A stretch of DNA of 64,000 nt from a bacterium (GCA_963663405.2 CAXXSM010000122.1:64001-128000); one strand, 5' to 3'; counted from the first letter of the stretch, positions 1 through 64,000 are shown. Numbers and translations: made by a program. The notes: generated by a model not told the origin, from the sequence alone.

Positions 1-41
1 TCGCTCTCCCTCTACGATTACGAAAAACACTATGATGGTTC

Positions 42-357
42 TCATTCCTTTGAGGAATTCAACCCTATTACTCCACCCGACAAGATCCTTTCCAGTTCAC
101 CCTCAGACGATTCCGGCTCCGGAATCCGCAACCGCGCGACTGGCGATAAATCCAATTCCACACCAAACGCCTTAATCTGTTTCATCGCCGTGTTTGCAAT
201 CCCAACCGATGGATGCTGTACAGGATAATTTTTCTCCGTCATAATAATCGTTCCATCCTCCTCAAGCCGTTCCACGGCGTCCCGCAACATAGCGCAAGCC
301 TGACAATACGAAGCCAAAATACCCCGATCGATTTTCGATATAATTCCCAACCTCTTC
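42..357 (-). pseudogene. Phage terminase small subunit, P27 family, 5'-truncated by IS1634
   Basis: Sequence LGIISKIDRGILASYCQA...QHPSVGIANTAMKQIKAFGVELDLSPVARLRI matches the P27 TerS pattern. The ORF start (416) lies inside the IS end. Confidence 0.8.
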
Positions 358-2219
358 AACGGATCTTCCATCGCCAAAATTACATAACCTCTTGATTTGT
401 ATAGACTAAGGTCCATTTTAGCCCAAAATGTGTAGCCACTAATATATTTTCATTATTTTTCATATATTTCTATTATTACTATTGATATATTGGGTAATAT
501 GCGCATAATAGTAGACACTATGTACGTCGACCAATGCCAATACAATCAAAACGGAAAATCCCGCGTCCGCACTCTCTTGCGCACCTCCTACCGCGAGGGC
601 GGGAAAGTCAAACATCAAACGATCGCCAATATTTCTCAATGCAGTCCTCAAGAAATTGAAGCCATTCGATTCGCCCTGAAACATAAAAACAATCTCGACG
701 CGTTGAAGAAAAGCGCCTCCCTGCCGGTTTCGACTCAGCAAGGCCTGACCGTCGGCTCCGTGTTTACTCTCCAGCAAGTGGCCAAACGTTTGGGGATCGC
801 CAACGCCCTAGGCCGCACTCAACAAGGCCGGTTGGCGCTTTGGCTCATCCTCGCTCGAATCATCGATCAAGGCACCCGGTTGTCCGCGGTGCGCTTGGCG
901 CGGCAGCATGCCGCTTGCGACCTGATCGGAATGGATTCGTTTGATGAAGAGGACTTATATACCACACTGGATTGGTTAGCGGACCAGCAAGAGACGATTG
1001 AAGACCGGTTGTTCCGGCGGAAACAAAAAGAACACACCCCTCATCTGTTTTTGTATGATATCACGAGCAGTTATTTTGAAGGGCAGCAAAACGAGTTGGC
1101 CGAGTACGGCTACAACCGGGATAACAAGAACGGGAAAAAACAAATTGTCATTGGCTTATTAACCGATGAAGAAGGCGATCCGGTGTCGGTTCAAGTGTAC
1201 CGGGGCAATACATCGGATTGTACAACCGTTCTCGATCAAGTGCAGAAAGTGAAAGAGCGTTTTGGTGTGCAGTCAGTCACCATGGTCGGCGACCGGGGAA
1301 TGATTAAACGCACACAAATCGATCAACTGCCGGAGACGTTTCACTATGTAACTGCACTTACCAAACCGCAGATCCGGACCATGCTGAAGAAGGATGTTCT
1401 TCAACTGGAATTGTTTGATGAGGAGGTCTGCGAAGTCGAATGGGATGGCGTTCGCTACATTCTCCGGCGGAATCCAACCCTCGCGGATGAGATGGCTTCT
1501 CAGCGGGAAGAAAAACGGAAAAACTTACAAACGTTCGTTGACAAGCAAAATGAATACTTACATTCGCATTCCCGCGCGTCTGTGGAAAAAGCCAGGGATC
1601 GAGTTGTCAAGCGAATTCAAAACTGAACTGGAGAAATGGATGACTGTCCAAACTGAGGGCCGGGTTCTTCGGTTGCCAATTGATGAAAACGCCTTGGCTG
1701 AGGTCGCACGGTTGGATGGCTGTTATGTGATCAAGACGGACACCCCGGCCGCTAAGGCGTCCTCCCAACAGATTCACAATCGATACAAAGATCTAGCCCA
1801 AGTCGAACACGCGTTTCGCACGATGAAAACTGGATTCCTGGAAACGCGTCCTCATTACGTTCGCAAAGAGAAGCGAACGAGAGGGCATGTGTTCGTAGTC
1901 ATGTTAGCATACAAAATTGTCCGCTATCTCTCGGAAGGATGGAAAGCCTTGGATTGCACGGTGGAAGAAGGCATCAAAGAACTCAATTCCATCTGCGCGA
2001 CGGATGTACTTCTGGGAGACGTCAACTATCAATCCGTTCCCCGTCCCCGGCCCATGGGAAATGACTTGCTACAAGCGATCCAAGTCACCCTCCCTGACGC
2101 AATCCCTTCCCGAGGCGTCCAAGTAGACACTAGGAAAAAACTCACTCCGCGTAAATAATCCCTTTATTTTATTCGACTTATGATATGAAGGATCATGGGT
2201 CTATAATGGAAGATCCGTT
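358..2219 (+). mobile_element. IS1634-family insertion sequence
   Basis: 14-bp inverted repeat AACGGATCTTCCAT (358-371) / ATGGAAGATCCGTT (2206-2219) around a DDE transposase. No target duplication visible. Confidence 0.8.
490..2158 (+). CDS. IS1634-family transposase, frameshifted near 1620 (ORFs 490-1626 and 1394-2158)
   Basis: Motifs LYDITSSYFEG, YGYNRD, VGDRGM, YKDLAQVEHAFRTMK and RGHVFVVMLAY. Confidence 0.85.
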
Positions 2220-2811
2220 CTAGAGGCCAGATATATACGCTTGTTTGCTTCGCTAGATCTTCTCCAAGAGCGTGGATCGTGTCTAGTTTGATTTTCCCGT
2301 CACTTTCGCTGGGAGATTCAAGAATGAACCTGATTTTTACGCCACGGCCGATCGCATTCAGAAGCGCCTCTGTAATTCCACGGATATCGTAGACAACATA
2401 TGTGACGATTAATAAGGATTCTGAGGCGCTGTTGATTAAATCGAGAAGGACTTGTTCAGTCCTTCGCAATGACACCCCTTTGGGAGTGGGACCGCTCCAT
2501 ACCAATTCAATGGAGGATGAAGACCTACTTTGTTTGATTGTGGTCCCGGCGGTTCTCAGCGCCCAGGAGAGTTCACCCGGTCTTATTGACGGGTACTCAT
2601 AAATCCAACGCTGTAATAAATTCGTTATCTCTTGCCGCACTCCTGATGGTTGGAAATCTTGAGAAATCGACAAACAGTCATCGGGAAGGGATTGAGGAGA
2701 GATTCGATCCAAAGAGTTACATAGCCTTAAAACGGTCACGAAGGGAATCCGATTCACAAAATTCGAAATATAATTTGCGAATTCTTGTTTCTTCGTCTCC
2801 ATCGATATCAA
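2220..2811 (-). pseudogene. drmC: DISARM phospholipase D-like protein DrmC, C-terminus (HKD motif) removed by IS1634
   Basis: IELVWSGP, RRTEQVLLDLI..A..SLLIVTY, RGVKIRFILES, YIWP, then reads into the IS end. Lies directly downstream of drmB. Confidence 0.8.
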
Positions 2812-2813
2812 CC

Positions 2814-4699
2814 TTATTGATCGAAGAAGGCCATCGTCTTCGAATCAAACGTTTGAACGAGCAGGGATCGATCCAGATAGCGATTTCCCCGTTCACAAGA
2901 AGTTTCGGGGGCAAACAGGCAGGCATGACAGGCGGCGCCATGAAGAACGGGCTCTTCGTCCTCCCCCGGCGTGTTTTCGGCGCACAATGGATCGGATGCG
3001 CATATCCTCAAATCTTCCAAGACCTGATTGATATGACCTGCAAGCGTCTTCGGGGAGCCAAGGCTGATGAGTCCGCCGAGTGTCCCTTCGCTATCCGGAA
3101 CGGCTGTATAGATCAAGATCCCAGCCATAGGTTCGTCTGATTCGGACGGAGCTCTAGCATAAATCCGTTCTTTTATACTCGCCGCCGAGTAACCACATTC
3201 CATCGAAAACTGCCTCATTAGAGCGTGGGAAAACGAATGGAGGAGAATGTAGCGGATACCCGGAAACCCAAGATCGGGTTTCAGATTCCGTTTTCTCATC
3301 CACAGGCGATGCGCATTAAGAAAATTCCCCTCACGCGCTAGAACGTACTTGTTTGATTTCGACCACGCAGAGATCATTTCTTCATTGAACTGTAAAAATA
3401 TCCCTTCCCCACGAACCACGGAAACGGGAACCCATTCCGGGGCATTCCGTGTAATCGGCGCTTGGTTTATAGGTTCAGCGTTCGTTCGTTCGGTGATATC
3501 TCCGGGAGATTCAATCCTTGTGAAGCCCGTAAACGCGGCGACTTCTTGCATCCGTTCCACCAAAACGACTTTGGAGATATAACGTTCAAATCCATCTGGT
3601 GGAGCAACTTCCCGTAATTGGAGCAAATTAGTGTTGTGACTGGGATCGGGATTTGAGAATATTTCCCATTCAGGCGTTTTTTAGATCGGTGTTTTCAGAT
3701 CCATCTCCTTGATCCTGTTGATCGCGCTTCTTTTCAATCTCTGTCCAAATCTCATCGTCAGAGAAATCACTAAAATCTTTCAATAGACCAATTCGACGTG
3801 AGAACGCTAAATTATCCTTAGTCTCAATCTTATCAAAGACTACCCAATGATCGTGGACGAGTTGCGATAATCTTCCAGCATCATCCGGGGGAAGCGAAAG
3901 CACGGGGATTGTCAGGGGAAACCAGCTGTTTGAAGCGCCTAACAGAATACTCTTTGCTGGTTTATCGCATTCGTTATCACAGTAGTTGAGTAGATGAGGA
4001 TGCCGTCCTCTGCATGGTGGCAGGATTGAAGGTTGAGAAAGCACGAGGCTGGTATCAAACGCGTCGGACATAGGTCTGGATGCGCCGCATCCCTCGCACT
4101 TCACATACACATCACTCGCCGTTCCCGTTACTCCCATCTCCATCAATTTAAATGGGCCTTTGCAATTCTCGTTTTGTCCGCGATGAACATAATAACTCCA
4201 TGGGAAATCGTCCAGGTGTCCATTTTCGCACGCAACCAGGTATCGAGCGGGAAGCGCGGGTGGTGGCGATCCTTGCCTTTGACAATTGCTATGGACGTAT
4301 TTCGCCCTCTCCGGATGGTACGGATTGGTTTTTAACTCGAACAAACCAGAGTTAATTGGCGCAAGCCGTTGGCAATGGGAGCATTTCAACCAACGGGGGA
4401 AACGTTGCCACAGGGACGCTTATAGCCGGATTTTCATCGTAGGGATTCGAAACACCCGCATCGTTATCAGGGACAGGCGGAAGATATAACGCATTTACTT
4501 GTAAACCTAATTGTTTCTTGACAGCGGATAGCAGACGGTCTTCATTCACCTCTTTGAGATATCCCCGATCCCAACCATCCAATCCCATGATAATAACAGA
4601 GATGTTGGGCAGGTCCACAATGGAGCCGATTCCGTATGTATAGAGCAATTGATTGGGGCGAATCTCCCCGACTTTGGGTCTCTCGGATTTCTCTCTCAT
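2814..4699 (-). pseudogene. drmB: DISARM DrmB (DUF1998 protein), split by two frameshifts (4352-4699, 3670-4389, 2814-3626)
   Basis: VGEIRPNQLLYTYGIGSIVDLP N-terminus; ACENGHLDDFPW; LLHSFSHALMRQ..ECGY..ASIKERIY; DSEGTLGGL; CASDPLC...GAACHAC...ETSCERGNRYLDR Zn motif. Confidence 0.9.
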
Positions 4700-4788
4700 G
4701 CTATCGTTTCCCCCCTAGGATCGACTCCTGTATTTTTTTCGATCGAATGCAAGGATTCATCCCCATACAAATCTTCGGAGATCACCGC

Positions 4789-6162
4789 GGTTCCTCAGAG
4801 AAATCAGTGGGTAAACAAGAGGGAATGCTGAAGAAGGAGAGATAGAAAAGGACATCCGGTAACGTATCCTAAGAAGATGGAGTCGACGAAGACAAACCAT
4901 CAATCAGGAGGCCACCGGATGCAAGTAAAGACTATCCTCAATCGCGTTCATAAAATCAAGGGATTTGTGTACGATTCGGTCTATTTTAGCGAATGGAACA
5001 AGAAAACCGTGTTGGAGGTTGAAATCCGCCCCCGGAAGGGAAATCGTCCAATCTGTTCCGGCTGTGGAAAGAAAAGACCCGGATACGACAAGCGTGACAA
5101 GCGTCGTTTTGAAATGGTCCCGCTGTGGGGAATCGCGTTTTTTTTAATCTACACAATGCGGCGTGTCGAGTGTCCAGACTGCGGGGTAAAAATTGAGCAA
5201 GTTCCCTGGGCCGAAGGAAAGCACGAATTAACGAGCGCGTATCAGTGGTTTCTGGCGGGTTGGGCGAAGCGGTTAAATTGGACGCAAGTGGCGGAGGCGT
5301 TTCAAACGAGTTGGCACAAAGTATTTTGCTCGGTGGAGAGGGCCGTCAATTGGGGACGGGAGCATAGGAACCTGGAAGGAATCACCGCCATCGGAGTGGA
5401 CGAAATGCAATGGGGAAGCGGGCACAATTACGTGACTGCGGTGTATCAAATCAATGAGGGATGTAGGCGGTTACTTTGGATTGGGGAAAAGAGAACGGCC
5501 AAGACGTTTTGAGATTTTTCCGCTGGTTGGGTGAGGAGCGGAGCGCGAAGTTGGAATTCATTTGCAGCGATATGTGGAAAGCGTATCTCAAAGTCGTGGC
5601 GAAGAAAGCGAAAGGGGCCATCCATATTTTGGAATCGTTTTCACATCGTGGCCCATATGAATAAAGCCATCGATGAGGTGCGGGCTGGGGAAGCCAAGGG
5701 ATTGGAGCCGGTCTTGAAAGGAAGCCGTTGGTGGTTTCTCAAACGTTCGGTGAATCTAACCGAGAAGCAGGTGGAAAAACTTGCCAATGTGGTTCGGTAT
5801 AACCTTCGGACCGTGCGTAGTTATCTTTTAAAAGAAGAGTTCCACTTTTTCTGGGACTATAAGTCGGCATCGTGGGCGGGCCGTTTTTTGGATCAATGGT
5901 GTACCAAGACCATGCGATCCCGGATCGAGCCAATGAAAAAGGTTGCGAAGATGCTTCGGCGTCATCGGGAACTGATTTTGAACTGGTTTCGGGCGAAAAA
6001 AGAGTTTTCTTCTGGTGTCGTGGAAGGATTAAATAACAAAGCGAAAGTGACTACCAAAATGGCGTACGGCTTTCGAACATTCGAACGCTGGAAATCGCCT
6101 TGTATCATACCCTTGGTAAACTTCCTCAACCGGAATTTACCCATAGATTTTTTTGACGAGGC
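4789..6162 (+). mobile_element. ISL3-family IS, copy 1 (transposase 4877-6172 broken by 1-bp indels)
   Basis: Near-identical to 21036-22410. Ends GGTTCCTCAGAG and GACGAGGC; Zn-finger CSGC...CPDC, GVDE, CSDMW, RFH and VEGLNNKAK motifs. Flanks differ, so no DR. Confidence 0.92.
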
Positions 6163-9100
6163 TTATTTTTAAATGGAAAAACAGTCAATTTATGCATAAA
6201 TACAATATTTGGTGGGGTATTCACAAAGGATAAATACTTTGTAACAATTGGACATACAAACACTCGATCCATTCCATTAATAAAGTGTAGATTTTTCCTC
6301 CAAGCTCCAAATTTCCACCAATAATTCCGAACTGTTCTATTCCAATTATTTTTTGGTTCGTATCTCAATCTCTCTGGCTTTACTTTCTCTACAACGATCC
6401 TCAAGCAATCAGAATAATCAGCAGCAACAGGTCCATCATAACCTTCAAGAGCGGTTTCACGATTGAGAGGCCAATCAAAGAAATTAATTATCCAGCGGCT
6501 GGGAGATTGATCCGGCCGGGAATTCAAGTCTTCCCCATTAAGGTATGGGAATAAAACATACTTGTTTTTGGGATCTTTATCGATTAATGTTCGTGCTTCA
6601 TTTGGAGTTAAAATGAATCCTTTTCCCAACACGATTGAACCTTGGAAAGATTTATTGGCATTGGCCGCAAGACGATAGGGTGTTCCCGCAATGGTTCCAG
6701 GTTTGGTCAAAAACGGCGTGATTCCGGTTAATTCTCTGGTATCAAGAGTAAACTTATTTTCCACATTCCATTACGAATCCATACATGAGCCACTTCCAAA
6801 GTGGCGTCACCCGGCCAAGGGCGGCTGGGGATTGCTCGGGGGATAGAAAATTGGCGTTGTTCGAGTTGCTCCAACCCGACTTCCCGCGTATCACCCTGAG
6901 CGATTGTATTGGTCGCAATTAATCCAAATAATCCATTTTTCCTCAACAATGAACTAGCTCGCAGGAAAAAATACGAACAGAGATCCGCGCTTCCCTTTTT
7001 CCCAAACGCCAATTGATCGACACAATAATTGCGGTAATCCGTGCCCAACTGCCCAGTAATCTTTTGCCCTCCCATAAACGGCGGATTCCCAACGAAGGCG
7101 TCAAATCCAGGATTCTCCCGCAGGAAGACTTCGGGGAACTCAACCGGCCAATGGAAGGGGCGGCGGTTGTGTTCATCCCGGCTGATTTTTTGATACAGGA
7201 GTTCGTCCGCGAATTTCCTCAGCGCTTGAGCATCCAACTCCGCGTCCGATTCTTCGCCGTGGTTTAATACGTTGTGAATGTGATCGAGGATCAAGTTGCG
7301 CTGTTCCATGAAACTGGGATGCGGTTCCCCGCCCCGTTTGGCGGAATTTCCATCCGCTGTGCTGATGACCGCTCCTATAACCAGATCGCCCACCAAACGG
7401 ACAAAATCAGTGGCCCGGTCGGCTTCCTCCAACAGGGCCTCTTTCCGGCGCTGATCCTCGATATCGGTGACAGAGTACGACTCCAGTTTCTCCCGTTTCT
7501 CCAACGCGCGCTGTAAAGATTTCTTCGCCGTATTGATGGAAAACCACAAATAAAACTGCTTACTATAATCAATCTCGATCTCTGGTTTGATATGGACATG
7601 GTCGATCTGCAGCGGATCGTGCGCACCAAGCAGCGAATCCCCGCATTTCAAAGCATGATCGAGGAAGGTGAAGGGGCGGCCCTTATCGAGTGTAATCAAC
7701 CATAACGACAGTTTCGCCATCTCCACCGCCATCGGATTCTTATCCACACCATAGAGACACTTTTCAGCCACTAACCGCTGGGCCAGAATCTTCCGTTCGG
7801 CGTCATCTTTCGGAAGAGGCCGTTCGGTGGTCTTCCCCATAGCGGGATCGGCGTAGGGATAGGTCAATCTCAGCGATTCACTCTTTTTCTCCGCCTCGCT
7901 TTCCGCATCCGCCCATCGTTGGACGATGTACTCCGCTACGAACCGGCAAGCCTGCACCAAAAACGCCCCCGATCCCATCGCCATATCGCAAATCTTCAGC
8001 TGCAGCGTTTCTTCCACCGTTAACCGGCGGCTCTCCTCTTTGGATTTGCCCTCGGGGATTTCGAGATAGAGGATCGGTTCGAGCGTATGCTGAACGATTG
8101 GCTCGGTGAGAGAACGCGGGGTGTAATGCGTACCCGAACTGCGCCGGTCCGTCCCCGCCGTGACGAAAACACTTCCGGTGGGAATCACAACGGGATAATC
8201 CGATTCATCATCCCGGACCAGTTCCGCAAACGGAAGCACCTGCTCGATCAACGCCTCATCATTATCGCAGGCGGTCCGGAGCCGCGCCATCCGGCGATCG
8301 TCCGGCCTGGCGTCTAGATCTTTCTTTAGTGTCTTTAGTGATCGCCCGGTCTCTTTATTGAGCCATTTGAAAAAATCATCTTCGTTTCTGCTGAGCGCCG
8401 TTTCCAGGTCAGAAACCGCAATCTCCGGCTCATCCCCCAGCTTTCCCTTCAGGCTGAGGTAGGGCTCCGGGGCGCGCCGGGCGGTATGATCGAGAAGCCC
8501 CTCGTACACATGCCCAATCTGTTCAATATCCAGCGCCCGAAACGAAAGCCGCCGTTTCTCTTTACCAGCGCCTCCCCCAAGATTGACTTCCAGATATTGG
8601 AGCGATTCAAGCAAGTGAAGCACGGTGCGGTTATTCATGGGCAGCGGTTCGGCGAGTTCGGTTTGCCAACTCGTGCCCTCTTTCCGGCCTTCCAAGAACG
8701 GATAGCGGTCTGGATCGAACAGATGTCCGCCGTACGGAGGAAGCCGCAGGGATTCGTGCCGCACCCCGCCGTGAACCGCCCGGAACGTTGCAAGAAGGCG
8801 GCTCCAAGCATCGTAACGGCGTTCGAGAATCTCCTCGCCGCTTCGGTCCGCGATCGCGCGTAATTGATCGCAGAGTGTCGTTACGGCATAGTTTTGGTCG
8901 TAAACCGGTTCTCCCAGTAACAGCAATCCGCGCTCTTCCGCCGAATAGAGAAAGACCAACCGCATCATCACCGTCAACGCGGCTTCATACAAAACGAGTT
9001 CATCAACGCCGCTCAACAAGATCCGATTTCGGTCCCGGTCCGCTTTGTCCAACGCCTGAACCAGCATCTCCACCGAGCGGCGCACCTGATACCCCAGCTG

Positions 9101-9817
9101 GTTCGTCACTTCCTGCTGGTTCTTGGCACTCTCCTCAAACAATTTCTCAAGTGTCTGATCCTCAGCGGCGCCAAAGAAACGGTAAGCGGACAGCAGACTG
9201 CGAAACGCCCGCAGTGTGATCTTCTCTTCCTGCCAGAGCGTGGCGTACCACGAAGCGTAACCCGTGGTTTCACCCCGTGGCGCGTAAACCATCATCCAAT
9301 GTTCGCCGTTAGTCACCAGCCCCAACGGGACATCGGCCGCGTGGAGCAAATCCATCATCCGTGACGAGGGTGGGGCTTTCAACCGGCTCCCGGGAACGGA
9401 TTTCTCTAAATTCTGATCCGGTGGATAGGATTGGATGAGAAGACGCGCTTTTCCCTCATCTGAAGTTCCTTTCGGATTGACTACGACCCAATCGGGGCGA
9501 ATCCGTTCGTGATGCTGCGAATCGCTGAGTTCTAATCCGGGAGGGATCCCCTGCCCTTCCCGCAACACCTCTTCACCGAATCCCAATGTTTCATTCAATA
9601 CGAACTGAATCCATGCCCGGTGAATCGCCGGATCGGAGTGATCCGATTGCCGGTTATCGTCCCATTCTCCAAAAGCGATCCGCAACCGGCCCGCGTGATC
9701 CGGATCGTGCGCTTCCAATCCTTGCGGAAACACCTGGGATAAAACCGGGATCGAAAGAAACGGCCCTGAAACCTCGACAAGGGAAAGCCATTCGGCATGT
9801 TCGCGCCCGGCGGTCAT
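6163..9817 (-). pseudogene. drmMI: DISARM class I adenine methyltransferase DrmMI (type IIG/Eco57I-like), frameshift near 6760 and 3'-truncated by ISL3
   Basis: HAEWLSLVEVSGPFLS N-terminus, GTHYTPR, DMAMGSGAFL (motif I), GNPPF (motif IV), PYLNGEDLN. Sits behind drmD with an ATGA overlap. Confidence 0.88.
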
Positions 9818-12592
9818 GATCCCGCCTCCCGCGCCAGTTTTTCGGGGACCAGAAACGTCACCGCGACGGGAAAGAGCCGGGGAACCGGATCGGCGAACCG
9901 GCTTTGGATGACTTTCTTCTCCTGTTCGATCTCTTCGGGAATCTGTTTCAACCGGATACGCAAATTATCCATATCGATTTCATACTGTTTTTTCTCATCG
10001 TCATTAAAACCAGGCAAAAACTGTTCGAGATTGGTTTTGTCGCTCTGTATCTTTTCTTCAATGGATTTTTTCAACTCATTCAAAATGGCCTCGATGTCAC
10101 CCGCTTCCTTTTCGGCGCGTTCTTGAAGAGATTTTTGTAAACCATCGGTACGATCTTTCATCCGCGCTTCTAAAGCCAGTTTGAGCGATGAGGAGTGTTT
10201 TGGCCATAACTCAAGCAGTTTCTTCGCGATCGATTCCGGGGCGGGATCGCGCAGCTCCGCATCAAGCGCCCTTTTCGTCTCCCCTACGTTCATGCGGGAG
10301 AACCGGCCTTCCCGGATCACTCCACCTGCTGTGATGATCTCTTCATGCAATCGATGGCTATCCCCCCCAATCACCACCAATCGAGCGTGTCCAATCAAGG
10401 CGGGAGTCTGAAGAATGTTATTGGGAACCAAGCGCGCCGTCACCCGATTCATCTTCGGATGCGGGGACCAGACTTCCGCCCTCAATAAACGGAGACTCAT
10501 CTGTACCAGCTGGTGGTTCAAGTGACACAGCACGATATCATCGCGGCCATCCAGCAGGTTATGATCGAATACGATCGGACGGATTTACCCGGTGTGAGGA
10601 TGCGCCAATCCCTCCGAACAGACCGCCCATGTTCCTTTCAGCGCGGGGAGATGAAACACGGGGCATCGGATCCGCGTTCCTCTTGGATCGGGCCAGATCC
10701 CTTCCACTTCCGCTTCCTGAAGTGGCGGCTGTTCGGCCAATTCCAACGCGATCTGGACAACGTTCAGGATATTTTCCGGGGAGAGATGCAATTCTTCCCT
10801 GGTTTCGTTCAACTGTTCGGCGAACCGCTCCAACTGTTTTTTGATATCCCGCTCGAACTTCAAGTTATTGGCGACACGCTTCGCCACACTTTCTTCCTTT
10901 TCCGTGTCGAACCGCCGTTCACGGCGTCCCAGCATAGCCATTTCAACTTGCTCGGCGATCACGGGGCCGACTTTCCCCAGATCCGTGCGAATATTCTCGA
11001 CTTTTCTCGCGGCCCGCATAAGGAATTCAAGATCGGCTTCCAGTTCGTTCACATCTTCAGACCAAAATTGATCCCGGTTTTTATATCCCTTGCCAACGAA
11101 ATGATAGATAAGAACCTCATTCGCCCGTTGGCCGTGGCGGTCGATCCGACCGTTTCGTTGCTCCATCCGGTTCGGATTCCATGGGATTTCAAAATGGACC
11201 AGGCGGTGACAGTGGTTTTGTAAATCAATGCCCTCGGACGCCGAATCGGTCGCAAGCAGAATTCGGACGGGGCTTTCCTCTGGATGCGTCTGGAACGCGA
11301 CTTTGATGGCCTCCCGGCTATCGGAATCCATCCCGCCGTAAATCGTCATTAAACGGTCATTCCCTGTCAGGCCTTCCGTCGCGAATCTATCCATAAGCCA
11401 TTTTTGTGTCGCGCGATACTCGGTAAATATGATGACGCGCTCGTTGGACCATTTTCCCCCGGGTTTAACCGTATCTTTCAACCACTGGATCAGAGTCTTG
11501 GTTTTTGAATCCGGACGTCCAACCACTCGCTGCGCCCAATCCTGCATCCGGTCGATCAGATCGCGTTCATCATCCAAAAGGTCTCGGAAAAGCCGCGTTG
11601 TCACTTCAACTGCGTCATGGGTCAATTCTTCATACTGCTCGTCATCATCGGTGTCATCGCCGATGCGGTCAATCTGCTGTTGAAGGATTTTGATATTTTT
11701 TCGTTGCGGCTGTTTTTTCTCTTTTCGAGCTGCGTATTCCAGCGATTTGATGTGTTGTTCGAGCGTTGATTTGAACGCGGCGGGGGAGGAGAACAGACGC
11801 TTCTTGAGCAATTTCAACACAAATTGGATGGCGAAGTTCTCGGTTTGATCTTTAACATCATGGAGACGGGATTCCGTGTATTGCTTTAGTTTTTCATGAA
11901 CGTCAATTTCTTCCTCGGTGTAATCGACTTCCAAGGGAATCAAGTTCCTTTTCGGGAACTTGAGCGAACCATCCCAATCAACAAAATCCGATTTTAACCG
12001 GCGAACCATGATTGAATTGAGCGATTTAGGATCGGGTGTGATGCCCCGCGCAAAGCGCTGGTCATCCAATAACTCGAGAAGCGCCGAAAAACTCTCTGTA
12101 TAACCGTTATGTGGAGTCGCCGTAAGGAAAAGTTTATGCTCAAAATGAGGCGTTAACTGCCGGATAGTGGATGTTCGCATCGAATCGATCGCGTACAATC
12201 CCCCGCCTGACGGCGCGATATTATGGGCTTCATCAATGACCAGTAGATCGAATTTCCGAGGATATACGTCTTCTCCTTCGGCTGGCAACACTTCTTTAAA
12301 CAGCCGGAGCGTCCGTTCCCGTTTCAGGAAATCGATTGACGTGATCAGCCGGGGGAAATGAGTCCATGGATTCACATGAATCCCCCGGCGGCGTCTTAAC
12401 GCTTTCATTAACTCCCGGTTCACAATCCTGAATTCCAAGCCAAACCGGTCACGCATCTGGTCCCGCCAATGAATTTGAAGGGAGGATGGACAAACGATTA
12501 ACGCATTCCGGATACGGTGGCGAAGGATGAATTCCTGGATAATCAACCCGGCTTCCACCGTTTTCCCCAATCCTACATCATCGGCGATCAAC
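9814..12592 (-). pseudogene. drmD: DISARM SNF2-like helicase DrmD, N-terminally truncated and frameshifted near 10585
   Basis: LIADDVGLGKT, DEAH, TATPHNG, SEGIDLQ and WNPNRMEQRNGRIDRHGQ; DrmD-like C-terminus RLFPVAVTFLVP. Homology starts abruptly at Walker A. Confidence 0.88.
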
Positions 12593-12978
12593 ATCCAGAA
12601 TCCACAAACCATAGATAGTGCAAATGAACAACACAAGCACATTTAAGCCCCATATTACAAATTCATAATATAAAAATTAACAGGAAGAAAAAAAGGCACA
12701 TACACCCTCTTGAAGAAAAAGTAAACGGAGTATCCATCGATAAATAGAAAACATCGTGTGACGAATAGGGGGAGGGGGGGGGATGACAATCTCTGGAAGG
12801 ATAAAGACGGAAACCGTAACGTTCTATTCAAATTCGTCTGTTAGTCCTATATGCAGAGAGTGGCAGGCAATTGTGAAATTATCAACATTGAAAATAGCAG
12901 TTACGAAAACGCGCTCTAAGCGCTATTTCTGTTTCTATGTGGAATATTGGTGAAAGTCGCACAGGGGCGGCGAGGCTT

Positions 12979-14250
12979 CTATTTCGCAGGCTTTGTATTC
13001 GAGTTCGTTGGTCCAACACTCAAATCCCTTACTAACCGCTCAAACGCTTTTGTATAATCGTCGTGCTCTTTCCATTTCGTGAAATCGCCGATATGACGTT
13101 CCTCTTGTATGTCATATGCCCATTGTTTTTCAGTCTTAAATACAGCATCATCCAAACGAATAGGAAAAAGAACATCGCTATTCTGTGCCTTCTCTTTCTC
13201 CAAAGCAGTTTCCACTTCTTTACGTACCCAGGCCCTTGTGACGGAATTTTCCGATAGGATCAAAATCAATTTATCATGTACTCGGATAGCCTCGTCAATG
13301 CTGCGATGAAGGCGGTCACCTATTTTCATGTCTTCCGGAGCGAACCAGCAACGAATGCCCTTATCTTGCAAGTCCGCATGAAGTCGTTTAGCAAATTCCT
13401 CATCCTTATGCGAATAACTAATGAAGCAGGAATAAAACTCTATGGCTTTGCCCAATATGGATGGAATGTATTCGATGTACGTATCCGGAAGCCCACAGCC
13501 GCGGAGGAAATTGAGCGGAAGGTTTCCTGATTTTTGGAGAGTTCGGTGGTCTAGGATAGATGGTCCAAAATGTCTGCATGAATCCAAGCCTTTGGCGTCA
13601 GTTAGGTTTGTGTTTCCGAAAGCTGTTTCAAGCAGAATTGCTGACTCAAGATCAGCTCGGGTAAGGTCCGCCATACGGAGGTCCACTACGATAAGGTTTG
13701 CTCCTTTGAGGCTCGCACTTCTGAGTTTTGCCTCGCTAAGGTTCGCCCCGCGGAGATTCGCCCCGTAGAGATTCGACTCTCGAAGGTTCACACCGCCAAG
13801 GTTCGCCCCGCCGAGGTCTGCCCTATAAAGGTTTGTTCTGCTGAGGTTCGCCCTACGAAGGTTAGCCTTGCGAAGGTTAGCCTCGCGAAAGTTTGCTCCT
13901 TTGAGGCTCGCACTTCTGAGTTTTGTATCGCTGAGATCTGCCCTACTAAGATCCGCTTCGACAAGGATTGCCCCAGTAAGGCTTGCTCCGTTGAATGACA
14001 CATCACAAAGGTTCGCCCTGCTAAGGTTCACTCCATTTAGGTACGCATTTTTTAGTGTCGTACCACGAAAGTCTACAAAGGAAAGATTTGTTTTGAAAAG
14101 GTTCGCCTCGCAAAGGTCTGCCCTGCAGAACCTAATACCATGAAGATCCACCCCTCCAAGATCCGGTATAATATCCGGATTATCTAACCTCCATTTATTC
14201 CAAACATCTACCCCTTCCTTCAGTATCGCAACATGCTCCTCATTCGCCAT
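12979..14250 (-). CDS. Pentapeptide-repeat protein with C-terminal TIR domain
   Basis: A(D/N)Lxx pentapeptide repeats, then FYSCFISYSHKD...CWFAPED...LILSENS...WVRKEV (putative catalytic Glu)...LFPIRLD. Confidence 0.9.
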   Translation of the reverse strand: MANEEHVAILKEGVDVWNKWRLDNPDIIPDLGGVDLHGIRFCRADLCEANLFKTNLSFVDFRGTTLKNAYLNGVNLSRANLCDVSFNGASLTGAILVEADLSRADLSDTKLRSASLKGANFREANLRKANLRRANLSRTNLYRADLGGANLGGVNLRESNLYGANLRGANLSEAKLRSASLKGANLIVVDLRMADLTRADLESAILLETAFGNTNLTDAKGLDSCRHFGPSILDHRTLQKSGNLPLNFLRGCGLPDTYIEYIPSILGKAIEFYSCFISYSHKDEEFAKRLHADLQDKGIRCWFAPEDMKIGDRLHRSIDEAIRVHDKLILILSENSVTRAWVRKEVETALEKEKAQNSDVLFPIRLDDAVFKTEKQWAYDIQEERHIGDFTKWKEHDDYTKAFERLVRDLSVGPTNSNTKPAK

Positions 14251-14441
14251 CAGCATCCCCCATAATTGTAATTAAAGTGCCTATTTGATAACACTTAGCG
14301 GCGAATGTCAAGATAGTAGGGGGGGGGGGGTTCTAGGGAGTTTAAGTTGCTGTTGAGGTGTCTCCATACTCACTTGAATCCTATATTCAATATGTGTTAT
14401 TTTATATGTACCAAAAACGGCAGGGAGCGAGGTATTATATT

Positions 14442-14798
14442 ATGGCGTTATTGCAATGCCCGGAATGCGGCCATGAAGTATCCTCTTCGGCGTGGAGGTG
14501 TGCCAACTGTGGTTTTCCTATCAAGACAAATATATGGAAAGTTAAGATAAAATTATGGATAATTTCCAAATGTATGAAATACCATAATTGGAAATTAAAG
14601 AAGGAAGAAGAAAGACAAAAGAGACAAGAAGAATGGAAAAAAAAGCGCGACTTGATAAGTGATGAAGAAAAGAAAAAGAGAGAAGAAGAAAGAAAAAAGC
14701 AAGATAAATTTGATAAGACATTCATATATCTCATTATTTTTTTTACTTTTTTTGTCCTAATTACTGCTATTATTGCCCAAATATTTTTACCTGAATGA
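14442..14798 (+). CDS. Zinc-ribbon protein with coiled coil and C-terminal TM helix
   Basis: MALLQCPECGHEVSSSAWRCANCGFP, a charged helix and a hydrophobic C-terminus. Confidence 0.75.
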   Translation: MALLQCPECGHEVSSSAWRCANCGFPIKTNIWKVKIKLWIISKCMKYHNWKLKKEEERQKRQEEWKKKRDLISDEEKKKREEERKKQDKFDKTFIYLIIFFTFFVLITAIIAQIFLPE

Positions 14799-14808
14799 AA
14801 CTTAAGGC

Positions 14809-15963
14809 TTATCCTTCCACCGCCTCCCTACTCTTTATATCCGCAAACGAAATAATTTTCGAACCATGCTTTTCGAGCGCCTCACGCAACGGGTCTTGAG
14901 CGAGGTGCGCGTAAACTTCGGTTGTGGAAAGAGTACTTTGATTCAACGCTTTTCCAACCAGGATTAGGCTTTCGCCACTCGAAGCCAACCATGAACCGGC
15001 GGTGCGGCGTAGATCATGAATGCGAAGATCTGGCATTCCGGCGCGTTTGCGTATCCTGTACCATTGCTGACGCGGGAATTCTAACCAGTGGCCGGATGGA
15101 CCAGGGCCGGGGAATATCCAAGGTGAGTGGGGATCGCGCGGAATACTCTCCAGCATTTCAACGGCGGCGGTGGAGAGTGGCAGGTAGAATACGCGGCCTG
15201 GTTTGGTATCCGGTAGTTTTAACATTCGTTGATCCGGATCGTAGTCAGTCCATTTCAACCGCATGAGTTCTCTATTGCGCAGGCCGGTTAGCAGGTACAG
15301 CCAGAGTCCGGCACGTATGCGGGGATCGTTTTCGGCGTTAATGGAATTGGCGAGGACTGGCAGGTCAACCGCAGTCACCCAGCGGTCCCGTTTCTCCTCT
15401 TTGTATTTCGGTATACGTTTTGCCGGGTTTGCTGCTGTATCCGGAAGGTAACCTTCCTCGATCGCGAAACTATAAATTTTAGAGACTAAAGATAATACAC
15501 GGTTTGCCTCGTAGGGGGCCGTCCTGCCAATCCGCTCGTGTACGTCGCGCATATCAGGCCGTTTTATCTTATCAACATGTTTACGTCCCCACACAGGGCG
15601 CAGGTGCTTTTCAATCCTGCGGCGATCATGATAGCCGGTTTTCTTTTTCGAGGCGTGGCGTGCAATGAAATCGTCTGCCAGATCACCGAATGTGGACGCC
15701 TGTTTGTCGCGTGTAGCCAGATCGTCACCGAGCGCCAATTGCGTGTTGTACATATGGCCGATCCGGCGGGCGTTCGCAAGCATGATACCTGGATGCTGGC
15801 CTATCGTGAGTTTTGTTAGTTTCTTATTTCGACGATAGTAGAAAATGAATGATCGCTGGCCGGATGGAAACACGCAGATACCGAGATGTGGACATTCGGT
15901 ATCCCAGATAATACCCGGTTTCTTAGCTGTCTCGATAACGTGTTGTGATAGTTTCCGTTTCAC
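14809..15963 (-). CDS. Phage/P4-type tyrosine integrase with arm-binding domain
   Basis: WDTECPHLG...G.RSF...LTIGQHP arm domain; TGLR, K, HDLRRT and Y catalytic residues; adjacent to the tRNA fragment. Confidence 0.92.
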   Translation of the reverse strand: MKRKLSQHVIETAKKPGIIWDTECPHLGICVFPSGQRSFIFYYRRNKKLTKLTIGQHPGIMLANARRIGHMYNTQLALGDDLATRDKQASTFGDLADDFIARHASKKKTGYHDRRRIEKHLRPVWGRKHVDKIKRPDMRDVHERIGRTAPYEANRVLSLVSKIYSFAIEEGYLPDTAANPAKRIPKYKEEKRDRWVTAVDLPVLANSINAENDPRIRAGLWLYLLTGLRNRELMRLKWTDYDPDQRMLKLPDTKPGRVFYLPLSTAAVEMLESIPRDPHSPWIFPGPGPSGHWLEFPRQQWYRIRKRAGMPDLRIHDLRRTAGSWLASSGESLILVGKALNQSTLSTTEVYAHLAQDPLREALEKHGSKIISFADIKSREAVEG

Positions 15964-16124
15964 CGCTCAACCTCCCATTTCAAGAATCAGCAGAAAATCA
16001 GCCGTTCGCTTAAGGTAACTCCAAGGTAACTGCTATGTCGTATTATGTCGAGTTTACCACAAGTGAAAGTTGAAAAATAGGCGGAAAAACGGGTTTTTTG
16101 ATGTATGTTGACGAGTACTGCGTG

Positions 16125-16169
16125 TGACTCCAAATCAGCAGGTTAGGGGTTCGAGTCCTTCCACGCCTG
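16125..16169 (+). tRNA. 3' half of tRNA-Trp(CCA), attachment-site duplication
   Basis: TGACTCCAAATCA anticodon arm, GGTTCGAGTCC T-arm and CACGCCTG acceptor strand. No D-arm or 5' acceptor upstream. Confidence 0.82.
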
Positions 16170-16392
16170 ATTGATTTTACTAAACTTACAACTCTCTCTT
16201 ATCTTCCAATTTCCAAATGGCGCCCACGTTTTAAAAATAAGATACTATATCTCTATGCGGCAATTTACCATATACTTCTTAAGATCAATGAATTTATAAT
16301 GAACACGGCTGGTCGGACCATTCCCTAGTTTGTAATAGGGGAGCAATCCATCGGCGGCTTTCTAAACAAATAATCGAACAATGAGGAGTATC

Positions 16393-17595
16393 ATGAATCG
16401 CTATATTCTACTTTTTTTCGTTTCCACACTGTCGTTACAAGCGGATGTATCAAAATGGACACATTTCACCATTGATTGCCCACTGCCTGGAACGGGTTGG
16501 GGGACGGCAGGGCCTTCTTTAGCGGATTATGATGGCGATGGTGATTTGGACATTGCGCTTTCGCGTAGAGCCACAAAGACGGCTTTCTGGTATGAACGAG
16601 TGAGTGATTCGATTTGGATTCCCCACATCATAGGGAGTTCAAACAGTTTAAGTACGGCGTTGGGAAACGTAGCGCTGGATGTCAACCACGATGGATTTTT
16701 TGATGTCGTGATCAACCAGGTTTGGTTTGAAAATCCCGGATGCCTGGATGAGAATCCGGATGCTCCGTGGTCGGCGCATTCGTTTGAGGGTGGTGGACAT
16801 GATATCATTGCCGCAGACATCAACGGCGATGGGAAGGATGATATTGTAGCCGATCTCGGCATGGCTTGGTTCGATACGGCAAACGGCTTGAAAAAATCGC
16901 TCATATACAATGGATTGGAGTATCACGGATGCATCGCTCCTAAAGGTGTTGGCGATTTAGACAACGATGGTGATGTGGACCTCGTCGTACCAGGCCATTG
17001 GTTTGCAAATCCCGGTGAGGGAAAGGGAGAATGGAAACGACACGACTGGCCGCATAAATCTATTCCCAACGCATCTTACGGAACAAGCATACGCAGTTGG
17101 GTTGAAGACCTTAATGGAGATGGGTGGAAGGACATCCTCTACAGCGATTGTGATACAGGATGGGGGCATGTTTATTGGGTTGAGAATCATGTCAAAGATG
17201 GAGCTTGGATTTCACATCCCTTGGATGATCCACCCACCTTACCTGGGGATGTGCCTGGAACCGGTTCATTTCATTCGCTAGGCGTAGCCGATTTTGATGG
17301 TGATGGAGATTTAGACATCTTTGCTGGAGAGCAAGAAGATCCGTCGGATATGAAAGGAGCAGGAACTATTCCAATGAAGCCAGCAGGATTAAAGGAGCGG
17401 GGAATAATCTGGGAGAACATTGGCAGCGTCAAAAATCCCTCGTTTCACCCCGTTGTAATCCAAATCGACAATCCCGGTTGGCATGATATCGCTTTAGGTG
17501 ATGTCGATGGAGACGGTGACATTGATATCGTCAACAAAATTTGGAATAAAGATGGAGCAGCCTATCATGCGGATTATTGGAGAAACGATAATTAG
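16393..17595 (+). CDS. Secreted FG-GAP/VCBS-repeat beta-propeller protein
   Basis: Signal peptide and about seven DxDGDGDxD repeats. Confidence 0.88.
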   Translation: MNRYILLFFVSTLSLQADVSKWTHFTIDCPLPGTGWGTAGPSLADYDGDGDLDIALSRRATKTAFWYERVSDSIWIPHIIGSSNSLSTALGNVALDVNHDGFFDVVINQVWFENPGCLDENPDAPWSAHSFEGGGHDIIAADINGDGKDDIVADLGMAWFDTANGLKKSLIYNGLEYHGCIAPKGVGDLDNDGDVDLVVPGHWFANPGEGKGEWKRHDWPHKSIPNASYGTSIRSWVEDLNGDGWKDILYSDCDTGWGHVYWVENHVKDGAWISHPLDDPPTLPGDVPGTGSFHSLGVADFDGDGDLDIFAGEQEDPSDMKGAGTIPMKPAGLKERGIIWENIGSVKNPSFHPVVIQIDNPGWHDIALGDVDGDGDIDIVNKIWNKDGAAYHADYWRNDN

Positions 17596-18317
17596 TTTCT
17601 GTTGCGGAAAGAAAAAGGTAAAAAAGAGCGTTACTAAATCATAGCCCATTCCTTACAAGAAAGTCAGGCAAACTCAAAAGAAGGAAAGGGTTATGAGAAG
17701 CAAGATCAACGATCAAAAAACATTCAATTACAATCCATCGATCAGCGTGAAAGTCGTTCAAGATTACGTTAACAAATATCAAGGATTGATGAGATTTTAC
17801 ATGAGAATCGAGAGATTTTGGATGTTGTGCATGACGCTGCTTTTCTTGTTCAAACAAAAGCCGAGATGGGGATTATACAACCTTAGAGATTTTTCGAGCG
17901 ATACTGGTCCTATTTCTTGAATAATGGAGTTTTCGGAAAACCGTTGTGAATATCGATACGAATCTAGTCCTCCAAGAATTTGTCGGCCTGGGATTTAAAC
18001 CGGTGATGGATTTCACGTTTTTGAATAAAGCCTACTGCGCCCTCACCAATCCCACATGGGAGAAGATCAATTAGGCTTTGAATCAATATGCGCGGCAGGA
18101 GGTAAAAATCGGCGGCGAGGAGTTGCGTGTTGACAGCACGGTGTACGAAACCAACATCCATTTAAGGGATTTAAGAACTATGTGGTCAACGTAGGGTGCG
18201 CGGTGTATTGCCATAACCTTGTTCTGCTGACTCATATTTGTTGTGGCAAAGCTAGTTGTCGTCTCAATTGAAGCTTAAGTGATTCGACTCAAAAGCGGCT
18301 TTCCGCAATAGAAACTA
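17593..18317 (+). mobile_element. Internally deleted ISNCY/IS5-like element
   Basis: 19-bp IR TAGTTTCTGTTGCGGAAAG / CTTTCCGCAATAGAAACTA (1 mismatch), AAT on both flanks, and a decayed transposase piece LRVDSTVYETNIH near 18123-18161. Confidence 0.72.
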
Positions 18318-18374
18318 AATAACAGAGTTTTGTTACTTTTAATCGTCAAAAAGTAGATTTGTCACTATGCGGAT

Positions 18375-20036
18375 ATGATTAATATGTCATCAACAAATAT
18401 CGATGCAGTAATTTATTATCACGAAGAGACAAAGCATCATTTCCATCGCTTCGCCCGTTCGCTGGGTCATCTGGATTGGGCGAACCAACCGCATCCTTTT
18501 CGTTATTATGAAGGCGCGCCGCGAATCGCGCTTCCTTTTCTTTCCCTGAAGGAGGATGTTCCATACGAATCACTCTATAATCATCGGCTTGGTGAACACC
18601 ATGCAATTGATGAGTCATCGATTGCGGATTTCCTGCGGTATTCATTAGGACTAACGGCATGGAAAAAATATGGAGAGGATCGCTGGTCATTGCGCGCCAA
18701 TCCGTCCAGTGGAAATCTTCATCCCACCGAAGGTTATATAATTTTGCCCACCATGCCTCAATGGAGCGATACCCCAGCGGTTTGTCACTATGATCCCGAA
18801 AAACATCATTTGGAAATAAGAGCGAGGATATCGGATCCTGTATCAGCCCAGCTGCTTGGAAAAGAATCGCATTCGTTTCTGATTGCTCTCAGTTCGATTC
18901 ACTGGCGCGAAGCGTGGAAATACGGGGAGCGCGCATTTCGATACTGTCAGCATGACGTTGGTCATGCGATCGCCGCTTTGCGCTTTTCAGCAGCGTTACG
19001 CGGATGGCAATTGAAACTCATTCCCTCCTGGCCCTCCTCCAGACTGGAAACGTTGCTCGGTTTGGACCGAATAGAGGATTTTCACAAGAACGAACATGAG
19101 GAACCGGATCTGTTGGCTTTGGTTACTGATTCAAGCGAAGAGTTTGAACTTCCATTGCCGCCGGATGAATCTTTTTTCGATGCATGGCGCTCCGCCAAAT
19201 GGCATGGAAAAGCCAATCGTCTCAGCAAAGAACATATGCCATGGCCCATAATCGAGACAACCGCAAACGCGTTACACATACCGGACACTCAATCCAAGAT
19301 CGAATCACCGTGGCGCCCTCCATCCAGTCCGCAATTGCTTACATCCTATCAAACGGGTAAACGGGCAAAACAGATCATTCGTCAACGCCGCAGTGGAGTT
19401 GATTTTGATCCACGATATACAATCGATCTCGGCAAATTTCTCCCGATCGTTGCTCGTACATTGCCGAATTCGGGATCTCCCTGGGATGCGATTTACTGGC
19501 CCGCTTGTGTCGATCTCTTTCTCTTTGTTCACCGGGTAGAAGGCATCCCTTCAGGTTTATATATGCTCGTTCGTAATCCCGGTCATGAAGACGAGTTGCG
19601 AACCTTGTGTCATAATGAATTTCTGTGGACCAAACCCAGCGGAATCCCTGGTGATATTCCACTTTACTTGCTGAAGGAGAAAAATGTTCAAGATATCGCT
19701 TGCGCCATCAGTTGTCAGCAATCCATTGCTGGAAACAGTTTTTTCAGCCTGGGGATGCTTGCCCGTTTCGCTGAAAGTCTCAAACGATATGGACCTTGGT
19801 TTTATCGCAGTCTTTTCTGGGAAACGGGTATGATCGGACAGGTGTTGTATCTTGAAGCCGAAGCCCACAATGCTCGCGGAACGGGAATCGGATGTTTTTT
19901 CGATGACGCCGCACACGAACTTCTAGGCATCGACGATCAATCGTATCAAAGCCTATATCATTTCACAATCGGGATTGCAATCGATGATCCCCGATTGAGT
20001 ACATTGCCCCCCTATGCTCAAGAACCACTATCTTGA
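18375..20036 (+). CDS. SagB/ThcOx-family dehydrogenase (double nitroreductase fold)
   Basis: YHEETKHH, LDWANQPHPFR, LRANPSSGNLHPTEGY, WREAWKYGERAFRYCQHDVGH, RQRRS, GTGIGCFFDD. Confidence 0.88.
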   Translation: MINMSSTNIDAVIYYHEETKHHFHRFARSLGHLDWANQPHPFRYYEGAPRIALPFLSLKEDVPYESLYNHRLGEHHAIDESSIADFLRYSLGLTAWKKYGEDRWSLRANPSSGNLHPTEGYIILPTMPQWSDTPAVCHYDPEKHHLEIRARISDPVSAQLLGKESHSFLIALSSIHWREAWKYGERAFRYCQHDVGHAIAALRFSAALRGWQLKLIPSWPSSRLETLLGLDRIEDFHKNEHEEPDLLALVTDSSEEFELPLPPDESFFDAWRSAKWHGKANRLSKEHMPWPIIETTANALHIPDTQSKIESPWRPPSSPQLLTSYQTGKRAKQIIRQRRSGVDFDPRYTIDLGKFLPIVARTLPNSGSPWDAIYWPACVDLFLFVHRVEGIPSGLYMLVRNPGHEDELRTLCHNEFLWTKPSGIPGDIPLYLLKEKNVQDIACAISCQQSIAGNSFFSLGMLARFAESLKRYGPWFYRSLFWETGMIGQVLYLEAEAHNARGTGIGCFFDDAAHELLGIDDQSYQSLYHFTIGIAIDDPRLSTLPPYAQEPLS

Positions 20037-20209
20037 TAGAAATCGCCCTCGTTCGATAACCGAGAGTGATCCCTTACTTTCAAGGAATTACGTTGACTAA
20101 CATTTGATGAGTGACGTAAATCTGTTTGGCTTTTTTAGCAAAATGATCGTAATGATCCTGCTTGATCCATTTTCTCAACGCGTCGGCCACATAATCGTCA
20201 ACCACAATC

Positions 20210-20540
20210 TCAGCGCAATGGATCGGGCGAAATCTCTCCAAGTAGTTGTCCATCCTCAATCAGCTTCGCCTTTAATTTTTCGTAATCAAGATCCTGAACG
20301 GCGATCCCCTTATCAATCGACAACGCCGCTGCCGTTCCGGCGCTCTGACCAAGAATCATGAAAACCGGTTCCATCCGGATCGATCCGTATGCGACATGCG
20401 ATGCGGAAAGACAAACCGGCACAAGCAGATTTACGCATTCTTCCTTTTTCGGAACGATTGAGCGATAGGAAACAGGATAGGGCTGTGGACAACCATGCCC
20501 AAAGCCGCCTTCGTTTCTCACTGTTTTTATCCCATTTTCT
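20210..20540 (-). pseudogene. C-terminal fragment of an FAD-dependent oxidoreductase (FAD_oxidored type)
   Basis: [46 protein letters not shown]. The 5' part is lost at the Tn3 MITE. Confidence 0.8.
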
Positions 20541-20565
20541 TCCACGACAACACGCTGACAGAAGT

Positions 20566-20824
20566 GGGGTATGTTCGGAATACGTGTAAAAAGTAGTCAC
20601 TTGAGAGAGATTCTTTGACTAAAATAAGACGATCTCAAGAGAAAAAGTGATGATTATTTCGTAAAACAGACAAAAGGCGAAGAAAAACAGTCGAAAATGG
20701 TCTTCACCAATGTCAAAGGGAACAAAAAAGCCAACAATTTCGTATCAGTAAAAGAAAATACGAAATTGAACTCGGAAAACAGGGCTGAAATGACTACTCC
20801 TTGCATGTATTCCGAACATACCCC
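20566..20824. mobile_element. Tn3-derived MITE (about 259 bp)
   Basis: Termini GGGGTATGTTCGGAATAC... / ...GTATTCCGAACATACCCC match the transposon at 27265-31194. The interior resembles the start of its recombinase gene. Confidence 0.85.
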
Positions 20825-21035
20825 TAAATGGAGTGCTAAACATCGTTTTTAATTTGTCCATCCCCCTAAATTTTGAAGACAAAAACGCCAAAAGTTTGGT
20901 AGGCACAAATTGTATCTAAGTTGCCTATTGTTATAGGCTTACAAATATTCCTGTGGCCGATTACGTCCCTTTTAGGAATTTAACCCTATTTTGCAAATTG
21001 ATCTAACCCTCCTCTTTAACAGAGTTTATAAATTG

Positions 21036-22410
21036 GCCTCGTCAAAAAAATCTATGGGTAAATTCCGGTTGAGGAAGTTTACCAAGGGTATGATACAAGG
21101 CGATTTCCAGCGTTCGAAATGTTCGAAAGCCGTACGCCATTTTGGTAGTCACTTTCGCTTTGTTATTTAATCCTTCCACGACACCAGAAGAAAACTCTTT
21201 TTTCGCCCGAAACCAGTTCAAAATCAGTTCCCGATGACGCCGAAGCATCTTCGCAACCTTTTTCATTGGCTCGATCCGGGATCGCATGGTCTTGGTACAC
21301 CATTGATCCAAAAAACGGCCCGCCCACGATGCCGACTTATAGTCCCAGAAAAAGTGGAACTCTTCTTTTAAAAGATAACTACGCACGGTCCGAAGGTTAT
21401 ACCGAACCACATTGGCAAGTTTTTCCACCTGCTTCTCGGTTAGATTCACCGAACGTTTGAGAAACCACCAACGGCTTCCTTTCAAGACCGGCTCCAATCC
21501 CTTGGCTTCCCCAGCCCGCACCTCATCGATGGCTTTATTCATATGGGCCACGATGTGAAAACGATCCAAAATATGGATGGCCCCTTTCGCTTTCTTCGCC
21601 ACGACTTTGAGATACGCTTTCCACATATCGCTGCAAATGAATTCCAACTTCGCGCTCCGCTCCTCACCCAACCAGCGGAAAAATCTCAAAAACGTCTTGG
21701 CCGTTCTCTTTTCCCCAATCCAAAGTAACCGCCTACATCCCTCATTGATTTGATACACCGCAGTCACGTAATTGTGCCCGCTTCCCCATTGCATTTCGTC
21801 CACTCCGATGGCGGTGATTCCTTCCAGGTTCCTATGCTCCCGTCCCCAATTGACGGCCCTCTCCACCGAGCAAAATACTTTGTGCCAACTCGTTTGAAAC
21901 GCCTCCGCCACTTGCGTCCAATTTAACCGCTTCGCCCAACCCGCCAGAAACCACTGATACGCGCTCGTTAATTCGTGCTTTCCTTCGGCCCAGGGAACTT
22001 GCTCAATTTTTACCCCGCAGTCTGGACACTCGACACGCCGCATTGTGTAGATTAAAAAAAACGCGATTCCCCACAGCGGGACCATTTCAAAACGACGCTT
22101 GTCACGCTTGTCGTATCCGGGTCTTTTCTTTCCACAGCCGGAACAGATTGGACGATTTCCCTTCCGGGGGCGGATTTCAACCTCCAACACGGTTTTCTTG
22201 TTCCATTCGCTAAAATAGACCGAATCGTACACAAATCCCTTGATTTTATGAACGCGATTGAGGATAGTCTTTACTTGCATCCGGTGGCCTCCTGATTGAT
22301 GGTTTGTCTTCGTCGACTCCATCTTCTTAGGATACGTTACCGGATGTCCTTTTCTATCTCTCCTTCTTCAGCATTCCCTCTTGTTTACCCACTGATTTCT
22401 CTGAGGAACC
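21036..22410 (-). mobile_element. ISL3-family IS, copy 2, intact
   Basis: 8-bp target duplication ATAAATTG (21028-21035 and 22411-22418) and imperfect terminal IRs. Confidence 0.95.
21042..22322 (-). CDS. ISL3-family transposase
   Basis: Uninterrupted 426-aa ORF with Zn finger and GVDE/SDMW/DRFH/EGLNNK motifs. Confidence 0.93.
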   Translation of the reverse strand: MESTKTNHQSGGHRMQVKTILNRVHKIKGFVYDSVYFSEWNKKTVLEVEIRPRKGNRPICSGCGKKRPGYDKRDKRRFEMVPLWGIAFFLIYTMRRVECPDCGVKIEQVPWAEGKHELTSAYQWFLAGWAKRLNWTQVAEAFQTSWHKVFCSVERAVNWGREHRNLEGITAIGVDEMQWGSGHNYVTAVYQINEGCRRLLWIGEKRTAKTFLRFFRWLGEERSAKLEFICSDMWKAYLKVVAKKAKGAIHILDRFHIVAHMNKAIDEVRAGEAKGLEPVLKGSRWWFLKRSVNLTEKQVEKLANVVRYNLRTVRSYLLKEEFHFFWDYKSASWAGRFLDQWCTKTMRSRIEPMKKVAKMLRRHRELILNWFRAKKEFSSGVVEGLNNKAKVTTKMAYGFRTFRTLEIALYHTLGKLPQPEFTHRFF

Positions 22411-22745
22411 ATAAATTGAAATAGCCTATTTCCTTTCGAATCGTTGTCGTACCCCCTAGTCCATCAAAATTTTTAAAAAAAATGTTTTTTTTGTCATAAA
22501 GTAACCTGTCTGAGGGATAATAAATAACAACATCCGTTAATAAACGAAAGAAAAAATTTTGCAATTCAATACCTATGTGAAGGCCGCTTTCTGGAAATAG
22601 ATATCATGGGTAGTCCTGAGTGAATGCATTTTTTTTCTGAGTAATCTTAATATTGAATTACTGCCTATTTCCATCGATCCTTCAACAAAAAAAAGCCCGC
22701 GTTGATTTCTCTCGCTAGCTGATTCATACGGAAGGGGGAAGGAAA

Positions 22746-23591
22746 ATGAAGTGCAGGAAAAACAATCTTGAAATCCACTTTGAGGATTTCAAGAAAGGAT
22801 GCAGTGATACGTGGGAAAAAATCTATGATGCCTTGAAAAAACTGGAAGGCGTCCCGGAGCATTTAATGTTCATCGAAAAACTGGACATTCATGCGGAGAA
22901 AATTTATTTCGATGCGCTCAAAGTACTTTACAGGCATCGGGAGTTGTTCCTCAGCCTGAGGCAATTCTTGAAAACATTGCATCGTAGCCTCAATGATTAT
23001 TTAATACTTGCCAGAACACAGCAAATGCATGACAGACTTGAAAACTTGATTAATGAAAAATCATTCAATGATTTCCTCTATCGGCGGCCCGCCAACAACC
23101 TCAAAAAGGTTATGAATAACACATTGTTGGCGGCGATCGAGGAAAGGCTGTTTAAGGATTTAAGAGTAATCAGCGATACATATTCTCAAGGAAGAAAATT
23201 CATTGCAATTCGATCATTCGAGATCGCAACCTCGGGAATGAAACGATTGAAATCGAGAGACTCCGAATTGAAGCGCAAGAACCCGCAGATCAGACCGAGC
23301 TGGTATTGGGCTTATCACCTATCGGGATATTCATCTGAGGGAATCGAATGGATTTTTGGGTCCTCAATGTGTGGATTTTCGGAAAAAACCTTAAACAGGC
23401 GAATCCCAGGAATTCACGATGACCTGACGGAATATTTCAATCCTTTCATCGATGGAAAAGAAGATCGTGGAGTCAAGGAAATGTTGATTTCACTCATCCC
23501 AGTAGTGGAAGAGGAGAAACCGGAAGAATACGAGAGAATCAAGCCCGTCGATCATAACCGAACGAATATCAGAGTGAGAATGGAGGCGTAA
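22746..23591 (+). CDS. Hypothetical protein, possibly a divergent sigma-70/ECF-like regulator
   Basis: 281-aa ORF with RBS. AEKIYFDALKVLY...FLKTLHRSLNDY resembles sigma region 2; LSGYSSEGIEWIFG...SEKTLNRRI resembles a region 4 HTH. Confidence 0.5.
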   Translation: MKCRKNNLEIHFEDFKKGCSDTWEKIYDALKKLEGVPEHLMFIEKLDIHAEKIYFDALKVLYRHRELFLSLRQFLKTLHRSLNDYLILARTQQMHDRLENLINEKSFNDFLYRRPANNLKKVMNNTLLAAIEERLFKDLRVISDTYSQGRKFIAIRSFEIATSGMKRLKSRDSELKRKNPQIRPSWYWAYHLSGYSSEGIEWIFGSSMCGFSEKTLNRRIPGIHDDLTEYFNPFIDGKEDRGVKEMLISLIPVVEEEKPEEYERIKPVDHNRTNIRVRMEA

Positions 23592-23593
23592 TC

Positions 23594-24562
23594 ATGGTTA
23601 CCACGTATCATCACGCGCCCAAATTATACGCTTCTTTTACCAAAGACAAGAAAGATGAACTGAACGATTTAAAGAATAAATTCTTGGATTGGATCAAATC
23701 TGAAACGTTCAAGGATGATAACCCCACATTCCTGACCACGCTTCTCCAACTCCCTCATGCAGAGAGCGATATGGACTTGTTTCTCCTGCAGGAACAAGCG
23801 AGGGAGCTGTTCGCGGTCGTCATCAAGGATAAGACGGAATTTTTGAGTTTGTATTACAAAGCTATTTCTGCCAGTCAGGAGATGAGTGGCAGCGTGATTG
23901 GAAAAAGTGTCGCCCAGGGATTGGAATTTCTGATAAACCAATGCCAAAAGGAGAGTTATTTCTCCAATTTGCGTGACAAAATCCATCACAAGGAAAAATA
24001 TCTTCTATCGAAAGGGATCGATGTTCGTAATCCCAAAACGTGGCATGTTCAATTTTCTCCTTATTACATGAGGGAAAGAGAAAATATCGGTAAGGAGATT
24101 CTGACTTTTCGAACCCAGTTTGCTCTGGGCTGGCGTAAGGTGGCGCAGTTGAAAATGAAGGCGCTGGATATGCAACTACTCATGCTCTATTTCGAGGCGA
24201 AACTGGCAGAAACCCAGCTGGACTACGACGATAAGAAATTACTCGAGGATATCCGATATGGATTGGGTTTCAATACTTTGGAGGATTACTTCCCCAAAGG
24301 AACTTCCCCAAAGGAACTTCGAATGGAGTTGGGTTTATCCAGCTGCATAATTGACGGACTCATCGATGAACAGCAACGAGTGAAAATCCTGATCGATAAA
24401 TTGAGCCGATTTTCCCTGAAATACGCTAAAATCGATATCAAACAAGAAGAAGAGATGCTAAAAAATGACGAATCCGCATCGATTAAAAGTCCAATCGTAG
24501 GGAAAATGTTTTATCGCCGAATTCAACACAAAAACAATCGTCGGATGAATCAAAAACCTTGA
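23594..24562 (+). CDS. Hypothetical helical protein, translationally coupled to the upstream gene
   Basis: 322-aa ORF starting 2 bp after the upstream stop, with a GGAGG RBS. No family recognised. Confidence 0.7.
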   Translation: MVTTYHHAPKLYASFTKDKKDELNDLKNKFLDWIKSETFKDDNPTFLTTLLQLPHAESDMDLFLLQEQARELFAVVIKDKTEFLSLYYKAISASQEMSGSVIGKSVAQGLEFLINQCQKESYFSNLRDKIHHKEKYLLSKGIDVRNPKTWHVQFSPYYMRERENIGKEILTFRTQFALGWRKVAQLKMKALDMQLLMLYFEAKLAETQLDYDDKKLLEDIRYGLGFNTLEDYFPKGTSPKELRMELGLSSCIIDGLIDEQQRVKILIDKLSRFSLKYAKIDIKQEEEMLKNDESASIKSPIVGKMFYRRIQHKNNRRMNQKP

Positions 24563-24822
24563 AATTAACCTCGAAATAGAAGCGACTCAGACGAAACGGC
24601 CAGATTACTGGCGAATCGTTGCCATTCTCTTTGAGCATATTTAAATGAAAACAAATACCGGAGGCTTTCAAAATGAATATACCGGTTGAATATTTAATGC
24701 ACCAAATTCCAAATCCATTCGATTATCCGCAATTAACAAAAAATCGTAGAAAACATTATCCTTTCATAAACATTTGTGAACTTGATAACCGATAGAATTG
24801 GAGATAGTAAAAATGAACGAGA

Positions 24823-25119
24823 ATGAAATTATTATCATCAGTCGGAATGAAAAAGAGGTGGTTGAAATTCGAGATATGTGTTACCAAAAAGGAATTAGAA
24901 AGGGGAAAAATCATGCGACAGTCGGAAAAAAACACCTTACAAGTACTTGCAGAAAGCGCTGTTAAGAGCGTTTTTGGTTTTATGGAAAAAGAAGAAGCCC
25001 GAAGATATACTTCTAAATTACTCCAAATTAAAATCTCTCCAGTTCTGATGGATAATCATTTGGAGATTCTTCGAATTTATCGTAGAGAGTGCATGACTCT
25101 AGATAAAATAGAATGTTAG
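24823..25119 (+). CDS. Hypothetical protein, probably cut by IS3
   Basis: Short ORF (alternative ATG with AGGGG RBS at 24913) ending where IS3 sequence begins. Confidence 0.3.
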   Translation: MKLLSSVGMKKRWLKFEICVTKKELERGKIMRQSEKNTLQVLAESAVKSVFGFMEKEEARRYTSKLLQIKISPVLMDNHLEILRIYRRECMTLDKIEC

Positions 25120-26419
25120 AAGTTATCTCCAGGCTTGTTTTCACGCAAGCAGGAAAAGAGTCAAGCGGAAGCCGAAGAACTGACGTCGGAACTTTACCGC
25201 CAGATTGGACAAATGAAAGTAGAACTTGATTGGGTAAAAAAAAAGTCGAACGTGTTCAGTTAAGAAAAGACGAAGTTGGATCGAACTAACTAATTCTGAG
25301 ATTTCAATAAAGCGGCAATGTGAATTGCTGGGGTTGTCTCGTTCAGGATTTTATTATCAACCCGTGGGCGAATCAGCCGAAAATGTAGCGCTGATGAACC
25401 TGCTTGATGAACAATATACCCGGACACCGTTTTACGGAATTCGGAAAATGCAGAAATGGTTGAGAACTCTAGGACGGGTTGTGAATAAGAAACGAATCGG
25501 TCGTTTAATGCGAGTGATGGGCTTGGAGACGATCTACCCGAAGCCTCGTTTGAGCCTCGGAAATGTTCAGCATAAGAAATATCCATACCTGTTGAAGGGA
25601 GTGAAAATCGAAAGACCCAATCACGTGTGGAGCACCGATATCACCTATATACGTATGCGCCAAGGATTTGTTTACCTGGTGGCGATCTTAGACTGGTTTA
25701 GTCGTTATGTGGTGTCATGGAAAGTCTCCACTTCGATGGAGGTTGACTTTTGCCTCGAAGCGTTGGAGATGGCTTTTGAAATTGATAAGCCAACGATCTT
25801 CAACAGTGACCAAGGCTCTCAATTCACAAGCACGGATTTTACGAGTCGCTTGAAGAAAGAGAGGACTCTCATCAGCATGGATGGAAGAGGCCGAGTGTTC
25901 GATAATATTTTCGTCGAACGGTTATGGCGGTCAGTGAAATATGAGGAGGTCTATATCAAAAGTTACGAAACGGTGAATGATTGTGTGCGCGGACTAACGG
26001 ATTATTTTCAGTTCTACAATAATGAGCGTCTACACCAAGCCTTGGGATATAAGACGCCGCTTCAGGTTTATAGAGAACACTAGAAAACTTGACGGTCCAA
26101 GAACTTTGCGTTTGAGTTTTTTAAGGCATTGGCAAATGCTCTGGATTATCTTGAAATGATCGAAAAAAGGGGATGATCTGATACGTCTCCCGGGCGACAA
26201 TCCGTCGCACACGCACCAGGATATCCCTTGACCGGTTGCTCTACAGCAGAGCCGATCTCCGTTTCTCCTGGTAGTGTATAATATCGGAAAGTTTTATGAG
26301 AATCTGGAATCATCATGATTTCCGGATCCCAAATAAGGAGACTTGAGTTGAACGAAATCGAGGTTGAAAACCTACTTTAAATTTCCTTGATTCCTGTCTA
26401 GACAATGGGGTACACCTCA
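25115..26419 (+). mobile_element. IS3-family element, left end missing (orfA remnant and orfB 25325-26083)
   Basis: orfA tail LYRQIGQMKVELDWVKKKS with an A8G slippery site; orfB WSTDITY, FNSDQGSQFTS, DNIFVERLWRSVKYE; right end ...GGGGTACACCTCA. Confidence 0.88.
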
Positions 26420-26420
26420 A

Positions 26421-26894
26421 TCTTTTGGCTATAGACTTAAAACCCGTTCAGTAGAAGGAGCGGAAAGGCTCCCTGGTAAAAACAACAGAGCTCTTGCGTT
26501 AATCAGCGCCCATTTGAAAGCGCGCTTAGGCATACCACTTTATTGCCAACAAGAGGTAGCGGACGCCGTAAACGATCAAACGCACATTAAACCAGATTAT
26601 GTAACTCCGGCTAAAGACCTCGGTACGATTGGAGTTCTTGACGCGTTCATGGAAGAAGCAGCCATACAGCGGATAAAAATCGATTCAGCCGTGATTGTCG
26701 GGCATGCGCATCACGTAGCTCGCGTTGCCCTTATACTCGCTGAGCACAATATCACTCCCGTGATCCCTGTTGAATCGTATATAGAGTACGATCCGATGGA
26801 AGCCCAGGAACGAGTGGTCAGTGAACACACCTTCATCGTTTCGGAGTGTGTAAGTGTTGCATCTCATCCCCCTTGGAAAAGATCGTTTTCCTAA
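26421..26894 (+). pseudogene. 5'-truncated hypothetical protein (possibly YdcF/DUF218-like)
   Basis: Frame is open back to the IS3 end (SFGYRL...PGKNNRALA...QQEVA...VIVGHAHHVARV). Confidence 0.45.
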
Positions 26895-26945
26895 AAAGTA
26901 TCACTGAATGAAAACAATCTATCCTAAAAAAATACATGCTATATC

Positions 26946-26972
26946 GCTCCGCCCTCGGCGGGGCTTCTTTTT
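26946..26972 (+). terminator. Rho-independent terminator
   Basis: GCTCCGCC-ctc-GGCGGGGC stem followed by TTCTTTTT. Confidence 0.75.
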
Positions 26973-27124
26973 GTGTGCCAGGCATGGCGTGAATCTAGGA
27001 GGTGAAAATCCTCTCCAGGCCCTAATGGTGGGAACTGGTAGTCGAAAGCAAGGGCGTTGTCGCGAGACGGGGTCTGAAGGAAGCTGGAGACAAAAGTCGG
27101 ACTCGACAAACTGAAATCGGATAA
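26973..27124 (+). ncRNA. Group IIC intron 5' fragment (domain I)
   Basis: Begins GTGTGCCAGGCATGGCG immediately after a terminator, as is typical of class C introns; contains GGTGAAAATCC and CGAAAGCAAGGG...CTGAAGGAAGC elements; cut by a Tn end. Confidence 0.75.
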
Positions 27125-27264
27125 GGGTACTACGCACATTCGTCCGTAAATGGGCGCTAGGAAACCTTCACTTTCCTTCGATCCAAGATGTAATCACCAT
27201 AAAGAATGATATTTTCCCAGGAAATGGGGCTGACATGCTGAATGAAATCGAGGTCGATGTTGTC
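27125..27264 (-). mobile_element. End of a second Tn3-family transposon with the tnpA 3' tail
   Basis: IR GGGTACTACGCACATTCGTCCGTAAATGGGCGCTA; minus strand encodes DNIDLDFIQHVSPISWENIILYGDYILDRRKVKVS-stop, a typical TnpA C-terminus. Confidence 0.75.
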
Positions 27265-27336
27265 GGGGTATGTTCGGAATACGTGTAATAAGTAGTCACT
27301 TCAGCCCATTTTCCGAACAGTATGGGTGAGGCCGTG

Positions 27337-28071
27337 TTAAATTCCGATCTCGCCAACCGCCTGCTGATACGCATTCTCAGTACTCTCCAGCGATAAATGT
27401 TGATAAACCTCAAGACTTTTCTTGCTTTCATGTCCGGAAATTAATTGGATTTGCGCATCCGACAACCCTTTAGATGTAAGATACGTGATCATTTGGTGAC
27501 GAAAAAGGTGAGGGTGTATCTTTTGCTCGATGCTAGCCTCTTTGCGGTATTCTTGTACGATTTGCTGCACCCGCCGCGTAGTAAAAGGCCCATTCCGGGT
27601 GGTTTCAAACAGGTACACATTCGCAGGGTTGCTCTTGAGATAGGTTTTTAAGACTAATCGAAAATTTTCCGGAAAGAGAATATACCGGTCTCGAAATCCT
27701 TTTCCTTGCTGGATGAAAATCTTGCAGTTTTCAATATCGATATCACTGACTTTTATCTTGACGAGTTCGCTCACTCGCAGGGCGGTATAAAAAAGGAATT
27801 TCAGCATAATCTCATGCTGTAGATTCCCGCACTGCTGAATGATCTTAAAGAAACGTTTGAGTTCGGAGTCGGGCAGAAGTTGAGGCAGAATGCGTTTTCT
27901 TTTGGGTCTTTTCAATCCTAACTGCTTGCGGGCTTCCTGGCAAACATAGATAAAACCATCGTAATCAAGATGGGCTTTTCGCGCCAAGCGAACGATTTGG
28001 CTTACGGTTTTCGATTTCGCATTTTCGTTTGCGGATACGAAATTGGAAGCCTTTTTTGTTCTTTTTGCCAT
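27337..28071 (-). CDS. Tyrosine recombinase (cointegrate resolvase)
   Basis: YTALRVSEL, QGKG..DR, HPHLFRH, SGH and Y motifs; lies inside the Tn3 IRs. Confidence 0.88.
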   Translation of the reverse strand: MAKRTKKASNFVSANENAKSKTVSQIVRLARKAHLDYDGFIYVCQEARKQLGLKRPKRKRILPQLLPDSELKRFFKIIQQCGNLQHEIMLKFLFYTALRVSELVKIKVSDIDIENCKIFIQQGKGFRDRYILFPENFRLVLKTYLKSNPANVYLFETTRNGPFTTRRVQQIVQEYRKEASIEQKIHPHLFRHQMITYLTSKGLSDAQIQLISGHESKKSLEVYQHLSLESTENAYQQAVGEIGI

Positions 28072-28169
28072 GAGTAGAGCCCTTTTTCTTCTGTTTTTAT
28101 TCGTCTTTTATCTATTCTGCGAAATCATATATTGTTCCCAATTTCCTGTAAAGTTATCTGAGGATTCCC

Positions 28170-31163
28170 ATGGCTTCAATCGAACGAACGGCTTATCCCT
28201 ATTTCCACAACCAACTTACGGAACAAGAATTAGAAAACTGCTACGAACTGTCTGATCCGGAACGACGTTTTGTCCAGTTGAATGCAAACGGAGCGAGCCA
28301 GCGTCTGACATTAATGGTTATGCTCAAAACGCGCCAGCACCTTGGATATTTCCCCATGCTAAAGCACGTGCCCGAACAAATCCTGGATCACCTTATTAAA
28401 CAATTCGGCTTTTCTCTACCCCCTCCTTTGCTTGACGAGGATAAACTGAAAAAAACACTTCACCGATATCGTAAGGCCATACGAACGTATCTCAACAGCA
28501 AACTCTTTTATGCCCAAGAAGGCCGCAAATGTGTTCAAACTGCTGTTCGCCGCGCGGCTTACACGATGAGTGATCCAGCGGACTTAATTAATGTAGCGAT
28601 TGAAATACTGGTCAAAGAGAACTTCGAACTACCGGCATTTAGTGCACTGGACCGCATGGCCGGTCACATCCGCCAAAAAGTTCATCAAGAATTGTATAAC
28701 AAGATCACTTCAAAACTATCCGCTCAACAGCGACGATCATTGAACACCTTGCTGGAAATACGCTCCGGAGAATCTCAGACAGATTTCAATCGTCTCAAAC
28801 AAGCGCCAGGAACTCCTACACTCAAGCATATGCGATGTTGGGCGGGACGGCTCGCTTGGCTTGACTCGATACTCGATCCAAAACCCTTTTTTGAAGGGAT
28901 CGCCCATACGAAGATTCGTCAGTTCGCTGCGGAGGCAGAGGCCCTCGAAGTTGGAGATATGCGAAAAATCCAGCAACCAGGAAAACAGTACACGTTTCTT
29001 CTGTGTTTGCTTTACCATGCACAGGTTAGAACTCGAGATAACCTGATTGAAATGTTTCTCCGGAGAATGCAGCGTTTACATGCAACAGCCGAGGAGCAGT
29101 TGCATGTATTACAAGAAAAGCATCGTGTGATCGAAGAAGAAATGATTACCGTTCTGGCTGAAGTCCTTGATCAGGAGAACGGTGAGTGTTCTGACAAAGT
29201 ATTAGGCCAACGAGTACGCCAAGTATTGGCTGCACATGGTGGAGTAGACACGCTGAAGATGCAGTATGAAAAGGTCTCTGCTTATCACCACAACAATTAC
29301 TTTCCATTGCTGTGGCCCATTCACGCTCGCAATCGAGCCACGTTGTTTCGGTTGTTGGATTTACTTCAGATTGAGTCGGCCACTCAAGACACCACCTTGC
29401 TCGAGGCCCTGGCTTTCATTCGACGTCACCGTCATACACGGCGAGATTATTTACCTCATGAAATTGCTCTTGATTTTGCGACTCAACGCTGGCAAGCGTT
29501 TGTACAAAAAAAGGTTCGCACCAACAAGGAAGAATCTCTATTGAACCGGCGGTCGTTGGAAATATGTGTTTTTACTTATATAGCCAAGGCTTTGCGAAGC
29601 GGTGATTTGTATGTCGTTGAGTCAGAAGCATATGATGATTACCGCAAACAACTACTACCCTGGGAACAATGTCAAACTCGATTGGCGAATTACTGCAACG
29701 CGCTTGACATTCCAAACAACGGACATCCGTTCGTAACGCAATTGCGTGAGCAACTGATGGAATTTGCTCAGAAGGTCGATAGCAGTTTCCCCGATAACAC
29801 CGAGTTGAGCATTGATGACAATGGAATTCCTCATTTGAAGAAGCAGGGCGCCTTACGTTTACCCGATGGATTTGCCGCGTTTGAAGAAACCGTCAGATCT
29901 CGGATGCCGGAACGTCATCTACTTGATATTCTAAAAAACGTCCAGTACTGGACAGGCTATTCACGGCATTTCGGGCCACCATCGGGAACAGATCCAAAAC
30001 TCGCCGAGGCGATCAAAAAATATATGTTCACCGTTTTTGGTTACGGCTGCAATCTGGGAGCCAGCCAAACCGAACGTCACGCTCCAACGGATATCAACCG
30101 GCACACGCTACGGCGAATTAACGCACAGCACATTACTACGACCAAACTTGAAGCGGCTTTGTGCGATATCATTGCAGAGTTTGTCCGCTTCGAACTTCCC
30201 CAATTCTGGGGCAGTGGAAACGTGGCGATTGCCGATGGAACTCATATCGCATTACGCGAAAACAATCTTCTTGGCGAACGTCATATCCGTTATGGGGAAT
30301 ACGGAGGCATTGCCTATCATCACATCTCTGACATGTACATTGCTTTATTCAGTCACTTCATCGCTTGCGGCGTTTGGGAAGCAGTGTACATCCTCGATGG
30401 TCTGCTCAAGAACACATCGGCTCTACAACCGAACACTGTTCATGCTGACACGCATGGACAAAGTGAACCGGTCTTCGGTTTAGCTAAATTGTTGGGGATC
30501 AAACTCTTTCCTCGTATGCGAACATGGAATGACGTTATATTCTATCGCGTAGACAAGCAGACCACTTATAAACATATTGATGCGTTATTTACGCAAGTGG
30601 TTGACTGGTCATTGATTGAACGGCACTGGCAAGACATGATGCAGGTGGTTCTCTCGATCCAGGCAGGAAATGTGTTACCATCCATGCTGCTCAGAAAACT
30701 CGGTTCGCATAATCGAACCAACAAATTGTACCGGGCTTTCCGGGAACTGGGCCGAGTCGAGCGCACATTATTTCTTTTACGCTATATTTCTGAACCCGAA
30801 TTCCGATTTACGATTCGCTCCGAAACGACAAAAATTGAATCCCATAACAGTTTTCTCGACTGGATATCTTTTGGAGGGCCCATGCTTAAGACAGGTGATC
30901 CTGTCGAGCAAGAAAAACAAATCAAATACACGAACCTTATCGCCAATGCGGTTATGTTACACAACGTAATAGATCTGACGGAAGTTCTCAATACAATGAC
31001 AACGGAAGGTTATGTAGTGACATCCGAATTACTCCGTAGGTTGAGCCCATGTATGACCAGACACCTCCGCCGTTTTGGCCAATACACTTTGGATATGGAG
31101 GCTCGACCCGATCCATTGGTTTTAAATCCATTACAGTTCACCAACAACGAAAATCTGAAGTGA
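28170..31163 (+). CDS. tnpA: Tn3-family transposase
   Basis: 997 aa; IERTAYP N-terminus, ADGT, EAVYILDGLL, HADTHGQS, FRELGRVERTLFLL, K.ESHN. Confidence 0.95.
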   Translation: MASIERTAYPYFHNQLTEQELENCYELSDPERRFVQLNANGASQRLTLMVMLKTRQHLGYFPMLKHVPEQILDHLIKQFGFSLPPPLLDEDKLKKTLHRYRKAIRTYLNSKLFYAQEGRKCVQTAVRRAAYTMSDPADLINVAIEILVKENFELPAFSALDRMAGHIRQKVHQELYNKITSKLSAQQRRSLNTLLEIRSGESQTDFNRLKQAPGTPTLKHMRCWAGRLAWLDSILDPKPFFEGIAHTKIRQFAAEAEALEVGDMRKIQQPGKQYTFLLCLLYHAQVRTRDNLIEMFLRRMQRLHATAEEQLHVLQEKHRVIEEEMITVLAEVLDQENGECSDKVLGQRVRQVLAAHGGVDTLKMQYEKVSAYHHNNYFPLLWPIHARNRATLFRLLDLLQIESATQDTTLLEALAFIRRHRHTRRDYLPHEIALDFATQRWQAFVQKKVRTNKEESLLNRRSLEICVFTYIAKALRSGDLYVVESEAYDDYRKQLLPWEQCQTRLANYCNALDIPNNGHPFVTQLREQLMEFAQKVDSSFPDNTELSIDDNGIPHLKKQGALRLPDGFAAFEETVRSRMPERHLLDILKNVQYWTGYSRHFGPPSGTDPKLAEAIKKYMFTVFGYGCNLGASQTERHAPTDINRHTLRRINAQHITTTKLEAALCDIIAEFVRFELPQFWGSGNVAIADGTHIALRENNLLGERHIRYGEYGGIAYHHISDMYIALFSHFIACGVWEAVYILDGLLKNTSALQPNTVHADTHGQSEPVFGLAKLLGIKLFPRMRTWNDVIFYRVDKQTTYKHIDALFTQVVDWSLIERHWQDMMQVVLSIQAGNVLPSMLLRKLGSHNRTNKLYRAFRELGRVERTLFLLRYISEPEFRFTIRSETTKIESHNSFLDWISFGGPMLKTGDPVEQEKQIKYTNLIANAVMLHNVIDLTEVLNTMTTEGYVVTSELLRRLSPCMTRHLRRFGQYTLDMEARPDPLVLNPLQFTNNENLK

Positions 31164-31202
31164 CTACTTATTACACGTATTCCGAACATACCCCTTGTTT
31201 TG

Positions 31203-32135
31203 TTAAGCCAGTATTTCTTCAAGCGTTTTGAGACTTTTTTTATGCTTGGCGGGATTCTTCTCGATCAGTTTTTGTAGATTCTTCTGTTTCCAGCGAACCG
31301 CTGGCATGTTCTTCAGAATGGGCGACGGAAATAAATCCCATTCAGGTTCGCCTTTCTTAAAGCTAATCAAAAACCGTTTGTCTTTGTCACTCATACTCTT
31401 GTGAATTTCTTTTACAAGCCTTTCTCGTGTTTCCTCAAATTGTTCGTAGGAGAAGGGTTCCAATGTCATGCCCTTAAACTTTTTTTCGAACGTATCTTTT
31501 TGATCCAGAAAGTTAGGATGGATCATTTCATTAATTGGCCGTCCGCCGCCTAACAAAATGGCAAGAAACCCGGTTTTGACGGCATCGGTAATCCCTTCTT
31601 TTTGCAAAAGGTTATGAACGTCAAACAAGTCGCGTGGATGCTGGCGGTCCAGTGCGGCACAGATTTTCCCGCCAAATAGTTCTTGATGGGAGATCACCTT
31701 GATCGCTGCGAATTTCTTGAAGGCCGCTTCGACAACATCGGAAACCGGCATAACGCGGCTCGGCCATATTTCGCCACGCAACGTCGTATTAACTTCGATA
31801 ATGATGTCGGCTGTAGAGGGTCTTTGCAGAATGACCGAGAGTTTGGCTTCCGCTCCATCACTCTGGCTTATGGTTTTAACGTCAACCTCAGGAAGGGCCG
31901 ATTCCAAACGGTTCTTTATACGTCCCAGACCGTTGGCGATATTCTCCAGGGCGGTATTTCTACTGTCCAACGGTGTATAGCAAAGATCAATATCGACGGA
32001 CAAACGAGGCATATCCCAAACAAAAAGATTAATCGCCGTTCCGCCTTTAAGCGCAAAGATGTCCTCTTCGTCAACGTGGGGCAATACACGCAAGAGAAGG
32101 TTCACCTTGGCTTCATAAATTGGATTAATTTTCAC
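31203..32135 (-). CDS. abiEii: AbiEii/AbiGii nucleotidyltransferase toxin (type IV TA)
   Basis: FALKGGTAINLF...RLSVDIDL and GKICAALDRQHPRDLFD. Confidence 0.92.
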   Translation of the reverse strand: MKINPIYEAKVNLLLRVLPHVDEEDIFALKGGTAINLFVWDMPRLSVDIDLCYTPLDSRNTALENIANGLGRIKNRLESALPEVDVKTISQSDGAEAKLSVILQRPSTADIIIEVNTTLRGEIWPSRVMPVSDVVEAAFKKFAAIKVISHQELFGGKICAALDRQHPRDLFDVHNLLQKEGITDAVKTGFLAILLGGGRPINEMIHPNFLDQKDTFEKKFKGMTLEPFSYEQFEETRERLVKEIHKSMSDKDKRFLISFKKGEPEWDLFPSPILKNMPAVRWKQKNLQKLIEKNPAKHKKSLKTLEEILA

Positions 32136-32899
32136 AATTCCGCCAACTCCTGCGGTACGCTGATTTTGTATTCCGGTATGTAGACGCCCCCTTTAACAAT
32201 TGCCCGATCGCCTTTTCCGGTATCAATATGATCTGCATTGAAATATTTAAACCATTGATGTCCGGCTTTGCCCGCCATGTACAAAAACAGCCTTTTTACC
32301 TTGATGGATTTACAGTCTTCCAGAAGAGGCTGTAAAAGACGTGGACGCAAATTGGCAAGGCCCTCCATCAGGTGATAGCATTCCACCAAATCGAAATGAT
32401 CCGGAACAAGATAAAGACATTCAAGTATGGCTCTTTCCGGTTCGGATATTTTGAGCGTTAGTTGTTCCTTCTGATAGCCGCTGATGCCTTTGCCGGTTGG
32501 CAAAAAATTGGTACGCGAGACAAGCACTTCGTTTCCCCAGTCCTGTTCCTGAAACCATTTGGGTAACGAGTGGCCACGTGGCATAAAAATATGCGCGATT
32601 TCACCGCTCCATCGTAAATAATGGGTGTATCCTTGCAGGGAAAGCGCCGTAAGAGCCCCGGCATGGGCTTTATGGTCTGTCTGATTTTGTAAAGCGGATA
32701 GCGCCGCTTTCCAATCGACTTCGCAGCCTGCCCGTTTATATGCGCCTTGTCCAAGGCTTTCCAGCCACCCGGTTCGGCGATAATAACGTTGCAAGTCATG
32801 CGATATATGGTGAGTATTCAGCCATGACGAAAGACAGACTTGTCCTTTGGGGCATAGATCCAGCAACTTCTTTAATTTTGTATCTGAAACCGTAGCCAT
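32132..32899 (-). CDS. abiEi: AbiEi antitoxin / transcriptional regulator
   Basis: GWLESLGQGAY, TALSLQG, SEPERAILECL, LRPRLLQPLLEDCKSIKVKRLFL; overlaps the toxin start. Confidence 0.9.
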   Translation of the reverse strand: MATVSDTKLKKLLDLCPKGQVCLSSWLNTHHISHDLQRYYRRTGWLESLGQGAYKRAGCEVDWKAALSALQNQTDHKAHAGALTALSLQGYTHYLRWSGEIAHIFMPRGHSLPKWFQEQDWGNEVLVSRTNFLPTGKGISGYQKEQLTLKISEPERAILECLYLVPDHFDLVECYHLMEGLANLRPRLLQPLLEDCKSIKVKRLFLYMAGKAGHQWFKYFNADHIDTGKGDRAIVKGGVYIPEYKISVPQELAEL

Positions 32900-33006
32900 G
32901 CTACGAATATACCATTATTTTTAATGTAGAGAAAGACTTCATATCAAATTGATATCCAGTTATTTGGGGTGACCGGTAGCAACGGGGCAGGGGAGAGTGA
33001 TAACTT

Positions 33007-33042
33007 GGGTACTACGCACATTCGTCCGCAAATGGGCGCTAA
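33007..33042 (+). repeat. Tn3-type terminal IR, same sequence and orientation as 27125
   Basis: GGGTACTACGCACATTCGTCCGCAAATGGGCGCTA (1 mismatch), followed by a res-like region and a resolvase. Confidence 0.8.
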
Positions 33043-33191
33043 CGGATTCTCAATGATCGATCTTTCTTCCCTTTCAAAAAGGTATTACCATTTGATTTTG
33101 TTATGAAAGAGGTTTATGCAAGGCGAAAACCGGGGGTTTTAGTGGTTTTGGGAATCCTTGCATAAACGAACGTTTTTGAAGGAATAAAAAC

Positions 33192-33770
33192 ATGATATTT
33201 GGGTACAGCCGCATCTCAAAAGGAGACGACCAGAATTCCAAGTTGCAAGTCCAAGCATTCAAAAAGGCAAAGGTCGAGAAGGTCTTTCATGAAACGGCTT
33301 CGGGAGGCCGTTGGGATAGACCCAAACTACATGAAATGCTTGGGCAACTCAGAAAAGGTGATGTTGTTGTTGTCTGGAAACTCGACCGTCTTTCACGTTC
33401 ACTGAAAGACCTCCTTGCTATTATGGAATGTATCAGCAACGCTGGAGCCGGATTCAAGAGCCTGACCGAATCCATAGATACCACAACCCCAGCAGGCCGG
33501 ATGATGATGCAAATGGTGGGTTCCTTTGCAGAGTTTGAACGAGAAATGATCCGCGAACGCACCAAGGCTGGGCTGGATGCCGCTCGTAAAGAAGGCCGCA
33601 TTGGTGGTCGAAAACCAAAACTCCGCCACGATCAGAAGAAAGATGTGGCAGAGAATGTTCTGTCAGGGAGAAAGACACAGGCGCAAATGGCACGGCTCTA
33701 CGATGTCAGCGAGGCCACGATTTCAAGGATTGTGACCCGACTCAGGCAAAAATATGGACTAATTGAATAG
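33192..33770 (+). CDS. tnpR: Serine resolvase (TnpR/Hin family)
   Basis: GYSRIS (catalytic Ser), VWKLDRLSRS, AEFEREMIRERT and a C-terminal HTH. Confidence 0.92.
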   Translation: MIFGYSRISKGDDQNSKLQVQAFKKAKVEKVFHETASGGRWDRPKLHEMLGQLRKGDVVVVWKLDRLSRSLKDLLAIMECISNAGAGFKSLTESIDTTTPAGRMMMQMVGSFAEFEREMIRERTKAGLDAARKEGRIGGRKPKLRHDQKKDVAENVLSGRKTQAQMARLYDVSEATISRIVTRLRQKYGLIE

Positions 33771-33922
33771 GTTTTGAGTCGGATCAAAAAAAGTGGCGGA
33801 TCTGGTATCTTTGATGGATTTAACCCTTCATCGTATTAACCTCACTTGTTAAGAGGCCAATCGTACTCAATCCGGAAGCGTTATTGTAAACAGAATTTTT
33901 CTGGGAGGTGGGGATGTTTGGA

Positions 33923-33960
33923 TTGGGCAGGAAGTGAGGGCAACCTCACCTCCTACCCAA
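33923..33960. terminator. Long stem-loop just after the 581-aa gene stop
   Basis: TTGGGCAGGAAGTGAGG-gcaa-CCTCACCTCCTACCCAA; no clear U-tract. Confidence 0.4.
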
Positions 33961-33965
33961 TAAGA

Positions 33966-35690
33966 TTAATAATCATCTGGTCCTTTAAGCATTGCGTAGA
34001 GCAAGTCACCGACAATCATAAATTTCACAAGTCCAGCGTTCCCTGCCACCGGCTTTACTTCTTTCGTTGAGCCCCATTGAAAAATAAGTTGACAGATCAC
34101 ATTATCACCGCCTTCATTGTTCATAAAGATCGTACAAAGATATGTAGCTGCTCGATCAACGCTATCGCCTTCGCCCCATTTGGGAATACGAAGGATCTCG
34201 AGACGCTTCCCTGCTCGTAAGTCTCCTTCCGCTATGGAAAAACTCTGCTCATTCAAACGTTGAGGCTGTGCTGGCAAAGCATCCGCTTGGCTCTGAGCCA
34301 AAGTAAGCTGTTTTTGAAGTGCCGAAAAATCCGCAGACGCATATCGCTCGAGGTGTACTACGTTTACCTCCCAACAGCCGGGGGCTTCTGTGGAAACATC
34401 CTCGCGGCTTTCTTTCAAGGTATGAGTTGTCTTCAGCTGGCGTGCACTCCAGCTCATAATCTTCTCGTAGGCTCCTTCACTAATTTCATATAAGTTTAGA
34501 GCTGTTGGGATCGTAATTTGACCGTCGACTATTTCTTTTTTGTATTTCTCGGATAGATATTCCTTGCTACTCGAAGTATCTATATTGGCAGACATATTTG
34601 CACTCAACCACAAGAACTTTGCAGCACCACTGGCTTTGACGGAGACGGAATTGCTCTCGCTAGTTTGAAGAAGATCCTTATTCTCATTTTCAAAGGAGTT
34701 GATTACACTTTCTTTGACACCCTTTGAATTGAGATAATCCCGAATGATGTCCCAATCTCGTTCGGCTTTAAAATCTACTTTTATTTCCTGGAACATCTCG
34801 GTCATAAGCGATTCAATCCAGCTGAGAAAGGTTTTATTATCCTCTGTATCTACATCCATGGATCTAAACAAAACGTCTTTTGAAGCCGTGAGAACCTCCT
34901 CAATCTGCGCCTTTTGAAGTTTGTCGACAAACCTTGGTTTGAGTGAGTGTCGAACATCATTGTCACTGATGGAACTACTCGCATCGATAATAGACTGGAC
35001 TGCTTTCGCGACTTGTATTCGACCATCTGCACTTTGGTCGCTGACCCAGGCTTCAGCATAGAGACGTTGCGTAATAATAAAACGTGCATTACCTTCTTCT
35101 ACCCATTTCTTGAACGTATCAGCGTCTTGTTGGTTCTCAACCAATGCATCCAAAAAGATCAGCTGGGATTTAGGATAATAACGTTCAAAACTAGCGAAAT
35201 GATAATCCTTAATCATATTCGGTGTGATATCCTCCACGCGTACATAGTAGAGTTCTGCAGGATTGACATTCGCCGGTGTGATACCTGGGACTATGTTGTG
35301 TCGGTTCAGCAATGCTGCAATCTTATAGCGTGTCCCGACTGGATTCTTGGCAAGTTTAATTGTGCACTGGCGGGTATGCCGCTGGTTCTCCACAGATTTA
35401 AACGGAATTTCACGAATGGTTACATCTACCAGCCCATTTTCCTCCAGGATAAAATGCCAAGGCGCCGTGTATAATACATTCATTCCCGTTGGATCACCGG
35501 GCATTCTGAAAATTTGAATATCGAGTCCGTCGATACGAACGGTCGCCAACCAGTTACCAACAACTTGGGTGAAATGTTCATTTATGCCGACGTCTGTTTG
35601 GCTTGCGGAACATCTCATGAAAATTGTGTTAGAGAACATGAACATGAGAGTAAAAGCTAACGTTGTAATGACATTTCGTGTTTTAATCAT
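33966..35690 (-). CDS. Secreted hypothetical protein (about 575 aa)
   Basis: AAAGGAA RBS before MIKTRN, signal-peptide-like N-terminus and a Ser-rich alternating segment. No family recognised. Confidence 0.75.
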   Translation of the reverse strand: MIKTRNVITTLAFTLMFMFSNTIFMRCSASQTDVGINEHFTQVVGNWLATVRIDGLDIQIFRMPGDPTGMNVLYTAPWHFILEENGLVDVTIREIPFKSVENQRHTRQCTIKLAKNPVGTRYKIAALLNRHNIVPGITPANVNPAELYYVRVEDITPNMIKDYHFASFERYYPKSQLIFLDALVENQQDADTFKKWVEEGNARFIITQRLYAEAWVSDQSADGRIQVAKAVQSIIDASSSISDNDVRHSLKPRFVDKLQKAQIEEVLTASKDVLFRSMDVDTEDNKTFLSWIESLMTEMFQEIKVDFKAERDWDIIRDYLNSKGVKESVINSFENENKDLLQTSESNSVSVKASGAAKFLWLSANMSANIDTSSSKEYLSEKYKKEIVDGQITIPTALNLYEISEGAYEKIMSWSARQLKTTHTLKESREDVSTEAPGCWEVNVVHLERYASADFSALQKQLTLAQSQADALPAQPQRLNEQSFSIAEGDLRAGKRLEILRIPKWGEGDSVDRAATYLCTIFMNNEGGDNVICQLIFQWGSTKEVKPVAGNAGLVKFMIVGDLLYAMLKGPDDY

Positions 35691-35836
35691 TTCCTTTCCT
35701 TTCGAAAACAAAATTAATCAGATGCCTGAAAAAACGGGGATTCATCGCAACGAGTCGGGGGGGCGACCTGCGCTGAATCCCCTTCTCACACCTCCGGGAA
35801 TACCTCCCCGGTACCTTAGCTGTTTCTTTGGTATGA

Positions 35837-36364
35837 TTATTTGTTGATGGCTTCGTCAATCGCTTTTTCTGCTTCTGGGATATGCTTTCGAATCAGTTTA
35901 TTTGCCTCTGGCTCAACGAGGGGCTTCACAGGGATGCGGAGTAATGTACGTCCGCTAACCTTAATGGGGATAGTTGCATCATCAAGGTAAATTGCCACTT
36001 CGAGGTGAGAACGTACTTTTCCATCCGGTAGTTCTTCGAAACGAATCGCCCCCTTCAGTGTGCCCTTTAGGTCAACAGAGGCGCTGATGTCACCGATCAG
36101 CACTCGAACCTTTGCAGATGCATGTCCTCTAATGGGAACCGAAAAATGGAGTCGGCCATCATCGCTCATCGAAAGAGAGATGTGGCCACGGGTGACATGA
36201 TAAGATCCGCTACCGTTCGGAATGTTATTGATCGGACCGGAGAACTCCGCTGGAATTTTAGTATTTGCCACCGCTTCGATGACCTCAATAGGAATATCGA
36301 CCTGTGTGAAACCATAACTAATGGAAACCATGACGACGAATAACGAGAATGCGATTTTTTTCAT
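35837..36364 (-). CDS. Secreted beta-rich hypothetical protein (DUF4403/TULIP-like?)
   Basis: AGGAG RBS before the MKKIAFSLFVVMVSISYG signal peptide; long amphipathic strands. Confidence 0.7.
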   Translation of the reverse strand: MKKIAFSLFVVMVSISYGFTQVDIPIEVIEAVANTKIPAEFSGPINNIPNGSGSYHVTRGHISLSMSDDGRLHFSVPIRGHASAKVRVLIGDISASVDLKGTLKGAIRFEELPDGKVRSHLEVAIYLDDATIPIKVSGRTLLRIPVKPLVEPEANKLIRKHIPEAEKAIDEAINK

Positions 36365-36510
36365 TTTTCTACTCCTTCTTCTGTTTTTTGAAACGATTGA
36401 GTGCGTTCTAAAACTTTTCAATAATTTTTGTTCCTGGGTTCGAGAGGGAAATCGATCCCATTGGGGTCTGCGCGAATTTGGTTCATGGCGGTTTCCTCCA
36501 GATTGGTTTG

Positions 36511-36888
36511 ACTATCCTCGCTTGTAATAATGGCAAGATTTGCCTAAATCTGTTTTTTTCCCCTTTCGCGTGTACTTGTTTGAATAACTCGGATACTTGC
36601 CAAAATTTTTTCCGGATTCTTGATTCCTAATTTGCTGGCGTATACCCGAACAATCTCGTTTAACCCCGTGCAGGCTGGCGTCATGATGATTCTCTCCAGA
36701 CCATCCTCGCTTGTAATAGGGGCAAGATTTTCCCAAATCTGATTTTTTTTTCTTTCGTGTGCACTTGTTTGGATAACTCGGATACTCGCCAAAATTTTTT
36801 CCGGATTCTTGATTCCTAATTTGCTGGCGTATACCCGAACAATCTCGTTTAACCCCATGCAGGCTGACGTCACAATGATTACCTCCAG
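36511..36888 (-). repeat. 189-bp tandem duplication encoding a 63-aa repeat (ORF 36544-36873)
   Basis: Two copies, each starting on the minus strand with GGAG plus a start codon and encoding GLNEIVRVYASKLGIKNPEKILASIRVIQTS. Confidence 0.8.
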
Positions 36889-37290
36889 TTTTGTTCGGCT
36901 TGTTTCGGTTATGTTCGGGCGGAATTGTGGCGAGATCTGACAGATTTTTTTTGGACGAAACAGCTACTCCGCGGGATATCTCAAAAACAAAATCCTCGAA
37001 ACGACAAAATGGATTTTCTAATGCGGTGAGTTATCATGCATTTTTCATATGTCGGGGACTCTGGGTTTGGAAATATACGGTTGAACTTTTCGTATTTGTA
37101 CAGGAGAGCCTTTAAAATGTGATAGCCATTTCAAGTAATTTTACGATTTAAAGAAGAAATTTATGTCAGAAAACATATCCTTTTCACCAATACATAATTG
37201 GGGAAATATCCCCCCGTCATTATTAGCCAAAAGTATGGAATAACATCTTTTAATGAAAAGCCCGAAACAGTCGTCAAGCGGAGGAGTCTA

Positions 37291-38964
37291 ATGAGTAAAT
37301 CAAATGAAGAAAATGCGTTCGAAAAAATGGTTCTCGAAATGGTTCATGATCCCAAAAGTGACTCACGGCTTCTAACCACTACTGAAAAAGAACCGGATTT
37401 ACCACTTCATGTTTATAATCTCACGAAAAATGTTTATTATGAGAATAAACTCATGATGCAAAAGAAGGAGATTAAAGAGAATCAAATCAATACGATGGCA
37501 TTGTTCGTCTTTGTTCGGTTATGCCAAAACCAATGCACAAATCGCGAACCAGGATCCCCATTATCCAAGAGACATGTTTGGGAGATTTTAAGATACGAAT
37601 ATTTGGGATTTCAGAAAACAGAGTTCGAAAAAATAGTTCTCGAAATGGCCAATGATCCCAAAAGTGACTCTTGCTTTCTTACCACTATTGAAAAAGAACC
37701 GGATTTGCCACTTCATGTTTATAATCTCACGAAAAAGGTCTATCGCGAAAACATACCAAGGATGCTAGAGAACGGAATTCAAAAGGATCAAATTGAAAAA
37801 ATCGCATTTTCTCTTTTTGTCCGACTTTGCAAAAATCCAATATCAGATCGCTCTCCTGGTGACGGAATATCCCACTGGTATGTGTGGGATGTTATACGCG
37901 ACGAATATTTGGGATTCAGCAGAGGCAAATTCGCGCACGATAATCAGGTTTTATTGAGCTACGACGTGTTGAGTCAAGAGTACGCCTGTGAATTTTTGAA
38001 GAATGCTCCAAAAACTCCGCATAATCAAAAAGTCAAAATAAAACTCGCTGATTGGAAAACCCCGCGAGACTACGCTATCGAACAGGAATTTCTACAGAAA
38101 GATCGGAAACCGATCCGAAAGATCTTTGCACTTATAGAGAAGATCGTAGCGCTTGATTATTACCTCGCACGTTATCGCAATCGCAAGAAAGATTCTCTTG
38201 ATGATAACTGGCATGAGCGATTTGGTTGTTTTATCTCTTGTGAGAATGTCAATAATAAAGTTCAAGAGTTCGAAACGAAAAAACTAACGCAAAATGCTGC
38301 CTATAAAGCAAAAAGTCGAAGTCTAAACGCTCTTCGTACTCTTCTTTTTCTCATTCCGTTTCTTCTCTTTGTTTCGTTTTTTTCAACGATTATGCCTGTG
38401 GACAATACTATTTCGTTGAACCATGCCGAATCGCAAGCCGGTGATAGTCGTCAGTTGAGCCTGGTCGCGGCGAGTGAGCAAGCTGGTGACAGTCGCCAAT
38501 CGAGCCTGGTCGCGGCGAGTAAGCAAGCTGGTGACAGTCGCCAATCGAACCTGGTCGCGGCGAGTAAGCAAGCTGGTGACAGTCGCCAATCGAACCTGGT
38601 CGCGGCGAGTAAGCAAGCTGGTGACAGTCGCCAATCGAGCCTGGTCGCGGCGAGTGAGCAAGCTGGTGACAGTCGCCAATCGAACCTGGTCGCGGCGAGT
38701 AAGCAAGCTGGTGACAGTCGCCAATCGAGCCTGGTCGCGGCGAGTAAGCAAGCTGGTGACAGTCGCCAATCGAACCTGGTCGCGGCGAGTGAGCAAGCTG
38801 GTGACAGTCGCCAATCGAACCTGGTCGCGGCGAGTGAGCAAGCTGGTGACAGTCGCCAATCGAGCCTGGTCGCGGCGAGTAAGCAAGCTGGTGACGGTCG
38901 CCAATCGAACCTGGTCTCGGCGAGTAAGCAAGCTGGTGATAGTCGTCAATCGAACCTGATATAA
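37291..38964 (+). CDS. Sigma-70/ECF-like protein with duplicated N-domain, TM helix and 12 x 15-aa C-terminal repeats
   Basis: GGAGGAG RBS before ATG 37291; two ~102-aa repeats; LTQNAAYKAKSRSLNALR (sigma 4.2-like); hydrophobic LLFLIPFLLFVSFFSTIM; AGDSRQ repeats. Confidence 0.7.
   Translation: MSKSNEENAFEKMVLEMVHDPKSDSRLLTTTEKEPDLPLHVYNLTKNVYYENKLMMQKKEIKENQINTMALFVFVRLCQNQCTNREPGSPLSKRHVWEILRYEYLGFQKTEFEKIVLEMANDPKSDSCFLTTIEKEPDLPLHVYNLTKKVYRENIPRMLENGIQKDQIEKIAFSLFVRLCKNPISDRSPGDGISHWYVWDVIRDEYLGFSRGKFAHDNQVLLSYDVLSQEYACEFLKNAPKTPHNQKVKIKLADWKTPRDYAIEQEFLQKDRKPIRKIFALIEKIVALDYYLARYRNRKKDSLDDNWHERFGCFISCENVNNKVQEFETKKLTQNAAYKAKSRSLNALRTLLFLIPFLLFVSFFSTIMPVDNTISLNHAESQAGDSRQLSLVAASEQAGDSRQSSLVAASKQAGDSRQSNLVAASKQAGDSRQSNLVAASKQAGDSRQSSLVAASEQAGDSRQSNLVAASKQAGDSRQSSLVAASKQAGDSRQSNLVAASEQAGDSRQSNLVAASEQAGDSRQSSLVAASKQAGDGRQSNLVSASKQAGDSRQSNLI
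38437..38961 (+). repeat. 45-bp in-frame tandem repeat, 11 full units plus 1 partial
   Basis: Unit GCTGGTGACAGTCGCCAATCGA(G/A)CCTGGTCGCGGCGAGT(G/A)AGCAA encodes AGDSRQS(S/N)LVAAS(E/K)Q. Confidence 0.95.
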
Positions 38965-38994
38965 GTGTAGATCGTAAAACAAGGAGAAATTATC

Positions 38995-39633
38995 ATGAAA
39001 AATACTCATAAAATTAATGAAAAACGATCATTCTATTTTACATTGATCCAAGCAAAAGATGGAGAAAAAGAATTTCGACGGAAATGCAACCGATACGAAG
39101 AAATACGAGAAACCGGAACTGATGACGAAAAGAAAAAACTCCATGATGAAATTTTGAGAGATTTAGATTCTTACGACGGCGATGGTAGTGAATGGTTAAA
39201 ATGGAACATGATCGCCACAGGACATTCTACTCTTGGAAATATAGAGAAAGCTGTAGAAATAGATGAAAATCAATGCATCAAATTCGCTTTGGAAGAACCG
39301 GAAGAAAAAGAAAAGAACCGGAAGCTTTCTGTGACATACAATAATCTCTGCGACGGGTATCGGCGTTTGCGCAATGCAGATAAAGCAATTGAATGCGGAA
39401 TGAAAGCTCTTCATTACGATGATAACAATGAAGGTATTTGGAAAAACTACGCGTTAGCGTTGATATATGGAGGGAAAGAAGACGAAGGAATCCAGATCCT
39501 GAAAAAATTACGCGAGTTATCGAATTGGGACGAAATTAGTTCTATTCTCGCAGCTGCGGTTCGTTATGAACAAGATTTAATCGATAAAATCATGGAAAAC
39601 GACGAATTAAAGAACATTCTTTACCCCTTTTGA
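38995..39633 (+). CDS. Cytoplasmic TPR protein
   Basis: AAGGAG RBS; TPR-like units IATGHSTLGNIEKAVE, TYNNLCDGYRRLRNADKAIECGMKAL and WKNYALALIYGGKEDEGI. No signal peptide. Confidence 0.8.
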   Translation: MKNTHKINEKRSFYFTLIQAKDGEKEFRRKCNRYEEIRETGTDDEKKKLHDEILRDLDSYDGDGSEWLKWNMIATGHSTLGNIEKAVEIDENQCIKFALEEPEEKEKNRKLSVTYNNLCDGYRRLRNADKAIECGMKALHYDDNNEGIWKNYALALIYGGKEDEGIQILKKLRELSNWDEISSILAAAVRYEQDLIDKIMENDELKNILYPF

Positions 39634-39651
39634 AAACTTTATAAGGGATAA

Positions 39652-39689
39652 GGGTACAACGCATATTCATATGGAAATATTCCGTAAAT
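39652..39689 (+). repeat. Third Tn3-like terminal IR
   Basis: GGGTACAACGCATATTCAT... resembles GGGTACTACGCACATTCGT and abuts the tnpS-like gene end. Confidence 0.55.
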
Positions 39690-39694
39690 ATCCC

Positions 39695-40657
39695 CTAATA
39701 CACAACCTGAAACGTCGGGCTTTCCTCGGGCTTGTCATGCCGTTTGTCGTAGAGGCGGGTGGTGGAGATATTGGCGTGTCCGAGCCAGGTTTGCACCTTG
39801 GCGATATCGGCTTCGTGTTCGAGGGCGTTGGTGGCGGCGGTTGCCCGCAGGGAGTGAACGCAGAGGCCGGGGAAATAGATGTTCGCTTTCCTACAATAAT
39901 AAAGAACAATCTTGTAGAACGAATCCGGATGCATTGGCTTGCGGAGCGTGCCGGTACGGTTGTTTTTAAATGGGCGGAAGAGGGGACCGTCCAGATCCTC
40001 CCCATGACCGGCGGCCTGTAAATACGCTTGGATGGCGGTGACCGTCACGGGATGGACGGGGATGAAGCGCGTCTTGTCGCCTTTGCCGTGAATTACAAAA
40101 CAATGCATCCCGCGCCGGGGGGTGAAGTGGCGAACCTGAAGGGCGGATATTTCGCTACGCCGGAGAGCGTGGTAAAGCAGGGTGGTGAGAATGGCCCGAT
40201 CGCGTTTGCCTTTAAGAGTGTCGTCGAATGTCGAATGGAGAAGAATCCGGGCTTGATCGTCACTGATGGCGGGGGTTTTCCCTTCGTTGGCGTTCGCGTT
40301 GGGGCTTTCAACGCCGCTGACCGGATTGTGCGTAATGGCGTTCTCATTGCAGAGGTAATCGAATAGGGAGGCCAGAGCGGAGAGTTTACGCCGGACGGTG
40401 GCGGGAGAGAGATCCCGCTGGTCGAGGTCGTTGCGCCACGCGATGATGTGGGCGCGGGTGACGAGGCGGAACTCATCCGGCTGGTGGATTCCGGTAAAGG
40501 CCATAAACTCGTTAAGGTCGTTCCGGTAGGCGCGGCGGGTGTTCGGGTTGCGGAGATTGGCGAACCGTTCGATCTCCGGGGGTACTGCGGCCCGTTGGTG
40601 AAACGCCTCGTCGGTCAGAATTCGCGAAGGGGAAGGAACCAGTTCTTGCTCATTCAT
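39695..40657 (-). CDS. Tyrosine recombinase, TnpS-like (Tn4651-type cointegrate resolvase)
   Basis: [54 protein letters not shown]. Confidence 0.82.
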
Positions 40658-40845
40658 CCAGGAAATCCTTTTGTGCGGCAGGAAAGAAAAAAATAGCGCA
40701 ATGAGAGGCGGTTTTCTTTTTTCCTACCGCCCGTTTTTAGGGATCATTTTATTCGTGATAAAATCGATTATTAAGAGTAAAAATACTTCTTGACTTATTG
40801 TTACAATATTGCGACAATATCTGTAAGGAGAACGGATGCCAGAAA

Positions 40846-40961
40846 CACGCTTGCTTTTTTATAAAGAAGAAGACGGAATTAAAGAAATCGAATGAGCGAT
40901 TGAACGGAAAAAAAATCTGGATAACCCGGAACTCCATACACACGAGGAGGATTTGTTATGA
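40846..40961 (+). pseudogene. Remnant 3' end of a RelE/HigB (Gp49-like) toxin gene
   Basis: Reads KEIE*AIERKKNLDNPELHTHEEDLL-stop with an internal stop; its TGA overlaps the antitoxin ATG. Confidence 0.5.
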
Positions 40962-41302
40962 ACAAACGAAAAACCACGACGGACGGTGTGGAAATCCTGC
41001 ATCGCCGGTATTTTGAAGGAAAACCGGAAATGCTCGCCCTTCTTGAAGAAGAAAGAGCCAATGCCGATGTAGCGCAAATTATTTACGATTTACGCCAAGA
41101 AGCAAAACTTACCCAACAAGAATTGGCTGATCTAATCGGAACTAGCCGGACAGTTATTACTCGATTGGAAGATACGGATTACAATGGACATTCTCTATCC
41201 ATGTTACGGCGCATTGCTACCGCCTTGAACAAAAAAGTTCAAATTGAATTTGTTCCTATCGCTCATCAAGCCAAGGTTTCCAGCCTGCATACCCCCCATT
41301 GA
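40958..41302 (+). CDS. XRE-family HTH protein (HigA-like antitoxin)
   Basis: IYDLRQEAKLTQQELADLIGTSRTVITRLED..Y.GHSLSMLRRIATAL. Confidence 0.88.
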   Translation: MNKRKTTTDGVEILHRRYFEGKPEMLALLEEERANADVAQIIYDLRQEAKLTQQELADLIGTSRTVITRLEDTDYNGHSLSMLRRIATALNKKVQIEFVPIAHQAKVSSLHTPH

Positions 41303-41474
41303 GCGTCTTACTCTTTTTGCGCGAATCGTTGCTGAACTCCTTTTCCTTATGCGCCATTATTTCTAGGCCGTTTTGAGAATTCAATAACTGGAAAAAAAGA
41401 TACACATCAAGCAAGGCTCTCACAAAGTATACTTTCCTATACTTAGGATCAGGAAACCGTGGGTTTCCATTCAA

Positions 41475-43322
41475 ATGCGTCCGCTAGTCCCATATGGAAG
41501 AATGAAAATGCAATTACGTCAATGGTTTGTTTTAAAAGTTGTTTTCACTCAACTATTGTGGTGTTTATTACACGGGAGTCTAGCTGGATTTACCGCAAAT
41601 GTTTTTGCTGATAACGGGCCGGCCATTCCGTACAAAGTACAATTCTCTGGAATCCGAGAAAAACAATTGATCCAACAACTCGGAAAATATTCCAAAACCG
41701 TTGAACTGCAAAATCGTCCCCCGGCTTCCCTAGCCTTGCTGGAACGCCGCGCTGAACAAGATCTTCCAAGGTTAACGAAAATCTTGAGGTCTTTTGGATA
41801 TTTAGACGCGGAGGTGATATATAAAATCGAAAGTCAAAAGGATTCCACCTTTGTTGATTTTCAGATTGATTCAGGACAACCATACAATCTGGTTTCTTTT
41901 GATTGCCACTGGATTCAGTCAGCCAGTGAGACGCCGGTTCTTCCTCCGTCTAAAACCCTCGGACTTGAAATGGGGAAACCAGTGAACGGCCAATCTATTT
42001 TGGAAGGGCAAACAAAGATCCTCAAGCGCTTGCAAAGAAACGGCTACCCTTTCCCCCGCATTGTGAATAAAAAACTGATCGCGGATTCGGAATGCAAAAC
42101 CGCCGCTCTACTGTTTGAGATTGATCCGGGGAAAAAAGCCGTCTTTGGGGAAACGTCAATAGAGGGCCTTGATACGGTGCGGGAATCGTTCATCCGCAAC
42201 CGGCTGGAGTGGGAAGAAGGAGATTTATTTGACTCACGGTTGTTGGATGACACGCGGTTGAATCTATTCAAGTCCAATCTGTTCGCCATGACGCGAATCG
42301 AATTGGCGACCACTATTGAAGTGAGCAATAAGACGCCAGTAACCATCTCCCTGACAGAAAGAAAACCACAAACGATCGGCGCGGGAGCCGAGTATCGTTC
42401 CGATGACGGGCCGGGAGGGAAACTGGGATGGGAGCATCGTAATCTCTTCGGTGAAGGGGAACGTCTGGCTGCGGACGCCATGTTTTCGGGGATTGAATAT
42501 TCGGGGGGGCTCGTTTTCAAAAAACCGGATTTTTATGACAAAAATCAGTCCTTTCTTACGGAATTGCGGATCGCCGATGATCACCCCGATCCTTACTCCA
42601 GCCGGAATATCGGCTTGTCGTTTCTACTGGAACGAATTCTCAATGAGGAGATGAAGGTTTTGGGGGGAGTATCTTATCGCTTGGCCGACGTGACTCAATT
42701 GGGCGAATCGAATTCTTTCGGCTTATTGTCGCTGCCGGCTAAATTTGAATGGCTCGCTGTTGATGATGTTTTCAATCCCACAGAAGGTGGGCGTCTGAAA
42801 TTCCAGGCCGCGCCGTATTACGACACCTTGGGAACCAACATGGCTTTTTTTAAAAGTTATGGAAAGTACAGCCACTATTTTTCATTGGTGGACGATTCGA
42901 ATCTCATTTTCGCCAGTCAGATTGGTGTGGGATCTCTCGTCGGCGATTCGTTGAAATCCTTACCTGCTGATGAGCGTTTTTACGCGGGCGGTGGTGGCTC
43001 CATCCGTGGATACCCCTACCAGATGGTCAGTCCCTTACAAGACAATCATCCCATTGGAGGCCGATCTATTTTGGAACTCTCCTTTGAACTGCGGATGCAA
43101 TTGTCGAAGCATTTTGGCTTTGTCACTTTTCTGGATGGCGGCGCCGCGTTTGAATCCGTTCTTCCCGATTCCAGCGAGGATTTGCTGTGGGGCACAGGCG
43201 TGGGCCTTCGCATTTTCACGCCCATTGGCCCGTTTCGGCTGGATGTCGGTTTCCCCTTGAACAAGCGCGAGGCTATCGATGATTCCGTCCAGATTTATAT
43301 CAGCATCGGCCAAGCGTTCTAA
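41475..43322 (+). CDS. tamA: Translocation and assembly module TamA (Omp85 family)
   Basis: POTRA domains, HRNLFG, FYAGGGGSIRGY, TPIGPFRLD and the YISIGQAF beta-signal. Confidence 0.92.
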   Translation: MRPLVPYGRMKMQLRQWFVLKVVFTQLLWCLLHGSLAGFTANVFADNGPAIPYKVQFSGIREKQLIQQLGKYSKTVELQNRPPASLALLERRAEQDLPRLTKILRSFGYLDAEVIYKIESQKDSTFVDFQIDSGQPYNLVSFDCHWIQSASETPVLPPSKTLGLEMGKPVNGQSILEGQTKILKRLQRNGYPFPRIVNKKLIADSECKTAALLFEIDPGKKAVFGETSIEGLDTVRESFIRNRLEWEEGDLFDSRLLDDTRLNLFKSNLFAMTRIELATTIEVSNKTPVTISLTERKPQTIGAGAEYRSDDGPGGKLGWEHRNLFGEGERLAADAMFSGIEYSGGLVFKKPDFYDKNQSFLTELRIADDHPDPYSSRNIGLSFLLERILNEEMKVLGGVSYRLADVTQLGESNSFGLLSLPAKFEWLAVDDVFNPTEGGRLKFQAAPYYDTLGTNMAFFKSYGKYSHYFSLVDDSNLIFASQIGVGSLVGDSLKSLPADERFYAGGGGSIRGYPYQMVSPLQDNHPIGGRSILELSFELRMQLSKHFGFVTFLDGGAAFESVLPDSSEDLLWGTGVGLRIFTPIGPFRLDVGFPLNKREAIDDSVQIYISIGQAF

Positions 43323-43334
43323 CAAAAACGAGGA

Positions 43335-46300
43335 GTGGCGAAAATTAAATCAATAATGTTAAATTGGAAACGTAAATTCAAATGGATATTGAAAGGATTG
43401 GCGGGGGGAGGGGCCGGGTTACTGCTATTTCTTTTGGTGGCCCTCGGTCTGGCGCAAATCCCCTTTGTAAAAGGGAAAATCGCCGGGCTTCTATCGCGGC
43501 GCCTTGGCGCCAGCCTGCAAATGGATGTGCGAGTGGAGCGAATTCATGGATTCATTCCATTTGATTTCATATGCAGCGGAATTACGGCCGCGGATAATGA
43601 ATCCACATGGTTGCGTGTGGATCAGATTCATGTGAAATATTCACCATTTTCTCTATTGCTGGGACGGGTGAATATCGAAAAGATTGCCCTCTCCAATATT
43701 GAATTGGAACGTTGGCCTCAAGAACTTAAAACAGCCCACGAATCCCCAGTCGGAGGAGGGCCGTTTCAATTGCTGGAACGCTTGCCATCCGTCACGATTC
43801 AGTCTTTAAAGGCCGGGGATGTAACGCTCGCCACATCTGTGCTTGGACAAAGATTGTCCCTTTCCCTTGAAGGTAACTTACATATGGGGAAGCCACCGAA
43901 TATATTCCAAACCTTGTTGAAAATTCGCGAAAAAGATCTTCCCCATGAATTAGTGTCTATTGATGCGAACATTCTTGGTAACCCTCCTGAACTGAATTTT
44001 TCCCTGGAGGCGAGTGAGAAAAATAACGGTTTTTTCCCAAGGTTATTAGGGCTTCGAGAGGCGGGAGCGTTTCACTTCTTACTTGAGGGAGAGGGTTCCC
44101 TGGAAAATTGGTGTGGAGTAGTTCGAACCGACTTAGAAAGATATGGTTCAATTCATTCGCAAATCCATCTGGAAGCTGCGGATGACGTTCATATGGAGGC
44201 GACGGGCGAGATCGTCATAGAATCTTCCATGATTCCACATCAAATCGCCCCGCTCGTGAACGAGCAAATTGATTTCTCATTGGCTGGAGCGCTGGAGGTA
44301 ACGAAGCAGCTGACAGTCGACCGACTTCATCTTGAAACGGGGATGACAAGCGCTGATTTTTGGGGGACGTACGATCCGCGCGCGCGCTCTCTCGAAAGCC
44401 GGCTGACGATAGGAGTGAGCGATTTGTCTCCCGTTCAATCCCTAGCGGGGATTCCTATTTCCGGTTCTGCAACTTTCCAGTGCGACGCGCAGGGTACGAT
44501 TCAAAAACCGGAGGCGGAGCTTGCTTTTCGGGTATACAAGCCTCGAATCGCGAACGTCATGGCGCAACAGATCGAAATGCAAATCAATGTCCATTTATTG
44601 GACGAGATCACTTCGGTTCCGCCTCGTTTGGGTGTCATGGGGAAGGGGGGCGTAGAAGAATTTACTTATATGGCGGATGAGAAGATTTATGAACCGAAAG
44701 TGGACTTTTCTTTCGATGTGGAAAGCGCGGCTCTTAATCAAATCTTGATTCGCAGTATACATCTATCAAGCCAACACACGAACCTTCAAATCCAAGGATT
44801 AGTGGATGCGAATGTGCCTTGCGCCACACTCGCTTCGATGTGCCGGATTGAATCCCTGCGCCGGTATGGCCAACTCGCGGGGATGGACGTGGATGGGGTT
44901 TTGAAACTGAACGCCGATCTCCTCGCTGACGCTGCATCAAACATGCTTTCAGCCGATGTGTCTGGAGAGGTGAGCGCGCTGAAAGGAGCGCCCGAGCTGG
45001 CCGCCGTGCTGCTTGGGCCCGCGTTCGACTGGACGGGCCGTCTCGAATTTATCCCGGGAAACCGGATGAATCTTTCCGATTTTCACTTGCAGGGCCGCGT
45101 GGCTTCTGTTTCGGCGGCCGCTTCCATGAATGTAAACCAAAAACGAATCAACGCGGATTGGACGTTGTCGATCCCGAAACTCACGCCGCTTTCCAGTACG
45201 GTTGGATACCCTTTAAGCGGTGATTTCATTTTAAGAGGCGATGCGAGTGGCTCCTTACAAGACTTACAAATCAATACTATTCTCGAATCCAAACACCTGA
45301 CTGCGGAGAATCTTACCTTTGATATCGTACGGGCGAATCTAAGCGCAAGCCAAATTCCACAATCACCCCAGGGCGCTCTGGTGATGGAAGCGGTTTGCAA
45401 AGATAAAACCCTTACATTCCAGACGGATTTTCGAGCGCAAGAGTCCTTATTTGTATTAACCAATGTGAACTTGTCTGGACCGGAAATCGATATAAATGGA
45501 TTCTTAAGAGCCGACCTCGTGAAACAGTGGATTTCAGCTGACCTGGAAGGAAGATCTGACGATCTGTCGGCGTTGGGCAATTTTCTAGGTCAGCCGTTGG
45601 CGGGGCGATTAAATTTTCTCGCTTCATTCAAGCCGGGCATGGAAGGACAGAAAATCACGTTTGATTTGAACGCGTCTGATGCGCAATCTCCATTCGCTGA
45701 ATTTAAAAGGGCGCGAATCCAAGCTGAATTGGACGATGCGTTTCGAGATCCCTCGGGAAAACTATCATTATCAATCGAATCCTTCAAGAATGCAGGCATC
45801 ACAATAAAATCATTGAACGCAAAAGCCTCGAATGAAAAAAGGCGCATTGAATGGACTTGTCAAGGTCAAGGGGAATGGAAGCATCTGTTCGAGTTTCAAT
45901 CCATGGGCCACAGTGAATTCGCCGCGATTCCTAAAGTGATAATTGATACATTGCAAGGGCAATATGATGGGATTCCATTTTCATTGACAGGCAACGCGGA
46001 ACTAAATATACCGCAAAAAAAATATACATTGGAGACTCTTGAAGCTCATCTTGGATCGGGAGAAATCCGCGCTTCCGGACAATACCAGCCGCAAATCGTG
46101 GAACTGGATTTGTCTCTAGATGGTATTCCTCTCGAACTTTCCAAGTACGTGCTAACAAGTGTTCCACCTTTTAGCGGTGTTCTCCAAGCAAAATTGAATG
46201 TCAGCGGTTCTCCGGTCAGGCCCGTGGTCCAATCGGAAATCATGGCCTATAAATTACGAATTAATCATCCCCAGCTACAGAAGATACCCGAGACAAAAAC

Positions 46301-47807
46301 GGAGATTAACGCTCGATACGCCGGGGAAGAAGTATTGTTGGATTTTAAAATCTTGGATCTTTTCAACACACCGCTGACAGCGAGCCTGATGATACCGGCC
46401 ACTTTCTCATTGGAACCAGTACGATTTTCGACTTTCACCGGGAATAACCTTCGAGGACGGATCACAGGTGAAATGGATCTGGAACTCATGTCCACTCTTC
46501 TTTCGCTGGAAGGACAAAAATTCTCTGGACGTTTGATCACCGATTTGGAAATGAAAGGAACTCTTCAGGAGCCGGATTTCTCTGGAAATATCAATTTGGA
46601 AAAAGGATCCTACGATAATTTGGATTTGGGCGTAATGCTGCGTGATATCCATGCCGAGCTGCTTGCTGCAGGCCGACAAGTAATAATTCAAAAATTTCAA
46701 TTGACTGATGGGGGCGCCGGTGTAGTAACCGCATCGGGGAACATTGCCTTCGCTTCAAATACTCCTTTATCTTTGAACATGGAATTTGACCAGGCGACTC
46801 TTGCGCGCATGGATAACGTCACCGCCGTGATCGAAGGAATGCTAACGTTGAGCGGTGAACCGAACAATTTAAAACTCGACGGCAAGATGGAGATCACCCC
46901 CATCGAGATTCATGTGCTGGAGCCGTTGCCGAAAGAGATTGAAGAAATCCAAATCATTCGCGCTGGCCAAATGGAACAAGCAGACTCACCAGGAATAAAA
47001 CCGGATAAGAATCGTCCTCAGGGAAATGTAACGCTTAATTTGCAGATCCTGATACCTAACCGCATGTTTGTTCGAGGCCCCGGCCTCGAATCCGAATGGT
47101 CCGGCAATCTTCTAATCACGGGAACCGCCCCCAATCCTATCCTGAAAGGAAATCTGTCAGTGGTTCGAGGGCGGTTTAACTTCTTCGGCAACCGTTTTAA
47201 TTTAACAAGCGGATCAATTACCTTTCAGGGAAGCCAATCCGTGGACATATTCGGCAATCCTTTCAATTTAACAAGCGGCTTAAATGCGCTCCATGGAAGC
47301 CAATCCATAGATATTTTCTTGGATTTGGTCACGGAAACCACAAAGAAAAACATAACATACTATCTTCGTATAACCGGTCCAGTGAACTCGCCAAAGTTAA
47401 ACCTGGAATCCAATCCTCCTCTTGCGTCCGACGAAGTCTTATCCCGGTTGCTTTTCAACCGGCGTTTGACGGACATTACTCCGTTGCAGGCTTTGCAGTT
47501 GGCGCAAGCGGCGAATGCGTTGCGCGGCGGTAGCGATGCGTTCGATCTCATGGGAAAAACGAGAAATCTGCTCGGAGTAGATCAACTCGAATTGCGCCAA
47601 GAGCAAGGCGGAAGCATGGGCGATACCATGGTGGGCGTAGGAAAGTACCTGACAGAGAAAATCTACGTTGACTTGGAGCAGGGCTTGGGAAAGGAAATGG
47701 GAAAAGTGTCCGTTGAAGTGCAACTGACACCTTTCATTTCCATCGTGGGTGAAGTGGGAGTAGACCACAGAAGCGGTATAGGCCTTTTCTGGAAATATGA
47801 TTTTTAG
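43335..47807 (+). CDS. tamB: Translocation and assembly module TamB (DUF490)
   Basis: N-terminal anchor, a long beta-rich body, FVRGPGLESEW and VGKYLTEKIYV; directly follows tamA. Confidence 0.92.
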   Translation: MAKIKSIMLNWKRKFKWILKGLAGGGAGLLLFLLVALGLAQIPFVKGKIAGLLSRRLGASLQMDVRVERIHGFIPFDFICSGITAADNESTWLRVDQIHVKYSPFSLLLGRVNIEKIALSNIELERWPQELKTAHESPVGGGPFQLLERLPSVTIQSLKAGDVTLATSVLGQRLSLSLEGNLHMGKPPNIFQTLLKIREKDLPHELVSIDANILGNPPELNFSLEASEKNNGFFPRLLGLREAGAFHFLLEGEGSLENWCGVVRTDLERYGSIHSQIHLEAADDVHMEATGEIVIESSMIPHQIAPLVNEQIDFSLAGALEVTKQLTVDRLHLETGMTSADFWGTYDPRARSLESRLTIGVSDLSPVQSLAGIPISGSATFQCDAQGTIQKPEAELAFRVYKPRIANVMAQQIEMQINVHLLDEITSVPPRLGVMGKGGVEEFTYMADEKIYEPKVDFSFDVESAALNQILIRSIHLSSQHTNLQIQGLVDANVPCATLASMCRIESLRRYGQLAGMDVDGVLKLNADLLADAASNMLSADVSGEVSALKGAPELAAVLLGPAFDWTGRLEFIPGNRMNLSDFHLQGRVASVSAAASMNVNQKRINADWTLSIPKLTPLSSTVGYPLSGDFILRGDASGSLQDLQINTILESKHLTAENLTFDIVRANLSASQIPQSPQGALVMEAVCKDKTLTFQTDFRAQESLFVLTNVNLSGPEIDINGFLRADLVKQWISADLEGRSDDLSALGNFLGQPLAGRLNFLASFKPGMEGQKITFDLNASDAQSPFAEFKRARIQAELDDAFRDPSGKLSLSIESFKNAGITIKSLNAKASNEKRRIEWTCQGQGEWKHLFEFQSMGHSEFAAIPKVIIDTLQGQYDGIPFSLTGNAELNIPQKKYTLETLEAHLGSGEIRASGQYQPQIVELDLSLDGIPLELSKYVLTSVPPFSGVLQAKLNVSGSPVRPVVQSEIMAYKLRINHPQLQKIPETKTEINARYAGEEVLLDFKILDLFNTPLTASLMIPATFSLEPVRFSTFTGNNLRGRITGEMDLELMSTLLSLEGQKFSGRLITDLEMKGTLQEPDFSGNINLEKGSYDNLDLGVMLRDIHAELLAAGRQVIIQKFQLTDGGAGVVTASGNIAFASNTPLSLNMEFDQATLARMDNVTAVIEGMLTLSGEPNNLKLDGKMEITPIEIHVLEPLPKEIEEIQIIRAGQMEQADSPGIKPDKNRPQGNVTLNLQILIPNRMFVRGPGLESEWSGNLLITGTAPNPILKGNLSVVRGRFNFFGNRFNLTSGSITFQGSQSVDIFGNPFNLTSGLNALHGSQSIDIFLDLVTETTKKNITYYLRITGPVNSPKLNLESNPPLASDEVLSRLLFNRRLTDITPLQALQLAQAANALRGGSDAFDLMGKTRNLLGVDQLELRQEQGGSMGDTMVGVGKYLTEKIYVDLEQGLGKEMGKVSVEVQLTPFISIVGEVGVDHRSGIGLFWKYDF

Positions 47808-48020
47808 GCCGTATTTTTTTATGATCCTATCTTGGCGCTCTCAAGTATTGAGTCGCGAAATTAAAATGTATCTTCAGAGAGCCGACTGTATAGTGGTTCA
47901 GACCGATTAAGATAACTAACGTGAGTTATATTTACGGATGAATGTGCACAATACACTTAAAAAGAGCTACAAACATTTTTATTCTTGGAATTGCACTGAA
48001 TAATGGGAAAGGATCATTCA

Positions 48021-48405
48021 TCAATCATAAGCAAGCTCAACAAAGGTTTGCCGGATCAAATCGCCTATCTCGTTTAAACTCATCTGAAACTTGTCTAAAT
48101 ATTCATGCAATCCGTATTTAACAATATCTTTTACCGAATTGTAATCTAAATCTGATCGGAGTCGCCCAAGACTTTGTTCGGCGAAATTCGTATATCTTCC
48201 TTGGGGAGTACCTGAAATTTGGTGGAGAGAATGTTCTGTCTTAATCACACAAAAATGGATGGCTCGAGGAAATTCAGCATTTAATATAAGAAACTCAACT
48301 ACATGTTGTGGAACGATCCGTTTGTAGATTTTCCGATACATTTCCAGACCACTCACTGATTTCAAGAGAGCCGCCCATTCCACAGAATCGATCGGAGTTC
48401 CTACA
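48021..48405 (-). pseudogene. Alpha-E domain protein (DUF403), 5'-truncated
   Basis: WAALLKSVSG.EMYR, EFLIL...FPRAI.FC and GLHEYLD; breaks off where a toxin-cassette remnant begins. Confidence 0.82.
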
Positions 48406-48835
48406 TCGCCCAGGCCGTCATACCGTTTATAATCTAGAAGTTCATAAAAGCCATACCTTCTACGTTGCCAACCAATGCATCTTGACGCATAATAATAGCT
48501 GTCCTGTCAAGTTATTTACTAAAGCATCTGACTTACCAGTTATACGTCCAGGTAAAAAAGCCTGGGATGAGGCAGTGAAAGATCTTGCTAGTATGGGAAA
48601 AGGAAAACGAAATTATAGGACAGAGACTGCTTCAGATGCAAAAAGGCTTTTACAGGAAGCAAGAGGAAATATGGATAGACGAAAAAATTACACAAATGAT
48701 ATCTATAAAAAAGGGTATGAAACACACAATAATACATATAATCAACGTGAATTAGACGTCGGCAATGATCTTCAGCATTTAAAATGGAAGGAAATTAAAG
48801 CAGGAGGTCATATATACTATGACAAACCTAACTGA
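48406..48835 (+). pseudogene. Toxin cassette 1: Hint C-terminus plus uncharacterised toxin domain, 5'-truncated
   Basis: VYNLEVHKSHTFYVANQCILTHN, then a toxin with KGYETH...LQHLKW...GHIYY. Confidence 0.8.
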
Positions 48836-49304
48836 GGAGGTTTTTATGGTAAGCGTTCATAAGTCTGTCTATTCAGATTATTTTATTGATTTACGTGATT
48901 TGGATATTGAGTTATGTGATGAAACATTTGCTTCTAAAAAATTTTCTGAGCTTGTTGATATGAAAGCAAATTCCTATTTTCATTTACCCAATGATCATTG
49001 GTTGGTCACAGGTATTATCACTATCATAGGTAATTGGATCGATTCGTACAATGCAGATAATAATGAATCTGTTTCTTCTATTCTTAAAAACCACATCAAG
49101 TGGGATGAAAACGATGATGTTTATTTTATGGCTAAAAGAAGCATTGTATTTAGGATTTCATGGAAGATATTTATTATGCACTGGGATTTATTTGTGGCAT
49201 GCGAAGATGACTGTCCTATTATCATGTCAACAGTTCACAAAAAGGAGGCATTGATTTTTACACCAACCGGTAAGTTGCATTTTATTCGTGACTCATCAAT
49301 CTGA
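48819..49304 (+). CDS. Immunity protein for toxin 1 (DUF2947-like)
   Basis: Overlaps the toxin stop; low GC; W..NDDVYF...SWKIF..HWDLF...DDCPI. Confidence 0.65.
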   Translation: MTNLTEEVFMVSVHKSVYSDYFIDLRDLDIELCDETFASKKFSELVDMKANSYFHLPNDHWLVTGIITIIGNWIDSYNADNNESVSSILKNHIKWDENDDVYFMAKRSIVFRISWKIFIMHWDLFVACEDDCPIIMSTVHKKEALIFTPTGKLHFIRDSSI

Positions 49305-49443
49305 TTGTTCCAGGAAATCCGAAATCCCAAAAGTAACATCTTAAATTCAAAGAGGTTATAGATTCAATTATCGGATAATAACTGTTTTGTTGAAATATAT
49401 CCAACTCAAAAAATTCTTAGAGCCGTTATTAAACTTAACCATC

Positions 49444-49477
49444 GGGCACCCAGGGCAAGGTTTTTCATCTACCCTGG
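49444..49477. repeat. REP-like hairpin preceding a toxin cassette
   Basis: CCAGGGCA-loop-T(A/G)CCCTGG. Similar copies at about 51046-51074, 51204-51234 and 52927-52985. Confidence 0.75.
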
Positions 49478-49507
49478 CTAAAATCTTCGGAACGTAACGT
49501 ATCCCCT

Positions 49508-50548
49508 ATGTTCTTTACTCACAAAAATATCATCATACTCCTTGGCCTATTAATCAGCGCGTTCGCCGAATTCAATCCATCCATACTTTACACCACGAAT
49601 GAGATTGATGAATATGTTCCATCTCCACAATGGCGTTCCATTGACGATGAAGAGATCACCCCCGAAACGTGGCGCAGTATCCATCTTGAAATACGCAAAA
49701 CCGATGGAAGCATGGCCAAAATTGATTTGCTGCGGCCGCTTTGGTGGCTGGAGGAAACCAAAGCGGAAGTTGGTGGTACGCTCAACCTTTCGATACTCGA
49801 AATGGGCATCGAAGGAGACGCCAAGATTATAAAGATCGGGCCATGTTCCACCGATTCTCGTAATAGAGATCCGAAATATCAGGTCGTTACCGGGAAGTAT
49901 ACATACGAAAACGCCATCATCCTTGACCTCACCTTTAACAACGATGCGGAGAACAACCTTGGCGTAACCCCGAACCATCGGTTCTGGTCGACAAGCCGCA
50001 ATGCCTGGGTGGAAGCCGAACAACTCAAGATCGGTGAATCCGTCAAGACCAAGGATGGAATCGCTCAGCTGACCACGCGCAGTCAGCGCCCAGGCCGTCA
50101 CACCGTTTACAATCTAGAAGTTCATAAAAGCCATACCTTCTACGTTGCCAACCAATGCATTTTGACGCATAATCAAAGCAGCGCTGGCGTAGTACCTGGT
50201 GCTATAAACGCAGGGCTTGCCTCAAAGAGTGCAAAAGGGATTACAGGAATAGATTTTGAAAACTATCTTCAAAAAAAGCTGAGCGGTAGAGGTAGCTTTA
50301 AAATGGATGGACGTCAGTTTGATGGCGCATACAATAACCGATGGTATGAAGCTAAATCCGGTAAATATTGGGAGAATCATGCACAGATAGGTAAAGGTTT
50401 TGACAAATTTAGGTCTGATATTGGAGAAAGAGCTTCAATAGCTCGTAAGCATGGCGCTTTATTTGAAGTCCACTCTAATACACCAATACCAAGCCATGTC
50501 AAAGATTGGTTAACAAAAAAAGGTATTCCTTTCTTTGAGCATGAATAG
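49508..50548 (+). CDS. Toxin cassette 2: signal peptide, Hint-associated domain, Hint and PD-(D/E)XK nuclease toxin
   Basis: Hydrophobic leader; TPNHRFW and YNLEV...THN Hint blocks; FENYL...FDG...WYEAKSG REase motif. Confidence 0.85.
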   Translation: MFFTHKNIIILLGLLISAFAEFNPSILYTTNEIDEYVPSPQWRSIDDEEITPETWRSIHLEIRKTDGSMAKIDLLRPLWWLEETKAEVGGTLNLSILEMGIEGDAKIIKIGPCSTDSRNRDPKYQVVTGKYTYENAIILDLTFNNDAENNLGVTPNHRFWSTSRNAWVEAEQLKIGESVKTKDGIAQLTTRSQRPGRHTVYNLEVHKSHTFYVANQCILTHNQSSAGVVPGAINAGLASKSAKGITGIDFENYLQKKLSGRGSFKMDGRQFDGAYNNRWYEAKSGKYWENHAQIGKGFDKFRSDIGERASIARKHGALFEVHSNTPIPSHVKDWLTKKGIPFFEHE

Positions 50549-50996
50549 GGAGATTACAATGTCTAGATCGGCATCAATTGATATTGAATTATACGGCCAA
50601 GAAATAAAAATTGTTGATATCATCTATATGCTTCTAAGTTTTGGCTGGTCATTAAATGATAATGGAAAGGTATCATATTTACCTCCTGGGGTTGATGATA
50701 ATTTTGAATGGATACATGATGACATTAAAGAATCCAATCTTTTTTCACTATTAAAGAAGAAGGAACTTGTTGGTGAATTAATTGGTATTGTATTGACTTG
50801 GAGAGATACTGGTATTGGAGGACAATTTTTATTGAGAAAGGATATGAGCATATCATTCATTCTATCTGTAAATCGTAAAAAAATTAGTGATATAAATATT
50901 TTTACCGATGTAAATTGGTATTTAGAGAAAATAATTCCCGCTTTAACTTCTAAGGATGTAAATATTGAATCAATTTCGTGGGAGGAACATGTATAA
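50535..50996 (+). CDS. Immunity protein for toxin 2
   Basis: Overlaps the toxin end, low GC, about 150 aa. Confidence 0.7.
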   Translation: MSMNREITMSRSASIDIELYGQEIKIVDIIYMLLSFGWSLNDNGKVSYLPPGVDDNFEWIHDDIKESNLFSLLKKKELVGELIGIVLTWRDTGIGGQFLLRKDMSISFILSVNRKKISDINIFTDVNWYLEKIIPALTSKDVNIESISWEEHV

Positions 50997-51466
50997 ATTT
51001 TAAGTTTCAAATAAAGTATTAAAATCCGGAATCCTCCGCCGGGTGCCCAGGGCAATGCGAAGTCTGCCCTGGCATTGAACCCAGAAATCCATCACTCAGA
51101 CGAATGCCGTTCCCGCTACGCCAATTTCCGAAACAACTCCTGGTATTCCTCAAATAAAGGATGTTATGCGCCACCGATTCATCTAACTCCCCACATACCA
51201 GGCGCCCAGGGCAAGGTTTTTCATCTGCCCTGGCTTAAATCCCGAAACGAAACGTATCCCCTATATTCTTTATTTATAAAAATATTATCATACTCCTTGG
51301 CCTATTAATCAGCACGTTCGCCGCCTTCAATCCATCCATACTTTACGCCGCGAATGAGATTGATGAATATGTTCCATCTCCACAATGGCGTTCCATAGAT
51401 GATGAAGAGATCACCCCCGAAACGTGGCGCAGTATCCATCTAGAAATACGTAAAACCGATGGAAGC

Positions 51467-52294
51467 ATGGCCAAAATCGATTTGCTGCGGCCGCTTTGGT
51501 GGCTGGAGGAAACCAAAGCGGAAGTTGGTGGTACGCTCAACCTTTCGATACTCGAAATGGGCATCGAAGGAGACGCCAAGGTATTAAAGATCGGGCCATG
51601 TACCACCGATTCTCGTAATAGAGATCCGAAATATCAGGTCGTTACCGGCAAGTATACATACGAAAACGCCATCATCCTTGACCTCACCTTTAACAACGAT
51701 ACGGAGAACAACCTTGGCGTAACCCCGAACCATCGGTTCTGGTCGACAAGCCGCAATAGCTGGATCGAAGCCGAACAACTCAAGATTGGTGAATCCGTCA
51801 AGACCAAGGATGGAATCGCTCAGCTGACCTCGCGCACTCAGCGCCCAGGCCGTCACACCGTTTACAATCTAGAAGTTCATAAAAGCCATACCTACTACGT
51901 TGCCAACCAATGCATTTTGGCGCATAATAATAGCTGTCCTGTCAAGGCTGGTATTACAAACACAAGCCTTGACCTAAAGAGTGGTACATATGCAAGGCCA
52001 GCTGGATATAGAAAGGGAGTTAGAGATCAAGTTTGGGATAATGCAATAGATCCCTCTACAGGAAGGGTTCGTGATCCCAAAACAGGACAATTCATGAGTA
52101 AGGAAAAACCATGGGATATGGGGCACAAACCAGGGCATGAGTTTAGAAAGCATCAGAAAAGCGCTGCTGAAAGGGGCATAGATCGCCAGCAATTCTTGGA
52201 TGAACATAATAATCCATCAAATTACCGACCTGAATTACCAAGTTCAAATCGTAGTCATGCTACAGAAGATAAGAATAAATACTTCAGCCCATGA
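51467..52294 (+). CDS. Toxin cassette 3: Hint plus GH-E (HNH/EndoVII) nuclease; leader inactivated
   Basis: WDMGHKPGHEFRK...EHNNPSNYRPELPSSNRSH. The position matching the leader ATG of the other copies reads ATA (about 51264). Confidence 0.85.
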   Translation: MAKIDLLRPLWWLEETKAEVGGTLNLSILEMGIEGDAKVLKIGPCTTDSRNRDPKYQVVTGKYTYENAIILDLTFNNDTENNLGVTPNHRFWSTSRNSWIEAEQLKIGESVKTKDGIAQLTSRTQRPGRHTVYNLEVHKSHTYYVANQCILAHNNSCPVKAGITNTSLDLKSGTYARPAGYRKGVRDQVWDNAIDPSTGRVRDPKTGQFMSKEKPWDMGHKPGHEFRKHQKSAAERGIDRQQFLDEHNNPSNYRPELPSSNRSHATEDKNKYFSP

Positions 52295-52884
52295 GGAATG
52301 ATATGTCATCAATAACAAAAGAGAATAAAGCGATTGCATTAGCGATAGCCAAAGTATTTGGTGGCAAACCGAGTGACCAACGGTTTTGGGATGAAGGGGA
52401 AAAGAGTTTTATCGATATACTTAAATGTATGGATCGGCCACAAGTTGGTGTAACTTCATACTCAACGATAGGACTATCTGACGCGCCATTGTACAAAGAT
52501 GGTGTAGAATATCCAGTTCGTTTGGAAATAGTAGGAGCTTGCGGGAGCGGATTCACTTATTTTGATAATGCTCTCGCCACAGCAGCTTTTTGCATTATCA
52601 ACTCAAAATGGTTCTGCTATCCAGGCGCTATTTTTAGCGATATTTTGTCGATGTTTGAAATTTCATCAACAATGCGACATCTCTTTTTTGTACCACCATT
52701 TTTATGGGAAGAAGATTTGCAAACCATAACGGTAGGTAACAAAACTGTTGCTTGGCTTTTGGCAGTTCCCATATCTAATGGCGAACGGGCGTTCTCGGAA
52801 AAAAATGGACCTGATGCTTTAGAAAATTTATTTGTAGAAAAACAAATAGATATGTTCGATTTGGATAGAAAGTCTGTGGTTTGA
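52291..52884 (+). CDS. SUFU (Suppressor of fused)-family immunity protein
   Basis: TSYSTIGLS, RLEIV, PGAIF, HLFFVPPFLW, VAWLLAVPIS..E and DLDRKSV; ATGA-coupled to the toxin. Confidence 0.85.
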   Translation: MRNDMSSITKENKAIALAIAKVFGGKPSDQRFWDEGEKSFIDILKCMDRPQVGVTSYSTIGLSDAPLYKDGVEYPVRLEIVGACGSGFTYFDNALATAAFCIINSKWFCYPGAIFSDILSMFEISSTMRHLFFVPPFLWEEDLQTITVGNKTVAWLLAVPISNGERAFSEKNGPDALENLFVEKQIDMFDLDRKSVV

Positions 52885-53014
52885 GATACAATTGGATAGT
52901 GTTTAAACTGAAACATTTTGCTGGGTGCCCAAGGCAAGGTTTTTCATCTGCCGGGTACCCAGGGCAATGCGAAGTCTGCCCTGGCTTAAATCTTCGGAAC
53001 GAAACGTTTCCCCT

Positions 53015-53402
53015 ATGTTCTTTATTCATAAAAATATCATCATACTCCTCGGCCTATTAATCAGCTCGTTCGCTGTCTTCAATCCATCCATACTTTACGC
53101 CGTGAATGTGATTGGTGAATATGTTCCATCTCCACAATTTCGATCTATTGACGATGAAGAGATCACTCCTGAAACGTGGCGTAGTATCCATCTAGAAATA
53201 CGCAAAACCGATGGAAGCAAGGCCAAAATTGATTTGCTACGGCCGCTTTGGTGGCTGGAGGAAGCTAAAGCGGAAGTTGGAGGTACGCTCAACCTTTCGA
53301 TACTCGAAATGGGCATCGAAGGTGACGCCAAGATTTTAAAGATCGGGCCATGTACCACCGATTCTCGTAATAGAGATCCGAAATATCAGGTCGTTACCGG
53401 CA
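53015..53402 (+). pseudogene. Toxin cassette 4, leader only, 3'-truncated
   Basis: Near-identical to the first ~130 codons of cassette 2; homology stops at QVVTG. Confidence 0.85.
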
Positions 53403-53468
53403 GGGAATCTCAATAGTTCTTTTCATGAATCGGATTATTGCTGATCCGCTCAAAGAAATCTCCAATAT

Positions 53469-55799
53469 CAGACCTCCTGAGCTGGGCCGGGGGATTCCGT
53501 AGAGTTGATGATTTTGGCAAGATACCTTTTTGGGGATAAAAATGCTCGATCCGAAAAGGAGCCCGGTTGATGCCACAAGGATTCTTACCCCACTTTGCCG
53601 ATGTCGAGGAAGGCTACATCACCGATGTACTCTCGTACCGGAAGCAGGACGGTTCGGTCTATTATTTTCATGGCGCCTTTCCTATTTACACGCATCCGGA
53701 AACCGATCAAAAGAGTTTCCGTTTGATTACCAGTCAGTTTGTCGTGAACGGGCAATGCACGCAAATGGAGATTGTCCGAGCGTTTGGCGTGAGCGCGATC
53801 AGCGTGAAGCGGTGGGTCAAGAAATACCGGAAAGGCGGAGCGGCGGCGTTTTTTGAAACGCCTCGAACGCGAGGCGCGCATGTCTTGACAAAAGACGTCC
53901 TCCAGCAAGCGCAAGAGTTCTTGAACGAGGGGCTCTCTCGAGCGGAGATCGCCGATCAGTTGGGCCTTAAGCGGAATACGTTGAATAAGGCGATCCAAGC
54001 CGGCCGCCTGGTGGAGCCGCTAAAAAAAACGATGCCGGAGGCCGCCCGAAAAGCGAGCGAAGCGTAGAAGACAGCCAAGCGGCGATGGGGATGGGCTGTA
54101 CGCGAATGGTGGAGCGGGTCTGCGCGGCGACCGGGCAGTTGGAGGAAGCCCCGACTCGTTTCGAGACGGAATTGGATGTGGCGCAAGGCGGCGTGTTATG
54201 GGCGATGCCCGCGTTACTCGCCAACGGGCTGCTGAAGAATGTCTCGAAGAACTTTTCTCTCCCCAAAGGATTTTACAGTTGCGTCCACATTTTTATTGTG
54301 TTGGCTTTCATGGCGTTGACGCGGATCAAAACGCCGGAACAGTTGCGCTATCATCCCGCGGGGGAAGGGGGCAAGTTACTGGGCTTAGATCGAATTCCCG
54401 AAGTGCGGACCCTGCGGGAAAAAATCAAAATTCTCGCCCAACCAGACCAGATCAAAGAATGGGGGGACGAATTGTCCCGGGAGTGGATGGAGGCGGATCC
54501 GGACGCGGCGGGCGTTTTATATGTCGATGGTCATGTCCGCGTCTATCACGGTTCGCAAACGAAACTGCCCCGCCGCTATGTCGCGCGTCAACGATTATGT
54601 TTGCGTGGACTCACCGACTATTGGGTGAACGACGGCGAAGGCCGCCCCTTCTTTGTGGTGAGCACTCCATTCACCACCGGCTTGTTGGATCGGCTCAAAC
54701 AAGACATTGTTCCACAGTTGCTAAAAGATGTTCCCCATCAACCCACGGCCGAAAACCTTGAATCCAATCCCTATCTCCACCGGTTCGTCCTGGTGTTCGA
54801 CCGGGAAGGCTATAGCCCCGGATTCTTCGCTCAGATGTGGGATTCGCGGATCGCGTGTCAAACGTACCGCAAGTTTCAGGGAGAAGATTGGCCAGTTTCA
54901 GAATTCGAGACAGTGAATGTGCGTCTGCCTGGTGGGCATGAATCGCCGATGCGCTTGGCCGAGAGAGGCGTCTTTCTGGGAGGAAAAATCTGGGTGCGGG
55001 AGATTCGCAAGTTGGGGGATACAGGGCATCAAACCGCTGTGATCAGTACGGATTATACATCGGATGCGAGTCAACTGGCGGCGCATATGTTCGCGCGTTG
55101 GTGTCAGGAAAACTTCTTTCGGTACATGATGGAACACTTTCATTTAGATGGACTTATCGGGTATGAAACGGTCTTGCCGGATGAGACGGTGAAAGTGGTG
55201 AATCCGGCCTATCGGAAATTGGAAAGTCAGATCAAAAGCCTGGCGGGGAAAAAGACTCGAAAGCAAGCGGAATTCGGCGCCCTTGTCCTAAAGGAATCCT
55301 CCGATCCGAAAGAGATCGAATGCTATGAAATCCAGAAAGGCGCCCTCCTTGAAGAGATCGGAGGGATGGAGAAACAACTCGATGAGTTCAAGCGGAGCCG
55401 GAAGCAAACGAAAAAGCATATCGCGTTTGTGGACTTGCCAGAGGAGGCAAAATTTCACCAATTGGCTCCAGCGAAGAAACAATTCATGGATACGATTCGA
55501 ATGATTGCGTATCGGGCGGAAACGGCGATGGTGGCAATCCTGCGGGAGGTGCTGAGCCGGGGAGACGATGCGCGTTCGTTGGCGCGGGAAATCATGACCA
55601 CCGAGGCGGATCTGATTCCCGATGAAGAAAAAGAGATTCTCACGGTTCGGCTCCATCACTTGACCAACCGCCTTTCCGATCAAGCCGCCCGTCATTTGGC
55701 CGCTCAATTGAATGAAACCGAAACCATTTATCCTGGCACGAATCTACGTCTCGTTTACCAATTGGTGTCAGATCAATATCCCCCAGATCAGGAGGTCTG
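53469..55799 (+). mobile_element. Two-ORF insertion sequence (unclassified, ISNCY-like)
   Basis: IR CAGACCTCCTGAGCTGGG / CCCAGATCAGGAGGTCTG and 5-bp target duplication AATAT. Confidence 0.88.
53570..54067 (+). CDS. IS orfA, double-HTH protein
   Basis: EIVRAFGVSAISVKRWVKKY and SRAEIADQLGLKRNTL; A8 run near 54022. Confidence 0.8.
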   Translation: MPQGFLPHFADVEEGYITDVLSYRKQDGSVYYFHGAFPIYTHPETDQKSFRLITSQFVVNGQCTQMEIVRAFGVSAISVKRWVKKYRKGGAAAFFETPRTRGAHVLTKDVLQQAQEFLNEGLSRAEIADQLGLKRNTLNKAIQAGRLVEPLKKTMPEAARKASEA

Positions 55800-55800
55800 A
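54085..55800 (+). CDS. IS orfB, putative DDE transposase
   Basis: LYVDGH, VFDREG and RWCQENFF acidic motifs within the IRs. Confidence 0.8.
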   Translation: MGMGCTRMVERVCAATGQLEEAPTRFETELDVAQGGVLWAMPALLANGLLKNVSKNFSLPKGFYSCVHIFIVLAFMALTRIKTPEQLRYHPAGEGGKLLGLDRIPEVRTLREKIKILAQPDQIKEWGDELSREWMEADPDAAGVLYVDGHVRVYHGSQTKLPRRYVARQRLCLRGLTDYWVNDGEGRPFFVVSTPFTTGLLDRLKQDIVPQLLKDVPHQPTAENLESNPYLHRFVLVFDREGYSPGFFAQMWDSRIACQTYRKFQGEDWPVSEFETVNVRLPGGHESPMRLAERGVFLGGKIWVREIRKLGDTGHQTAVISTDYTSDASQLAAHMFARWCQENFFRYMMEHFHLDGLIGYETVLPDETVKVVNPAYRKLESQIKSLAGKKTRKQAEFGALVLKESSDPKEIECYEIQKGALLEEIGGMEKQLDEFKRSRKQTKKHIAFVDLPEEAKFHQLAPAKKQFMDTIRMIAYRAETAMVAILREVLSRGDDARSLAREIMTTEADLIPDEEKEILTVRLHHLTNRLSDQAARHLAAQLNETETIYPGTNLRLVYQLVSDQYPPDQEV

Positions 55801-55905
55801 ATATAGCGGAGCAAGTGACTGCAGGAAATCTACGCATGAAAATCAGGACGGAGACACGAGCGGATGAAATGGGAAATAATTACGGTCAATAAAGTTGTGT
55901 TGTGA

Positions 55906-56988
55906 TTATTTCTGATTTAGTTTCAAGAGACCAAGTCGATAGGGTAAAAGTTCGTATCTACCTCCAGATGATGGATCACGTCCCTGAAAAAGAAGTTGTA
56001 GGTTGTTGGGATCAATTGTCATCGTTTCATCGTATCCATCGCGGAGTAATTCTCCATGACTGATGTCCTTGGTCCATGCTTCAACTCCTTCTGCAAAGGA
56101 GACATTGTTGATTCCGGCAAACGGTGTATCCCATGTGTTAGCGTTGGTTACTTCCGTCCAATTTCCATTTAGGTGATCAGCAATCCAGGCACGGTAATAG
56201 CGGGCAGGACCAATCGCTTCGACAAGTGTTATATATTTATCAATGCCTTTGATCTTATAAGTCATGCTGCCTTCAAAAACATCAAATCGTCTTCCTTCGA
56301 TAATCACTTCCGGTTCACTCATTCCTTTGGGGAAATCCTCGATCTTAGTCCGGCTACGATATGTACGCCCGTTATCACCAGTGAAAAACAGGTAGGCATG
56401 TGTGTCGTCACAAATCACCCAATAGTCAATCCATAAGCGTGGAGCGGTGTCAGGTTTTGAATCAAAAAAGTCTTGCGGCTTGGTCCAGGTTTCCGGTTTG
56501 GAAAGATCATCCGTTGTACAATACTGAGGTTGTTGAGATTGAAAAATTAAATACCATTTCTTGTGTGGACGGAAATAGAATAAATTTGGAGCACAATGAT
56601 ATCCGGTTAAATTTGGATTTTGATCGACAAAATGCAATTTGGCATTGGGCGCATCAGACCAGTCTTTAAAATTCAGGTACACCATATTCCAGGTTCTGGC
56701 GGATGTTGAATAGATCGTGGCATAGATGTGCCATAGATCATTGTAACGAACCACTGTAGGATCTTTAAACCGATACTATGCTATGGGTTTCGTCTGAGAC
56801 AGGCTTTACCAGGATATCCGAAGATGTCCATTTTAATGGTGTGTCAAATGGCGCTTCGATGGTAGTTTTACTCTCTGTTACGGGAGTGTCAGTTTGGTTT
56901 TGTGATGCTGAATCTGAAATAAAGGTAAAAAGAACACAGCATACGAACGCCATTGAGACAGCAAAATGAGTAATTTTAGATTTTTTCA
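55906..56988 (-). CDS. GH62 alpha-L-arabinofuranosidase, 1-bp frameshift near 56767
   Basis: Signal peptide and KWTSS.IL..P...SV/KDPTVVRY split across frames; APNLFYF, IDYWVICD, FEGS, ISHGELLR and LPYRLGLL. Confidence 0.85.
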
Positions 56989-57037
56989 TTAGTAGACCTT
57001 TCAAAAATATATTAATCTATTTAAGAATTCATTTCGG

Positions 57038-59836
57038 TTATTGACTTCTAATCGTTAATTGTGTTTTTTGCAATTCTGGAGATTCTGCTGTTATAGTTAT
57101 CAATCCTGTCTTCCCTGTCATTGAGCGGACAATCACTAAAGCCAATCCGTTAAAAGCATTTCGTTCGCAAGACACAAAAGGCGTGAAGTCTGTGGGATCG
57201 CCATTATCTGTAGCGACAATCTCGCCAGGCCCTTCTAGTGTAAATTTGATAAGGTTGTCTCCAATAGGCACTGTCAATCCATCTGTATCGGTCACTTTCA
57301 CTGTAATAAACACCAAATCATATCCATCAGACTGAATAACCGTACGATCCGCTTCAGTTTCTAGCCTTGCTGGTTTGCCCGTTGTACGAACTTCATCTTC
57401 AGCCCAAGGTTTTCCGTCTTTATATGCCACCGCTTTAAGCAGTCCAGGTTCATATACCACATCATCCCAGCGTAAGCGATATTCATAAGAGCCTTTTTTC
57501 TTGCGTCCAAGCGATTTGTCGTTGAGGAAGAGTTCTACTACATCTCCAGATGTAAAGACATGAACAGGCGTAACTTGTCCAATCCGATCCGGCCAATTCC
57601 AATGCGGTAGGATATGAATCATGGGCAGATCAGGTCGCCAACGGGATTGATACAGATAAAACCGGTCTTTCTTAAAACCGGCCAGATCAATGATTCCAAA
57701 GTAAGAACTGCGGGCTCCATAATATGGAGTTGGTTCTCCGAGATAATCCCAACCGCTCCATACAAATCCCCCAGCGACATAAGGATGTCGATCCAGAGAT
57801 GAAAATACTTTGTCCGTTGAAGAACCAAACGGAGTCGTATACAACTCATAGGAACTGACGTACTGTTTTTGGGGATCGCCGCCCTGTCCATCTTTGATAG
57901 GAGCGCTGATCCCATCAAAAACCGGGAAAAGGTATGTTCCACGGGAGCTAACTGCGGCGGCGTTCTCGCTGCTAACGATTACTTTATTGGGGAATGTTTC
58001 ATGAAAGGCCGGATAAAGTGGTGGAGTATTTATTCCTCTGAGACCTTTATAAGCAGGAGCGTTACGAATTCCTTCTCCCTGGTAATTCAGGCTTATAAGA
58101 TCCATCGTGCCCGGCATGGGCATATCAGGTTTCGCAAAATTCATCGAAGCGGTTGAAGGACGTGTGGGATCTTCTTCATAAGCGATATCCCGCAAACGTT
58201 TCGAAACCGCAGCGCCTTCTTCGCCTGTATATTGCTCGCCGACTTCATTCCCAACACTCCAGGCGATCACGGAGGGACAATTTCTATCCCGTCGAATAAA
58301 GGAACGCAAATCCTGTTCATGCCAATCAGGAAAAAAGAGATGAGAATCAAGAGGAGTTTTCTTCCGCTCCCATACGTCAAAGATCTCATCAATGACAAGA
58401 AATCCCATTCGATCGGTTAATTCAAGCAATTCAGGCGCAGGAGGATTATGAGCTGTTCTTATGGCGTTGCATCCCATTTCACGCAATATCTCAAGTTGAC
58501 GTTCTGCTGCACGAGTATTAAACGCAGCGCCCAAGGCGCCGAGATCATGGTGCTGGTTTACTCCGTTGATAAAAATGCGCTCGCCATTGACGTGAATCCC
58601 TTCATTCGGATCGAAATGTAATGTGCGAATTCCGAACCGCGTCTCATATTGATCCAAGATTGCATCGTCTTGCTTTATGGTCGTAACCGCCATATAGAGA
58701 TTTGGCTTTTGCGTTGGAGGTGGTCCCCACAGGCGTGGATTTTCGAGAACAACGGTCCCTATTACTTTTGCTCTTTTTTTGGTATGTATATTAATATTAG
58801 GAGAAACAAAACGAGCGACAGGATTCCCGATTTTATTTCCATCTAAATCCATGATAATAATATCGGTTGTTGTATTTACAGTCGTATTGTTTTCTGAATC
58901 ATTTTCAATTGAAATTTCCAGGTCGATTACAGCGGATTTCTTGGTTACATTGCTTGTTGTTATATAAGTTCCCCATTGGGCAATATGGATCGGATTGGTT
59001 TTAGTCAACCAGACATTGCGATAGATCCCTCCACCTGGATACCATCGTGAAGAATCGGGAGGATTATCCAAACGGATTGCCAACTGGTTTTCACCACCGG
59101 GTTTGACATAAGGCGTTAAATCAACTCTCCAAGAAGCGTATCCATAAGGCCATCCGCCTACCAAATAACCGTTGAACCATACCATGGCATAGGACATGGC
59201 TCCATCAACTTCAAGAATGATGGATTTTCCCTTATCCGATGCGGGAATATCCAGTTTTTTCCGGCACCAAGCGACGCCTGGGCTAGGCAGCCGTCCCATA
59301 CCGCCCCCGACAGGAACTCTCCAGCCTTCATAAAAAGGGCCTTTGATCGCCCAGTCATGCGGCAAGTCAACATCTTCCCATGAAGAATCATCAAAATCAA
59401 GTTGAACAAATGGAAAATCATAGCCTGGATTTCCTTCAGGACGGTTATGACGCTTATTGGGATCAGCAATATACTTATTCCCAGTAGGCAGAATCCAAGG
59501 CTTAAGCGTCTTTTTGGTTACTTCTACTTTAACTGTGTCGGTTGGTTCTGTATCCGCGTCACGATCGTCTCTAAAATTCCCAACTTTCGGGCGCTCATCA
59601 TAAATTAAATCATCCGCATCGGTTATCGATTGGTATTTGAAAAAGCGCCAGTCTTCATTGATGGAAATGCGCTGCCGAGGAATATTTCCTTTCTCCGAGT
59701 CCTTTATTTGAGCCATCGTTTGCAGACAAAACAGTACAACGAGTAAAACCGTTGATACGATCGAAATCAGTATTGGCGTATTAATTCGGCGTTTTATAAA
59801 GAATCGTCTCACCGCTCTATCTCTCCTTCCTTGCAT
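57038..59836 (-). CDS. GH2 beta-galactosidase-like glycoside hydrolase
   Basis: LPHDW, SSRWYPGGGIYRNV, GVNQHHDLG, NAIRTAHNP, WSVGNE and WSGWDYLGEPTP. Confidence 0.92.
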   Translation of the reverse strand: MQGRRDRAVRRFFIKRRINTPILISIVSTVLLVVLFCLQTMAQIKDSEKGNIPRQRISINEDWRFFKYQSITDADDLIYDERPKVGNFRDDRDADTEPTDTVKVEVTKKTLKPWILPTGNKYIADPNKRHNRPEGNPGYDFPFVQLDFDDSSWEDVDLPHDWAIKGPFYEGWRVPVGGGMGRLPSPGVAWCRKKLDIPASDKGKSIILEVDGAMSYAMVWFNGYLVGGWPYGYASWRVDLTPYVKPGGENQLAIRLDNPPDSSRWYPGGGIYRNVWLTKTNPIHIAQWGTYITTSNVTKKSAVIDLEISIENDSENNTTVNTTTDIIIMDLDGNKIGNPVARFVSPNINIHTKKRAKVIGTVVLENPRLWGPPPTQKPNLYMAVTTIKQDDAILDQYETRFGIRTLHFDPNEGIHVNGERIFINGVNQHHDLGALGAAFNTRAAERQLEILREMGCNAIRTAHNPPAPELLELTDRMGFLVIDEIFDVWERKKTPLDSHLFFPDWHEQDLRSFIRRDRNCPSVIAWSVGNEVGEQYTGEEGAAVSKRLRDIAYEEDPTRPSTASMNFAKPDMPMPGTMDLISLNYQGEGIRNAPAYKGLRGINTPPLYPAFHETFPNKVIVSSENAAAVSSRGTYLFPVFDGISAPIKDGQGGDPQKQYVSSYELYTTPFGSSTDKVFSSLDRHPYVAGGFVWSGWDYLGEPTPYYGARSSYFGIIDLAGFKKDRFYLYQSRWRPDLPMIHILPHWNWPDRIGQVTPVHVFTSGDVVELFLNDKSLGRKKKGSYEYRLRWDDVVYEPGLLKAVAYKDGKPWAEDEVRTTGKPARLETEADRTVIQSDGYDLVFITVKVTDTDGLTVPIGDNLIKFTLEGPGEIVATDNGDPTDFTPFVSCERNAFNGLALVIVRSMTGKTGLITITAESPELQKTQLTIRSQ

Positions 59837-60233
59837 TCCTTTAAACGATACCCATCAGCACTGTCATTGAATTGCATTCAGATCACGATTCAGTATTATT
59901 GTATTCCCTGCATCAATTTGGAGGCTTTTCGTTTGTTCGTTATAACGGATATTGCACTTGTTACCGTTTTTGCTGTGGATTATGGCTTTATCCAGTTTTC
60001 TGTTTTCCCACTCCAGATCAATTTCAAATCCGCCTTTGGCGCATCAACCTTGAATCGATCCATTGGCGAAAGCCTTCGGCAGAGCAGGAAGAAGCAAAAT
60101 TTCATAGTCGTATTCTGGACGTCTTTCAAAGGGATTACTTTTATTTGTCTTCGATTGTATAAAAAATATATTCTCATTCAAGATTTTTGAGGGTAAATGA
60201 GCTCGAATCGAGAATCATCATTGGAGGAAACAA

Positions 60234-62249
60234 ATGGAACGTTATACGATTTTACTTCTCTTAGTCTTTTTGGTATCAACGAGTGTCTCCGCTCAGACGA
60301 TCCCATACGAGTATGTCACTGAATTTTCCACCCCAACCAACCTCGGCCAACCAATCGCGATTGCGATTGACGCCAATGGAGGAGTGTATTACACGCTCCT
60401 TGCCGCATCAGAAGCCAATACCACAGGCTGTTTTTATGTCGCCAATCCACTCCAAGCTCCCGCTCCAGACAGCCATATCCTAATCGATGATGGCCTTATT
60501 GTAGATGTCCCCACTGGCCGTGGAATCGTCGGGATTGATGTTGATCAAGCCGGCAATGTCTATCTTGCCATGGACTCTGGAACCAACAACACATCATCTA
60601 TCACCAAACGTGGTCCCGCGCCGGATTTCGCCTATATTGACGAGTTTGGAGGATTCGCAATGGTCTTCGGTCAACGCTATAACGGGGTCGCGGTTCTTAC
60701 CAACAATCTCATCGCCGTTACCACCTTTTCGACCGTTCAATTTTTAGACGCGATCACTGGCGAAATACTGTACGAAGTCACTGGTGGTGAAAACTATCAG
60801 CGGGATATCGCGTACAATCCCACCACCCATGACTTGTATATCGCCAAGAATGGGAACGATTCAAACCGTTCCGCAAGCCTCCTTTCTGGAGGTACGCCCG
60901 ACAATCTTCAAGGATACACCGAAATACAATCAGGATTCATCCCACAAGGAGGCGTTGGAGGAACGTATGGAATCAAAAACCAACTACTAAGCTACGATCA
61001 TGTCAATGACCTGATTTTCATTTCTGACGCCAGTACTTCTCCATCAACGATCGCGGTTTACCGCCCTTCCGACACAAGTACGCCTGCCGCCAATCTTCAT
61101 GGCTATCAATCACCGAATGGGCCTTTATTTTTACCGGCGGACGCCGCGGCATGGACCGATGAAAATGGAGAAACCTATGTGTTCGTAACGGATAGTTCCG
61201 CTTATCGAATCATGGTATTCAAAATGGGTGGAGAAGGTGAAAGTCCAGAAGATAGCGGTTCAGATGTAGAGCCTCATCATCCCTTCGCATATATAACCGA
61301 TTTCGAAACCATTCCCGACACCGGCGCCCCTATGGCCCTGGCGGTTGACGCTGATGGCGGACTCTACTACACGCTCTTTTCTACTCCACAGCCCAACACG
61401 ACAGGGTGTTATTACATAGCGGATCCCCTAAACGCCAATGGTATTGAAAACCATCTCCTGATCGATGACGGCGCCGACACTGACGTGCCAGCCAATCGTG
61501 GATTCATGGGCGTCACCATTGACAATGAAGGAGCCATTTATCTCACGATGGAAACTGGGCAAGCGGCGACCTCCAATTTAAGAAAAATTCAACCCGCGCC
61601 TGATTTCGGAATTGATTCATCGTTTAGAGGCGGCGTGATCAATTATAACAAACGTATGAACGGCATTGATTTCACCGGCAATAACATGATCGCGGTGAGT
61701 ACCTTCAATACGGTTGAATTTCTCTCCACAACCGATGGCGCTTCGTTGCATGAGATTTCTGGAGGACAAACTTATCAGCGCGACCTGGCTTTCAACACCA
61801 ATACTGGCGATATCTACCTGTCACGCAATAGCCAAAAACCGAACGAGCCTATCGGCAGCGTAAATTTGCTTTCCGGAGGTAATGTCGATAATCTGGATGG
61901 CTATGTTTTTCAGAACCATTTTATTCCCCAAGGCGCTGTAGGCGGAACCTACGGCGCCAATAGCCAGTTAATCGAATACGACGCGGTTAACAACCTAATC
62001 ATTGTTCCAGATTACACAGGGAATCAACCATTGATGGCGTTTTACGATCCCGCTAATCCTGACGAGGCGATGGCGCTGGTCGATGGAAGCGAATCTCCCA
62101 ACGGCCCCTTTGATACTCCGGCCGACGCAGTTGTATTTCATCCTTCTTCAAACGAGACCTTCGTCTTTATATCCGATATGGGCGCACGAAGGATTTACGT
62201 CTACCAGACGCGGGGTTATACAAGCGTCAACGAATGGGAATTATTTTAA
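60234..62249 (+). CDS. Secreted protein with two homologous beta-propeller-like domains
   Basis: Signal peptide; duplicated motifs (GG.YYTL, TTGC.Y.A.PL, YQRD.A.N, FIPQG.VGGTYG, SPNGP...PADA); ends TSVNEWELF. Confidence 0.85.
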   Translation: MERYTILLLLVFLVSTSVSAQTIPYEYVTEFSTPTNLGQPIAIAIDANGGVYYTLLAASEANTTGCFYVANPLQAPAPDSHILIDDGLIVDVPTGRGIVGIDVDQAGNVYLAMDSGTNNTSSITKRGPAPDFAYIDEFGGFAMVFGQRYNGVAVLTNNLIAVTTFSTVQFLDAITGEILYEVTGGENYQRDIAYNPTTHDLYIAKNGNDSNRSASLLSGGTPDNLQGYTEIQSGFIPQGGVGGTYGIKNQLLSYDHVNDLIFISDASTSPSTIAVYRPSDTSTPAANLHGYQSPNGPLFLPADAAAWTDENGETYVFVTDSSAYRIMVFKMGGEGESPEDSGSDVEPHHPFAYITDFETIPDTGAPMALAVDADGGLYYTLFSTPQPNTTGCYYIADPLNANGIENHLLIDDGADTDVPANRGFMGVTIDNEGAIYLTMETGQAATSNLRKIQPAPDFGIDSSFRGGVINYNKRMNGIDFTGNNMIAVSTFNTVEFLSTTDGASLHEISGGQTYQRDLAFNTNTGDIYLSRNSQKPNEPIGSVNLLSGGNVDNLDGYVFQNHFIPQGAVGGTYGANSQLIEYDAVNNLIIVPDYTGNQPLMAFYDPANPDEAMALVDGSESPNGPFDTPADAVVFHPSSNETFVFISDMGARRIYVYQTRGYTSVNEWELF

Positions 62250-62339
62250 CGATCAAAAGATAGCCAGTGTCTGTCAGGATAAGTCTCAAGCGATTATATT
62301 AATTGCTCTTTCAAAGGTTCTTAACAGGAGTTTCATTCT

Positions 62340-64000
62340 CTAATTTGTGATGGAGTAATTTAGTGTTCCGCTGGTTAAGGAGACGTTGCCGCCTTCGAAT
62401 CGGAGCGCGATGACTTTAAATCGGTAGGAATGACCATCTTGCGGACCTGCGATGAAATCCTCCGCGGTGAGGAAATCCTGCTTGGCATTCCACCAATAGT
62501 AATTGACATCGCCCGTGAATGTTTGGCCTAAGAATTGATAATCCCCGCCATCCACACTGACTTTGACATGGTAGGTATTCACCGCGGACGCTTCCAGGCC
62601 CATATTCCATGCGATCTGCAAGGCGTTCCAGGATGAACGATCCGTGTCGGATCCAGTCTGTCCGGATGGTGCGAGATTCTCTCCACCTAAAATATCATCA
62701 TAGACCGCGATAACGCCTTCAGGTAAGTACGGATTATCCGGCGCTGAGAGGGAAAGTTCGTTCCCTCCTTCAATATTGAATCCAACCGAGCCGGGGAGAG
62801 TGAAAAAGTCGTCGGGGGTGAGTTGGCCATCAATTCGCGCCACGCGGAATCGATAGACGGAATTGAAATCGGGGCCGTTCCTGTAATCCGCCGCAAGTCC
62901 AGACGCTTGGGCGAACCAGTTTAATATTGGCGAACTGGAGCCGGTGCGGCCCAGATATTTATACCCACCAAAACCTTTTCGCATATATACATGCCAATCC
63001 GTAGCTTCGGACGCGTCACCCGTGCAGTGGATTGTAAGATTTTGGTTGTCCAGGGAATCAAAGTCCGTCGTTCCTGTTAAATCACCCACCAATATATCAG
63101 CGTTATCAAAGACAAATACATATTGTTCTTCTCCTGGGATGGGAGTTGGTAAAGCGGGGGCTGTTGTGGGGGTGGGAGTTGGTGTTGATGTGTATTGAGT
63201 TATGTTTTCGCTGATGGCTATGGTTTCCTCCGCACCGGTCGTGCGATATCTTACAATGCCTTCGATCGCGGCCATTGAATCACCGCCATTTAGATTGACA
63301 CGGTAAGAAAGTGTTATTGGTGAGGATGGCACAACGAGCCACGTGAATTCCATTGCGCCAGACGCGCCTTGGGCTGGTGATATGGATGGATTTCCTGATA
63401 ATAGAGAATCGAAGGTCCAACTTGCGGGGAGTGTTTCCTGCAGGCCAAAAGCGGTGATGCCGCCATCGTGTGTGATGTCGATCGTAATCACTGCGCTGGA
63501 ACTGTCTATCGTTCTTTCTCTTACCGCTGTGATATTCGCCGCATTTGGATATACATCGCGTAATGAATTTCTGACGATTTTTCCACTCGTAACTGTCTTG
63601 CCTTGCGCAAATCCGTCTTCTCCAGTGGCGTCCACGTGATATCCGCCGGTGTTGTAAAACTGGATAAGCCGCAGTAATTCGGATTGGTTGATCTGCCAAT
63701 CCTGTGGATTGTAATCGCTGTGATGCGCCGCGCGGGAATGATTGTCGCCTAGACCGGGTTCGAATCCATCTTCTGTTGAAGTGGGGGTATCGGCGCAGTG
63801 GTATCCACCGGTGTTGTAGAACTGAATGACGCGCATTAATTCAGATTGTGAGATTTCATAATTCTGATCGGTGTCCGCGTTGTGATAGCCGAATGGATCG
63901 ATCTGGATTGTGAATGGAACCGATTGTTCATTCCCTTCCCGGCGGTAGATCACTTCGCCGCTTACGGTTTGCACGTCTATTGGATCGTCAGTCAGAAGGA
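62340..64000 (-). CDS. 3' part of a large surface protein with EF-hand/dockerin-like pair, PT linker and repeated Ig/FnIII-like domains
   Basis: H.AD.DQNYEISQSELMRVIQFYN twice, TPTPTPT linker and two GGY.YLG.T repeats; open to the window end. Confidence 0.8.
   Translation of the reverse strand, partial: LLTDDPIDVQTVSGEVIYRREGNEQSVPFTIQIDPFGYHNADTDQNYEISQSELMRVIQFYNTGGYHCADTPTSTEDGFEPGLGDNHSRAAHHSDYNPQDWQINQSELLRLIQFYNTGGYHVDATGEDGFAQGKTVTSGKIVRNSLRDVYPNAANITAVRERTIDSSSAVITIDITHDGGITAFGLQETLPASWTFDSLLSGNPSISPAQGASGAMEFTWLVVPSSPITLSYRVNLNGGDSMAAIEGIVRYRTTGAEETIAISENITQYTSTPTPTPTTAPALPTPIPGEEQYVFVFDNADILVGDLTGTTDFDSLDNQNLTIHCTGDASEATDWHVYMRKGFGGYKYLGRTGSSSPILNWFAQASGLAADYRNGPDFNSVYRFRVARIDGQLTPDDFFTLPGSVGFNIEGGNELSLSAPDNPYLPEGVIAVYDDILGGENLAPSGQTGSDTDRSSWNALQIAWNMGLEASAVNTYHVKVSVDGGDYQFLGQTFTGDVNYYWWNAKQDFLTAEDFIAGPQDGHSYRFKVIALRFEGGNVSLTSGTLNYSITN

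Follow-up and report, generated by a model that had tools for sequence, protein, structure and literature searches.

Several groups of ECF sigma factors, namely ECF48, ECF52 and ECF53, are described as carrying membrane-fused extensions (PMC8999054). In the ECF52 protein SCO4117 of Streptomyces coelicolor, the region outside the membrane is of low complexity, and proteolytic release has been proposed (PMC5826349, PMC8999054). According to the description of this group, the ECF domain of ECF52 proteins is clear, a zinc-finger anti-sigma domain precedes the helix, the proline-rich region ends in a carbohydrate-binding module, and the group was reported there from Actinobacteria only (PMC5826349). 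IutY of Pseudomonas putida (ECF243) is described as a membrane-bound sigma/anti-sigma fusion that is activated by proteolytic processing; its C-terminal part is a regulatory extension, the removal of which activates the protein (PMC8999054). In ECF42, a C-terminal TPR extension of approximately 200 aa is needed for activity and is thought to work by protein contacts (PMC8999054, PMC7826278). For anti-sigma factors, one helix is given as the usual number (82 ECF groups), and their genes are typically located at position +1 relative to their sigma gene (PMC7826278).

The RRNPP systems (Rap, Rgg, NprR, PlcR, PrgX and AimR) provide another point of comparison. Their published signature includes a propeptide of 21–50 aa in the validated cases (10–100 aa in the range of the detector) with an N-terminal Sec or PptAB signal and, directly adjacent to the propeptide gene, a receptor of 250–500 aa (285–473 aa in the validated cases) with a TPR HMM match at E < 1e-5 and an HMM coverage of >65% (PMC10075063). 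The systems described belong to Gram-positive Firmicutes and their mobile elements (PMC10075063, PMC9765709).

Genes and genomic setting of the locus

The two genes considered here, P0001 and P0002, lie on the same strand in a 64,000-nucleotide stretch of bacterial DNA (hereafter the window). The features of the locus, in window coordinates, are as follows.

33192..33770, plus strand: serine recombinase (resolvase/invertase), left flank (Pfam Resolvase, E 1.1e-43)
33966–35711, minus strand: divergent gene for a 581-aa orphan with an N-terminal hydrophobic leader (ORF call, Pfam)
35837–36421, minus strand: divergent gene for a 194-aa protein with an N-terminal hydrophobic leader, matching only the first 164 of the 425 DUF4403 positions
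36510..36888, no strand: two tandem copies of a 189-bp sequence between the divergent genes, within their 870-bp intergenic region (Tandem Repeats Finder, 90% matches)
37280..37286, plus strand: ribosome-binding site GGAGGAG upstream of the P0001 ATG at 37291, read directly from the sequence
37291..38964, plus strand: P0001, orphan single-pass membrane protein of 557 aa (span including the stop codon)
37318..37611, plus strand: module 1, aa 10–107 of P0001 (Tandem Repeats Finder, period 306; module alignment)
37624..37917, plus strand: module 2, aa 112–209 of P0001 (module alignment; hhalign overlay on the ECF profile's sigma-2 portion)
37918..38337, plus strand: third cytoplasmic region, aa 210–349 of P0001, showing a faint resemblance to sigma-4/HTH over aa 250–334 and a basic juxtamembrane stretch at aa 330–349
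38338..38400, plus strand: transmembrane helix, aa 350–370 of P0001 (hydropathy; AlphaFold2)
38434..38961, plus strand: periplasmic tail, aa 382–557 of P0001, a 45-bp minisatellite with 11 full units and 1 partial unit of QAGDSRQS(N/S)LVAAS(K/E)
38981..38987, plus strand: ribosome-binding site AAGGAGA of P0002, read from the sequence
38995..39633, plus strand: P0002, TPR-like cytoplasmic protein of 212 aa (span including the stop codon; below-cut-off TPR_2 match, model)
39695..40657, minus strand: tyrosine recombinase, right flank, convergent with P0002 (Pfam Phage_integrase, E 6.4e-21; Phage_int_SAM_1, E 1.8e-11)

P0001 is a real gene, as judged from its frame-specific codon usage, its ribosome-binding site and a dN/dS ratio of 0.39 between two duplicated modules. 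The frame is open over 37198–38964 on the plus strand, and the ATG at 37291, behind GGAGGAG, is the likely start. This frame has a codon score of 0.154 versus −0.10 or lower in the five remaining frames, and the frame ranks best of the six in all four segments tested; the score lies near the 5th percentile (0.136) of a reference set of 1,370 training ORFs of at least 500 aa from this genome. Searches with P0001 and P0002 against 1.84 billion representatives and 5.8 billion clusters yielded self-matches only, and no relative of either was found in four further collections or in the 30 related genomes searched. No family from Pfam, NCBIfam, PHROGs or PADLOC matched P0001.

The sole stretch of P0001 with a Kyte–Doolittle mean above 1.6 is located at aa 350–368 (19-residue mean of 2.29), and the AlphaFold2 model reaches a pLDDT of 69–88 at this membrane helix only. 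The helix is preceded by six Lys/Arg and no acidic residues within aa 330–349 and is followed, on its C-terminal side, by Asp and Glu, consistent with an N-in, C-out topology. P0001 is a lineage-restricted inner-membrane protein with a cytoplasmic N terminus. No in-frame ATG, GTG or TTG is present in the 29 codons upstream of the helix, and a shorter form beginning with a signal peptide is therefore impossible. Translation and hydropathy bear out the layout given in the initial annotation, in which a cytoplasmic part is followed by a single membrane helix and an exported tail of repeats, and a TPR protein of the cytoplasm is encoded next to it.

That annotation had also placed a signal-less TPR-like gene 30 bp downstream, which agrees with our analysis: P0002 begins 30 bp after the stop codon of P0001 on the same strand, and its product contains no hydrophobic segment (best window 0.52). 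The two genes are split by two in-frame stops (TAA at 38962 and TAG at 38968). Because the 30-bp gap contains no terminator-like site, they are probably co-transcribed. P0002 has a codon score of 0.324, and its best Pfam match is to TPR_2 (E 2.5e-5, 24.5 bits, under the cut-off of 27); matches to Pfam families of the TPR/PPR type number nine, with E values from 2.5e-5 to 0.28, and each is below its cut-off. The AlphaFold2 model (mean pLDDT 64.4) shows helix hairpins over aa 100–180 (pLDDT 74–91), with four helices within aa 104–175. Among the matches that Foldseek listed from the PDB set, the best are TPR modules (consensus, Hop, SGT and FKBP51) and MamA, with E values of 3.3e-3 or weaker, so that the model falls beside generic 3-TPR modules. 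TPR profiles recognise tandem helix hairpins of 34 residues, and P0002 probably contains a TPR-like domain of two to three such motifs.

Two recombinase genes, one of the serine and one of the tyrosine type, flank the locus. Near it are a Tn3-family element, whose 40-bp inverted repeats are perfect, a toxin–antitoxin pair of the AbiE type and IS transposases, and the GC content is 40.9% at 36–38 kb versus 46.9% in the genome. The genes for the divergent 581-aa and 194-aa proteins are each single copy in the genome, and the search of genome contigs revealed no relative of the 581-aa one. In the 36510..36888 duplication, a minus-strand frame of 109 aa weakly matches the C-terminal end of the PADLOC CARF_PDDEXK model (E 4.7e-5). 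Genes for TamA (Omp85, E 2.8e-51; POTRA) and TamB (E 1.3e-63) are located 2–4 kb downstream, indicating that the host has an outer membrane.

The cytoplasmic part of P0001

The cytoplasmic part of P0001 is approximately 350 aa long and all-helical in a low-confidence model. It contains a 306-bp tandem duplication (Tandem Repeats Finder, 2.0 copies, 76% matches), which had gone unnoticed in the initial annotation. The two modules align without gaps over 98 residues, 58 of which are identical. When the halves of the alignment are taken separately, the dN/dS ratio between the modules is 0.32 and 0.35, and dS reaches 1.14 in the second of them. These values, together with the overall ratio, show that the duplication is old and has been under purifying selection. 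The cytoplasmic part is thus built from an old tandem duplication of an approximately 100-aa module and a third region of approximately 140 aa.

The string NAAYKAKSR..L..LR, which had been likened to ECF region 4.2, lies at aa 335–350, where it flanks the membrane helix with basic residues. For the broader claim of a sigma-like factor there is a weak, sub-threshold signal at aa 107–334, but it does not come from that motif, and Pfam and NCBIfam gave no match. An ECF profile was built from 28 ECF sigma factors of this genome and used in both hhalign and hmmsearch; therefore, these two tests are not independent. In hhalign with P0001 aa 1–346, aa 107–334 aligned colinearly with profile positions 17–218 over 189 columns (score 20.5, P 0.028). 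The alignment spans regions 2.1–2.4 (sigma-2), the linker and regions 4.1 and 4.2, with module 2 (KDQIEKIAFSLFVRL...SHWYVWDVIRDEYL) weakly overlaid on regions 2.1–2.4. The score of 20.5 was reached by none of 60 shuffles and by 5 of 127 real proteins, and the hhalign probability for P0001 versus ECF was only 1.7–3.8%. The piece consisting of aa 206–346 scored 20.4 (none of 60 shuffles as high), and the two-module piece scored 16.2 (2 of 60 shuffles as high).

With the home-made ECF HMM, hmmsearch --max gave 3.4 bits for P0001 (E 0.0029 at Z=1), a score attained or exceeded by 37 of the 3,494 ORFs of at least 300 aa, among which P0001 itself ranks 37th; the matched domain at aa 250–291 corresponds to profile positions 104–145 (i-E 0.023 at Z=1). 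A language-model search of named clusters with aa 105–346 returned sigma-70/ECF in six of the best eight matches and HTH families in the other two, and an unrestricted search with P0001 placed sigma clusters at ranks 13 and 26 among the best 30. The cosines of the nearest clusters were 0.84–0.85, under the line of 0.9, and with this tool 0.8 is reached by a third of shuffled proteins, which can also give ten concordant top families.

No sigma or HTH family was detected in P0001 by Pfam (E ≤ 1 for the whole protein and E ≤ 10 for four sub-pieces), NCBIfam or PHROGs. Pfam gave no match to Sigma70_r4 or r4_2 with the whole protein or the pieces and, at E ≤ 1, none to zinc-finger or anti-sigma families. 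Sigma70_r2 was not found either; the whole-genome scan lists 37 matches, none of them at this locus. The AlphaFold2 single-sequence model of aa 1–380 has a mean pLDDT of 40.2 (<50 over aa 1–334) and was therefore unusable for a fold search. The generic promoter AAC-N16-17-CGT occurs 0 times in 35700–37300 versus 0.68 expected, a result that does not decide a sigma role. The putative sigma-4/HTH region stops approximately 15 residues short of the membrane helix, and sigma factors are not known to carry two sigma-2-like modules in tandem. The hhalign, HMM and language-model comparisons lend weak but concordant support to a putative sigma-like nature.

The statement in the initial annotation that no described system has this architecture was too strong, since membrane-fused ECF52 and TPR-dependent ECF42 sigma factors have been published. 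P0001 resembles ECF52 in combining in one chain a cytoplasmic, here putative, sigma part, a transmembrane region and a long low-complexity outer part (the helix at aa 350–370 and the 176-aa tail). It differs in having neither a Pfam sigma domain nor a zinc-finger domain between the sigma-like part and the helix, in its outer part, which is a 15-aa minisatellite with no carbohydrate-binding module at its end (Pfam), in its duplicated module and in its host, which has an outer membrane. With IutY, it shares the single-chain membrane-bound design, the sigma nature being only putative in P0001. The C-terminal part of IutY is FecR-like and is signalled by a TonB-dependent receptor, whereas no FecR-like domain or TonB-dependent receptor gene was found at the P0001 locus (Pfam). 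The TPR domain of approximately 200 aa in ECF42 has its counterpart in the 212-aa TPR-like P0002, encoded 30 bp downstream, but it is fused to a soluble sigma factor there and encoded here by a separate gene beside a membrane protein of putative sigma nature.

RodZ-type proteins combine a cytoplasmic helix-turn-helix, a basic juxtamembrane stretch, one helix and a low-complexity periplasmic region, and RodZ has a folded C-terminal periplasmic domain and is widely conserved. P0001 likewise has a basic stretch beside the membrane, a single helix and a low-complexity periplasmic part, but no XRE-type HTH was detected in it (Pfam), and it is an orphan. As the RodZ-type example illustrates, a protein may have an HTH-like fold at the membrane without a role in transcription.

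The repeat tail and peptide signalling

The tail of P0001 had been described as 12 near-identical units. The 15-aa units are indeed near-identical, but there are 11 full units and one partial unit of 11 residues. Tandem Repeats Finder places the array at 38433–38958, with 11.7 copies of a 45-bp period (95% matches, score 926). Units 2–10 differ in DNA sequence only at two sites with two alleles each (S/N and E/K), both non-synonymous, and all four allele combinations occur. Unit 1 differs from the consensus by four synonymous changes and one non-synonymous change, in addition to carrying the E allele at the polymorphic site. P0001 ends within the final unit, and its 176-aa tail has no terminal domain and is not proline-rich. 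No second copy of the array exists anywhere in this genome, in which in-frame arrays are frequent: the period is divisible by three in 23 of the 26 arrays with a period of at least 15 and at least four copies, and the P0001 array belongs to these 23. We conclude that the tail is an in-frame minisatellite that has recently been expanded and homogenised, and that it is polar and probably disordered.

The initial annotation proposed that intramembrane cleavage frees the sigma-like part and that approximately 12 tail peptides act as a quorum signal that is re-imported and bound by the TPR protein. Several features are in line with this proposal, namely the location of the near-identical units on the outer side, the adjoining TPR gene with its cytoplasmic product, and the presence of peptide-binding 3-TPR modules (Hop, SGT and a designed CTPR with peptide) among the neighbours of the P0002 model, at E values of 3e-3 or weaker. 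Intragenic duplications are also reported in RRNPP propeptide genes (PMC10075063). At this locus as in RRNPP systems, one of two adjacent genes has a product outside the membrane and the other encodes a cytoplasmic TPR protein. However, when the locus was compared with the five published features of the RRNPP signature and with RRNPP systems in host and fold, it departed from at least five of the seven, four of the signature features among them, and adjacency (a 30-bp gap on the same strand) was the only feature shared. The repeat-bearing P0001 is a 557-aa protein with an internal anchor, not a 21–50-aa Sec propeptide, and a short form of it is impossible; its sole hydrophobic segment lies at aa 350–368 of 557. 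P0002 has 212 aa versus 285–473 aa, and its TPR_2 match has an E value of 2.5e-5 versus the rule of E < 1e-5. The host, which possesses TamA and TamB, is not a Firmicute.

None of the Foldseek matches listed for P0002 is a Rap/NprR/PlcR/AimR-type receptor, which is a weak test with a model of mean pLDDT 64.4, and Pfam matched no protease or peptide-transporter family in the 15 ORFs of 27337–43322. Furthermore, the outer membrane would require the peptides to cross two barriers twice, and the variation among the interior units resembles array homogenisation rather than a conserved signal. The strings YNN and KNY, which had been pointed out as receptor Asn residues, are present in P0002, but the Asn of YNN falls where the TPR consensus already has Asn and is therefore not evidence of peptide binding. 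Peptide signalling through a TPR receptor is thus extremely unlikely for this locus, and the tail is better read as an exposed sensor or protease substrate than as a pheromone precursor.

Possible roles of P0001 and P0002

A possible, though doubtful, alternative to a regulatory role is that P0001 takes no part in transcription and is an orphan protein of the envelope or of accessory function, located in a variable, mobile-element-rich region, and that its sigma-like signals are due to chance. Its helical modules would bind other proteins, with P0002 as an adaptor and the tail as a copy-number-variable disordered segment, comparable to RodZ-like or scaffold-type single-pass proteins. The absence of matches to Pfam, NCBIfam, PHROGs and PADLOC families would fit this explanation, as would sigma tests that reach only the 1–4% level of the real-protein controls, the position between two recombinase genes near the Tn3-family element, AbiE pair and IS transposases, the GC content of 40.9% versus 46.9%, and the frequency of in-frame minisatellites (23 of the 26 arrays). 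However, three weak tests, two of which have a common profile, all indicate sigma/HTH, a tail with no terminal domain would be an odd spacer, and the explanation names no concrete activity. P0001 might instead be an anti-sigma-like membrane sensor whose approximately 100-aa modules bind a sigma factor encoded elsewhere, which would be freed when the tail is degraded on a signal. The N-in single-helix layout is that of most anti-sigma factors, the modules are helical in the low-confidence model and of about the right size, and the 37 Sigma70_r2 matches imply many ECF sigma factors in the genome. This role is nonetheless unlikely: zf-HC2, RskA, FecR or similar domains were not matched in P0001 at E ≤ 1 (Pfam), no sigma gene adjoins P0001 (its neighbours are the TPR gene and the divergent orphans), and its weak likeness is to sigma factors rather than to their partners.

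It is more improbable still that the P0001 frame is decaying or has no function, in an island rich in junk, and that its minisatellite is neutral and stays open by chance. P0001 is an orphan in every collection searched, local duplications are abundant at the locus, its codon score (0.154) lies close to the 5th percentile (0.136), and all three frames in each direction are partly open across the array; yet 557 codons are open in DNA of 41% GC behind a strong ribosome-binding site, dN/dS remains at 0.32–0.39 between modules diverged to a dS of 1.14, none of the other five frames scores better in any of the four segments, and the changes in array unit 1 are four synonymous versus one non-synonymous. 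A new kind of sigma-like switch can also be envisaged, in which two tandem sigma-2-like modules and a sigma-4-like region are fused to one helix with no anti-sigma domain, the copy-number-variable tail is a fuse shortened step by step by proteolysis, with a defined peptide possibly freed at each cut, and the separate TPR protein gates the cytoplasmic part or senses peptides; we regard this as very improbable.

The reading that we favour, tentatively and at less than an even chance, is that P0001 is a sigma/HTH-like regulator tethered to the membrane in a way that recalls ECF52 or IutY, and that its partner is a TPR protein of the cytoplasm. Module 2 and the third region would form a very divergent sigma-70/ECF-like unit (sigma-2, linker and sigma-4/HTH), and P0001 would be a one-protein transcription regulator of the type represented by ECF52/SCO4117 and IutY, anchored in the membrane via its helix. 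P0002 has no export signal and hence most likely binds the cytoplasmic part of P0001, a contact that may resemble that of the essential TPR extension of ECF42. The tail would act as an exposed sensor or protease substrate: proteases would attack the periplasmic part, an intramembrane cut of the helix would follow, and the cytoplasmic part so released may then act on its target genes.

Gene structure, topology and repeat tail of P0001

The membrane protein with the repeat tail, P0001, is contained in the following frame.

37198–38964, plus strand, open reading frame holding P0001

The likely start codon is the ATG at 37291, which is located four bases past GGAGGAG and yields a protein of 557 aa. 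In a codon usage model trained on 1,370 long ORFs of the host genome, the coding frame of P0001 scored 0.154, with the remaining five frames at −0.10 or lower, and ranked best of the six in all four sub-segments; this score is low for the genome (mean 0.265, sd 0.07, 5th percentile 0.136). The cytoplasmic part of P0001 contains a 306-bp tandem duplication, overlooked in the initial annotation, whose two modules (aa 10–107 and 112–209) align over 98 residues without gaps, 58 of these residues being identical. The dN/dS ratio is 0.39 for the modules as a whole, 0.32 for their first 40 codons (dS 0.26) and 0.35 for their last 58 codons (dS 1.14). These values indicate that the duplication is old and under purifying selection and that its 5′ end has been partly re-homogenised. 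On several independent counts, P0001 is a real gene.

A hydropathy scan revealed a single strongly hydrophobic stretch at aa 350–368 (19-residue mean, 2.29), and the rest of the protein never exceeded 1.6. The 20 residues ahead of this helix include six Lys/Arg and no acidic residues, and Asp and Glu follow it. Because basic residues precede and acidic residues follow the helix, the positive-inside rule places the first ∼350 aa in the cytoplasm and the last ∼185 aa in the periplasm. RodZ provides a comparison for such a single-pass layout. The sequence at aa 335–350, which had been taken for a motif resembling region 4.2 of ECF sigma factors, is the basic flank of the helix. The 29 codons ahead of the helix contain no in-frame start codon; therefore, the tail can be exported only within the whole protein.

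The tail is encoded by a tandem array at 38433–38958 (45-bp unit, 11.7 copies, 95% matches by Tandem Repeats Finder). The repeats previously described as 12 near-identical units are present, in the protein register as 11 complete units and a final one of 11 residues, QAGDSRQS(N/S)LVAAS(K/E), and the C-terminal end of P0001 falls within the last unit. Units 2–10 have the same DNA sequence apart from two sites with two alleles each (S/N and E/K), and all four combinations are present. The edge units are more diverged than the interior ones; relative to the consensus, unit 1 has four synonymous changes and one non-synonymous change and carries the E allele at one polymorphic site. Such a pattern is that of a minisatellite that has expanded recently, recombines and is read in the P0001 frame; its copy number in the assembly may be inexact. 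The tail is probably disordered, because each 15-residue unit contains ten polar or Gly residues and a single hydrophobic cluster (LVAA), and no terminal domain is present.

Several other readings of the array were rejected. Pfam matches to Glutenin_hmw (31.3 bits, cut-off 50) and DUF5709 reflect composition, and a CRISPR was dismissed because there are no spacers. Ice-nucleation, RTX, YadA-type and coiled-coil pentadecad readings of the 15-aa unit found no Pfam support at E ≤ 1, and each unit has one hydrophobic cluster. The array is not special for the host genome, where in-frame minisatellites are common: among the 26 arrays detected genome-wide (period at least 15, copies at least 4, score at least 300), the period is divisible by three in 23. 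Examples are found on three contigs (C36:16242–17260, C41:13417–14718 and C3:20213–20721). Some arrays resemble known repeat types by eye only, namely an 81-bp array of 12.6 copies (96%), which is collagen-like, and 63–69-bp arrays, which are leucine-rich-repeat-like.

The downstream TPR-like protein and the sigma-like question

The gene that follows P0001 is as follows.

38995–39633, plus strand, P0002, a TPR-like protein of 212 aa that starts 30 bp past P0001, with AAGGAGA ahead

P0002 shares the reading frame of P0001, with two stop codons in between, and its codon score is 0.324. The initial annotation was correct in describing a signal-less TPR gene at this position: the hydropathy scan found no hydrophobic segment in P0002. 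Nine TPR-type Pfam families matched P0002, every one under its cut-off, the best being TPR_2 (E 2.5e-5, 24.5 bits, cut-off 27). In its single-sequence AlphaFold2 model (mean pLDDT 64.4), aa 100–180 are modelled at 74–91 as four helices arranged in hairpins, and the Foldseek neighbours of the model are consensus TPR designs, the TPR modules of Hop, SGT and FKBP51, and MamA (E 3.3e-3 or weaker). Because of these weak Pfam matches, the hairpin model and the generic neighbours, P0002 is best described as a predicted cytoplasmic TPR-like protein of small size and generic type, in which the N-terminal ∼100 aa are charged. The Asn of its YNN motif, which had been read as a peptide-binding residue, presumably sits at the TPR consensus Asn position.

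The proposal that P0002 is an RRNPP-type receptor for peptides released from the tail found little in its favour. No RRNPP receptor is present among the Foldseek matches listed for the P0002 model. Judged against the RRNPP signature in the available part of its description (PMC10075063), the locus agrees in gene adjacency alone and departs from it in propeptide size, Sec signal, receptor length and the strength of the TPR HMM; the host type also differs. Nothing marks the units of the tail as processed, the sole variation among the interior units (S/N, E/K) alters the peptide sequence, and the 15 ORFs of 27337–43322 scanned gave no Pfam match to a protease or peptide-transporter family.

Homologue searches returned P0001 and P0002 themselves. 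A phmmer search of 1.84 billion representatives with aa 1–350 of P0001 and word-indexed searches of 5.8 billion clusters with aa 1–380 of P0001 (5321 candidates) and with P0002 (253 candidates) each gave a single match, to the query. All five local ORFs and the repeats are single copy in the host genome (170 contigs, 82% complete). No relative of P0001 was found in 30 related genomes, where the tail drew matches that reflect composition and the N-terminal part drew one spurious match (E ≥ 0.08), in a 965-aa ORF that lacks the helix and repeats and is GlnE-like by eye. The sole foreign tail matches (E 1.2e-5 to 0.01, 21–26% identity), the best of them at E 1.2e-5, are to proteins of ∼1250 aa with unrelated repeats of ∼30 aa, and we read them as composition rather than homology. 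These proteins, from two related genomes (L050, 1053–4886, minus strand; L051, 884–4651, plus strand), consist almost wholly of AGENLGxF...LxGxxLNxFL-type repeats, and their C-terminal part looks beta-rich. In addition, tblastn searches of plasmids and phages detected no relatives, none of 104 pattern matches in metagenome contigs was confirmed as a relative, and PHROGs, NCBIfam and PADLOC gave no matches for P0001. The PDB sequence search returned one chance match for aa 1–350 (E 1.4) and none for aa 205–346.

The curated libraries (Pfam, NCBIfam and PHROGs) likewise detected no sigma or HTH family in P0001, and none of the 37 Sigma70_r2 matches in the host genome lies at the locus. A home-made profile was then built from 28 ECF sigma factors of the host genome. 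By hhalign, aa 107–334 of P0001 are colinear with positions 17–218 of the profile (score 20.5, P 0.028, probability 1.7%): module 2 overlays sigma regions 2.1–2.4, aa 250–291 the linker and region 4.1, and aa ∼300–334 the helix-turn-helix of region 4.2. None of 60 shuffles reached the score of the whole N-terminal part or that of the third region (aa 210–349), 2 of 60 reached that of the two-module alignment, and 5 of 127 real-protein segments from the host genome scored as high as P0001. With the same profile, hmmsearch --max gave P0001 3.4 bits (E 0.0029 for one target), a score equalled or exceeded by 37 of the 3494 ORFs of 300 aa or more, P0001 included; three of the ORFs ranked above it are true sigma-family proteins. 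The two tests count as one line of evidence because both use one profile. In a language-model search of named clusters with aa 105–346, six of the eight rows shown were sigma-70/ECF and two were HTH families, at cosines of 0.83–0.84; scores under 0.9 are a lead only, and ten concordant families are also obtained for a third of shuffled proteins. Two weak and largely independent lines, the profile and the language model, thus agree on one family, at roughly the 1–4% level of controls. The AlphaFold2 model of aa 1–380 has a mean pLDDT of 40.2. None of the seven long sigma-family ORFs of the host genome that we examined has a hydrophobic helix after sigma-4, and no ECF-type promoter was found in 35700–37300. 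In our judgement, P0001 may hold a real sigma/HTH-like fold, although we would sooner expect that it does not.

Genomic setting

The P0001 locus lies in a variable stretch that is rich in mobile elements, and the window as a whole is unusually rich in them. The elements and repeats around the locus are as follows.

27265–31194, Tn3-family element with perfect 40-bp inverted repeats at 27265–27304 and 31155–31194
31203–32899, minus strand, AbiEii toxin/AbiEi antitoxin pair (type IV toxin-antitoxin, abortive infection)
33192–33770, serine recombinase (Pfam)
36510–36888, duplication in the 870-bp divergent intergenic region, a 189-bp unit present twice (90% matches)
39695–40657, tyrosine recombinase (Pfam)

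The Tn3-family element contains only a 997-aa DDE_Tnp_Tn3 transposase and a 244-aa tyrosine recombinase. Because its inverted repeats enclose these two genes only, the P0001 locus is not Tn3 cargo. Beside the resolvase, a search for inverted repeats that could flank an invertible segment found none that was convincing, and promoter and terminator scans remained at chance level. An inverted repeat at 36335–36366/37790–37821 (32 nt, 78%) is similar in strength to chance pairs in the same list. The GC content is 40.9% at 36–38 kb, compared with 46.9% for the genome. Transposases are also present at 21042–26083 and 54085–55800, namely ISL3 (426 aa), an IS3-type rve integrase (252 aa) and Transposase_29 (571 aa, E 5.8e-205), the ISL3 and IS3 transposases lying left of the Tn3/AbiE/recombinase stretch. 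Farther away, a defence-like cluster at 6728–14256 contains a methylase of the Eco57I/MmeI type (1029 aa), an SNF2/ResIII helicase (685 aa) and a pentapeptide-repeat protein with a fused TIR domain (425 aa). Polymorphic-toxin-like cassettes at 49508–52884 include two PT-HINT proteins, one with a terminal GH-E HNH/EndoVII nuclease, and the SUFU-family protein that follows them could be an immunity protein.

Both divergent genes left of P0001 carry N-terminal hydrophobic leaders. The 581-aa product is an orphan, and none of its 19 pattern matches in genome contigs was confirmed. The 194-aa exported protein (35837–36421) matches only positions 7–164 of the 425-position DUF4403 model (E 4e-13) and may be either a short form or the product of a truncated gene. 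Through the 32-nt inverted repeat, its signal-peptide start (KKIAFSLFVV) has KIAFSLFV in common with module 2 of P0001 (EKIAFSLFVR), which, despite the chance-like strength of that repeat, may hint at local patchwork gene building. A minus-strand frame of 109 aa (36544–36873) holds the motif of the 189-bp unit twice; it weakly matches the C-terminal end of PADLOC CARF_PDDEXK (316–352 of 378, E 4.7e-5) and the MerR N terminus (E 1e-3), and the stretch could be either what is left of a duplicated gene or a small regulator. To the right of the locus lie TamA (41475) and TamB (43335), whose presence indicates that the host has an outer membrane. In three relatives, the 12–14 kb upstream of tamA have no ORF in common with the window except tamA.

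Candidate mechanism and relation to known systems

Systems of partly comparable architecture have been described, and the view that there is no such precedent is overstated. In the parts of the sources available, membrane-fused extensions are described for ECF48/52/53 and a low-complexity outer region for SCO4117 (PMC8999054, PMC5826349), IutY is activated via proteolysis (PMC8999054), and ECF42 requires a TPR extension of ∼200 aa (PMC7826278, PMC8999054). As far as these parts extend, ECF48/52/53 and IutY keep a recognisable sigma domain, whereas P0001 has none by curated models, and ECF52 has a zinc-finger domain before the helix, which P0001 lacks. P0001 also has no carbohydrate module, it contains a duplicated module, and its host has an outer membrane and is not an actinobacterium. 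P0001 is not a member of these groups. The extension of IutY is FecR-like. The P0001 layout was not found in the titles and opening lines of abstracts of the papers listed in a literature search on membrane-tethered ECFs with repeats.

The most likely single mechanism, which we propose tentatively, is that P0001 would be a sigma/HTH-like regulator held at the membrane. Attack on its exposed tail would be followed by cleavage within the membrane, which would release or activate the regulator, and P0002 would act upon the cytoplasmic part. The colinear ECF alignment and the language-model matches are consistent with this mechanism; the curated libraries are silent. That silence would suit an envelope or accessory protein without a transcription role, a reading that is possible but doubtful and that leaves the sigma-like matches to chance. 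An anti-sigma-like sensor, with a comparable cytoplasmic part and outer tail, is unlikely, the matches being to sigma factors themselves. It is quite unlikely that P0001 is a decaying frame, a reading that its low codon score would suit and that the purifying selection on its modules speaks against. The pheromone model, to which the repeats and the TPR neighbour had lent themselves, is highly improbable in view of the RRNPP comparison.

If the reading of P0001 as a membrane-held, sigma-like regulator is wrong, the locus represents another orphan membrane protein in a mobile-element-rich island, and the main lesson is negative, namely that a peptide-pheromone system should not be called from repeats, a membrane helix and a TPR neighbour alone. 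If it is true, one-protein membrane-fused sigma factors would extend beyond actinobacterial ECF48/52/53 and IutY of Pseudomonas putida to a barer design in an outer-membrane host, one that lacks an anti-sigma domain and whose sole outer part is a minisatellite. The repeat number, which can change by slippage, would in that case determine how long the sensor or protease substrate is, and this would be a simple means to vary the signalling threshold between cells.
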